A stretch of 64,000 bases of DNA from Gracilinanus agilis (GCF_016433145.1 NC_058133.1:476229058-476293057); one strand, 5' to 3'; shown: positions 1-64,000, counted from the first letter of the stretch. Numbers and translations are program-made. The notes: generated by a model not told the origin, from the sequence alone.

Positions 1-1255
1 ACAAATATAGGACTCCTCAAGAAGACATAAAAACAAATCCAGACGAATGAAGGGACCCTACAACAGGGTGCAGCATTGAAGGTACGTGGGATTGGGGCAT
101 TTCCATTGTTGCGAGGATTATTTAGTTATTAATTTAGTATTAGTTTATATATAGTTTATGTGGACCTAGCAAGAAGGGCTGGAGAATTCCAAGATGCAAT
201 GAAGAAGCAGGAAGTGTCTTCTTGCTCACTGGGAGAGACTCCATGGTGGTTGGGACAAGCAGCAACTGACCCTAGGAGACACCAGTTTACCAGTGATCCT
301 GTGGAAAGACCATCATGCACTTGTGGGAGTTTTTGGTAGAGACTGCTAATCCCAACCTGAGTTGCAGGTCAACTTGGGCTGGGTCAGCTCCCAGAATCTA
401 CCCACCTGGAAGAGTACAGCAGGTGGTCTTGGAGGAGCAGAAACATCACTGGAGTGAGGCTGCACACTACTATGAGGATATCCACTTCGATCCTGCTTTT
501 CTCTGGGCCCTGTCTTGCTTAGGTCTCAGTTAGTGTAGATAAGTCCCTTCCCTGACCCTGGGTTTGTCCTTAGTCTGAAGAGTGTAGTTACCCCTATTCC
601 CATCAACACCATGCTATAAAGAGGTGAAACAGGTCTCACTAAAACATGAGCTGAGCAACCCCCTCCCCCCCCCCACTACCTACAGTGCCAAAGCCAGCGC
701 AAAAGAGTTAGAGCAAGTTTGGGGCACCCATTAAGCCATTGGCAGCTACCAGGGGTCACCAGGGCCTGCTCCTGAGAGCAGCAAGACTTAAGACCCCAAG
801 AGGCTAAAGAACACACGGACTTTGAACACAGACTCTGAGCGCGGGCACGGACATGGATCCTGAGCGCAGGCATGGTCAGGGATCCTGAGCGCAGGCGCGG
901 ACCTTGAGTGGGGACCCAGTGCAGAGGGGTGCATGACTGTGGAAGCAGTGCCCTGAGACTGTTAAAGGAGCTTCAGGCAGAAGAACAAGAAAGGGGACCA
1001 CCAGGAGGCTTGACCCTGAGAACTAGACCTGAGACCTCAAGAGCCTAAAGAGACAGACAGACCCTGGGTGTGAGGATAAAGCTGAGAGGGTGCTGGGCTA
1101 AAAATGGCAAGCCAGACTCAGGAATCCCAGAAGAGAAAGATCAAGAAGAAACCTTTAACACTCAACAACTTTTACACAGAAAAAATCCAGACAACAGAGC
1201 AAACATTAGAGGAGAACAAACAAGTAACCATATCCAAACCTTCCCCCCCAAAAAA
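1..1255 (+). mobile_element. L1 5'UTR and start of ORF1 (3'-truncated), interrupted by a solo LTR
   Basis: GC-rich UTR with ~25-bp tandem units (835-905). ORF1 ATG at 1104 (MASQTQESQKRKIKKKPLTLNNFY). The UTR reads continuously across the LTR (ggggcatttccat|gctataaag). Confidence 0.75.
107..608. mobile_element. ERV solo LTR (~500 bp)
   Basis: TGTTG...CAACA termini with a perfect 4-bp TSD CCAT (103-106 and 609-612). A 4-bp TSD is typical of ERV1. Confidence 0.85.
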
Positions 1256-1299
1256 GAGAATAATTCTTTGCTCTTTCTTTTTTTTATTCTTTATTTCTT

Positions 1300-1400
1300 C
1301 CTTCCTTTTTTCCCTTCCTTCTTTCCTTCCTTCCTTCCTTCCTTCCTTCCTTCCTTCCTTTCTTCCTTTCTTTCTCTTTCTTTCTTTTTCTGTTTGTCTG
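1300..1400. repeat. (TTCC)n / (TTTC)n microsatellite at a SINE tail
   Basis: Direct reading. Confidence 0.95.
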
Positions 1401-4400
1401 TCTTTCCTTACCTTCTGTCTTAAAATCAAGACTAAGTATTGGTTCCAGGACAGAAGAGTAGTAAAGGCTAGGCAACTGGAATTAAGTGACTTATCCAGGG
1501 TCACACAGCTAGGAAGTATCTGAGGCTAGATATGAACCCAAGGCCTTTTGTCTTCAGGCCAGGTGCTCTATCACTGAGTTACCTTGCTGCCCTATTTCTT
1601 TGCCTTTTCTCTTGAGCCTTTACCACAGGACAGCAGAAGTTTCTTCTCTTCTCTCTCTTCCCAATAACCTATAGCATCTTCAGAAAAACTATTTGCCTAG
1701 TAGGACACATAGTACCTAGTGGGGAGTAGACTCAGTCAATCAAGGCACAAGGCAGGAGTTTTGTGTGTATTGAAAGTCTTAGCCTTGGCTATCAAGCTGC
1801 CCCAAGAGATGCTGTACCATGTCTATCAGGGGAGCAGCATATGGACACAAGAAGAAGAAGATCTCTGGAGCCCTGCAGTCCTATAAGTGTCAAGTGCTTT
1901 AGGTATGTGCATTTCCTCCATGTAGGCCTCTCCTTGGGTACTCTATGTGTACACACCTTCTTCCTCCTGATGCTCCATGTAGTTATAGGAGAATGGGCTC
2001 CAGATTTATGGACAGAAAACTGTGTTTCTCTTCTTCCTAGTTAATAAATGTTCCTAATAATACTGGTTAGTTAATAACTAGTTGCTAGATCCATGTTAGT
2101 AAATGCTTTTGTTTTGAGCTAATTATGCAATATAAAAACAAGTGCACCATTGGGGATTTGTGTGCTGGAATTTTTGTTCAGACCCACCTAATAACTTGAA
2201 TCTAAAATAGCTGATTACTCTGGGAACCTACCAGAAAGTCTGAATTTTGGGAGGCTCTTAGGGGAGTTCTACTCTTCTCCCCAACACTTCACCAAAAGTA
2301 TTTAGCAATAATATAGATCCATTACAACCAAACTCTCACTCTGTGTTACAAAATCCAGTGGCAATGCTATGTATTTGACCAGACCAAACTGTAAAGCAGA
2401 TTTATCCAGAATTCACCTCTTAGTAGCCATGAGTGACTTTAACTATTGGTATATCTGGAATTGGGAAGGACATCATAAGCCACCTATTCCATTTCTTTTT
2501 TTTTTTTTTAACTCTTACCTTCTGTCTTAGAATCAATACCAGGTATTGGTTCCAAGGCAGAAGAGTGGTCAGCACTAGGTAATGTTGGTTAAGTGACCTG
2601 CCCAGGGTCATACAATTGGAAAGTATCTGAGGCCAAATTTGAACAAAGAAACTTTCAATCCATTGAGCTGCCTACATTCCTTTCATTTTAAAAATCAGAA
2701 AAATGAGGTCCATTTGGGTTAATTGACTTGCCAAAGGTTATGAGACGAGTATATTTCAGAGGCAGAATTTGAACACAGGTCCTTTGATCCTGTGCCAGTG
2801 TACCTTCCACTGTACCTTCCTCTCTCTGACCAAAACTGGGTAGCTTGTAAATGCTTGATTTGTTCTAGTTATAATTTAATTCTTCAAAAAGTAAAGGAAG
2901 CAAAAAAAAAAAAAAAGGGAACTGCTATTCTGGACCTGCTTTTTTTTATGCTTTTAATTTTTATTTTTTAGAAAATTTTTCCATGGTTACATGATTCATG
3001 TTCTTACTCTCCCCTCCCACCCCTCTCCAAACCCACCCCCCATAACCAACATGCATTTTTACTGATTTTAACGTGTGTCATTGATCAAAACCTATTTCCA
3101 TATTATTGATAGTTGCCCTGATGTGGTTGTTCAGAGTCTACATCCCCAATCATGTCTACATCAACCCATGTGTTCAAGCAGTTGTTTTTCTTCTGTGTTT
3201 CCACTTCTGTAGTTCTTCCTCTCAATGTGGGTAGCATTCTTTTCCATAAATCCCTCAGAATTGTCCTGGGTTATTGCATTGCTGCTAGTACAGAAGTCCA
3301 TTACATTCAATTTTACCACAGTATATCTGTCTCTGTGTACAATGTACTTCTGGTTCTGCTCCTTTCACTCTGCATCAATTCCTGGAGGTCTTTCCTGTTC
3401 ACATGGAATGCCTCCAGTTTATTATTCCTTTGAGCACAGTAGTATTCCATCACCAGCAGATACCACAATTTGTTTAGCCATCCCCCAGTTGAAAGGCATA
3501 CCCTCGTTTTTCAGTTTTTTGCCACCACAAAGAGTGTGGCTATAAATACTTTTGTACAAGTCTTTTTCCCTATGATCTCTTTGGGGTACAAACCCAGCAA
3601 TAGTATGGCTGGATCAAAGGGCAAGCAATCTTTTAGTGCTCTTTGGGCAAGTTCCAAATTGCCATCCAGAATGGTTGGATCAGTTCACAACTCCACCAGC
3701 AATGCATTAATGTCCCAATTTTGCCACATCCCCTCCAACATTTATTATTTTCCCCTGCTATCATTTTAGCCAATCTGCTAGGTATAAGGTGATACCTCAG
3801 AGTTGTTTTGATTTGCATTTCTCTAATTATTAGAGATTTAGAATACTTTTTCATGTGCTTATTGACAGTTTTGATTTCTTTATGTGAAAATTGCCTATTT
3901 ATGTCCCTTGACCATTTATCAATTGTGGAATGGCTTGATTTTTGGTACAATTGATCTAGCTCCTTCTATACTAGAGTAATTAGACCTCTGTCAGAGTTTT
4001 TTGTTATAAAGATTTTTTCCCCAGTTTGTTGTTTCCCTTCTGATTTTGGTTGCATTGTTTTTGTTTGTACAAAAACTTTTTAATTTAATGTAATCAAAAT
4101 TATTTATTTTACATTTTGTAATTTTTTTCTAACTCTTGCTTGGTTTTAAAATCTTTCCTTTCCCAGAGATCTGACAAGAATACTATTCTGAGTTTGCCTA
4201 ATTTACTTATAGTTTCCTTCTTTATATTCAAGTCATTCACCCATTCTGAATTTATCTTGGTGTAGGGTGTGAGATGTTGATCTAAACCTAATCTCTCCCA
4301 TATTGTTTTCCAATTTTCCCAGCAGTTTTTGTCAAATAGTGGATTTTTGTTCCAAAAGTTCCGCCCTTTGGGTTTATCATAAGCTGCCTTGCTGACATCA

Positions 4401-5273
4401 CTTACCCCAAATCTATTCTACTGATCCACCCTTCTCTCTCTTAGCCAGTACCATATTGTTTTGATAACCACTACTTTATAGTACAACTTAATATCTGGTA
4501 CTGCTAGGCCACCTTCCTTCACATTTTTTTTCATTATTTCCCTTGATATTCTTGATCTTTTGTTCTTCCATATGAACTTTGTTATAGTTTTTTTCTAATT
4601 CAGTAAAAAAGTTTCTTGGTAGTTTGATAAGTATGGCACTAAATAAGTAAGTTAATTTGGGTAAAATGGTCATTTTTATTATGTTAGCTCATCCTACCCA
4701 TGAGCAATCAATGTTTTTCCAATTGTTTAGATCTGTTTTAATTGTTTGGAAAGTGTTTTGTAGTTGTGTTCGTATAATTCCTTTGTTTGTTTTGATAGAT
4801 AGATTCCTAAGTATTTTATATTGTCTAGGGTGATTTTAAATGGTATTTCTCTTTCTAACTCTTGCTGCTGAGATGTGTTGGAAATATATAGAAATGCTGA
4901 TGATTTATGTGCATTTATTTTGTGTCCTGCCACTTTGCTAATGTTGTTGATTATTTCCACTAGCTTTTTAGTTGATTCTCTAGGATTTTTTAAGTAGACC
5001 ATCATATCATCTGCAAAGAGTGATAGCTTGGTCTCCTCATTGAGAATTTTAATACCTTCAATTTCTTTTTCTTCTCTAATTGCTACTGCTAGTGTTTCTA
5101 GTACAATGTTAAATAATAGAGGTGATAATGGGTATCCTTGTTTCACTCCTGATCTTTTTGGGAAGGCTTCTAATTTATCTCCATTGCATATGATGCTTGT
5201 TGTTGGTTTTACATATATACTGTTTATTATTTTTAGGAAAGGTACTTCTATTCCTATACTTTCTAGTGTTTTC

Positions 5274-5599
5274 TTTTTTAAAAAACATTTAATAATATTT
5301 ATTTTTTAGAAAAGTTAACATGGTTACATAATTCATGCTCTTACTTTCCCCTTCACCCCCCTTCAACCCCGCCCCCCATCCCATGGCTGATGCATATTTC
5401 CACTGGTTTTAACATGTGTCATTGATCAAGACCTATTTCCAAATTTTTGATAGTTGCATTGGTGTGGTAGTTTCAAGTCTACATCCCCAATCATGTCCGC
5501 CTCAATCCATGTGTTCAAGCAGTTGTTTTTCTTCTGTTTCCACTCCTGTAGTTCTTCCTCTGAATGTAGGTAGTGTTCTTTTCCATAAGTCCCTCAGAC
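5274..5599 (-). mobile_element. 5'-truncated L1 3' end nested in the larger L1
   Basis: Perfect 15-bp TSD CTTTCTAGTGTTTTC (5259-5273 and 5600-5614); poly(T) tail on the plus strand. Confidence 0.9.
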
Positions 5600-6218
5600 C
5601 TTTCTAGTGTTTTCAATAGGAATGAGTATTGTATTTTGTCACAGGCTTTTTCAGCATCTATTGAGATAATGATGTGATTTTTGTTTGTTAGTTTGTTGAT
5701 ATGGTTAATTATATGGATGGTTTTCCTAATGTTGAACCATCCTTGCATTCCTGGTATAAATCCCACCTGATCATGAAGGATAACCCTCTTGATCACTTGT
5801 TAGAGTCTTTTTGCTAGTATTCTATTTAATATTTTTTTATCTATGTTCATCAGGGAGATTGGACTATAGTTTTCTTTCTTTGTTTTTGGTCTGCCTGGCT
5901 TTGGAATCAGTACCATATTAGTGTCATAAAAGGAATTTGGTAGAACTCCTTCTTTACTTATTATGTCAAATAATTTGTATAGTGTTGGGATTATTTGTTC
6001 TTTGAATGTTTGATAAAATTCACTTGTGAATCCATCAGGCCCTGGAGATTTTTTTCTTAAGGAGTTCTTTGATGGCTTGTTCAATTTCTTTTTCTGATAT
6101 TAGATTATTTAAGTATTCTATTTCTTCTGCTGTTAATCTAAGCAATTTATATTTTTGTAAATATTCATCCATATCACCTAGATTGCTATATTTATTGCCA
6201 TATAATTGGACAAAATAG

Positions 6219-6835
6219 GAGATGGACCACTTCACCTATTTGGGTAGCATAGTCAGCAAGGACGGCGGGGCAGATGAGGACATCAGAAACTGAATCAACA
6301 AAGCCAGACAGGCATTTAACACCTTACAGTCTGTCTGGATCTCCAAAGCACTGTCCCTCGTCACTAAGCTCTGAATCTTCAATACCAACGTAAAGGCCAT
6401 CCTCCTATATGGATCAGAAAGCTGGAGAGTGACGAAAGTCAACACCAACAAACTCCAAGTCTTTGTTAACAGATGTCTGCGCTACATCTTGAACATCAGA
6501 TGGCCTGAAAAGATCTCCAATGCTAGTCTCTGGGAAAGAACAATCCAGTATCCCATTAGTCAGGACATAAAGAAACGTAAGTGGAGATGGATAGGACATA
6601 CGCTACAAAAACCGGAAGACAACGTAGCCAGACAAGCATTGAGCTGGAACCCTTCAGGGAGGAGGAAAATCGGAAGACCAAAACAGACCTGGCGAAGATC
6701 TGCCGAAAATGAAACAAAAACAGTCGGAATGACATGGGCCCAGCTGGGGGAAGTTGCCCAGAACAGAGTCCGCTGGCGTGAGATGGTTGCAGCCCTATGC
6801 TCCTAAGGAGTCAATAGGAATAATAAATAATAATA
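6219..6835 (+). mobile_element. 5'-truncated RTE-clade LINE nested antisense in L1 ORF2
   Basis: [13 protein letters not shown]...LLYGSESW...KWRWIGHTL...GRPKQTWRR...RVRWR C-terminal RTE motifs, (AAT)n tail, and a 17-bp TSD with 2 mismatches (6202-6218 and 6836-6852). Confidence 0.9.
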
Positions 6836-8534
6836 ATAATTGGAGAAAATGGTTTTTGATTGCCTTAATTTCTTCATTAGAGGTGAGGTCTCCCTTTTCA
6901 ACTTTGATATTTTTAATTTGGTTTTCTTTTTTTCCTTTTTTAAGTTAGATTGACCAGTACTTTGTCTATTTTATCTGTTTTTTCAAAGTACCAGCTTCTA
7001 GTCTTATTTATTAACTCAATAGTTCTTTTACTGTTGGTTTTATTAATTTCTCCTTTGATTTTTAGTATTTTACTTTTGTTTTTGTTTGGGGATTTTTAAT
7101 TTGTTCAGTTTCTAGTTTTTTAAGTTGCATGTTCAATTTACTGACCTCTTCTCTTCCTAATTTGTTAATATATGCACTCAATGATATAAATTTCCCCCTT
7201 GGTACTGCTTTGGCTGCATCCCATAGGTTTTGGTAAGAAGTCTCATTGTTGTCATTCTCTTCAATGAAATTATTAATTGTTTCTATGATTTGTTCTTTAA
7301 CTAACTTATTTTGGAGAATCATATTATTTAGTTTCCAATTAGTTTTTGGTTTGCCTCTCCATGCATTCTTATTAATAACTATTTTTATTGCATTATGATC
7401 TGATAAGTTTGCATTTATTATTTCTGCTTTTTTGCATTTGTTTGCCATGTTTCTATGCCCTATTACATGGTAATCTTTGTGAATGTTCCATGTGCTGCTG
7501 AAAAGAAGGTGTATTCCTTTTTGTCCCTATTTATTTTTCTCCATATATCTATTAACTGTAATTTTTCTAGGATTTCATTTACCTCTCCTATCTCTTTCTT
7601 ATTTATTTTTTGGTTTGGTTTATCTAGATCTGATAGGGTAAGGTTCAGGTGTCCTACTAGTATAGTTTTATTATCTATTTCCTCTTTGAGCTCTGCCAGT
7701 TTCTCCTTTAGAAATTTAGATGCTATACCATTTGGTGCATACATGTTGAGTACTGTTATTTCTTCATTGTTTATACTACCTTTTATCAGGATGTAATTTC
7801 CTTCCCTATCTCTTTTAACCAGATCTATTTTAACTTTGGATTTGTCAGAAATCATGATTGCAACTCCTGCCTTCTTTTTCTCAGTTGAAACACAATAGAT
7901 TTTGCTCCAGCCTTTTATTTTTACTTTACATATGTCTACCTGTCTCATGTGTGTTTCTTGTAGACAACATATGGTCGGATTTTGGTTTCTAATCTGCTCT
8001 GCTATTTGCTTCTGTTTTATGGGCGAGTTCATCCTATTCACATTCAGAGTTATAATTATCAACTGTGTATTCCCAGACATTTTGATACCCTCTCCTTGTC
8101 CTGCTCTTTCTTCTTTCACTATTTCCTTCTATATCAGTGTTTTGTTTTTAATCAGTTCCCTATATCCCCTCCCTTATTGTACTTCCCTTTCTCCCCTTTC
8201 CCTTCTTATTCCCCTCTTATTCTGCTTTAGGGTCTTTTTAAGCTACCCCCTTTCCCTCCCTAGTGTTTCTTCCCACCCACCAGTCCTTTTGTTACTCTTC
8301 TACTTCTCTATAGGGCGCAAATCAATTCACTGCCCCAATGGATCTGATTGTTCTTCCCTCTTTAAGTTAATTTCAATGCACTTAAGTATTTCCTCTGTCC
8401 ACTCTCTTTACCCTTCCAGTGTATTGGTCTTCTCCACTGTCCACCCCACATGCTTCTTTATGAAATATAAATTTACTCCATTTTGTCTGTTTTCCCATTT
8501 CTCTTAATATTATCTCCTTTTTTTACCTCTAGTT

Positions 8535-8610
8535 TTATATATATATTTATACACACATATATATGTAAATACACACACACACATATATATGTATATATAT
8601 ATATACACAT
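8535..8610. repeat. (TA)n/(CA)n microsatellite in the L1 inter-ORF region
   Basis: Direct reading. Confidence 0.9.
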
Positions 8611-11600
8611 ATATCTTGACATTTCATCCTATACAGTTTGTCCCTGTTCCCTCTAAGTATACCTCTTCTAGCTACCCTTTTGATAATAACAATTTTTAAG
8701 AGTTACCAATATCTTCTTTTCTTATAGGGATATAAGTCAATTGAACTTATTGGGTTCCTTAAAGAAAAGATTTTTTGGTTTTTTTCCCTTCTCTCTTAAT
8801 TACCTTATAGTGATTCTCTTGAGTTCTGTGTTTGGGAAGCAAACTCTCTGTTTAAGTCCCGTTTTTTCTTTATGAATGCTTGGAAGTCTTCAATTTTGTT
8901 GAATGACCATACTTTCCCCTTTTAAGTCGGGTTCATCTAGAGGATGCCCCAGCTCTGTTCTGTTGTCAGATTTGGTTTTCTGTTCCTTTGGAGCCCTTTG
9001 TCCTTGATTGGTGGTGAAGGGCTTTATGGAGGTCTGGAGCCTTGCTGCTTCTATGCAGCCACATTCCCAGAATTCCTTGTTGATGGTTTCAGATATATCT
9101 CTGGACCTGCTTTTGACCAACATGAAAGTCTTCATCAATGAAGGAAAATGATCAGAACTCTAGAAGGAGATGACCACTCTTAGGATGTGTGACAGAGGAC
9201 AAGAGAAATGTTGGGAACAATTTAATATGCATTCTAGATTTTGAGAGAATGGATTTTAAAGAGTTCAGAGAGAGAATAGGTAAGGATTAATTAACTAAAA
9301 TGAAGTATAATTTTTTTCACCTTTTTTTTTTGTTTTCCCCCCCTCAGTATGTCTAGTATAGAAATTTTTTTCATGATTTCACATATATAATTGATATCTT
9401 ATTGCTGGTTTTCTTAGTGGATGGGATGGGAGGAAGGGAGAAATTTTGGAAATTTAAATTTAAAAAGAAAAAAATGTTAAAAATAAACAAATAATATTAA
9501 AAAAATAAGACTAAATCTCTCCTAAGGATAAAAAAGAATTAATGAATTAAAATTCCATATGGCTTCAGCTCACATCAGGAAAAAGAACTTTTGTTCTAAA
9601 ATTGTTGTCATCTGAACTGTGGCTCTGATTTTCTTAATGCTTCTCTGATTCATCATTAACAACTTGCATTAGAAGACTCATTGTGAACTGTAAACATTCA
9701 CATGGCATGGACCAGAATGTGACACTTGAGACTTATTCTTTCTGGAGAAAGTAGGAAATACCTAGAATTTCTGATTTTTGCTCTCCATCACTTCTTTTGT
9801 TCTTTTATCTTTGCCCTTTATCTCACCCACCAATCAGAGGTTTGTGATAGGAACAGTGTTCTCTGACATATCTTCTTTTTTCCCATCCACAACATGGAGA
9901 AGTTTTATCTAAAAGAAAACACAGCTTTTTCTCCCACTGCCCTCCATCCCCCTCCACTATACTCAGACAACATTTGGTAGGTAGACCCAGAACATAGTTG
10001 TCCTTGGTTTCCCTAATACAGCTTCTTGATCATTAGGGGCCTAAAAGTCCTAGCCACATGGAATCTAGGCCTCTTGTTGAATATATAAAACCACGAGAGT
10101 TGACCAGAAGGAAGAAAGAGAGAACAAAGAAAGAAAAAGAGTCAGAGGTAACAGAACTTCAGATGCATCTAAAAGAAGATGCTAATAAAAACATTCTTTG
10201 TTTGCTGGTTGTTCATTTATTTATTTCCACTTTTTTAAGCTAGGTTGTGTACCTGGCTTGGAGTGAGGAAATCCCAAGTTCAAATCTGACCTCAGATACT
10301 TACTAACTGTGTAATAACCCTGGGCAAGTCACTTTACCCTGTCTGCCTCAGTTTCCCTTTCTGTAAAATAAGCTAGAGAAGGAAATGGCAAGCCACTCCA
10401 GTATCTCTGCCAAGAAAACCCCAAACAGGGTCACAAAGAGTTAGACACAAATGAAATGTCCGAACAAGAACAAAGGCTAAGAATTTTATATAAGAATTTA
10501 CTCCTTTTGAAGCAGCTAGGTGGCGGAGTGGACAGAGACCAAGGAGGTCCTGAGGGTTCAAATGCGGCCTTGGACATTTCCTAGCTGTGTGAGTCACTAA
10601 CCCTAATTGCCTACCCCTTACCATTCTTCTGTCTTGGAACTGATACTTGTATCGATTCTAAGACAGAAGGTAAGGATTTTTTTTTTAAAGATTATACTCC
10701 TTTGATAGTTATGTTTTTATTTAGTTATTACATTATAACAAATTATTTTAAAGACATGCACAGAAGATAGAAGTCAGTCAACTAGTATCTATTAAGTGCC
10801 TATATTATAAGCCAAGCATTATGCTAAGTACTAGAAAGGCAAGGGCAGGTAATAGAAAAGCAATACAAGAGAGATCTGGTCTGCTTAAGGAGCATTATCA
10901 AGAACTATAAAGCCCAGAAGGTGAATGCTAGGGACAACAAAGCTAGAATGAGTTCAAGAGGAAACTCTAAGAAAGGATGGATTTGCTGTCGGAGCAGATG
11001 GGGCGATGATAAGAGGTTACCATAAAAGACAGAGAGAAAGCACAACTACTCAGTTATTTTTGCATCTATTTTCTCTGTGAAGAAGGTTAACGGAGAGCTG
11101 AGACCCAAAATTAATGAAACATTAAAAGACTGAATTCAAGTCACTAGGCTATGGCAAATATATGCTAGGGGGCTGAAAGAACTGCTGGATCTCATTGCTG
11201 AACCACTGTCAGTGATCATTTAAAACTTATGTAATATAGAAATGCTACAAGACTGAAGAAGCACAAATATTCTGATTTTCAATAAGGAAATGAGGGTGAA
11301 ATCTGTAAAAGTTGAGAAGCTTGACTTTAATTCATGATGAAATTCTGGAATGTAAGGGATTCCTTTTTTGGAAATTTAGAAAGGAAAACATTGGTCAGTA
11401 GCAGTTAGCAGAGGTTTATCAATAATAGGTCAAGCCAGATTAACTTTGTTTCCTTTTTTGACAGGCTCCTAGTCTGGTAGATGAGGAAAATCTTGTAGAC
11501 ACAAAATACCTAAATTTCAACAAAGGATAGGTCAAAATTTCTCAAGTGGTTCTTGAAGACAAGATGTTGAGAGGTGGGTTAGATGATAGTATAGATACAC

Positions 11601-12369
11601 AAATGCGGAATTAGATGAATGACAAAACCTAAAGAATAGTCTTTAGTAATACATTAAGGACAGTTATCACCCTAGATAGAAGTCTAGTTGAATGCCTAGG
11701 GATTTCTCTTTAACCCTGTGCTGTTTAACATTTTTTTCCCCCAATAATTTAAATGGAAGCATAGATGGCATGCATATGAAATCTGCAAATAACATGAATC
11801 TGGAAGGAATAGTTAACATGTTGGATGATGGAGTCACGATACAGAAAGATCTTCACAGGTTAGCATAATAGCTAAAATGAAAGATGAAATTACATTCCCT
11901 TCAATGAGCCTGTGATATCGTCAATGTGGGTACTCCTACCAATTGTTTAGATCGCAACCCATTCATGCCTTCTAATCCTGTCTGATACTTGTCTATGTTT
12001 TCCCATAAATCATCTACAGGGTATCCAAACAGAAAATTGAGAGCCTTCCTAATATTATACAAGCACTAACAAAACATATGTAGTATTATTATTTAGAAAA
12101 AAAGGTTTTCAAGAAAATACCAGTAACTACTATGGTAACTTCCCTATTTCTTCTTTTTTCAATAATGTTTTATTTTCCCCAATTACATGTAGAAGCAATT
12201 TCTAGCATTCATTTTCCAATATTTCAATTTCCAAATTCTCTCTCTCCTTTCTCCCCTTCCTGAGACAGTAAAGCAATTTGATATAGATGATATATGCGCT
12301 GTCATAGAAAACATTTCCCTAAGTCATCATGTTGTGTACTTCCTTATTTCTTTATAATATTTAGGATAA

Positions 12370-13075
12370 TAAAGGTTTTTTTGATGAATGTCTGAGAAGG
12401 GGAAAGAAAAACTTTCGTTGTTTATTCTGCAGTGGATCACAGTCACATAACTAACTGAAAGGTATAAGAAATAGGAGATCCCACTGTATTTATTGTTTAA
12501 TTCTCTACAAAGAGTTTGATTCAGTACAGTGAAATGCCACTTTAAAAGTATTTTCTCTGGGGCCAGGTAGGTGGCTCAGTGGATTGAGAACCAGGCCTGG
12601 AAATAGGAGGTCCTGTGTTCAAATCTGACTTCAGACACTTCCTATCTATGTTACCCTGGGCAAATCACTTAACTTTCCCATTGCCTAGCCCTCACTACTC
12701 TGCTACCTTGGAACAAATACTGATTCTAAGAAGGTAAGAGTTTTTCTTAAAGTGTTTCCTCTAAGTTTTTCTCATTCATAAGTCAAAATATTAGAGCCCT
12801 TGAAAGATGAAACAGAGGTAATTTTGCTTGATTCTTCATTTATTAACATTCAGAAAGACATAAAACCAGGAAAAATGCTTACCAAAGGTATGAGCCATTA
12901 TTATGTAGTCCAAATGGAAGGATTCTCCATATATAACAAAGTCTTCCAGATGCTCCTAAATGAGATCCAAAATTGCTCAAAAGAAATTGGCCTAACTATC
13001 CAAGAAGAATAAACCAAGTGTGTGTAAAATGTCTATTGTCCAGATTGTGATATGCAGCTGGTTCATTTGTGTATG
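12370..13075 (+). mobile_element. Old marsupial RTE fragment, interrupted by a SINE
   Basis: Degenerate VFQML..LLNEI..SKEIGLTI RT-domain remnants. Confidence 0.6.
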
Positions 13076-13168
13076 TATACAGTTATGTGAAAGAGAGATT
13101 TTATTTTTTCTGTATATGTGTATATAATTACATATATATGTATATATACACACACACACACACAGGTA

Positions 13169-13872
13169 TGTGAAATGATTAAAATTGGGGTTTTTGACTC
13201 AATAAGAGAGTTATAAAGTGATATGGTGGTCAACGATTTTAAAATATTATAGCTTAAGTCAAAATGACTTTTAGCAGCTTTTATTTACAAAGAGGTGGAG
13301 CAAATGAAAGTGGGAAATATAGATAAAGAGACAGATTTTTAACAAGCCTCCCAGCCCTAAGAGCTTCTCCAGTGAAGTGAAGTGAAGTGAAGTTCAGCAC
13401 CCTGGCAGGAGGCTTCCTCAGGTCTTGATCTCCTCTAGGTGGGGTCTTCAGCCAGGAATCCACCAGCGCAGCCTCCTCTATAGCCTGAGCCACTCACCCA
13501 GAAAACTGACACAGGATCCAGGGAAAGAGTCTCCTCCAAAGCCAAGGCAGGAATCTCCAGAACCAATCTCTCCAAACACCAGGAAAGAAATGATAGAAGG
13601 CCATGCTCTCCAGCCCATGTTGGTCTCTTTATACCCCATTTTCCATGTCATTTCCTGTCTCTCCCCCTTCTTCACAGATACCAATTGCATTCTTTCAATT
13701 TGCTTAGTCCTACCCAGGACTGGGCAGTCCCCTTTAGAGGTAAGAGCTTTTGACTTGTGAACTCTCTTACTTAAGTGTTAAGTAGGGATGCTTTGAGTTC
13801 TTGATTAATTAAGTTAAAGGTTGCTGATTGATTTCATTAAAATAGACCAAGAAAAATAATTCTATATTCACA
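13169..13872 (-). mobile_element. ERV solo LTR (~700 bp)
   Basis: TGTGAA...TTCACA termini; minus-strand TATAAA (13628-13633) and AATAAA (13281-13286); TSD not clean. Confidence 0.75.
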
Positions 13873-13899
13873 TATGCACACATGTATGTATATATCATG

Positions 13900-15800
13900 G
13901 AAAGACAATGAAATCTGTTAACAATTTGGACTTGTAATTACATTCAGGAAATTGTAATGGTCCCAAATTTTTCCCCAAAACAAACAAAATACTCCCCATC
14001 TTTTGAACACAAGTATTTTTCCATTTGAACTTTATGCTGGGCCTTCTCTTTCATAAAGGCAAACATCAATGGTAAGCATATATCACCCTATTTTATTCCT
14101 TGTTTGATGATAATAACATTAGGGTCAAACAAAGTTATCTTTATATATCTTTCAAGGGCTTGAGAATTTTAGAGTATGAGTGGGAAACACCTACTTGGAG
14201 AAGAGCATTTTGCTCAACTAAATCAAATTCTTTTTTTTTTCCTAGTCAACAAACAATTTGTCCAGACAAGTATAGTGGGATCTCTTATTTCCTGAACCTT
14301 TTAGACAATTGTGTTACTGCAAAGATGTGGTCTGCTGTGGAATATGATTTCTGAAAGCCTTCCTGTTCCCTTTTCAAATTTTCATCAAAGTGGCCTTTGA
14401 TATGTATATAGATTATTCTCAAAAAGATTTTGTAGAGATGGGAAAGTAGGCATATGGGTCAGTTGCTATTGATATTTTTCTATTGCTTTTGGGGAAATAA
14501 AAGCATCTGTAATCTTTTTTTCCTAAGTGTCTGGCATCCTCCCCTATTTCAGATATCTTGAGAATCCCAATTCCATTAAAATTGTGTTGCCTAAAGCATG
14601 GACCTTTATCTATACTTGGTCTGGTCTAGTTGCTCTTATATTTTTTTAAATGCCATTTTTATGTCCTCATGCTACACACTGGGGATTATGATGTAAGAGT
14701 CTAAATGTGGTCATTCTACTGTCATTAATAAAGTCTGTTATGGAAATGCTGACAGATGTTTTCCATTTCTCATCTTTTTACTATCCCCTTTACAGTTTTA
14801 TCTTTACACATTCTTAGGATGATCTGGTTTAATTGGATTCCTCACAAAATTTTCTATAAACTTGCTTTTCCTTTCATTTCTCATTGTTTTATGAGGCAAT
14901 ATTCTACCATGGGCAACAAGGTGGCACAATGGATAGAAATCAATGGGCTTGGAATGAGGAAAACTCATCTTTATGAGTTCAAATCCAGCCTAAGACTCTA
15001 GCTATGTGACTCTGGGAAAGATACTTAACCCTATTTGCCCCAGCTTCTTCATCTGTAAAACGTGCTGAAAAAGGAAATGGCAGACAGATTATTCTAGTAT
15101 CTTTGCCAAGAAAGCCCCAAATGGGGTCACAAAGAGTTAGAGATGGCTGAACAACAACAATCTTCTACCATATGTGTCTGGAAGATTTTACAAAAGAGTT
15201 TTCATACTAAACTAGTTTTGAACTTGGTTGCCATATCTCTATTTGATAAGGAGAATAAGTGTTTGCTTCCTGAAGTAGGTTTCTAGGATCTTTTGGCCTC
15301 CTCATTGTAGCAACTGATTTTCATTCATTAAATTTCCATAGGAAATAGCAATAATCAATGTTGATGTTTGCTCTTTTATCCATTTCCCATTTGGGGGCCA
15401 TCAACAGCTTTACTAAATAACTTATGTTGGAAATATTTTCATTGCATGCATTATCCTCTTTTATCTTTATTCCTTCTTTTAACAGGGTATTGATTTTTAC
15501 ATTTGCTTTAACCATTCAATGGTCTGACTATACACAGCTCATTCAGAAATTACCTCCATAATAACTAGTTATTTCCCATCTTTTAAAATATAGTCAATTT
15601 CATTTTTAGGGGGTGATGTTATGATAGAGCTTGCAATACCCAATATCTTCCAAATCTCTCCTTGAACAAAGAATTAATGCTATCTAGGCATGAAACTTTC
15701 ATGTAATCTATATGCTTTTGGTTTCTTATATTTCTTAGCCCTTTGCCATATTTCCTAACATATTTTTCACCATGTTCTTTGTGTCCATTTTGTACTGAAG
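13900..15800 (-). mobile_element. Old marsupial RTE, fragmented by MAR1-type SINEs
   Basis: Minus strand reads LLSHLYKIF...REQEGFQK.YSTADHIF...KQGIK*GD, an RTE RT domain. The left part is well supported; the extent to 15800 is approximate. Confidence 0.6.
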
Positions 15801-17001
15801 TCACTGAGTGTTCAAGAATATATTGATTTTTAAATTATTATTATTATTATTATTGAGTTATTCTTGAGTTCTTGAGCATATAGGTGGCATAGTCGATAAA
15901 GGACTGGGCCTGAAGTCAGGAAGACTCATCTTCCTGAATTCAAATTTAGCCTTGGACACTAACTAGCTGTGTGACCATGAACAAATCACTGCTTGCCTCA
16001 GAGTCCTCATTTATAAAATGAATTGGAGAAGGAAATGGCAAACCACTCCAGTATATTTGCCAAGAAAACCCCAAATAGAGTCACAAAGGTTCAGACATGA
16101 CTGAAACAATTAAACAACCCTGAGTTCCCCAGAGATTCAAAGAATTTTAGAGTTAGAAGGGATCTCAGTGGTCATTCTAGCCTAGCCAATATCCAAAAAG
16201 GACTCATCACAACACAGACAAGTGGTCATCCATTCTCTTCTTGAAGACTTTCATTGAGAAGGGTCCAACTATATTCTGAGGAGCACAAGTCACAGGGATT
16301 CAAAGTCCAGAAATCCAGGTTGGGTGTCATAGCCTGCTCAGCAATAAATTGGCCCTGAGGATCCAAGGATATGAAACTCAAGCCTAGCATAAGCCAATTC
16401 CCATGTCAGTTTTGAATATAAACTTGGTAGGATTAATGTTATAAAGTAAAAAAGCTAAACTCTGAGTCTAATCCATTCCTCAACCAGGAGACATAAGTGG
16501 TATAGAAGGGGTCATGTCCCATGATGTTGGATGTGTTCATACATTTTTTTCTTGCCATTATTTTTGAAGCAAATATTCCTTTGTAAAAAAATAATCTGTT
16601 GTTAAGTGTAAAATGAAACTAGGATGCTAGTCACTGGGCCCCTCAAAAAGAAAGGAGTAGAAAACAATACTAGTAGAAGCTTGGTTTAGTGGTTTTAAAA
16701 AAATATATCCTCAGCCACTTTAAGGTAACAGAGAATCCTATGGAGAGCAGAATGTAATTGGCTTGGCCCTAAGAGATTAGAGCCAGAATCAACCATGTTC
16801 CACTGGAAATGCCAACACAAAAAGAGAAAGAATGGGAGCAGGTAAGTGGCTCAGTGAACAGAATGCCAGGCCTGGAGATGGTAGGTCCTGGGTTCAAATC
16901 TGGCCTCAGATACTTCCTAGGTAGGTGGCTCTGGGCACTTAACCCCAATTGCCTAATCCTTCCTGTTCTTCTGCCTTGGAACTGATACTCAGTATCAATT
17001 C

Positions 17002-17581
17002 TTTTTTTTTTTTTTTAGATTTGAATATTTTATTTTTTTAGAAAAATTTTCCATGGTTACATGATTCTTGTTTTTACTTTCCCCTTCACCCCCCCCTTCA
17101 CATACTCCCCATATCCAATGCACATTTCCACTGGTTTTAACATGTGTGATCAATCAAGACTTATTTACATATTACTGATAGTTGCATTGGTGTGGTCATT
17201 TCGAGTCTACATCCCCAACCATGTCCGCATCAACCCATGTGTTCAAGCAGTTGTTTTTCTTCTCTGTTTCCACTCCTGCAGTTCTTCCTCTGAATGTGGG
17301 TAGCGTTCTTTTCCAAAAATCCCTCAGAATTGTCCTGGGTCATTGCATTGCTGCTAGTACAGAAGTCCATTACATTCGATTTTACCACAGTGTATCAGTC
17401 TCTACGTACAATGTTCTTCTGGCTCTGCTCCTTTCGCTCTGCAACAATTCCTGGAGGTCTTTCCAGTTCACATGGAATTCCTCCAGTTTATTATTCCTTT
17501 GAGCACAGTAGTATTCCATCACCAACAGATACCACAATTTGTTCAGCCATTCCTCAATTGAAGGGCAGACCCTGGTTTTCC
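17002..17581 (-). mobile_element. L1 3' end inserted into a SINE1-type element (16830-17635)
   Basis: 16-bp TSD ACTCAGTATCAATTCT (16986-17001 and 17582-17597). Confidence 0.85.
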
Positions 17582-18164
17582 ACTCAGTATCAATTCTAAG
17601 AGAAGGTAAGGGTTTTAAAAAAAAAAAAAAAAAAGGAAGGAATCTGGTCCATTTTGTATTTTTGTCTGTTTGATGGCTTGCCATGGCCAAAAAATTTATC
17701 ACCTTGTATTCAGCCTAAAGGTGATGAAGCTGTCCATCCTAAGCTAGACTGGCCCTTGGAAAACAGGCAATCTACCCAAAATGAAAAAGGACCTTTATGT
17801 ACAAAAATATTAATGGCAGCTCTTTTTGAAGTAGCAAGTAATCAAAAACCACAGGAACACCCATTAACTGGGGTCTCTGCGCCATGAGTTAAACCATTTT
17901 AAAGAAAATGCTCAAGCCAGGCATTTCTTCATTTCTCTTTGGGATCCACTTCTGACTATCTGGACCCTCTCTACCATGCCCTCATATGGATACCTCCCAT
18001 ATCCCTGCTTTCCAAATTCCTTTAAGGTGTCATCTTCCCCCATTAGAATGTAAACTACTCAAAGCCAAGGACTGTCATTGTATTTGTATGTTTTCCCAGA
18101 ACTTGACAAGTAGTAAATATTTAATAAATACGTGTTGGTTTGGCTTGGCTGGCATTTTGGTTAT

Positions 18165-18430
18165 GGCATTTCTCCCATATTGTTTTCCAAATTTCCCAGC
18201 AGTTTTTGTCAAATAGTGGATTCATGTCCCAAAAGTTGGGCTCCTTGGGTTATCATACACTGTCTTGCTGATGTCATTTACCCCAAGTCTATTCCACTGA
18301 TCCTCCCTTCTGTCTCTTAGCCTGTACCATATTGTTTTGATGACCGCTGCTTTATAGTACAGTTTAAGATCTGGTACTGATAGGCCACCTTCCTTCACAT
18401 TTTTTTTTCATTATTTCCCTTGACATTCTT
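18165..18430 (-). mobile_element. L1 ORF2 internal fragment abutting a SINE1
   Basis: Near-identical to the L1 ORF2 segments at ~4300-4555 and ~28330-28587. Confidence 0.85.
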
Positions 18431-18789
18431 TTTTTTTAAAACCCTTAACTTCTGTGTATTGGCTCCTTGGTGGAAGAGTGGTAAGGGTGGGCAATGGGCA
18501 ATTAGTGACTTGACCAGGGTCACCCAGCTGGGAAGTGTCTGAGATCAGATTTGAACCTAGGACCTCCCATCTCTAGGCCTGGCTCTCAATCCACTGAGCT
18601 ACCCAGCTGCCCCGCTAAATTGACTTCTTTGTAACTTCCTGGTTCTGAAACCAGGACTATTGCTCCTTTGCTCTAGATCAAACTGAAGAAAAATCTCTTT
18701 TTAAAAATAAAAACCCTTCAAATTTTTTTAATTTAGCTGTCATTTCTTTGCATCTTTCTCTCCCCCTGTTCTAGGTCTTCCCCAGGCTG

Positions 18790-20170
18790 AACTTCTTCAT
18801 TCAACTAATCTTCAAATGACAAGAACTTAAAGTACTTCACCATCATGGCTCCCCTACTCTGGATATTCTCTAGCTCTTCAATGACTTTCCTAAACTGTGG
18901 TTCCCAGATATGAACATGATATTCCATACATGGTCTAATGAGGGAAAAGCATGAAGGGACAATAATTTCCTTATTCCCAGATATTATGCCCCTCAATGCA
19001 GCTCAAGATGCTATTAGCTCTTTTTAAGGCAGCACATCCCAGGGCTAACTCATCCACTAAAATGCTTAGATCTTTTTTTTCCCCCAGAGAAAATGTTATC
19101 TAACTTTGACTTCCCTATTTTGTACTTGGGAAGCGAATTTTTCAAGCACCAAAATAAGGCTTCATATTTTGTCTGGAGTCAGGAGGATTTGGGTTCAAAT
19201 CTGAATTTAGACACTCTTTGGCTATGTGACTCTGGGCAAGTTACTTAAATCCAATTGCCTAGCCCTCACTGCTCTTCTGCCTTAGAATCACTATTTAGTA
19301 TCAATTCTAAGACAGAAGGGAAGGGTTTAAAAATCAAAAAGACTTTATATTTATCCCTATAGAATTCCTTCATTTGAGATTTAGCCCAATACTCCAGCCC
19401 TGTGTTAGCAACCTATGGCCTGTGAGCCAGAGAGGACTGCTCCCTTCCTCCTCTCCACATTGCCTGAACACTTCTCCCATCATCCACCCCTCTGCCCAGC
19501 AGTCCAATGGGAGCGCTTCCTCCCTCCCCTGTCTGGGGTAAGGTGGGGGGCTCACACGCCACATGAGGGTTGCAGTTGGGGCACTTGGTCTCTAAGGTCT
19601 CTAAAAGGTTCACCATCATTGCTCTAGCCCAACAAGATCTTTTTCTCAGATTTAGGTTCTGAAATCCAATGTTTTAGCTAACCCTCTGAGCTTTGTGTCT
19701 CCCACAGGTTTGAGGAGCACACCGACTTAATGAAGTCACTGATAAAATGTTAAATAGCACAGGGCAAGTATAGATCCCTGGGGCACTCTACAGTAGACCT
19801 CCCGCCAAGATGGCATCAAGCCATTAATGACTACTCTTTATGACTAGCCGTGCCAACCATTTCCAAATGCATCTATTGGTATTATAATCTAGTTTACACT
19901 TCTCCATTTATTCCACAAGAACAGTGAGAGATGCTGAATCAAATGCTTTGCTAAAATCTAGGTCAACTATAGCTACACCATTCCCCTGAGCTACCAGTTT
20001 AGTAACCTATCAAAAAAAGAAATGAGATTAGCCTGGCATGACCTGCTCTTGACGAAGCTATGCTGAGTCTTTGTAATCATCGTAACCAATTTCATAAGAA
20101 CAAGATGGGGGATGTGAGACTAGCTAACACTGGCTATTGAAAAGATCTGGGGGATTTAGTGGACTCTAAG
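18790..20170 (-). mobile_element. Ancient L3/CR1 fragment, antisense, interrupted by a SINE and a hAT MITE
   Basis: LIRPCMEYHVHIWEPQFRKVIEELENIQ and FDR..KLVAQG..DLDFSKAFD-like CR1 RT remnants. Confidence 0.7.
19400..19621. mobile_element. Non-autonomous hAT MITE (222 bp)
   Basis: Imperfect TIRs (CTGTGTTAGCAACCT / AGGTTCACCATCATTG) and an 8-bp TSD CTCCAGCC/CTCTAGCC. Same family as 43690-43929, in the opposite orientation. Confidence 0.8.
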
Positions 20171-23100
20171 TTCAACAGTCAACAATGAGGTAAGGTAACG
20201 AAAATTCTAACCCAGACTTAATAAGGGAAGCTTACTGTTCTCTTCAGAATGTTTATTCTTTCTGCTTCTACTTTCTTGCTTCCTTTAACTGAAAATGTTT
20301 TCTCTGAAGTTACCAAGCATCTTTTTTTTTTTAAAACCCATACCTACTGTCTTAGAATCAATGCTGTGTATTGGTTCTAAGGCAGAAGAGTGTTAAGGGC
20401 TAGGCGATGAGGTTTAAGTGACTTGCCCAGGGTCACACAAAGCTAAAAAGTTATCTGTGGCCAGATTTGAACCCAATAACCTTTTAAAGTCTAAATCAAA
20501 TTGTCCCATCTCATTCTTCATGCTTCTTGACCTCTCTGAAATTTCTGACATATTTTCTTGAACATTCTTCCTTGGTATTCTTTTATCTCTTGGTTTCCAT
20601 GATGCTGATCTCTCCTGGTTCTCCTATATAATTGACAGCTCTTTTTTCAGGCTCCTTTACTAGTTCATGATCTATCTGCCTCCCACTTCCTAACCATGGG
20701 TGTTTAGGCTTTATCTTGGGCTCTCTTCACTATTATCTCTATGCAAATGACTCCCAGATTTATAAAGCCAGCCCTAAAAAATCTCCTGAACTTTAGTCCC
20801 ATGTTGCCAATTGCCTGTTGGAAATCTCTACGATAAGCATCCCTTCAATATCTCAAATTTGACATTTCTAAAACTCATTTTCCTCCCTAAATCTATCCCT
20901 TCTCCCAACTTTCCTATTTTTCTTTTTAAATAAACCCTTATCTTCTGTCTTAGAATCAATACAAGCATCTGTTCCAAGACAGAAGACTGCTAAGGGTTAG
21001 GCAATGGGGGTTAAGTGATTTGCCCATGGACACATAGCTAACCAGATTTGAATTCAGGACCTCCCGACTCCAGGCTTGGCATTCTATACACTGAGCCACC
21101 TAGGTTCCCCTTCCTTATTTTTTTTTTAAAAACCCTTAACTTCTGTGTATTGGTTCCTAGGTGGAAGAGTGGTAAGGGTGGGCAATGGGGGTCAAGTGAC
21201 TTGCCCAGGGTCACACAGCTGGGAAATGTCTGAGGCTGGATTTGAACCTAGGACCTCCCTTCTTCTAGGCCTGACTCTCAATCCACTGAGCTACCCAGCT
21301 GCGCCCCCTTATTTTTCATAAAGCAACACCACATTCTGAGTCACATAGGTTTGCAACCTTAGGATCATCCTCGACTTTACCCTTTTTTTTTTTTTTTAAC
21401 CTAATAGTCAACCAGTTCCCAAGTCTAATAGGATAAAATTAAAACTCTCTGGTGTGGCACTTAAGGTTCTCTACAATCTGGCTCCCACCTACCTTTCCCA
21501 CCTTATTTCATATTATTACTCTTCATGTATAATAGTAAATAGATTTTTATACTGGAGATGGCTCTCCTGTAAATATAAAAGCCACGAGTAAGAGAAAATG
21601 ATCACAAATGATGAGCCCATATATGGAAAATGTATGGAGGAACAATGTATAGCTCCAGCACCCCAAGGCTTCTCTCCTAATTTCCCCATGGATTTCCTAC
21701 TGGGCAAGATATCTTTTGGCTGAGAATAATTGCTCTTCTGGACTCACTGGGTTTGCTCTCTGTAAGAAACACTGTTTTACCAGTTGACTGTAGTCTACTC
21801 TTACTCCAGCTTCTGGCTCAACCGAAGTGCTGGCTTGGATATGTCTATGCCCTTCCAGAAAGAATCAGACCTTTTCCCTAGGGTAAGTAATAAGCTTCCC
21901 CAATGCTGTTTCCCTATGGTCTTGACTCTGAGGCCTTCCAGCTTCCAAGCAGTAGGACCCCAGTTCCAGGCGCCAAACTCTTCTCAACTCTTTCTACATA
22001 GAAGGTTGGGGTTTTTCAAGAAAAATCCTGGAACTCTCTACTGAGGGAACAAACAAGAACCTGCATGCATACATGCAGATTTGCTGATAAATGAGTTCCA
22101 GAGATCAAGTTATTTTCCCTAAATCACACAAAGAGTAAGTGACGGTCAAGGCTCAGTCCAGTGCTCTTTGCACTGAACCACACTGTTGTCCAAAAAGGGA
22201 TTAGATTTGTTTAGCTTGGCCCCAGAGGGTAACTCTAGGAGCAAGAATTTTAAGTTCCAGAAAGGAAGGTATGCTCCATCTGGGGAAAGACTATCTAACA
22301 ACCAAAATATCATAATAGGGAATTCCTTAGGAGGCAGTGAGCTCACTTTCATTGGACCTCTTTAAATGAAAATTGGATAGATGCTTCTGGGTAATTGTTG
22401 TACCTCTTAATATTTGACTAGTTGAGGTACAGTTTTACTAAATAAGAGCAAAGTCTTTTCTACCTCTTCAGTTCTGGAATACCCCAGCTCCTGCTCTTCT
22501 TATATCCTGCCTACACCCTCTACAAAGGCTTTCCCCAATAGCACAAACCATTTTCTCAGTTCTCTCTCTACTTGGCCCATACACACCCAAATTCTCTTCC
22601 ATTTATAATGCTGTTCCATTATACTAAAGGATTCCTGTAATCTTTTAAAAGTTTAATTAATTAAGAAGACTTTCCATGGTTCCATGATTCATGTTCTTTC
22701 TCTCCCCTCCTCCCACCCCCATCCTGTAGCCAACGAGCAATTCCACTGGGTTTTACATGTGTCATTGATCAAGACCTATTTCCATATGCAATTTTATTTT
22801 TGCCTTAAGTTGCGTTTTAGGGGATGTTGGTGGGATCAATCCATACTGATCAAGGTATGCAGTGTATGGTGGACAAGTGTTATCCTTAGTGCAGAAAAGG
22901 GAAGATCAATACTATAGAGTGGAATTCATGGAAAGATAGGTCTAGAACTGGACTTTATACAAATGGAGATGAGAAAGCATTTCACATAGTGGAAACCCAA
23001 AGGGAGAAGTTAAAGTATGAAGTTAGGCACTGAGGATGGGATAATCTTGGAGCTGAAGAGGACCTCAGAGATCATCTAGATCACAATTTCCCAGCCTAAT

Positions 23101-25309
23101 TTATTCATGAAACTCTACTATAAATCCTTGTCTGGGGCCAGCTGGGAGTATAGAGTGCCCATAGAATAAAAGGTTGGGGAAATTTAGGTGCAAAATAGAG
23201 AGCAGTCTACACAATATGAAGGAATATGGCATTGGAATATGGTTCGATCAGGAACATGGTATAAAGGAATATGGTTTGTATGCCAGACAAAAAGTATATA
23301 TAGGGAGAGCTCAATGTTCGTGTTGTGGAAAGACAGGAGATGAGAGTGGGAGTGGGAGAAGAGGCTGTGTGGAGATAAGCATATAGTGTGAAGGAAGATG
23401 GCGTCATGCATATGATGGGGATAGCTACCCTACTGGAGGATAGAGTAGGAAGAACTGACTTGGCTGTAGTTAAGTGGGACAAAGTTTGAGGTGGAGTCTG
23501 AGCCATAGGGTGTAGAGGATGGAAGACAGGGTCAGCGTGGAAAAGGTGTACATCCCCATCAGCCTTTGTAGCATCAATGTTCTTTTTTAATTGAAACCCT
23601 ATTCTCATCATGTGGAAAACATGAAAAAAAAATCCCTACCTTATGTCTTAGAACAGATACTAAGTACTAAATCTACCACAGAAGAGTGGTAAGGGCTAGA
23701 CAATTGGGGTTAAATGACTTGACCAGGGTCACATAGCTAGGAAATATCTGGGGTCATATTTGAACCCAGGTCCTCCCAACTCCAGGCTAGACTCTCTTTC
23801 CAGTGTGTTACCTAGCTGCCCCCAGGGAAAAGTTTTGGGAAATGCTGATGTAGTCCTTCATTTTATGTAGGAGAAAACTAAGCCTAAAGAAATGAATCAC
23901 ACAGTAAGAAAGTCACAGAGTAAGTTGGTTAAAAAGTAGCATATTGAATAGAATGCTGGACTTCTGTTGCATCAGAATTGAATTCAAATCCTGCCTCTGA
24001 CATTTACTAGCTGTGTGACCAAGGGAAAGGTAGTTATCTACTCAGTTCTAGTTTCTTCTGCAAAAGGGAGATAATACCTCTAGCACAATAGCCTTTTTAA
24101 AAACCTAATTGGCTAAAAGGTTATCAGGCCATCTGATGCTGAAGGCAAGATAAACTGGGTCATTTCAACCAATATAGAAGACAGTTTAACACTATTTAAT
24201 GGTTTTGAAATCAATTGTTTCAACTGTAAATATGCTAGAATGTGAAACTGTATATAGAGCTGCTGGTTTAGTAACTCATCATTTCGAGATAAACTGAGAC
24301 TGCTAGTCTTAGCCTACGGTCTTACTGATTTCTGATATTGTATCAGTACCTATCCTGCAAGATTGTTATAAGGTTCAAATAAGAATGTATGTGAAGCACT
24401 TTGCCAACATTAAAACACTATATAAAGGTCAGATATTATACTACAGTGGAAGGAGTGCTAGCTTTGGATTCAAAGGACTTGGGCTCATCTCGCGAGAGCT
24501 GCTTGCTACTTATGAAACCTCAGGCAGATCAGAATCTCGCTGGTCTTCACTTCTCAGCTATAAAATGAGGAGGTTAGACTAGATGACCCCTAGAATTCCA
24601 TCCAGTTCTAAATATATGGTTTCATGATTCTATTGTTAGTAGGAGCATGAAGAATGGAAAAGATATACAAATGAAATGGAGGGCATGTGTTGGTTGGGGA
24701 GTATTGGAAGATATGATACTATATATCATTTTAAGGTTTATAAACCACTTTCTTCACAATTATGAAGCAGGTGGTACAAGTATGACTATGTCCATTTCAC
24801 AGATAAGTAAACTGAGGTCCTGAGAGGTTGTGGCTAACCTGCAATTATACACCTAGTAAAAAAAAGATGAACTCAAACCCAAACCCCTTGATTCCAGCAC
24901 TTTATCCATTAAATTGTAGTTGGATAGATAGAGCAGATTCTTGGGTATAGGAGTGACAATGAAATGAATAATAATACATGGCTCCATATATATAGTGCTT
25001 TGTAGTTTGTAGCTGTTGTTCATGCCTGACTCTTCATGATCCCATTTGGGATTTTTCTTGGCAAAGATACTGGAGTTATTTGCCATTTCCTTCTCCAGCT
25101 CATTTTACAGATGAGGAAATTGAGGCCAACAGGGTTAAGTGACTTGCCCAGGGCCACTCAGCTAGTAAGTGTCTGAAGCCAGTCTTGAAGAGGAGTCTTT
25201 CTGACTCCAGATCTGGCATGCTATCCACTAGGAGTCCCTTAGCCCTTTTAGAGGATAAGAATTGCCCACAGTCTAGAATTTAATTAGAAAAAACAAGGAC
25301 AGGTAATAT

Positions 25310-26222
25310 GTTGTTAATATGTTTCTTACTGGATGGAGTTCTCTTGTTCATTTACAAAGTATGAAAAAACTGAATTAAAAGAAGAATCATTAATTGGGAA
25401 ATATTGACTATGAACTCTGATGGCCCTTAAAAAGTAGCTTGCTAGTTCTTCAGTCACTCCAGGAAGGAGCCAGCAATTGAGGAAGAACTTGGCCCCTGAG
25501 GCAGAGAGAAAGAGGAAGAAGAGTTTTTCTTTCTTCCTCTTTACCACTGGTCTTAGTGTTTTGCAGTGGAGCTACTGGGCCAGTGGGAGACACTCCATCA
25601 AGGAGAAAGGAGTCATCACTCTAAGAGGTCAAGGTACCGCTAAGATGTATCCAGTAGGGATCAGACACACATTGTCTATGGAGATACAGATGTAGGGAGA
25701 AGTATAGCATTCAAGGCCAGAAACAGCTCCAAGGAATGTGGCTGCTGGCAGCAAAGAAGAGAGCCTACTATTGACTTCCATGAACTAGTCCTGGCAATTA
25801 GAAGTCCAACTGTGGAGAGGAAGTACTGGGAGCCCAGTCTCCAATCAGAGATGATGCATCCATGCAGCAGCAACATGAAACTCCACAGAAAGGACACTGA
25901 GGTCTTGTAACCTGAAGCATGAATTATCTTGGCCATGTGTGCTACGTGCATGTGCGCACACCCACTCATTTACACACCTATCATCCTATGTTTGGTTCCA
26001 CTCTTCCCTGGATATTTGTGGAAGAGTGCATTCAGGTTTTTATGAGGGGAATGTTTGGTAGCTTCTGTTTTCACCATGCCATCTCAGTAAATGTTGCTTT
26101 AAGCCAACTGACTAACAGTTAAGGGAAAGTTCACCAATGGGGATCTGTGAGCTAGTTTTAGTGCCCCACAGGGTACCCTAAGACCCGATGGTAACAACCT
26201 CCTTCTGGGGACCCAAACCCAC
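25310..26222. mobile_element. Possible ancient LTR-like element
   Basis: Non-SINE, non-LINE block with no sustained ORF and LTR-like composition; possible TG start and ...GGTAACA / ...CCCACA end; no TSD found. Confidence 0.3.
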
Positions 26223-28016
26223 AATTAAAGGAAAAGTTGGTAGGCTCTCTAAGAAAGAGAGTATTCATAGATTATGTATACATAGATTATTTTGTCTGAT
26301 CCTTGAAACAACCCTATGAGGTGGGCAGAGACTACTTGGCATTAGTGTTTTAGAAAGAAAAGCTACTGTATGAACAGACTGGTTAGGTATGAGATGAGTG
26401 GTATCAGCTGGAATAGGAAAGGGATATTATGAAGGGGAAATGGCAGGGTTTGTTGAGAGTTTGATCCTTGAGGAAGAATTGGAGATAGAATCAGAAAATA
26501 AGAGCTAAAGCCTTTCCTTAGGAATGTTTTGTTTCTTAAACTCCTATAATATTTATATTCTGCACCACACTACCATAAATCCTTGGTTATTTGGAACCAT
26601 AAAAGTATACATCTTCTTGGATATCCTCGCCTCTGTAGCCCAATTTTTCAAATAACAAAATTTATTCCTTTAAACATCAAAACTTTTGAGATTCACTTAT
26701 GATATTGGGAATGTTTAGCTTGCCTGGAGAAAGAGAAGAGATGGGAGGGGGTTGAAGGTAGCAGAAAGGACATGAACATGCATGACTGTCTCCAAGGATC
26801 TGAAAGCCTGTCATATGAAAGAGGGATGGACTTCACATGTTAACCATGTCTATCAATCAGAATATCTCTCCACAAGCTCAAACTCATCAAATCCAAAGCT
26901 GAACTTGTTCTTTTCCATTCTCATCTTTCTTAGAACCTCTAGATTTCTCAAATCTCAGGGCCTGTTATTTCTTACAGGAAGCCCTTCCTTATCCCACCAG
27001 CTGACAATGCCTTTGTGTCCCTCCAACTTCCTCTCATGTTACCTGTCTCTATTTTAGAAACTCACCTGTACACATGTTGCATCTCCAGGTAGACTATAAG
27101 CTCCATGAGAACAAGAACTGTTTTATTTGTATTCCCAACAGCTAGTCCTGCACCTAGTACAAAGTGGGTGATTAATAAATATTTCCTAGACTAATTCCTT
27201 TTTTTTTTTTTTTAATTCTCTTCCTTCTGTCTTAGTATTGATTCTAAGACAGAAGAGTGGCAAGGGCAAGGCAACTGAGGTTAAGTGACTTGCTCAGGGT
27301 CACAGAGCTAGGATGGGTCTGAGGTCAGACTTGAACCCAGGCCTGGTATTCTATCCACTGTGCTACCTAGCTGTCCCTGCTAATTCCTTTGGACTCCCAA
27401 GACTACACCCTAGTTCAGGTTCACAGCCCCTTTCTCTTGCATGCCTATAATAGCCTCCCCATCTCCTGTCTCTCTTCTCTAAACAATTCTCCAAAGACCT
27501 GCCCAAGTGATGTTCCGAAGGGACAGATCTGATCAGGTCATAATGTGGCTCTAAAACTGCCAGTGGTTCTCCATGTCTAAATATTTTTTGGGTCATGGAC
27601 CCATTTGGCAGTCTGGTGAAGCCATTAGATTCTGTCTCCGAATAGGTTTCCTACATTTACAAATTTTTCTTTGAAACTCTCCCTTCTGTTTGAGAATCAA
27701 TACTGAGAAGAGTGGTATGGGCTAGGCATTGGGGGGTAAGTGATTTGCCAAGGGTCACACAGCTAGGAAGTATCTGAGGTCAAATTTGAACCCAAGACTT
27801 CCTATCTCCAGGCCTGATGCTCTATCCATAGAGCCACCCAGCTGCCCCTTCCTACATTTATAATAGAAAGAAATGGTCAATTTCAGTCAGAGCTCTGTGA
27901 AAATAAAGCTGCCATCTTTTTCCTATCCACATTCATGGACTCCCTCAAATCTGTCCATGGGAACCTTTGAGACCTGAGTAAAGAAGCCCTGCACTTCTAG
28001 CATAAAATACAAACTG

Positions 28017-30004
28017 AGTAATTAGACCTTTGTCAAGAGTTTTTTGTTATATTTTCCCCCAACTTGTTGATTCCCTTCTAATTTTGGTTGCATTGGTTTT
28101 GTTTGTACAAAACCTTTTTAATTTAATGTAATCAAAATTATTTATTTTACATTTTGTAATTTTTTCTAACTCTTGCTTGGTTTTAAAATCTTTCCTTTCC
28201 CAGAGATCTGACAAGTATACTATTCTGTGTTCCCCTGATTTACTTATAGTTTCCTTCTTTATATTCATGTCATTCATCCATTCTGAATTTATCTTGGTGT
28301 AGGGTGTGAGATGTTGATCTAAACCTAATCTCTCCCATACTGTTTTCTAATTTTCTCAGTAGTTTTTGTCAAATAGTGGATTTTTGTCCCAAAAGCTGGG
28401 CTCTTTGGGTTTATCAGACTGTCTTGCTGAGGTCACTTTCCCCAAGTCTATTCCACTGATCCTCCCTTCTGTCTCTTAGCCCGTACCATATTGTTTTGAT
28501 GACCACTGCTTTATAGTACAGTTTAAGATCTGGTACTGCTAGGCCACCTTCCTTCACATTTTTTTCATTATTTCCCTTGATATTCTTTTTTTTTTAAACC
28601 CTTAACTTCTGTGTTTTGGCTCCTAGGTGGAAAAGTGGTAAGGGGGTCAAGTGACTTGCCCAGGGTCACACAGCTGGGAAATGTCTGAGGCTGGATTTGA
28701 ACCTAGGACCTCCCATCTCTAGGTCTGACTCTCAATCCACTGAGCTACCCAGCTGCCCCTCCCTTGATATTCTTGATCTTTTGTTCTTCCAAATATATAT
28801 ACATATATATATATATATATATTTTGTTCTCAAATATATAAGGAGCTAAATCAATTGTACAAAAAATCAAGCCATTCACCAATTGATAATTGGGCAAGGG
28901 ACATGAAGAGGCAATTTTCAGATAAAGAAAGAAATCAAAACTATCCATAAGCACATGAAAAAGTGTTCTAAATCTCTTATAATTAGAGAAATGAAAATCA
29001 AAACAACTCTGAGATACCACCTCACACCTAGCAGAATAGCTAACATGACAGCAAAGGAAAGTAATGAATGTTGGAGGGGATGTGGCAAAATTGGGATATT
29101 AATGCATTGCTGGTGGAGTTGTGAACTGATCCAACCATTCTGGATGGCAATTTGGAACTATGCCCAAAGGACTTTAAAAGACTGTCTGCCCTTTGATCCA
29201 GCCATAACACTGCTGGGTTTATATCCTAAAGAGATCATAAGGAAAAAGACACGTACAAAAATATTTATAGCTGTGCTCTTTGTGGTGGCAAAAAACGGAA
29301 AAAATGAGGATATGCCCTTCAATTAGGGAATGGCTAAACAAATTGTGGTATCTGCTGGTGATGGAAAACTATTGTGCTCAAAGGAATAATGAATTGGAGG
29401 AATTCCATGTGAATTGGAATGACCTCCAGGAATGCAGAGTAAAAGGAGCAGAACCAGGAGAACATTATACACAGAGACTGACATACTGTGGTAATCGAAT
29501 GTAATGGACTTCTCTACTAGCAGCAATACAATGATCCAGGACAATTCTGAGGGACTTATGAGAAAGAATGCTATTCACATTCAGAGGAAGAATGTAGTAG
29601 AAAACAGAAGAAAAACAACTGCTTGAACACATGGGTTGATGTGGGTATGATTGGGGATGTAGACTCTAAATGAACACCCTAGTGCAGGGGTCGGCAACAT
29701 ATGGCTTTCTACAGGAGCCATAAAGTCAATTTTTTTCAGGCGCTGTTATAGGAGCGCGTGCTGTGAGCACTGTACGGTTCTCACGAAATTACATTTTAAA
29801 AAATGTGGCGTTTATGGCTCTCCGTGTCAAAAAGGTTGCCAACCCCTGTCCTAGTGCAACTATCAATAATATGGAAATAGGTCTTGATCAGTGACACATG
29901 TAAAACCCAGTAGTAGAAATGCACATCAGCTATGGGGAAGGGGGGCGAGGGTAGAGAAAGAACATGAATCATGTAACCATGGAAAATTTTTTTCTAAAAA
30001 ATAA
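28017..30004 (+). mobile_element. 5'-inverted (twin-primed) L1: inverted arm 28017-~28790, sense 3' arm ~28820-30004
   Basis: 13-bp TSD AAAATACAAACTG (28004-28016 and 30005-30017). The two arms are contiguous in L1 coordinates; (TA)n lies at the junction. Confidence 0.88.
29685..29848. mobile_element. hAT (Charlie-type) MITE, 164 bp, in an L1 3'UTR
   Basis: TIRs CAGGGGTCGGCAAC / GTTGCCAACCCCTG; 8-bp TSD CCCTAGTG/TCCTAGTG. Confidence 0.88.
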
Positions 30005-31079
30005 AAAATACAAACTGTAAAGGGCCTGATTTTTAAGCCCTCTACTGTGCAATTCTGGTCTCATTTCACATTTTTTTCCTTCTGATACTCTACATTCCAG
30101 ACAAACTGGACGCCTCCTTCATCTGTAGCTGTGCTCACACTCCCTCCTCCTCCTCCTCTCTTTGCCTTTTTGAATTCTCTTCCCTGAGTCAGCTTGGGTG
30201 GTGCCTTCCTTGAAACCTTCCCTGATCCCCAGCATTCTACCTCTCCCAATTTTCCCAAGGAGGGTTTGTCTGATGTCTCCTCTGTGCACATCATTCCCCA
30301 ACCTGGGCTATACTTACCCAGGCACATGCCAGTCCCCATCCCCAGCAGAACAGACCCTGGAGGGAGGGGAGAAATTTTTTTATCCTCTCTTGCACGATGC
30401 AGGCCAGTGCCTCAGACAATCCTGGCTCTCCAGTGCTCTGAGACTCCGTTTGGGGAACCTTGTTTCTCAGTATCATGCTGTCCCCTGCTGGTCTGCTGTG
30501 GTCTTACACTTGGGGTTCAGGTGGATGCCCAGCTGCCTCACTGCCACTGAGGTGGTGAAGCACCAAAAGGAACCATAGTTCCCTCCCGCTATCCCTGTGG
30601 GCACTAGAAGCCTCCCTGCCTTCTCTTGCCCCTTCCTTGAAGCAGGTAACAGGTTAGGAGAGGGAATGGAGTCAAGCTAGGTATCGCCAGGCTCTGGCCC
30701 CCAAATTCCTCTCCAGGAAGACTCATTAACTGGTTTCTTCACTTAAAGGATTCTGAAAATGAAGAGGAAACTTGTTCCCTGCCTGCTTTGTTAACCCTTC
30801 CTACAGCATTCACTCAGCCTCTGGTCGTCGAAGGACAAGGAAGCCACTGTCTCCTAAGGCCAAACACCAGAAACAAAGGGATGTGGGGCTTGGGAGAACA
30901 AGGTGCGAATCAGCCAGAGAGAGGCCAGGAGAATCAGGATACCTGAAAAGTGGGGAGGGGGGGGTCGTTGTCCCCCCTCACCCAGGCCCGTTGACTTTCT
31001 TCCTTCGTCGAAGTCCTTGGAGTCCTGGACCTCCTGCTGCCGCCCATGGGGGGGGACGGGTTCGGCGCTGGGGGAAGAG

Positions 31080-31197
31080 CTGACCAAAGAGGGAAAGGGG
31101 AAGGAGGGTGGGGCCAGGGGTGGGGCTAAGACACAGACTAGAGTTTCTTCATTCTCGTCAGTGCTCCGGGTGCATCCAAGGCAAGACTGGCTCCAAG
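31080..31197 (+). other. TNFAIP8L2: Probable non-coding exon 1 of TNFAIP8L2 (5' boundary approximate)
   Basis: Donor AAG|GTGAGG at 31198, GC-box GGGGTGGGGC nearby, locally retained CpGs, about 1.1 kb upstream of the coding exon. The eutherian gene has one non-coding first exon. Confidence 0.6.
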
Positions 31198-31689
31198 GTG
31201 AGGGATGGACATGGGTGAAAGGACAGCCTAGGGAGAGGGGTATGAGGTAGGCCTGCTCCGCTCATGGTTCTCTTTGGAAGGACTCTTACTGGGCAAGTTG
31301 TAACACCTGGGAGACAGCTTAGTAGGGACGGAATAGAGGGAACTAGACATAGATGGGGACCTCAAAAAAAAAAAGCCTAAGGAAGAGGGCAGAAAAGATG
31401 GAGGGGGTGAGGAAAGGGGGCTGAAATGTCAGGAGAACCTAGGGGACAAAGGAGCAGGCCTAATAATGGGGATGAGAGGGCACAGAGGGCCTGAGGTGAT
31501 GAGGATGGTGCAGATACCGAGAGGGAGACGGAAAGAGGGGGTGACACAGCAGAGGAAGCAGGGCACCTGCGGCTCTTTCTCTTCCCAGCTGCCAAGCACA
31601 AAACTGAGGAGTCCCAAGCTACAACGGGGCAAAACTCCTCCCTGGGTCCTGACTGCATGAATCCTGCTGGGGAGCCGGACTCCAGGTAC

Positions 31690-31840
31690 CCATCTGTCAG
31701 ACCCCTTCAGACTCCTACTGCCAGGGGTGGGCGAGGGTGCGGCTGCTCCTCCCTGTGGCCACAGCCACATCCTGTAGAGGGGAGGAGGGGGAAGTGAGAA
31801 GCAAAACCACCGGAGGAACTGGAGGCAGGGAACCTGATTG
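31690..31840. promoter_or_regulatory. Candidate haematopoietic enhancer in the TNFAIP8L2 intron
   Basis: Cluster of GGGGAAGTGAGA and GAGGAACT (PU.1/ETS-type) and TGTGGC/GCCACA (RUNX-like) motifs in non-repeat sequence. TIPE2 is immune-enriched. Confidence 0.4.
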
Positions 31841-32323
31841 GGGGAAATTCTAGGACCCGAACAGCCCTCTGAAAGAACTCAAGACTTTTTTGGAGGGGTC
31901 TCCAATTCAGTACCAAATGAAAACCTTAGTCATCCCAGGATGAAGTTCTTCTGGGGGGCCCTGACCCTTCACCTCCCCTGGTGCTGAGAAGACTCCCTGC
32001 ATCATTTGCCTTCTTCCACTCTCCTTTCCTTCCATAGTCTACTTTCTTCTTAGGCTTAGCTCATGACAGGCTGGTTTGAGATGCCCTTTGTCAGTGCCCT
32101 AACCAAACCTTTCCCTGGCTCCTCTATTCTGCTCTTGGAGATAGAATCTCTAGAAAAGAACCCTAAAAAGCAAGAATGTTTGGGCTCATGGGAAGAGAAA
32201 CAGCTGGTACGAGAGACAAGAGAGGAGGAAAGCCACCTGTCTCCCTCTCAGGAACCTTGTAGCCTATTCTTTCTGTTGATATTTAACTGTAACATGGACT
32301 TGGATCTTTGTCCCCTAGGGATC

Positions 32324-32878
32324 ATGGAGCCCTTCAGCTCAAGAAACCTTGCCCTACAGGCAGAGAAGAAACTCCTGAGCAAGATGGCAGGGAGGTCAGT
32401 GGCACACCTCTTCATCGATGAGACCAGCAGTGAGGTGCTGGATGAACTTTACAGGGTATCTAAAGAGTATACTCAAAGCCGAGGCGAGGCCCAGCGAGTC
32501 ATCAAGGACTTGGTCAAGGTGGCCATCAAGGTGGCGGTATTGCATCGAAATGGGCGGTTTGGTCCTGGGGAGATGACCCTGGCAGCTCGATTCCGCCAGA
32601 AGCTTCGTCAAGGCGCCATGACAGCTCTCAGCTTTGGTGAAGTAGACTTCACCTTTGAAGCCGATGTGCTGACTGCCCTGTTAACAGAGTGCCGGGACAC
32701 CTTACTTGAGCTGGTAGAGCACCACCTTACGACCAAGTCTCATGGCCGTATCCGCCATGTCTTTGATCACTTCTCGGACCCCAGCCTACTCACTGCCCTG
32801 TATAGTCCTAGCTATGCCCAACATCTTGGCAAGATCTGTGATGGGCTCAGAAAGCTGCTGGATGAGGGCAAGCTTTGA
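32324..32878 (+). CDS. TNFAIP8L2: TNF alpha-induced protein 8-like 2 (TIPE2), single coding exon, 184 aa
   Basis: ORF MEPFSSRNLALQAEKKLLSKMAGRSVAHLFIDETSSEVLDELYRVSKEY...LRKLLDEGKL* matches TIPE2. Acceptor ccctag|GG at 32317-32318 just before the ATG; AATAAA at 33325-33330. Confidence 0.97.
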   Translation: MEPFSSRNLALQAEKKLLSKMAGRSVAHLFIDETSSEVLDELYRVSKEYTQSRGEAQRVIKDLVKVAIKVAVLHRNGRFGPGEMTLAARFRQKLRQGAMTALSFGEVDFTFEADVLTALLTECRDTLLELVEHHLTTKSHGRIRHVFDHFSDPSLLTALYSPSYAQHLGKICDGLRKLLDEGKL

Positions 32879-34483
32879 GGGCAAGCTTCCTGGCTCCATT
32901 ACCCCCAAAAGGTGATGGATTCTGAATGGGCAATAGGCCACAACTCTTTAGCCCTCCTCATCTACTTTAACCCCTTCTACCCCACCCCCGGCTTGAGGCT
33001 CCTTAGATGGTTGTTGGCTCTGGGGATCTCTTACCCTATAGGGGGAAAAAAATGGGGATTCACAAGCCCCTCCCTCCCCAGCCTTTGGCCACCAGACAGG
33101 AAATGAAGCTGCCTGAAAAAGATGAAGTGAAAGTCAGACCTACTTCCCCATGATCTGGACACATGATATGGGGAAAGTCCTTCCAGCACCCCAAGCTTCA
33201 GATGGGGAGGTTGTTATCAAACTCAAGGCCAGCCCAATGGCCAACAGTTCTGAGGACAGTTTGGAGGGACATTAGAAGCCTTATTTCCAGAAAGGGTCAG
33301 GAAGGGGAAGATACTCAGAAGGGAAATAAATCTATTAAAACATGTACAGGGCTCTATGTTTAATCTCTGCGGTTTCTAATAACTTACTATCAACACAGGG
33401 AGAAGGGAATGGGAAAACACATTCACTTTCCTCCACATTCAACATTAAATAACAAAATATGGCAGACTCTTAGCCTCAAAGAGTCTCCCTAGCCTGCTGT
33501 TTTCTCTTCAGAGACACAGAATTACACCTCAAGCTGGTGCTACAAACCACAAATAAATATGCGATGGAGGATAAAGGAACCAGGAGGCCATGGAGGTAAC
33601 AGAGGATCCCTCCTCCAATGCTCAGGCTCAATATGGGGAGGCAGGGGGCACACATGTGCATGCAGTACACAGATAGTCAGTCCTACTTTTTAAATCTCAA
33701 ACTGACTACCCATTCAGAGGGTCACTCCTCCCATCCCTTTATCCACCCCAACATAAAGCTCAGAGGAACAGAGCAGAAAAGTGGAAGGGAAGGAAAGGAT
33801 GATCAAACTCTAGAAGAAACTCCTAAGTCACTGAAAGAAAGCAGGACCAGTTGGGTCAAGGTTAAGACCAGTATTTCACTTCCTGATTTGGGGAAGAAAG
33901 TTGGTACAGCATCCAGGAAAGCTGGTTCAGTACCTCAGTGCCACAAGGCAGGGGTTGGGACTCTGACATACCTGACAGTCCCCAGGACTCACTAGACTGA
34001 GGGGGCTACGGGAACAGCCATCACAGCTGACCATTCCTTAGCTGCCACCCTGAGAGCTAGTAGGACTCTCATCTTCTGTTAGGAATAGCCAATAAATAGG
34101 ATTCCAACATAGCACCAAATAAATTAGAGAGAAGGGTGGGAGGGAATGGGGGGATAGGTTCTGGAGATCCCTCCACCCTATGGTAAGGCCAAGGAATTGT
34201 GATAGGAATGAAAGAGAGGAAGGAAAGGATATAAAGCGCTCTCTGAATCTAATAGACATCTAGATCCAGCCAAAAGAATTTGGAAAGGATCTATGACAAC
34301 CCTTCCATACCTCTCTACAATCCCTGACATGGACGAATGTTAGGCCAGGTAGAAGAGTGGAAGGGGAGGAAAGTCAAAAGGGGATGGGCTGAGACACTGA
34401 ATTCTCAACCTTCACCCCAGTTTAAACTCTCCATCACACAGGTTCTCCTCTACTACTTCTCTCTTCCCAACATTTTGGGGGTA

Positions 34484-37400
34484 TCAGAGTTTAAAGATTT
34501 CATCTTCCTGGTCCCGTAAGGTGGCTGTCCTTGTTGTTCGAGTCAGGGGTACAGGGCCTAGTACTGCCCGTTGCTGCTTTCGGGGAGAAGCCAAGTGAGG
34601 GTGTAGATCCTCCCCCGGTACCCTGTAGGTAATGAAGGAAAAAGCAATCAGGAAGGGAGGGAGGGAAGGAACAGGCATTTATTCAGAACCTACTATGTGC
34701 CAAACTGTGCTATGTGCTAGACACTTTACAAATTTCTCACTTGAAGGAAGGACTCTGGGGGTAACTAGAGATCTAGGAAGCTGCCTTAGTAACACTGCCA
34801 TGTCAGTCCAAGGCTGAACTTTCCTTGCCCCTGAAGAATAGAATAATAAGAGGAACTTGAAACCCAAATCCCCTATACTCCAAAGATGTATTCTAGCTTT
34901 GCTTCTGAAAATCAAATTTTAAGCTGGAAGGGGTCTTTAAGACCATCTAATCCATTTCCTCCATTTTCAAGAGAAAGAAAGTCAGGTCCCCCCACAGCAT
35001 TTTATGGCTAAGACCCAGATTCCCATCTCCTGATCCCCAATCTGGAGCCCTTCAACAACTGCTTCTATTGAGTGTTAGAGAGGCTGTTCAGAAACACCAA
35101 AGACTTACCCACTCTCGCCTTTCTTCAGTTTCTTGACAGCAGCCTTCTTTGACAGACTGATTTGTGAGTCAATCTTCTTAAGGAAGTCAGTAGCAGAGAG
35201 GTCATGGCTGGGTATGGGGAGGTCCTGGTCACTGCTGGCTTTTTCTTCTTTTTTCCTCAAAACTGAGGGAGATTCAGCTCCACCTTGACTCAATAGCATT
35301 TCTTCCTCTCTTTCTTCTTCTTCCTCAGAATCTAGCCCATTGAATAATCCTCGAGGCTCAGTCAGAATAGGAATATAGAGAGTTTTCTTGAGGAAGATGG
35401 AGTCATTAGTATAAAGACGATTAGCACGCTTAATCTGTTCCATCTTAGGGGGAGAAAAGGAAGGGGCACCAGATTAATAAAAGCAAAAATGTGGTTTACA
35501 ATTTTAAATAATTTTTAACCCTTACTTTCTGTCTTAGAATCAATACTGAGTATTGGTTCCAAAGCAGAAAAGTGTAAGGGCTAGGATATGAGCCCAAGGA
35601 TCACCTAGCTAGTAAGTTTCTGAGGCCATATTTGAACCCAGGATCTCCTGTTTCTAGGCCTGCCTCTCAATTCACTGAGCTACCTAGCTCCTACTGCTTT
35701 ACATGATACTAACAACTATCCTGAGGAGTAAAGAGGGCAGGTATAATCCTTGTTTTATAGATTAATATGCTGAGGCCTACTTAAAAGATCATGACTTACC
35801 AATGAACACAAAATTAGCAAATTCTAATAAACTCAGGGCTTCTTACTGACAAATCTTGTACTCTGCAACATTTATTATTAATACTTACATGAATTTATCA
35901 GCATTTTTCTATCATATACACTGGTTAAAGTGGAGCATGATCATCCATTAGGAAGGTAGTCCTTAGAATTATGTCTCTAAGAATATAGAGAGACCATTCT
36001 GTCCAACTTCTGGAAACTTGATATATAACCAAGGAATTTCTATCCTAGGGGGCATCTAGGTGGCCCAGAGAATTGAGAACCAGGCCAAGACTTAGTTCTG
36101 GGTTCAAATTTGACCTCAAACATTTCCTAACTGTGTGACCCTGGGCAGGTCACTTAATGCCCATTGCTCTTCAGCTTTGGAACCAATACACAGTATTGAT
36201 TCTAAGAAGGAAGGAGAGAGCTTATTTAAAAAGAAAAAAACTATTTCTATTCTAGCATAAAACTATCATAGTAGAGTTGAATAACAGATCATTGGACTTA
36301 TACCATCAGGCATACCTGAATGTGAATCCTGCCTCAGACATTTACCAGATGTGAGACCCTGGGCAAGTCATGTCTTTACTTTCAGCCCCAGTTCCTTCAT
36401 CTATAAAATGAAGATAATAATAGCACCTACCTCACAGGGTTGGGAGGATTAAATAGGATAACCTATAAAATGTTTCAAAAGCCTTAAAGTACTCTAGAAT
36501 GCTGTTATTATCATTATTAAAAACACATCATTCAAATAAACTGGAGGAATTCCATGCAAATTGGAGAGACCTCCAGGAAGTGATGCAGAGTGAAAGGAGC
36601 AGAACCAGAAGAACATTGTACACAGAGACTGATATACTATGGTAAAATCAAATGTAATGGGCTCCTGTACCAACAGCACTGCAATGACACAAGACAGCTC
36701 TGAGGGATTTATGGTAAAGATGCTACCCACATTCAGAGGAAGGACTGCAGGAGAGGAAACATATAAGATAAACAATTGCTTGAATGCATGGACTGAGGCG
36801 GACATGAATGGGAAATAGACCCTGAACATGGACACTTGTTACAACCAGTGGAAATGTGCGTTGGCCATGGGTGGGGGGAGAGGGGGGTGAAGGGGAAAGT
36901 AGGGGCATAAAGTATGTAAACAGATTAAAAATGAATATTAATAAATGTCTAAAAAAACCACATCATTCAGAACAACGAAAAATTACCATGAATTTGTATG
37001 GTATGGTTTGTTTTTTTTTTTGCTTTTTTAGTCTTAACCTTCAATCCTAGAATCAATATTGTGTATTGGTTCCAAGGCAGAAGAGAAATAAGGGCTAGGC
37101 AATTGAGATTAAGTATCTTGCCTACATTACATAACTAGAAAGTCTCAGGACCCCCACCCCACCCCCACCCCCAGGTCTAGCTCTTAATCCACTGAGCCAT
37201 CTAGCTGCCATTTATTCTTCAAAGTGCTTTTACTGTTATCTCATTTTGTTTTCAGACAAAAAAAAAATGAGTTCACAGTGATATAATTGTCTCCTCAGGA
37301 CCACCCTTCTGGGAGGGAAAACACTGTTCCTATTTGACTCTAAGCAAAGACAATTTTAGTGTCTCAGCCAAAGCATCAGAGGCTGGACTCCAGACAACCT

Positions 37401-38407
37401 GATTATCAGCCAAGGATTAGGCTCACCAGAGATCAGTCCCCAGCCTCTTTTGCACAGAAGGGGGCAGCCCAGGGCTAGGCAGAGAAAGCTCTCTTGGCTA
37501 CTTCTTTGGTGAGAATCCAATCCTCCTATGAGTGTGCAAGCTTGTGCTTGTGTGTTTTACAATCTCCAGGTGATGAGCTCAACATCAAAATATGGTAATA
37601 AATAAAACCTAAATAAACCGACAAACTCGAATGCATTTCTCTATCTATGATAGGCATGGGTGTGTGTGTATGTGTCTGTTTACCTTCTCAGAGTGAATCA
37701 GCTCCCAGGAGGGAGGTTAGAATGAGGCAATAAATGCAGCCACAAACTGAGTTTCTACATTTGTAGGACTGCACTCTAAGCAACATGAAATCTTTGTTGA
37801 AAATCTTTAGAGATTTTCCTCTGTATCACTGAGGGGAAGGGAGGGGTGTCACCCTAACTAGAGATTGGTGGGCAAGGGACAGTACCCTCATCCCCCTCCC
37901 CCAACCCACTGTGAAGTGGGTAAATGCACTGGGCCTGGAATCAGGAAGACCTGGGTTCAAATTCGGATTCATGAGAGCTAGCTGTGTCATTGGTCTCAGC
38001 CTCAGTTTCCTGGCCTGTAAAATGGGGATCATAACAGCATCACTCTCCCAGGGTGGCAGGAGATAACTTGGAGCATCTCCTTCTCTCTCTATACAGCAGA
38101 CTATGGTTATCATGATAGAAATGGTTTCAGGGAAGCCATTTGGACCCGTCCTGGTTCGGCCTTAGCAGCGAGGTCCAGGGAGTTAGCCCTCGGGAAAGTT
38201 GCCCTCGCCATGCTCCCGCCCACTCACCGTCACCCCGTATTTGAGCGCCAGGCCGGGCAGGGTGTCTCCGGGCTCCAGCAGGTGCTCCACCCGCCGCTCG
38301 CGCACTGGGGAACAGGCCGACTGCACCAGGCTGCCGTAAGAGCGGGCCCGACTCCCTCGCAGGAGCCCCGACCCCCCCGGGGACGCCTGCCGGGAGGGGG
38401 ACGCCAT
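34484..38407 (-). CDS. LYSMD1: LysM domain-containing protein 1; complement(join(34484..34622,35109..35443,38228..38407)), 217 aa
   Basis: MASPSRQ...EHLLEPGDTLPGLALKYGVT|MEQIKRANRLYTNDSIFLKKTLYIP...|...LRDQEDEIFKL*. The LysM motif is split over exons 1 and 2. GT-AG sites with consistent phases; 654 nt. Confidence 0.96.
36535..36955 (+). mobile_element. L1 3' end in LYSMD1 intron 1
   Basis: L1 ORF2 end and 3'UTR with A-tail, flanked by ACATCATTCA direct repeats. Confidence 0.8.
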
Positions 38408-38987
38408 GGCCCCTGACCTCCCAGGCGCCCCCCCTCAGCCCAGATCCCGGGGGACCGCCCCTGCCATAGGCCTTCTCCTCCCGCTCCGCTGGGATGCGTA
38501 TCGCCTTCTCCGGCGCCGGATTCTAGAGTAGCCGGCTCGGTTGCTGTCGGAGGCCAGGAAGACGCAGGGAACTGCTGCGGGCCTAGAGGCGTCTTCAAGA
38601 GCACGGGTGGACCAGCTTCCCACCCCAGCCCGAGCGGAAGCTGCCGCCACCCATGCAAGGTCCAAGGCCAGAGGACAAGCCCAAGCCCTCCAGTTTAAAG
38701 ACCACCAGATCTCAGGAGACACTGGGCAAGACTTGGGTTCCCAGAGAGCTGCGGGACCAAAATGCACGCTGGGAAATGTAGTCCCTTCTCCTCGAAGCCA
38801 ATCAGATGGAGCCGTGGAGAAGATGCTCCCGCATCCCCGGAAGCATCAGTCCCGGAAGCACGAAAGCAACCAACCCAAAAATACCGTTCCCCGCCCCGCC
38901 CCCGCGGAAGCTACGGTGGCTGTGAAGGCGCTAGAGTCTGGGTAGAGGACCTGCTATATTTTGTGGAAGAGGGTTCTGATAGACACT
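38408..38987. promoter_or_regulatory. CpG-island bidirectional promoter of LYSMD1 and SCNM1
   Basis: Head-to-head ATGs 580 bp apart. ZNF143-type CTGGGAAATGTAGTCC at 38769-38784, CCAAT at 38798, tandem ETS/GABP CCGGAAG at 38837 and 38852, GC boxes at ~38889-38903. Confidence 0.85.
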
Positions 38988-41900
38988 ATGTCCTTCAAGA
39001 GGGAGGGGGACGACTGGAGCCAGCTCAATGTGCTCAAGGTGAGAGTGGACAGTTATCGCCCCTGAGATGACCCTTGCCCGTTGCCTCGGCAACTCTAAGG
39101 GGCGGGGCTGTGCGGGGTAGGTAGAAGAGGGAAAAGGGAAAAGTGATTTGGGGAGGGGTTGAAGAGGGGAGTACTGATGGGAAGGTGGGGAGGGGAACAG
39201 GGTAGAAGGCGGCGCCCTCATTCTCTTCTTCCGGTATACCACACAAGAGCCAGAACTAGGGTGGGACACTCATGGCTTTAACTCAGACGAGGAAATTTAG
39301 ATGGATGCCACTTCTGTCTTAAGCACTTATTTTGTACTTCTTTGACTTTCTCCACCATTCCGCCTGTATATCCTTGTGGAGAAATTGCATTCGTCTGGCC
39401 AGAACCTATAGGCCTTGGTACACCCGCATCCTTATCTATACCCTTTGTCCCTCTGATTGGAGGGCAGAGATAGAGGAAATGGAACAGACATCCCATTAAG
39501 CAGCTTTCATTTTGTACTTGACACCTCCCAGCTCCCCACTTATCAGCTTTCTTTTGTGTGTTGTCTTCACCCATTAGGTTGTAAACTCCTTGAATAGATT
39601 AGATTAGATTCCCCTATTAGCTTATAAACTTTTTCATATTTGTATCCATGTCACTTAACACTGTTTGTGGCACATAGTGTAAAGGTTAAATTTAGTGGTT
39701 GGACTTAAATTATGTGAAATAAAGACGTCGATGAAGTTATTATACCCCAAGTCAGAAGTTTATTTACAAAATAGAATGGAAACTATAAAGTAGGGAAATG
39801 TGAGAGAGGTTAGAGACAATACCTATACTAGTCCTCAGCCAGGAGGGCTGGTAGTGAGTAAACTACAAGGCCTCCTCCAAGATGGAAGCTAATCTCTTAG
39901 GAAACTAGTCAGCCCTTTTCATTCACCCAATGAAGTAGTCCAGGAGTCAGAATCCAAGACAATCTCCTGGAGACACTCTCCACTAGACTCAACTTCACCA
40001 GGTTGACTCCTCAGGGATTTCCTGGCTTTTATGGTGGTTTCCTGTTCCTGCCCCTTTTCACAGGAGCCAACCACAATTTCCAAATTGTCCAGCCCTGCCC
40101 AGGGGCAGTGTCTGTGGGATTGCCTTCTCACCTTTAAAGGTATTAACTCTTCTAGAACTCACACATTTCTGAGTTGTCATCCAGTTTGGATTGCATGTTA
40201 CTGAGTTATTACCCAGTTAGCACCTGGGTTGCACTTACTTAAGTATGGGCTTGTTCAATTTTTTTGATTAATTCAAAAGTAGACAAAGGAAAGTTAATCC
40301 CATCCTCACAATCTAATGAGGTACTAAGTAGGGGTACTTAAGTTATTTTTAGCCAAAAGCTTTAACTCAAACTAGGCAAAGAGAACAAAGGATTCCTTTT
40401 TTACAAGTGTAAACTCAGAATAGACAAAGAGAACCAAGAATTTCTTTTCACAGGAGCTTAAATGTTTATTGACCATTGATTGACTTTACAGGCAGGTCAC
40501 AGACAAACTAAGGACTTAAATGTAAAAACAGACATTGTCCTTCTCTTTCTCAAATTATTTAACATATGTGGGCAGCACTTCCCTCTTATTCACCTAACTT
40601 CTGCCCTGGATACCCTTTTAAAATTTTCTCTATTGTGCTGGTTTAGCACATCCAAAAATATTGCACACAAATCTCTTTAGAGAACTTTTTGGAGGCAAAA
40701 CTTTAACAGATTTATCGAACAAATTGCAATTTCATTCTGAAGTTTACAGCTCATTTCCTTCCTAGGGCAGAGAAGGGAGCCATCTAAGGTAGGAAAGTCT
40801 TCATGTAATTTGCCTTGGCTCCTAGCAAGTCCTAGGTAAGGCTTGAGCTTCTGCTGCAAAATAAACAGAAATTAGCAACAACAACAAAAAGTTTTCCCTC
40901 CATCTCCCAACAGCCAAAGAAGGAAAATTTTCCAGAGCAGTCTAAAAAGCTTTAGTTATCAGTGGTCCCCAAAGACATGATAGCAGGAGTGAGGTTACTG
41001 TGGTAAGATGAAGGGGGTGTCAAATGAGATGGGGTTGAAGATTCTGAATCCAAATTCAGAAATCTAGCATACTTGTTCCCAGATTTCCATATTCCTATGT
41101 CTCTATATCCCAGGTTTGAGGTAGAATACTTCCTCTCCCTCTTCTACTACCCTTGGTGTTCCTATGGTAAGGAGGTGAAATATCAGAAGTCTTGGAGTCT
41201 CATTGAGATGTGGTGGGGGAAGCATAGGCTGTTCCCTGGAGGATAAACCTTGCCTCCCCTGACATAATTGTAGCTCACAGGAAATATGGTTATGGCCCAA
41301 CAGGAATGATGACTGTACCCCTGAGGTAGGATCTCAGGGCCTTCACTTACAAAATAAAGGCATCCATGGACTGGCCCCACCTAACTTCCTTCCCCAGGAC
41401 TGGCCTTTGGCCTACTGGTCTTCCCTAATTTCTCCCCTGCCCACCTACCCCCTTGACCTTGGCACCAGAATTCCTGGTTACAACATTGGACCACACCTTG
41501 CCTACTCATTTTCTAGAAGCGGAGAGTTGGGGACTTGCTGGCCAGTTATATTCCAGAAGATGAGGCATTGATGCTTCGAGATGGACGGTGAGATCTAGGA
41601 AAGGTCAGACTTGAGGAGATAACCAAGGGGATGATGAGAAGACTATATTAGTTCCTAAAACCTTTGGGCTCCAGGAGAGGGAAGGAGAGTGGTAAGTGAT
41701 GGGGGGCGGGGGACAGGGGACTGGAAGAATCTATGGGGTGGCAAAGGAATAGGAAGACCTAGGAAGGAAGAAGAGAAGAATAGTATTGAGATTATCAAAA
41801 GCAAAAGTACCTGTGCTTATTGCAACTTTTACCCTTCTTTCCCCTCCAGATTTGCCTGTGCTGTCTGTCCCCACCGACCTGTATTGGACACATTGACCAT

Positions 41901-44900
41901 GTTGACTGCCCACCGTGCAGGGAAGAAGCACTTGGCTAGTAAGTTAAAGGGTGAAAAGCAGAGAATTATGTTAACAGAGCCTTCCTGAGCCATGCTGATA
42001 GCCCCTTCTCTATCAGGCCTGAAAGATTTCTATGGCAAGAAGCAACAGTGGAAAAGAGAAGAACAGAATCCAAAACAGCAGGAAGAATGGAGAACCGAGA
42101 AGTCAGGGGACCAGGTAACTGAGAAAGGGAGATTTGTCCCAGGAAGAGCTTCCATCCCAGGAGATTTGAAGTATCTTATTCCCCTAGGTCTAAGAGTATT
42201 GGTTTATCTCTTCTTTCCATCAGGCTCCTCTGCTGACCCAGACTCGTTTAATCACCCAAAGTGCCCTACGCAGAGCTCCAAATTATAACAGTTGCTGTCG
42301 ACGGCAGAAGAACAGGTAATTTTGGATAGAAGAGAGAAAGAAACAAAGTAAAATGAGAGGATGGAGGCAGGAAAATGGCAGCAGTGATTATAGAAGAACA
42401 AGGAAATTAGAGGAATAAGATAGTGAGAAAAGAGAAGGCTCAATAGGGAGAAATCCGTTTAGAAGCATTTATTACTAGACTAAAAACCCGACAAGGACAG
42501 GGATTTTGTCTTAACTTTCTATTTCCTCCAGCATCTAGCACAGAGGATGCATAAAGTTAAATGAAAAATTTTAGTAACAAAAAGATGTGAAGACAAGGGA
42601 ATATCAAAGGGCGAGAATATGGGAAGAATAATCGTAGTACAAACTTTGGGTATGGGTAGGCAAAAGGATTAATAGTAGTTGCTTCTGAGATAGGAAAAAT
42701 AGAAGGTTTCTTCCTGGTATGTCAGGGAGAGAACATGACTGATTCTATCACTCCCCAACATTGTAAAAGAAAAAATCCATTACAAATTTGTATAGTTATC
42801 CACATTACTCATGTCCAGAACAAAAAAAGAAAGAAGAAAACACCTCAGTTTGTACTCCCAGGTCATCTCTCTCCATCTGGAGAAAGATAGCATGTTTCAG
42901 CATGAGTCCTTTGGAATTTTGTTTTGTCATTGTGTCCATCAGAATCTTTCATTGCTGATTATCTTCATGATATTGCTGTTATATAAATAAATTCTCACTT
43001 CACTTTGCAACAGTTCATACAAGTCTTCCCAAGCTTTTCTAAAACTATCCACTTCATCATTTCTTACAGAATGATAATATTCCATCAAATTCATATACCA
43101 TAACTTGTTTAGCCATTCCCTAATGGATGGGCAGTTTCCAGTCCTTTGCTCCCACAAAAAAAAATGTTACTATAAATATTTTTAGATATGAGTTCTTTTT
43201 CTTTTTCTTTGATCTTTTTGGAATATAGACCTAGTAGCAGTAACCCTGGGTCAAAGGTATGTACAGTTTAATAGCTTTTTAGGCATAGTTCCAAATAGCT
43301 TTCCATAATGGTCAGACTAGTTAACAGCTCTACTAATATCATATTAGTGTATCTGTTTTCCCAAATCCCCTCTAACATTTATCATTTTCCTCTGTTGTCA
43401 TTTTAGCTAATGAGATGGTGATGTTTTAATTTTCATTTCTCTAGTAATTATTGATTTACAGCAGTGATGAGCAAACTTTTTAAAGAGGGGGCCAAAGGAA
43501 AGGAAATGCTCATCTGTCAGTCTGTTTCTAAAGCAATTCTTTTGAAGTTTCATTGTATTGTATTATATCCTACTCATTGTATTCGTCAGATTAGGGATAA
43601 TGTTGTGCAGCCCTTGCGTGACCAGATAGAACATTTCAGGGGGCTGCATCTGGCCCACAGGCCGTAGTTTGCCCATCACTGATCTAGAGCAATGATGGTG
43701 AGCCTTTTAGAAACCAAGTGCCCAAACTGCAATTCTCACACCGCATATGATCTACCCCACCTCACCCCTTACCCCAGATAGGGGAGGGAGGAAGCGCTCC
43801 CATTGGGCTGTTGAGCAGAGTGGGGGGGCAGGTCATGTGAGAAATGTCCTCAGATAGGAGTGGAGAGGGGAAAGGGAGCAGCCTCCTTGAGCATGCTCTG
43901 ATACACATGCCATAGGATCGCCAACATGGATTTAGAGCTTATTTTCATATGCCTATTGACATCTTGGGCTTATTTCTCTGCAAACTGCTTATTCATATCC
44001 TTAGACCATTAGTAAGGGAATGGCTCTTAAGTCTTGAAAATTGAGACTCATTTCCCTGTTTATTTTAGAAATGAGACCTTTAGTACCACCTCACACCTAG
44101 CAGATTGGCTAAAATGAAAGAAGGGGAGAGTAATAAATGTTGCAGGGGATGTGGCAAAATTGGGACATTAATGCATTGCTGGTGGAGTTGTGAAATGATC
44201 CAACCATTCTGGCTGGCAATTTGGAATTATGCTCAAAGGGCTATAAAAGAATGCCTGCCCTTTGATCCAGCCATACCATTGCTGGGTTTGTACCCCAAAG
44301 AGATCATAGATAAACAGACTTGTACGAAAATATTTATAGCTGCACTTTTTGTGGTGGAAAAAAACTGGAAAATGAGGGGATGCCCTTTAATTGGGGAATG
44401 GCTGAACAAGTTGTGGTATATGCTGGTGATGGAATACTATTGTGCTAAAAGGAATAATAAACTGGAGGAGTTCCAGGCGAACTGGAAAGACCTCCAGGAA
44501 CTGATGCAGAGTGAAAGGAGCAGAGCCAGAAGAACATTGTACACAGAGACTGATATACTGTGGTAAAATCGAATGTAATGGACTTCTGTACTAGCAGAAA
44601 TGCAATGACACAAGACAGTTCTGAGGGATTTATGGTAAAGAACACTACCCACATTCAGAGGAAGAACTGCAGGAGAGGGAAACATAGAAGATAAACAATT
44701 GCTTGAATGCATGGGCTGAGGCGGACATGATTGGGGATGTAGACTCGAAACTACCACACCAATGCAACTATCAACAATATGGAAATAGGCCCTGAACAAG
44801 GACACAAGTTACAACCAGTGGAAATGTGCGTTGGCCATGGGTGGGGGGAGAGCGGGGAGTGAAGGGGAAAGTACGGGTATGAAGCATGTAAACAGGTCAA

Positions 44901-45653
44901 AAATGAATATTAATAAATGTTTAAAAAAAAAAAGAAATGAGACCTTTATAAGAGAAATTTGATGCAAAGATTTTTTCATTTCCTTCTTTTCTTTTAATTT
45001 TAGTAGCTTTGTTAGTTCAAAAGCTTTTTCATATTATATACTCAAAAGAATCCATTTTATCTCTTCTTTATCTCTTGTTTGGTTATGAATTCATCCCTTC
45101 CCCATAGATCTGATAGGTAATTTTTTCTGTGTTCCATATTTTGCTTATGATACCTTTATGTCTAAATTGTGTGCCCATTTGGAGTTTATCTTGGTATATG
45201 AATACCTTAAACTTTGTTCCTTCTCACTCAGACCAGAAACTCCTTCGCCCTCAGCTCCCCACCCTTCATTCAGGCCCCCACAGATTGATGAACCCTCAGA
45301 CAAGAAGGCTGGTACAGCACCTGAGTCTGGGGGTGATATAAAGACTAAGGATTCAGCAGCAGCCCCAACCCCTGTACCCTTGAGTCCTGCCAGACGAAGA
45401 GCATTGGACCATTATCTGACTCTGCGCAGGTGAGTGGCCTCATGCATTGCTTTTCTTCCTCTTAGTCTTGTTTTCTTCTCTACTGCCTTCTCTCTCTCTC
45501 TCATCACCCTCATCCCTCATTCTGACCAAACGTATTTTCTTTGATCTTTTCAGCTCTGGTTGGCTCCAGGATGGAAGAGGTGGATGGGTAAAAGATAAGA
45601 ATGTAGAATTTGATTCTGATGAAGAGGAACCCCCAGATCTACCCTTAGATTGA
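38988..45653 (+). CDS. SCNM1: Sodium channel modifier 1 (zinc-finger minor-spliceosome factor); join(38988..39038,41517..41587,41850..41938,42017..42114,42224..42315,45232..45429,45554..45653), 232 aa
   Basis: MSFKREGDDWSQLNVLK|KRRVGDLLASYIPEDEALMLRDGR|FACAVCPHRPVLDTLTMLTAHRAGKKH (C2H2)...EFDSDEEEPPDLPLD*. All introns GT-AG; 699 nt in frame; AATAAA at 45685 and 45862. Confidence 0.96.
39678..40452 (-). mobile_element. ERV solo LTR in SCNM1 intron 1
   Basis: TGTAAAG...TTTTCACA termini; minus-strand CATAAAAG (~40026-40033) and AATAAA (39759-39764). Related to the LTR at 13169; it splits an older SINE/L2 tail. Confidence 0.75.
43462..43681. mobile_element. hAT MITE with OposCharlie1(OC1)-like TIRs, 220 bp
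   Basis: TIRs CAGTGATGAGCAAACT / AGTTTGCCCATCACTG; 8-bp flanks ATTTACAG / ATCTAGAG. Confidence 0.85.
43690..43929. mobile_element. Second hAT MITE (different family), 240 bp, directly adjacent
   Basis: TIRs CAATGATGGTGAGCCT / AGGATCGCCAACATGG; 8-bp TSD ATCTAGAG / ATTTAGAG. Confidence 0.82.
44083..44932 (+). mobile_element. Younger 5'-truncated L1 nested in the older L1
   Basis: Perfect 16-bp TSD AGAAATGAGACCTTTA (44067-44082 and 44933-44948). The ORF2 C-terminus is open for 153 codons (CCRGCGKIGTLMHCWWSC). Confidence 0.92.
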
Positions 45654-46371
45654 TACCCTTCTACCTCCCTCTCTATTTCATTTAAATAAATCAGAGAAGA
45701 TGCTAGAAACCTAACTTCTTTCTTCCTCTAAGGTCTGGCTCTGTGTACCATACAACAATATCAGGTTCTTTTAGCCCTGCAGGCTGCACAATTCCCTAGA
45801 CCACACCCATCCCTTCCAGAGCCATGCCAAGCGTCAGCTGCACCCAGCCTTTTGCCCTATTAATAAAGTGTATGGGGCAGGACTCTGCCCTTTGAGTTGT
45901 CAGAAGCGTTTCCTACGTCTACTCCCCCTGCCATCTCCTCCTATTTCCACAGGGGCTTTTCCTGCTTTTCAGCTTGGCCAAATTTAGGAAGTACTGATGT
46001 AACTAGGCACTGAGTGGAAATAAAGAGAAGGGTGTGTGTTTGTGTGGGGGGTGGGGGGGTGGGGGGGTGGGAGGTGGTGTCAGAGGCATAAGAGGACTGG
46101 TAAAGGGAAGGATTTCTCCCTCCCCTTAGTGGTAACCTGAGCCTAGAACCTGCTGATCTCTGGGGTATAAATAATCCCCTAGTGAACTGGCAGACACCCT
46201 GGGAAGGGGGTAGTGTTTAATGCCAAGATCACCCGCACACATACACTTTCCCAGTCCCAGGCCAAGGAAAGAGGCAGGTGAAGTGGGCAAAAAGACCTTT
46301 ATTTACAGGAAGGGGAGATGGGAATTCCAGCATCCAGGGGTCCCAGCTTTAAATGACAGGGAAGAACAGCA

Positions 46372-49300
46372 TTATGTCTTCTTCTGCTGTCGACCTATAC
46401 AGGTAGGAAAAATAAGAAATAGGTCTGTATTTGCTTTGATCCTGCTCTTGCTTTGATCCCGTTCAGGAGAATAATCTTTCTTTGGTTGTTTCCTCCCCAA
46501 GAACTCCTGGGAAGATAGCACCTTAGAACATCTACCTTCTGGGCTCCCCTATTCCCCTTATAAAACTGCCCTCCGCCTCCCAGGATCTGCTCTCTGGACA
46601 CTTATATTGCCTAGGGATCTGTGTGGAAGTAATTTCATCAGAGAGATGAGGGCAGGCAGGAAGCCAAGCTTATGGACTGGAAAGAAATGCAGAAGGCGAG
46701 AGCTTGCTCATGTATGAGATCACGGAATAAGGGATAGACAGCCCCTACATTCCATTGGTATATAGCCCTGCAATGACAAGATGTCTAAAGGAAGCACATT
46801 AGCTGGACTGTCTGAATGATTTACTGAAGGACATGGACTAAGTCCCAAAGGATAAGAAATGACTGGGTTTTGATCTGTACAGTTGAAGGGAGATCACAAA
46901 TCCATCAAAGGCTCAATGTGTACAGGAAGTACCTTATCCACTACTTGGTTAGCCACTCAAAACCATCTGTGGAAAGAGCATGGCTCCTCAAATTTCTGTT
47001 GGAATTTCCTGAGTCAGCCACTTACTGAATTTAATGTAGGAAGAACTAACCCTGAAAGGTCCCCTCCTCCCTCCAACTCAGTGGTCACTCACGTAATTCA
47101 TTGTTGCGGGTAACTGCTCGAGCTGCCCGAGCCCGAGGTCCTTGCTGTGTGAAATGGTATCCAAATCGTACTATAGATGGACAGTGCTCCAGCATGGCAG
47201 CCATCTCCATCTCTACAGCATCACCTGGCCAGTGACGCTGGAAGGTTGAGGGCAGGGGCAGGGGTCATTGACATGGAGGGAATAGAGGCCCTTCTGGTCA
47301 TTGACTATCACCCGCTCTGGTCATTGACTATCACCCCAAGGTTACTGGCATCTCTGAGAGGTCGGGAGTAAGGGTGTTCCAGAGCTGGGATAGTCGAGGG
47401 TGCCATCTTGATTCTTTAGGGTTTGGGAAAGAGGAGATGTCTTGGAGGATGGTATTAACCTGGTTATCCACCCTTAGCTCAGTAAGTGTGGAATTCTCCC
47501 GAACAGCCTTTAGCACAGCCATGAGCCCTGCACTACTGATGAAGTTGGATTCAATGTTGAGGCTCTGAAGGCTCCGATTCTCCCGCAACATCTCAGCTAT
47601 AGCCTGAAGGACAGGAACGTGGGGTGGAGTGAGCAAATGTCACTGGGAGCAGAATGAACGAGGAGTAAATGGAAAACAAGTCTCTGGGAGGGATACTGGA
47701 GGACAAGGAAGGCAGAGTGGAGCCCAGTGAGACAAAATGAGAGGAAAAAAGGAACATAGTATAGTTCTTGAGGAGAGAGGGGTTTTGTGTAACTCATAGA
47801 CTCATAGACTTTGAGCTGGAAGGTACCCTAGAGGTCATGAGTCCTTTCATTGCTATGGCCTGGGTCAGTTCTCAGGCTGGGGAGAAACATGCCATTCTGG
47901 GAAGAGAATAGGTTGGTTCTTGTGTGATCCCTTCATCTTTTCAACTGTAAAATGGAGTTGGGACTAGAGTACCTCTGAGATCTTTCCTTCTAACCATATA
48001 AGCTTATGATTTCATGTATTTGGCGGTAATAAGAATGGGGAGACGGGACAATTAAGGGGAAAGGAATCCAGGGGTAGGGTAGGGGGTATACTTCGGGGTT
48101 CAAGCTGAGATGAGAGGAATGTAATTAAGATAAGTCCCCAGGACTCACATTGGCTACAGGGTCACCACTTCGTGTAGCTACTAGGCTGAACCTCCGGACA
48201 TAGGTATTCCCCTTCATTGCCTGGCACAGCTCAGTAATAGTGGGTGCCGCAATGTCCTATCAGTCAGAAAGGAGATATTCAGGTTTCTCTCCTTAATGAG
48301 GCCTTCTCTTGGAATGAATCATTTTCCTTGGGGGTGGAATCAAATCTAGCACCTGCATATTATTGAGGTTCACCTCCTCCAGCCCCTGGTCATTGCTCTG
48401 AATCCTCTTCAACGTCTCCTCAATGTCCGTAGGGTTTGGTGGTTCATCTGGTACTGGCTTGTATTTGTCAGGCTGTACCACACCTAGAAAGTGTGGAGAG
48501 GAAGGGGGAATCCCCCATGTTCCCCCATCCCTGCTACCGTACTATTCCTGTTGGCCCTTATGCCCACCCTTCTGTCCTCACTGCAGTAGCCCCCCTGGTT
48601 TTCATGCCAAGCACTTAGCATACACTTACTGGTGATTCCTTCAGTGTTGCAGATTTCTCCACTGCAGATGGCATCGTAGTACTGTTTGTTGCTCATCAGT
48701 GTGTACATCCCCAGAATGGCTAGAGGATAGTAATGGGAACACATGGGAGAAGGAGGAGGAGTGATAACAATATACCTCCCACACATCTTCCTGGCATTGA
48801 GTCTGGGGGCAGGGGAGGGGAAGAAGATGTGGCCTCAGCCTAGCCAGGATTGATAACTCCTCTCGTGATTAGCCTAGGATGTTTCCTAGCCCCTGTCCCA
48901 CACCCTATTAATTCAATGTTTTCTTCTTTCCCCACATGCCTCATGACCAGTCCCACCTCTTTTGACCCCAGGTTGCCCACCTGCAATGTCACACATTTCA
49001 GCATCTGTGGCTTTGGCCAATGCCTCCTCTAACTCAGGTTCCAAAGTGATCTGTTCTTCCGCAGGGATTTCCCTCTTAGGTTGGATGAATGGTTTCCCTG
49101 GCAGAGGGATGGAAGTCAGCAAAGGGAAACATTTTTTCTAGCCTATAACTTTGGTTTCCTGCCTGCCCTCACCCTCCCTACCCAAGCTCCGGCATTTCCT
49201 AGGTCCTCTATAAGAAGATCTGGGTCTCCTGTCAGGCTGGGTATTGGCAACGCCTAAACTCTGGTTAGTACAGAGGAGTAAATGCCTAGAGTCTAGAATG

Positions 49301-50112
49301 TCAAGATACGTGGGACTCAGAGCTGAGAGGAAAGATGGCTTTCCTGGGAAAAATGGAAGACTTAGAGAATAGCATCTCTGGGTCTCTATGGCAACAAGAG
49401 GGAGGAATTCAAGGTCTGGATGTTGGGATTTCTCTTCCTCTAACCTCCAGTGGAGTAGTACTTCACAGAACCCAAGGAATATGGAATGGCTGGACTACAG
49501 GGTTTGCAAATGGGAATGATGGGCCTGAGGGAGAGGGGGGAAATGGGGACTTGTGAATGATACAGAATGAAGTAATAGCAGGGTGAGAGGCCGAGTGCCC
49601 CACTAAGGTTCTTGTACCCTTCTTCTCTCCTGTGAAGGGCACCAGGTCATCTCGCTCCTTAGTCTCCAAGGCTTGCCGTTCCAGGTGCTGCATCAGGGCT
49701 TCCCGGTCCAGGGGCCCTGTAGGGCTCTTCTTTGTCTGGTCACGTTGCCTGAGCCCGGCTGGCAGGAGCATGTTCTTGGGAGGGAGTAGGAGTAGGGGGG
49801 AAGTACCAGCTCAGACTCCCCACCCCCAAATTTGGGACACCCTTAGGGTTCCCTGAAGCCTCTTTAAATCCCCCTTCTGACCCCCTCGGTCTCTGGGATT
49901 CCCCGTCCCACCTCCCTAGAGTCTAGAACCCTGAAGGACGTTCTTCAGGTCCCCACTGTGTAGACCATCTTCCCGTCCAATGGCCTTACTTCAGGGTCCA
50001 TTTCCTGTAGCTCAGCGTCCAGCTGCTCCAGCTCCTCGGGGCTCAGGCTTCTCAGGATCTCATCTTCATCAATGTCCTTATACTTTTCCAGTTCTTTCCG
50101 GTAGGATGACAT
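46372..50112 (-). CDS. TMOD4: Tropomodulin-4; complement(join(46372..46394,47093..47237,47460..47603,48149..48256,48353..48483,48630..48719,48981..49097,49618..49774,49990..50112)), 345 aa
   Basis: [20 protein letters not shown]...[20 protein letters not shown]...[18 protein letters not shown]...RRQQKKT*. Nine coding exons total 1038 nt with consistent phases; minus-strand AATAAA at 46298-46303. Confidence 0.97.
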
Positions 50113-50299
50113 GGTGTTCCACAGAGCCTAGGAAACATGGGGGAATTGTTGGACCAAGAGAGATGATGGGCGAAGGAAGGGAAAGTGACAGGATGCTTGG
50201 GGGAGGCAGGAGGCAGGAGGCAGGAAGAAGTGACGGCTTTCCCTCCCTGCTTCTCCAGCTTCCTTTTAGCCCAGATGAGGATCCCCAGCATTCAGGCTA

Positions 50300-50600
50300 G
50301 TACCCTATGGGAAGGAGCCCTGGCAGCAGCCCACACACCCAGCCCACACCCTCGCCGCCCGTCAGCACCTCTCCTGCCCCTCTCCCCCCCAACACAGCTG
50401 CTTGGGGCCCTGGCCAACATCTCTTGGGCCCCTGCCTAGTTCCTATGGAAGGTGGGGGGTGGAGAGCTTCGGGGAAATTCCCCCTCCCCCCTCTCAGTCA
50501 ATCCAGCCCCTTCCTTCGACAGGCCAGGGAGAGCCTGGAGGGCTGAGGGAATGGCAAGCTGGAGCCAGCTGCTCCTCTTTCCCCAGGCAATGGGGGCAGG
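50300..50600. promoter_or_regulatory. Candidate myogenic enhancer in TMOD4 intron 1
   Basis: CAGCTG E-boxes at 50395-50400 and 50566-50571 in GC-rich unique sequence of a skeletal-muscle gene. Confidence 0.35.
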
Positions 50601-51062
50601 CTTGGGGGAGCCCCCTCTGAAGCACAAGTCCTGTGCCTTTCAAGCGTGAGACTTCACAGAGAGCTGGGGCTCAGGGCCGAGGGAAACCCCAGGGACCCCC
50701 AGGATGGACCGGGCAAGGAAGCCGAGGCTGGAGGGTCGTGCCTGCCCTTAGCAGAAGGTGACACTGGCCCTCTTTGGGGGATGAGGGAGGAATGGCTTCA
50801 CGCCTTGTCATTTGGGGTCAGGTTCTTCCAGAAACACTGGGTGGGGGCCTAAGGCGGGGAGGGGAGACATGCCCGCACTTGTGTAGACCACCCAGAACCT
50901 CAGTGGTGGAGACACCCTGGGGGCTGGAAAGCCAGCCTGAGTGACGGACGGTGTGCCACACGGACACTGTGCTCCGGACTCCCCGGGGCTCTCCCACCCC
51001 TCCCGGGTCCCAGCCAGGCTCCCCCACACCCCGCGGATCCTGGCCGCCCCCTCCCCTCTCAC

Positions 51063-51145
51063 CTCCCCTTCTGTCGGTCTGTCTGCTCTGCCTGGGCACT
51101 GGCCGGGCGGCAGGAGGAGCCCTGTGCCGGGGGAGGGGGCAGGGG
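51063..51145 (-). other. TMOD4: Probable non-coding exon 1 of TMOD4 (5' boundary approximate)
   Basis: Minus-strand donor GAG|GTGAGA at 51062, AT-rich TATA-like element at ~51162-51176, and acceptor before the ATG exon at 50128-50129 (exon starts at 50127). Confidence 0.55.
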
Positions 51146-51782
51146 GAGCGGTGAGCTCAGCATTTTATTATTTTAGTTCTGGCCAGGTGGGGGGTGGGGG
51201 TGGGAGATCGCATGTACACCCCCACACACACACCCAGCCCGGCCCCCAGACCCCCTGGTGGCTGGTACTGGCCATGACAACTGCTCTGGCCTGGGCGTCC
51301 TGGCTGGCCCACTTAGGACACGCCGGGCACTGAGGACACGGAGGCATAAGAACTACCCGGCCCCTGCCTTCGGGAAGGCCACCCCGATGTGAACTACGTA
51401 TGGATTATGGATTGACTGGATCGGAAAAATGGAAGGAGGCTGCTGGAGGCCCAGTGGATGGAGCCTGGAGGTCCTGGGTTCCAGTGTGGCCTCAGATCCT
51501 TCGGGGCTGCGTGACCCTGAGCAGGTCTCTTCGCTCCCCAGGCTGGCCCTGTCCACTCTCCTGCGTAGATGCTAAGCCGAGGACGGGGAGACCCCCTGAG
51601 CGGCCCGGCATCTCCTCCCTCCACAGAAGGCGGGCACGAGGGAGTTTTCCAATTTTTATTAGATTAAAAAATACAGACAGGCCCGGGCAGGTGGCTCGGG
51701 GTGAGGGAAGGAGGAGGAGCACGAGAGGGCGAGAGGGCGAGGCGAGGTGACGGCCGCCAGGTCTCCCAGGCCGGCCGGCCTT

Positions 51783-54700
51783 TCACTTGATGATGATTTT
51801 CTGGCGGAGAGCCCGGGGCCCGGGCCCGGGGAGGGGCTCGGGGGGCGGCGGGCCGGGGCCCAGGGCGGAGGCAGCGGGCGGCAGTCCGTGGGCCGTGATG
51901 TACTTCTTGTAGGCTTCGCGGATGATCTTGAAGGCTCTGGCCGTGGCGTAGGGGATATCTGTAACGGGATCTCGGTACAGGGCCGGGCGATGGGTGACGG
52001 GGCACACCTCCCGCACGGGGATCTTGGGGGGCTTTCCCCTAGGAAAACACTCCTCAAACGTGGCGTCATCGCTGAAGGTGATAAACGTGCGTGAGCACCG
52101 CGCAGGGGGCAGCACCGGCCCCGCTCCAGAGTGGGGAGCCACTGCCGACACCACAGGGGTGGGCTCAAGCCTGATGGAGAGGAAGACTATGAGGAGGAGG
52201 CAGAGAGGGGGAATGGGGGACCCAACCATGAGGGACAGACGCTGAAAATGGCCAGGACCAGGGGCTCTGCTGGCCAGCCCGGGGACAAGGGGGAGAGAAG
52301 GGAGGGGAGGGCCGGGGACAGGGCCCAGGGGGGACCATCCCACTCACCCCTCCACATCCACGTTCTCCTCCTTGGGCCCGGGCTCGGCCAGCAGGGGCAC
52401 CGTCATGGAGTGGTAGGTGATCACCGGCCCCGGACATTTACGCTTCTTGTGAACCTGCTTCTTCTTGTCCGCCTCCAGCCGTTCATAGTTTTCTGGGAGA
52501 TGGAGGGGAAGTCAGACCCTCCCTACTGGAGCTCCTCCAGCCAGCTGCCCTTAGCCATCCCTTACTGCCCGCAGCCTCCCTCATGCCTTGCTCCCCCACA
52601 TCATCCCCAGCCTTCACAGCCTCCTCTTGGGGATATACCGTGGCCACGTCATTCACACAGTCCCGGGTCTCCCCACCTGCACCCCAAACCTCCTGTCTCC
52701 GTCCCTGGGTCTTTCCAATTTCTCTCTGCCGTCCTGTCTCCCCTCCACTGCCCCCCAGGCTCCCTGCTGACCCAGGGAACGCAGGTTGAGCTCCTCTGTG
52801 ATCTTGGCTTCCCTGAGGAGCTCCTCTTGGGTCAGTGGTCGCTCACAGTGCGGACCCTTCCGCCTCCGCGACTGGCCCTGCCGCTCCTGAACCCGGAGGA
52901 ATGTCTGGCGAGTGTGCTCAGCCGTAGACTGGCGCATTGACTTCCGGCCTGGATAGATGGAGAGAGAAGGGGAGACATTTTGTCACTCAGGACCACCTCC
53001 TCCAAGAAGCCCGCCCACTCACATGCTCTCAGCTCCTTTCCCCAAAGCAGCAAATTCCCAACGACACCTTTTTAAAACCCCTTACCTTCCATCTTAGACT
53101 TAGTACTGTGTATTGGTTCAAGGCAGAAGATCAGTAAAGGCCAGGCAATGGGGGTTAAGTGACTTGCCCAGAGTCACACAGTTGGGAAGTGTCTGAGGTC
53201 ACATTTGAACCCAGGATCCCCCAATCTCCAGGCCTGGCTCTCCATCCACTGAGTCACCTACCTGCTCCCCACCCCCATCTATCCCCCTTTTATTTACTTC
53301 TTAAATTCTGGCTCTGCTCATTCCTAGCCATGAGGCCTTGGTGACTTGGTGAGCCTCAGTTTCCTCATGTGCAAAATGGAGGAGTTAAGCTAGATCATCT
53401 TTTTCTCCTCCATATCCTCTCATCATCCTTCTCTTGATTACCTATGAAGGCAGAGAACTACAGAGCAATCACCTCCACAGAATTAACAGGCAGCCTGCAA
53501 ATACTTTATGGTTTTCCAGGAGTAAAATATTTATTTTCCTAATTCTGCTGTTATGTAGCTAATCCTAATCTTGTTTCCATTCTCTGAACACAAGGAAATG
53601 TGTGCCAGAAGCATGCTGAGAGCCAGAAGAAATTCTGGAATGAAATATTTACTGTGTTTAGTTCACAAGTGGCTCACCCAAAGGAAGAGCCGGCTAAAAG
53701 GCATTTATTCTACTGACAAATCTTTGCTCACAAATCAGGCTTTGGCTCTCTGGTGGAAGGAACTGAGTCTCTTCTTCACTTGTTCTTTTTTAAACCCTTA
53801 CCTTCCGTCTTTAAAATCACTACTAAGTATCAGTTCTAAGGCAGAAGAGTGGTCAGGGCTAGGCAATAGGATGAAATGACTTGTCATACAACAAGGAAGT
53901 GTGAGGCTAGATCTGAACCCTGGACCTCCTATCTCCAGGCCTGGTTCTCTATTCCCTGAGCCACCCTGTTGCCCCTTTCACTCGTTCTTTATTGTGTACT
54001 CACAGGACACCTCATACATGTAAGCATGGAGTTAACCCTGGATGTATTTTTGGTTCCACTGCAATCCTCTAAGTCTATTTCTGAATGGTGGTGAAAGAGT
54101 AGATGGTGGGCTAAGATACACTAAGACAGCCTCCCCCCTCATCCTTTCCAAACAGCCCCCTACTCACTGTCCAGGCCGTCATCCTGCAGCTCCAAGGGTA
54201 GCAGTGTCTTCTCCTCCCGTGCCTTCTGGGAGCTGCCTGCGGGGGTGCTTACTTTTCGAGGCCTCAAGCTCTTGATAGGCTCCTGGGGGCAGGTTGGGGT
54301 CAGAGAGCAGGGGTTGAGGGGATAAGGAGAAGGAACAAGAACCTGGGGCCTACAGAAGGGAGCCTAGAGACTGAGGGACTTGAGTTGGAATAGGAAAAAC
54401 CTAGAAGATTGGGGAAAGGCAGCAGGAGCCACTAGAATCTGGGGAAGCTGGGGCTGGGGCAGGCCCTCCCCAAACCCAGGGTCCCCACTCCACCTTGTAG
54501 GCCTTGGTGACTACACGACGCTTTCTTCTGGGTTCATCTCCATCCCCATCGCTTGCAGGCTCGTCTCCTTCATCAATGTCAAAATCAGAGTCAACTTCAT
54601 CCTCTGTGTCTGACTGGTCCCCCTGATATTCATCGTCACCAGATTCCTGGAGGAGGAAGAAAATGGGAATTTGGTCAACACTGTACATGGTCACTCATGG

Positions 54701-57700
54701 GTTAGGGATATAATTCTTCTTCAGTGGCTAGAGTACTGGGCCTGGAGTCTGAAAGACCTGAGTTCAAATCCAGCCTCAGATTAGCTGCATATCCCTGGAC
54801 AAGTCACTTAACTTTGACTGTATCAGACTGTATCAGTTTCCTGATATGGGGATAGCAATAGCACCTACATCTCAGGGTTGTTGTGAGGATCAAATGAGAG
54901 ATTATAAGTAAAGCCTGGCATATAGTAAGTCTATGATCATGCTAAGTACTAACTATTGTTATGATTATGATCATCTCTCCTCCACCAAGAAGACCATCCA
55001 GACAGAGTCCACTGGGTGTTCTCCCATCCCCACTTCCAACAATGAGGACTTCTAATTCTGCCTCCAACACCTATTATTTGTGACTTTGGATAAGCTGAAT
55101 CTCTTCAAGTCTTGGTTATCTACTCTTGAAAAATGCGGACACTGATACCTATCCTGGCTACCCCATCAGGATGAAATAAAATGATGAATAGGGACATGCT
55201 TTATCAATATTAAAATTCTTGGAGCAGCTGGGTGGCTCAGTGGATTGAGAGCCAGGCCTAGACATGAGAGGTCCTGGGTTCAAATTGGCCTCAGGCACTT
55301 CCTAGCTCTCTGACCCTGAGAAAGTCACTTAACCCCCATTGCCTAGCCCTTACCACCCCTCTGCCTTGGAACCAATACACAGTATTAATTCTAAGGTGGA
55401 AGACAAAGGTTTAAAAAAAAAAAGAAATATTACAATTCATCTGGGCATTATCCACTCCCTCTTTTTTTAAACCTTTGCCCTTCTACCTTAGAACTAATAC
55501 TAAGTATCCATTCCTAAGCAAAAGAGGAGTGGGTCATACAGCTAGTCTGAGGCCATATTTGAACCCAGGACCTCCTGTTTCCAGACCTGGCTCTCTATCC
55601 ATTGAGCCATCTTCCTGCCCCATTATTTTTTTTTGGAAAGAACACTGGACTTAGAATCCAAGACCAGGGCTTTTGAGTCCAAGCCCTCCTTCTTTAATAA
55701 TTTAATAGTGTGACCCTGGACAAGCTGTTTAGTCTCTGAGAACTTCCTCATCTATAAAGTGAGTTGACCTATTTCTACTCAATTTCCAAGATTTTTCCCT
55801 CTTCTAAACTCCCATAGCTATTTGTACCTCCCTTACATACTCAGCATATTCTACCTTGCATTCATTTTCAGTGTGTGTGTGTGTGTGTGTGTGTGTATAA
55901 AAATATAACTGTCTATATGTGTGTACACACACACACATTTTTACTGGTGAAATTCTCCAAGAGACCACACTTGATAGTGCCTTGCAGAGTGTTTGTTCAT
56001 CACAGGTTCTGAATGCTTGCCAGATGCTCACTGTCAATAGACATTTATTAGGCACCTAATATGTTCATGGGATTAAATGAATAAGACATGGTCTAATCAA
56101 GGATTTTACAGGCTGGTTAAGAAGACAGCATATCATAATAATAGCTCATGATCACAGAGGTCTTTTTCACAAAGGTTTACAAAGCAGTTTACATGCACTC
56201 TCTTCTTTGATCCTAAAAACAATGTGGCGAGATGGGAAACACAAGTACGGCCACTTTACAAATAAGGAGACTGAGGCTTAGTGAATTTAAGTGATGTGTC
56301 TAAGCTCATGTTGCTAATAAGTAGAAAAGCTGAGATTTGGGGGTCTGAAGACCTGGGCTTCTTCTAGTATATCACTGCCTATGAAGAGTGATTAGTAATG
56401 AAAGATCACCTTTTATAAGTGCTTAAATAAGAGATATGGACAAAAAGCTTTATGAGATTTTAGGTAGGATACAATCATTAAGGATGGGAGTAACTGGGAA
56501 TGGCTTCCTAGAGGAAGTGAAACCCAACAAGGAAATGAGAGGGAGAAAGGGGATTCAGGATTCTAGGCACTGGGTTAGCAAAGGTAAAAGCAAGAATGAC
56601 TTTGGTATAATTATGAGACAAATGATTCAACTAATCTGAGTGAAAGGATCTATGTAGGGAAAAATAAGGATAAAAAAAGGTTGTTAAGAATATATTGTAT
56701 AATTGGGACATTAATGCATTGCTGGTAGAGTTGTGAACTGATCCAACCATTCTGGATGGCAATTTGGAACTATGCTCAAAGAGCGATAAAAGAATGCCTG
56801 CCCTTTGATCCAGCCATACCATTGCTGGGTCTGTACCCCAAAGAGATCATAGATAAACAGACTTGCACAAAAATATTTATAGCTGCGCTTTTTGTGGTGG
56901 CAAAAAACTGGAAAATGAGGGTACGCCCTTCAATGGGGGAATGGCTGAACAAATTGTGGTATATGCTGGTGATGGAATACTATTGTGCTCAAAGGAATAA
57001 TAAACTGGAGGAATTCCATGTGAACTGGAAAGACCTCCAGGAATTGATGCAGAATGAAAGGAGCAGAGCCAGAAGAACATTGTACACAGAGACCAATACA
57101 CTGTGGTAAAATCGAATGTAATGGACTTCTGTACTAGCAGCAATGCGATGACCCAGGATAATTCTGAGGGACTTATGGTAAAGAACGCTACCCACATTCA
57201 GAGGAAGAACTACAGGAGGGGAAACACAGAAGAAAAACAACTGCTTGAACACTTGGGTTGATGAGGACATGATTGGGGATGTAGACCCGAAAAGACCCGA
57301 AAAGACCACACCAATGCAACTATCAATAATATGTAAATAAGTTTTGACTGATCACACATGTTAAAACCAGTGGAAATGCGAGTTAGCTGGGGGGGGGGGT
57401 AGGGTTTGAGGGGGTGAAGGGGGTAAAGTAAAAACATGAATTATATAACCATGGAAAAATTTTCTAAAAATAAAAAATTTTTTAAAAAGAGAAAAAAAAA
57501 GGATATATTGTAGAGAGGGGGCAGCTGGGCAAGTCACTTGACCCCCATTGCCCACCCTTACCACTCTTCCACCTAGGAGCCAATACACAGTATTGACTCC
57601 AAGACAGAAGATAAGGGTTTAAAAAAAAAAAAAAAAAGAATATATTGTAGAAAGCCTTGAATGCCAGCCTAAGAAAAGTATTCTTTATCCTGAAAATAAC

Positions 57701-60700
57701 ATGAAACATTTGAAAGCTTTTGACCAGAAGGTAGGGTTTGAGAATATGAAAAAGTGTGTTTTAAGGTTAAACTGGTAGAACTTATAGGGAAATTTGTAAA
57801 GAGGTTAGACTACAGAAAAGGAAAGCCAGTTAAGAGACTTCCGCAATGAAGGGACAGAGACCTAAGGTAATTCATGAAGGCCTAGGCAAAAAGTGTGAAT
57901 AGAATGTGACCCAATAAGATTTAGTGACTGATTAGATATGGGAAGAAAAGAAGTCCAGGATGAATACAAGGTTCTGAGCCTAGAAAAGAGAGAGAATAGT
58001 GATAATATTAATTGAAAAGCAAGTCTGGAAGAAGAAATGGATTTAGAGGAAAGATTACAAGTTCAATATCAAACATGTCTCTATGTATCTGTGAATAATA
58101 GTAGGGAATAGGGTAGGATGACCTTGAGAAAGTCACAGATTTTTTAAACTAGAGTCGTGTTAGAATTAGAAGAAAACCTAGAGCTTCATTTAGTTCAGTG
58201 GAGTCAAACTCAAATAGAAACAGAAGCTAGTAAGATCAATGCTGGCACATATTGACCTGGAAAACCATATATTAGCATCATTTTGTTTCATTTTTTTATT
58301 TTAATTTTATTTGTTTATTTTTATTTTTTGTCAGTTTTTAAATTTATTTTGTCAAATATTTACAAATTACATTTTTTAAACCCTTATCTTCCAACTTAGA
58401 ATCAATTTTGTGTATTTGTTCCAAGGCAGAGGGGCAGTAAGCGCTAGGCAATGGGGCTTAAGTGACTTGTCCAGGGTCACATAGGCTAAGAAGTACCTGA
58501 GGCCACATTTGAATTTAGGACTTCCTGTCTCTGGGCCTGGCTCTCAATCCACCGAGGCACTTAGCTGTTCCAGCAATTACATTTTAATCTGGTTTAGGCA
58601 GAACTTGAGCATGTCTGATACCTCTGATTTAAACTAATCCTTACTCAATGCTGAAATCCCTCTAAAATATCCTCAGCATGTGGATATCCTCTTAAAGAGT
58701 CTTCTAATGATAGGAAACTCACTTTTTCACAAGGCAGTCAATCCTTTTTTTTTTTTTAATAACTTTAATTGATAAAAAGAATTCTTATACTGCACTAAAA
58801 CTTGCCTCCTGCAACTTCCTAGTTTTTCCTTCTGGAACAAAATACAACAGGTTCTGTCTCTCTTCCCTGAGAGATGTTTAAATATCTGAAGTCAAAGCCC
58901 TCCCGTAGGAAGATTTTCCAGGCTGAACAAGCCAGTTCCTTCCACTGATGCTCAAGAGATATGGTTTCCATGGTATCCATGATATACTTCAATGGATCTG
59001 TTCCCATTTGTCAGTGTCTCTTAAATGTGATTCTCAAAACTGAACCCCCTATTCCTGACCTCAGTGATGACGTCAAAAGAATGACTCCTACAGATTGCTT
59101 TGGGATTAGCACCTCCCTCCCTCTGGATACTCTCTTTAATGCCACCTAAAATCAAATTATTTTTTTGGCAGCCATGTCTCAATGATGATTTGCACTGACT
59201 TTTCAGTGAATGAAGTAGGGATGACTGTTGGGATAAAGCCCAAGAGTTAGGCTCAAAAAAATTAACTGCACAAAAACAGAATGGGGAAGAGTGGTTACAT
59301 AAAAGTTCATGTGAAAAAGAGTTGGGGTTTCTGTGAATGTGAGGCTAAATTTGAGTCAATAGTGTAATGTGGCAGCCAATAAAGCTGCCACCATTTTATG
59401 ATCACTTCAGAGACACAGGGTCTAGAAAACAAGTTCTACTGCAGCCTGCTCAGGCTGTTCAGGTAAGGAGTACCATGTTCAGTCAGGTGTAGTTGAGAAG
59501 GTCACTGATCATAAACAGAGGAGCAACTAGGATGGTGGCAAGACTGTAAAACATGCTCAACGTCAATCAGTGAAAGGAAGTGGGACAGTTAGCCTAGAGC
59601 AGACTAATGGAGACACGGTGACTGCCTTCAAGTACATGAAAGGCTCTCAGAAGAGAAATTAGATTTGTTTGGCTTTGCTAGAGAAGGCATAAAATCGGAG
59701 CAATGAATGCAATATACAGAAAAGCAGATTAATGTTCAGTGCAAAGAAATACTTCCTAACACTCAGAACTGAACTAGAACTGAAATGTGCTTAAGTAGAG
59801 GTGCTGAGTTCCCTATCACTGGAGATATTCAATGACCAGAAGGCTGAACAAGCACTTATTGGAAATATTGTGGAGGGGCTTACTACTTGGGTAAAGTTGG
59901 ACTAGATAAACACCAAGATTCCTTTCTAAATGTGATTCTGTGAAATCTTCTGGAACGGTTTTAGAGGAACTGTTGTTTCATGTGAACTCTCCCATTCTGT
60001 ACCCATAAAGTTGAAGTTTTAACCCAAGTGCTGTATTTTACATTTATTTCTATTAAATTTCATGATACATCCACAGACCAAAAGTTTTGAACCCTATGTA
60101 GGTCATTCAAAGTTTTCTCTTAGTTTAGTGTTACTTACAAATTTGATAATCTACTATCTGTACCTTAATCCACATATTTGATGAAAAATATTTAATAGAA
60201 AGAACCTGCTAGTAATTACTATTATGCCAGATTGCCTTCATTTTTAGGTGGTGGAGGTTAAATGACTTTTCCAGGGTCACACAGTTTGGATGTGTCAAGG
60301 TCATATTCGAATTCAGGACTTCCTGTCTTTAAGCCTGTCTCTCAATCCACTGAGCCACCTAGCTGCCCCCTATACATAGAATTCTAAGGTGAAAGAAGAT
60401 AAGTATTGTTATTATCCCTATTTTACAGATGAAGAATTGAAGGCAAGTAGTCATTTTAGTGACTTTGCCTAGGATCATTGCTAGTGTCTATGGCTGGATA
60501 TGAACTCAAGTCTTCCTGACTCTGGTCCCAGTGCTCTGCCCACTACACTATTAACTGCCTCTTGTTCTTAGTAATTACTATCACTTATTCTCATGCAAAT
60601 TACATGTTCAGGGTGATCACCACTTTCCTAAGTGTTCACAAACTAATTGTTTAATAATCTCCAAACTGTTTAGGGACCCTTCTTAATCAACTAGCAGGTA

Positions 60701-61645
60701 AGAACATTCCCCTTGGAGTAAAAAAAAAATCCAAAAATAGAAGACTGAACTGGGCAAGCCATTTAACCTCTTGGAGCCTCAGTTTCCTTTCTGTAGAGAT
60801 AATACTAGTACCTACTTTCTAGGTCTGATGTGAGGTTTAAATGATAGGATATTTGTAAAGTGCTTCATAAGTGCTAGTTACTAATTAACCTCTTGGAACC
60901 TCAGTGTCCAATTTTCTCATCTGTAAAATGGTGAGGATAACAGCATTTATGACATAGGACTAGGTGAGATTCAAATGAGATATTTGTAAAGACTATAATA
61001 TTTGCACATAGTAAGAGCTATATAAATGTTAACTATTACAATAACTACTATGCATAAGGCGCTTTGCAATCTTTAATATTCACTATAATTTCTCTGGGAA
61101 TAATGATGATGACAGCCAGCATTTATATAACCTTTTAAGATTTTAAAAGCGCTTTAAAAATATTTTCTCATTTTATCCCCATAACAATCCTGAGAGGTAG
61201 GTGCCATCGTGAAACATTTATAAGGCGCTCAGGAAACGCTGGCTATTATCATTCTCCTCTCGGCTGTACAGATGAGGAAACTGAGGCAGGGGGAGGTGAA
61301 GTGACTTGCCCAGTGCAACATAGCCAGTGAGTATCTAAGGTTGTTTCGGAACTCAGGCCTAGATGATGGCTCGGAAACGTGGAGGACCCCAAAATACCAG
61401 CCTTGCCCTCCCCTCCCGATAACTACCCGTAGGGAAACAGGAAGTGGGGGGGCATCCCTCAGCGCCCCCCCGCCCCTTTTCCAGACCCTTCCGCGCAGCC
61501 CCGCCCCCTCCCCGGGCCCAGATCTTGCCTCAGTGAACCCCCCATAAGTGGTCTGGTAGAACTCATCTTCCTCCTCTGCCTCTAAGAGCCCAGACAATCG
61601 ATTCCCTGCGGTCTTCCGGGGTGCTCGGCCCCCGGCCAAGCTCAT
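51783..61645 (-). CDS. VPS72: VPS72/YL-1 (H2A.Z chaperone of SRCAP/TIP60); complement(join(51783..52170,52348..52492,52772..52948,54168..54282,54494..54646,61529..61645)), 364 aa
   Basis: MSLAGGRAPRKTAGNRLSGLLEAEEEDEFYQTTYGGFTE|ESGDDEY...CPVTHRPALYRDPVTDIPY...LRQKIIIK*. 1095 nt in frame; intron 1 uses a GC donor; minus-strand AATAAA at 51655-51660. Confidence 0.97.
55871..55937. repeat. (TG)n followed by (CA)n microsatellite
   Basis: Direct reading. Confidence 0.9.
56700..57498 (+). mobile_element. 5'-truncated L1 in VPS72 intron 1
   Basis: ORF2 end, 3'UTR and A-tail; flanked by AAGAATATATTGTA / AAGGATATATTGTA. Confidence 0.88.
57516..57635 (+). mobile_element. Internally deleted SINE1-type element at the same target site as the preceding L1
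   Basis: GGGGGCAGCTGGG is fused directly to CAAGTCACTTGACCCCC; long A-tail; third copy of the target at 57636-57651. Confidence 0.85.
58196..58626. mobile_element. Old hAT-type MITE interrupted by a SINE
   Basis: CAGTGGAGTCAAACTC ... TCTGATACCTCTG degenerate TIRs; the SINE inside is flanked by AATTACATTTT. Confidence 0.55.
59190..59930 (+). mobile_element. L3/CR1 3' fragment
   Basis: Degenerate CR1 RT C-terminus and 3' end (AAFKYMKG, ACSLEI-like). Confidence 0.65.
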
Positions 61646-61900
61646 CCCTTCTCCGGCCGCAGCCGTCACCAGCGGCAGCCCCCGGCTCGCTCGGCGCTCG
61701 GCGTTTTCCGCCTGCCCAGCTTCGTCGCCGGAAAGGGGAAGTCGTCACAGACAGAAACAACCGAGCACCGAGCACTCATTTACTCCTCCCCTCCCCACTT
61801 CTCGGCCCCTCCTTTTCCTTGACAGAACCTCGATGGCCCCGCCCCCCACCTTCTGGGGCGGTCCACTTCTCCTCCCTCCACAGCCTTAAGCTCTCCACAG
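61646..61900 (-). promoter_or_regulatory. VPS72 CpG-island promoter and 5'UTR
   Basis: CpG-rich, TATA-less, GC boxes (GGCCCCGCCCCC, GGGGCGG) and a GGAAGT ETS-like site directly upstream of the ATG exon. Confidence 0.75.
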
Positions 61901-62719
61901 TTTCCAGTAAACTTCTTGAAAGAGGGCTGAGGTCTGAGCCCAAACTGTCTTTGGGCGGTGGCATTAGAACTGGAAGGCCATGTCATTCAGCCTCATTTTA
62001 AAGAACAGAAACAGTCATCTAGCAAGTTAATGGCAGGAAGGAACTAGAACCAGTTCAAGGCTTTTGAAGACACAGTCCTTGTCTCACTGGCCTTTCCAGT
62101 TGTCTTTGCCTTCAAAAACAAGGAATCAGATAGCCTTCTTTAAGGACTGACTTGTCAACAAAGCTATTAAAAATGATGTGTGGACTATGGCACTATGTTT
62201 CTGTGAAATGGTGTGTTAAGAACAACACAAGAGAATGATTCTATTGTGTATATGTCATATATATGTATAAATATATATAACGAGGATGAGAACAGCACCT
62301 TTCTCATAGGACTGGTGTGGGACTCAAATGAAATAATATTTGTAAAAGTACCTGCCACATAGTAAGCACTATACTGTAAAAATGTTAGCTATAATTATAT
62401 ATGAGACATTGTGCAATCTTTTGTTTGTTACAACTCCTCTGGAAATACATGATGATAGATAAATAGTATTTATATAACACTTTAAGGTTTGACATATACC
62501 AAATATGATAGCTGTTGTTCATCCACTGTGTGCGTATTTGGGTGTGTTTTAAATCCTTACCTTTTGTTTTAGGATCATTTCTAAGGACTAGGGAATGGGG
62601 TTAAGTGACTTGGTCAGGACCACATAGCTAGGAAGTATCCTGGGGCCAGATTTGAACCTAAGTCCCCTGACTCCAAGTCTTGACCATCAACTTCATATAG
62701 CTTCCACTCAACCTTTGTT

Positions 62720-63140
62720 TTAAAAAAGAACCAATAACATCAGGGGTGCTCATGATAGATTTAAATGAGGAAGACTTTCACAAAGTTATCAGCCTCACTC
62801 TCTCTTTCAGAGTCATCAAAGTCCAGAAACAAGACAAAAGTTATTGGTGATGGCCCAGGATGCCTTGTTAACTTAGATGTTTGAACAAGCTCTAAGCACA
62901 TCACAGTACCAACTTCATCTGCCTTCATGGCCATTGGAACAAACTATTTTCATCTGTTGATTCTGATAGGGGGAAGTTTTCAGTGCCTGGGATAGTTGTC
63001 TTGAGGCCTGTCAGTTACTCTCCATCTAGTTTGACCCATCTGCCATGACAGCCTCTTGGGGACACAGTTGAGTTGGGTGCCAGGTTGACACCAAAGGTGC
63101 ATGAGCAGCCCCAAAAATAACTTGACAAGTCCTCTCTGAA
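62720..63140 (-). mobile_element. RTE-related marsupial element (RTE 5' region / RTE-SINE)
   Basis: Recognisable CAGCCTCACTCTCTCTTTCAGAGTCATC...GACACCAAAGGT segments, recalled from marsupial RTE-SINE consensus. Confidence 0.5.
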
Positions 63141-64000
63141 TGCCTCATCTACCCCAAATAATAAATATTATATACATGCATAGTTAATACCAATTTGTGG
63201 TTTAGGCAAAAGTCAATTTACTAGAAAGGTTAGAGTAACATAGCAGTTTTATAGAGTATAGTGTTTGTGGATATAAAGCATATAGGCCCTGTTCATTCTT
63301 GGTTCTGATTGATTCAATCAAAAAATATTCTTAATTTTAAAAAGCAATTATTTTTAAGTAGGCAAGTCAATGGGTTTGACCCTTATATATGTTAATAAAG
63401 ATCAAGAGGAAATTGCACAGAACCAAAGAGTTTTAGAGATGAAAAAGATATCACAGTAGACAATCTAGTACAACCTGTAAGGGATAACTAGGTTAGAGTT
63501 TAATGCTAAATTTTTTTTCCTGTTGATTTGCTTCCAGTTTATAAGTTTAAAATATTATTGTGAGAGAAAAAAAGAATTCTTAAACTTCTTGCATCTTCTT
63601 TGCCCCTGTTCTTAATCCAGACACTCTAAGCTATTCTAGTATCCTGGAAGGTGCTTCTCTAGTAGAAGTCTATGTGTATAAGCTGATATTTATATAGCAT
63701 TTTAAGCTTTGGAAAACACTTTGAGGCTCTTCAACCATATCAAACTGTCTCATGTGATTTTCAATTCTCTCCATTATTCTTTGAGAGACACCATGCCATT
63801 TCCCCTTTTCTAGTGGAAATGTAGATTGGCCCCTTTCCCCACTTCCTGAAGAGTGCAAAGCCAAACTGCCCTACCCTTAGTCCCACACCCTGCCACATCA
63901 TCGTGTGTTCCTATGTGCTATGCCAGGAATGTTGCTGGGGAAGATCTGGGATATGACTCAAACAGAGAGTTCCAAAGAAGGGGGTGGGGGTGGGGGGGCT

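Follow-up and report, generated by a model that had tools for sequence, protein, structure and literature searches.

Does an L1 whose leader runs straight into the last codons of ORF1 record the splicing of a marsupial L1 RNA, or a loss of sequence that only resembles it? The question is raised by a minus-strand element at 2944-9099 of a 64,000-nucleotide stretch of the Gracilinanus agilis genome (NC_058133.1:476229058-476293057), the whole of which we refer to as the window. An initial annotation had read this element as a copy of a spliced RNA that lost ORF1 and kept ORF2. In human L1, an RNA of this kind, SpORF2, is formed by a splice from 97 to 1837 of L1.3; it yields functional ORF2p and drives Alu (Belancio et al., PMC2896524). 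Spliced integrants of human L1 (SpIREs) amount to ~2% of full-length L1PA1-6, include the classes SpIRE97/622, 97/790 and 97/976, and are dead on arrival; those with a damaged ORF1 need ORF1p in trans (Larson et al. 2018, PMC5860796).

Results

One insertion encloses the leader piece and the L1 body

The minus-strand L1 with its leader-to-late-ORF1 junction is a real structure. Direct reading of the sequence shows it to be flanked on both sides by a perfect 15-nt target-site duplication (TSD), AAAAGCAGGTCCAGA, with the 5' copy at 9114-9100 and the identical 15-mer abutting the other end of the element at 2943-2929. The 3' end itself (2944-3099, minus strand) is 86-91% identical to other L1 3' ends in the window and closes with a short A-rich tail, and the insertion target was TTTT/G on the bottom strand. 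The element thus carries the L1 retrotransposition hallmarks seen in SpIREs, namely TSDs, an A tail and an endonuclease-type target, and these together argue for a single event of target-primed reverse transcription that enclosed both the leader piece and the L1 body. The initial annotation was right about this TSD-bounded frame and about the position of the junction, 8919/8918, where we read ...GACTTAAAAG|GGGAAAGTATGG.

Along the L1 strand (minus in the window), a 181-nt segment of L1 5'UTR, or leader, at 9099-8919 ends in ...GACTTAAAAG and is followed by the last 37 codons of ORF1 with the stop (GKVWSFNKIEDFQAF...SRESL; 8918-8805). Next come an inter-ORF spacer of ~720 nt (8804-8081), recognized from the sequence and from alignment to a related copy, L001, and then ORF2, whose limits of 8080 and 3100, from Pfam and the ORF list, are approximate. 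Within the spacer, a (TA/TG)n microsatellite has expanded to ~99 nt (8513-8611); it is absent from L001. ORF2 is complete in extent but dead. An endonuclease piece is retained at 7466-8119 (Pfam Exo_endo_phos, E 3e-9), as are reverse-transcriptase pieces at 5518-5796 and 4730-5146 (Pfam RVT_1, E 5e-16 and 2e-5), while many stops and frameshifts break the frame and the longest open piece in the ORF list is 218 aa. With a nested insertion as well, the ORF2 first described as full-length is full in extent, with both domains, and not intact.

The nested retro-insertion lies inside the reverse-transcriptase region of ORF2 on the minus strand and occupies 5259-5614 with its duplications. Self-BLAST and reading of its ends resolve a 326-nt unit (5274-5599), resembling an L1 3' end, with an A tail and its own 15-nt TSD, GAAAACACTAGAAAG (5600-5614 and 5259-5273). 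It is 84% identical to the 3' end of its host L1 and to at least 6 other sites in the window, and like units of ~300-340 nt occur at ~17024-17328, 22661-22787, 29546-30018, 36687-36948, 44608-44933 and 57163-57495. The ~330-nt unit may represent either a SINE that ends in an L1 tail or a favoured class of short truncations. The host L1 is a single decayed copy with no function of its own.

Could the junction have been created by the assembly, through a mis-join of repeats? Among the matches listed, from 21,703 Logan contig pieces that included runs guessed to be RNA, no contig bridges 8919, and the one exact contig covers only 9027-9250. That contig nevertheless passes from the unique flank 72 nt into the element, one run contains 76% of the sampled words of 8700-9400, and the perfect TSDs frame the unit as a whole. 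Given both sides of this evidence, we regard an assembly artefact as very improbable indeed. The flank at 9110-9250 is also covered by contigs from a second organism, in one DNA run and one run guessed to be RNA; over 141 nt they show 12 differences and 3 gaps, so a fairly close relative exists in which presence or absence of the insertion could be scored.

The breakpoint in ORF1 lies on an acceptor-like site

Downstream of the junction, translation reads directly into the end of ORF1. A frame, KGKVWSFNKIEDFQAFIKKKRDLNREFASQTQNSRESL, spans 8921-8805 and closes with a stop; from 8918 to 8805 the reading is GKVWSFNKIEDFQAFIKKKRDLNREFASQTQNSRESL and the stop, opened by GGGAAAGTATGG. The 38 residues of this frame form the C-terminus of marsupial L1 ORF1p: hmmsearch matched them at E 9e-14 over model positions 322-358 of 358, with a protein profile HMM that was built from 60 natural marsupial ORF1p sequences and served for detection only. 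A phmmer search of 1.8 billion representatives returned ORF1 fragments, the best of which (P0001) is 89% identical, and a word search placed the tail in the family of Monodelphis domestica L1 ORF1p. The late-ORF1 identity originally given to this stretch is thereby confirmed.

Two observations from the protein searches concern other sequences. Further short ORF1 fragments from ENA assemblies (P0002, P0004, P0008-P0010) also point to host DNA in metagenomes. Separately, an NCBI protein of Monodelphis domestica annotated as an MHC class II alpha-chain-like isoform (P0107) starts with an L1 ORF1 C-terminal domain (PF17490; 84% identical to P0003 over 42% of that query), which is either an exonised L1 or a gene-model error.

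The course of an uninterrupted ORF1 above this point can be read from L001, a 715-nt contig of the ENA metagenome assembly ERZ27260065, which carries host DNA. This natural ORF1-continuous copy reads ...CAGACTATATTCTTTCAG|GGGAAAGTATGG, and BLAST aligns it with 8920-8612 of the window at 89% and with 8512-8405 at 92%. Homology begins at L001 base 291, the A of the junction AG, equivalent to window position 8920; for the upstream 290 nt of its ORF1, BLAST found no counterpart in the window. Logan contigs from four runs were also compared. Matches that stop at 8920 came from three of these runs (125, 221 and 19 contigs); beyond that point, read along the L1 strand, the contigs have ...ACTATCCAGCAAAACTGACTATATTCTT(G/T)C ahead of the common AG. 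L001 and these hundreds of ORF1-continuous contigs match the element below 8920 and differ from it above, so that the AG at 8919-8920 (minus strand) is common to both sides of the junction, an overlap of 2 nt.

Parental-type copies (L001 and the Logan contigs) read CTGACTATATTCTT(G/T)CAG|GGGAAAG at the breakpoint. Judged from these ORF1-continuous copies, the segment missing from our element ends with CTGAC, which fits the branch-point consensus, then a pyrimidine-rich stretch and CAG|G; that is, it ends in AG at a site that looks like a splice acceptor. The initial annotation had expected a deleted segment that begins with GT and ends with AG, and the terminal AG is indeed found in both L001 and the Logan contigs, with the 2-nt overlap just described. 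The acceptor that it had given, TTCCAG|GGGAAAG, was close and had its AG exactly at the breakpoint; the copies in fact read TTCTTGCAG|GGGAAAG or TTCTTTCAG|GGGAAAG, and they part from the window exactly at 8920. Within ORF1 the site falls in the codons ...TIFLQ|GKVW and leaves 37 codons before the stop.

We ranked this site with a 3' splice-site matrix that is approximate and that therefore gives rough ranks. Across L001 and the retained L1 body, the breakpoint came 2nd of 6,658 positions, which include 534 AG sites. In a second related L1, L002 (described below), the homologous site GACTGACCATATTCTTTCAG|GCAAAG was the best of the 232 AG sites in the whole 5'UTR and ORF1, scoring 5.6 vs 2.1. 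A random breakpoint would seldom land on the acceptor-like site, and CAG|G is where one would expect a splice within the element's 5' half to be made.

These ranks bear on the explanation that the deletion arose without splicing and that the acceptor match is a coincidence. While the L1 RNA was being inserted, AG microhomology may have let reverse transcriptase skip along it from late ORF1 to the leader; or ~2 kb may have been lost later from a full-length insertion through replication slippage or microhomology-mediated repair. A 2-nt AG overlap like that seen here is what such a process would leave behind, and the nested insertion and the microsatellite indicate that the element is old enough for secondary events. 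The GT donor demanded by splicing is putative, and a second copy of the junction was seen neither among the listed contigs nor in the 10 ORF1-tail protein fragments (0 of 10). However, a random 3' breakpoint would be this acceptor-like at only about 2 in 6,658 positions, and the breakpoint coincides with the single best acceptor in the 5' half of L002. Moreover, the 5' piece starts in the promoter-proximal leader and ends in AAG, as does human SpORF2. On balance, deletion without splicing appears somewhat unlikely.

The 5' piece is a promoter-proximal segment of an L1 leader

The 181-nt segment (9099-8919) belongs to a multi-copy repeat. In the best DNA run, the summed contig depth reached 20,000-157,000 over 8944-9069, vs ~28 in the unique flank, and in the second organism's run the depth of the segment likewise lay far above that of the flank. 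At 8923-8943, just before the junction, the summed depth is below that of the rest of the segment. Within the window, the segment has no second copy.

Its nature is indicated by L002, a 2,533-nt contig (JAJPYO010000209.1, GCA_021204895.1) that is filed under a Bacteroidales MAG and is host contamination of it. L002 is a marsupial-type L1 5' half, with leader and complete ORF1 (P0080), and is the only related element with a whole 5'UTR and ORF1 that we obtained; it was judged to be non-human because its ORF1p is of marsupial type and shares 57% identity with the opossum protein. Between bases 39-63 of the segment and L002 359-383, on the same strand, 23 of 25 positions agree (E 2e-6). The match sits within AGGAGCCAAGATGGCGGCATAGAAGCAGCAAGG, a YY1-box-like motif ~1.1 kb upstream of the L002 ORF1 start, and the segment carries a degenerate motif of the same kind (...GGGAATGTGGCTGCATAGAAGCAGCAAGG...). 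A longer local alignment of the two scored 60, against a mean of 37 for shuffled sequences, of which 1 in 300 reached that score. Other opossum copies read ...GGGAAGATGGTGGTG before CATAGAAGC, with a loose end at 9053, and are closer still to L002; some copies run on unlike the window upstream of 9053.

The match to the L002 5'UTR beside a YY1-box-like motif indicates that the 181 nt are the promoter-proximal part of an L1 leader. By this match the element would begin within the L1 5'UTR, close to or at the point where transcription starts. Human L1 begins with a very similar YY1 box, and the motif in the segment presumably resembles both the human L1 5' end and the N-terminus of human ORF1p. 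The view that the element keeps part of its L1 5' end was thus correct as to kind, and its length is 181 nt, not the ~150 nt first given. The L002 leader itself has two YY1-box-like motifs, at 348 and 950, 602 nt apart.

Other identities for the segment were considered and rejected. Rfam gave no match to a known RNA. As an ORF1 C-terminal region the segment scored no better than shuffles, and as an ORF1 start with upstream read-through it was not significant, with or without frameshifts. As an ORF1 coiled coil it gave a pairwise score of 52 with P0069 (0 of 400 shuffles), a result discounted on account of an empty profile search and the more than 100 proteins tried. By shuffling controls or by profile search, the segment showed no significant similarity to ORF1p.

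The donor side of the junction

The retained leader ends in ...TTAAAAG, an exon end of the AAG type. We infer a GT donor after this end from a weak pointer, the alignment to L002. In semi-global alignments of the segment to the L002 leader, 89 of 100 scoring schemes ended at ...GGAACCCATCGCAGCAG|GTCTGG, and ...CAG|GTCTGG is the only AG|GT within 176 nt downstream of the conserved core of L002. The terminal part of the alignment is weak, with 15 of the last 26 bases identical (58%). When the last 56 nt of the segment were aligned alone, they ended at L002 615, followed by TG, and the alignment was not significant (109 of 500 shuffles score as well). As a donor, CAG|GTCTGG of L002 is a mediocre candidate, 5th among 49 GT sites by an approximate matrix. 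Searches of JGI metagenomes, GTDB genomes and IMG/VR found no opossum L1, word searches gave no matches, whether made with the N-terminal region of ORF1 or with the ORF that spans the junction, and the listed Logan contig matches contained no loose end on the donor side.

The initial annotation had also taken support from a donor, AAG|GTACGT, at 79-87 in the 5'UTR of another L1 in the window, at what it called a comparable position. This support falls away: the possible leader at 1-1103 has no significant similarity to the 181-nt segment, and its 5' end is cut by the start of the window, which leaves no basis for comparing positions. A match by eye of window 1-51 to the segment was rejected as well, since 60 of 500 shuffles score as high.

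This other element, on the plus strand at 1-1400, is the 5' part of another L1 family. Its ORF1 starts at 1104 (+) with MASQTQESQKRKIKKK..., 51% identical to residues 1-49 of P0090, and given this start, window 1-1103 may be leader that continues beyond the start of the window. Near 1250 the ORF1 is cut off by a long (CTTT/CCTT)n simple repeat.

If the donor did not lie in the same element as the acceptor, the copy would be a chimera of two RNAs or elements. A transcript begun in one L1 leader, or a host transcript that contained a leader fragment, could have been spliced into the ORF1 acceptor of another, downstream L1, or reverse transcriptase could have switched template from a 5'-truncated L1 RNA to a leader-containing RNA. 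Chimeras of L1 formed by cis- or trans-splicing, ligation and template switching are documented (10.1101/2025.02.02.635956). The lower summed contig depth at 8923-8943 fits such an origin, and no evidence ties the 181-nt segment and the body to one source copy. Yet both parts are L1, in the same orientation and in natural order, which makes a single-element origin simpler; and in the spliced variant of a chimera the same acceptor is still used, with only the location of the donor differing. We hold a chimeric origin to be improbable.

Discussion

We propose, with a probability of about 0.6, that the L1 at 2944-9099 arose when a spliced L1 RNA was retrotransposed, which would make it a SpIRE of the 5'UTR-to-late-ORF1 ('SpORF2-like') type. 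An L1 transcript would have begun near the normal start, close to the YY1-box-like motif. A putative donor ~150 nt further down the leader, after the exon end ...TTAAAAG, would then have been joined to the acceptor ...CTGACTATATTCTTGCAG|GGG, giving an RNA that lacked nearly all of ORF1 and kept the spacer and ORF2. Insertion of this RNA by target-primed reverse transcription at a TTTT/G site would have produced the 15-nt TSD, and the copy would later have decayed as it acquired a nested insertion, a microsatellite and many stops. The splicing itself, the use of a GT donor and the supply of ORF1p in trans are steps that we infer.

Several features of the sequence favour splicing. Both parts lie within one target-primed event, with a leader piece that begins beside a promoter motif and ends in AAG; the breakpoint falls, by rough scoring, on the acceptor-like site that ranks first in the 5' half of a related L1; and the layout parallels human SpORF2 RNA. 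Against splicing, the 2-nt AG overlap is equally expected from a microhomology-mediated jump or deletion, the structure is known as a single copy, and the placement of the donor on L002 rests on a weak terminal alignment. The case was also chosen for its AG junction, a selection effect that counts against splicing. The origin from spliced RNA put forward initially thus retains the single TSD-bounded insertion, the acceptor-like breakpoint, the leader nature of the 5' piece, its AAG end and the SpORF2 layout, and loses the donor at 79-87.

A broader claim would be that marsupial L1s regularly make an ORF2-only spliced mRNA, using an acceptor within the conserved ORF1 codons T-I-F-(L/F)-Q|G/A. 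Opossum L1s carry this motif, as does L002, where it holds the best acceptor-like site of the 5' half. Such splicing would be independent of the human 97/1837 splice, a self-limiting splice site would be preserved by coding constraint, and the very abundant marsupial SINEs could draw ORF2p from the RNA. We consider this doubtful, and a spliced ORF2-only RNA that feeds SINEs in the Gracilinanus agilis genome is speculation.

In L1.3 coordinates, ~28 codons of ORF1 remain after the human acceptor at 1837, as against 37 after the opossum site (FLQ|GKVW). The two acceptor sites are therefore probably not homologous, and the event, if real, was probably convergent and not inherited. Convergent and conserved splicing had both been entertained for this locus; conservation is now unlikely.

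Our literature search found no paper linking SpIREs with marsupials, and to our knowledge no SpIRE-type scar is known outside eutherians. If the donor is confirmed, the element would be the first. It would also be a scar of the late-ORF1 'ORF2-only' type, whose human counterpart is reported only as RNA in the papers cited here. ORF1-deleting L1 splicing would then be present in lineages separated by >150 million years, and opossum germline RNA-seq could be searched for a concrete junction.

Among known systems, human SpORF2 shares the layout: 100-200 nt from the start of the leader run directly into the final few tens of ORF1 codons, so that ORF1 is lost and ORF2 kept. SpORF2 is documented as RNA in human, whereas the opossum case is known from a genomic copy only, and the donor lies ~80 nt after the YY1 box in human, as against a putative ~150 nt after the YY1-like box here. 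Human SpIREs are TSD-flanked integrants that begin at the 5' end of L1 and are missing an internal stretch with splice sites at its ends, a layout that our element would share. However, in the human classes the acceptor lies within the 5'UTR or at the start of ORF1 (976), while the opossum copy would have been spliced into late ORF1; and the human classes rest on many independent copies and RT-PCR, compared with one copy and a putative donor here. Chimeric L1 insertions formed by template switching or splicing, such as U6/L1, Alu/L1 and exon/L1 (10.1101/2025.02.02.635956), likewise consist of a sense 5' piece joined to a 5'-truncated L1 within one TSD-bounded insertion. In our element, by contrast, the 5' piece is an L1 leader, and the breakpoint, instead of marking an arbitrary truncation, coincides with the best acceptor.
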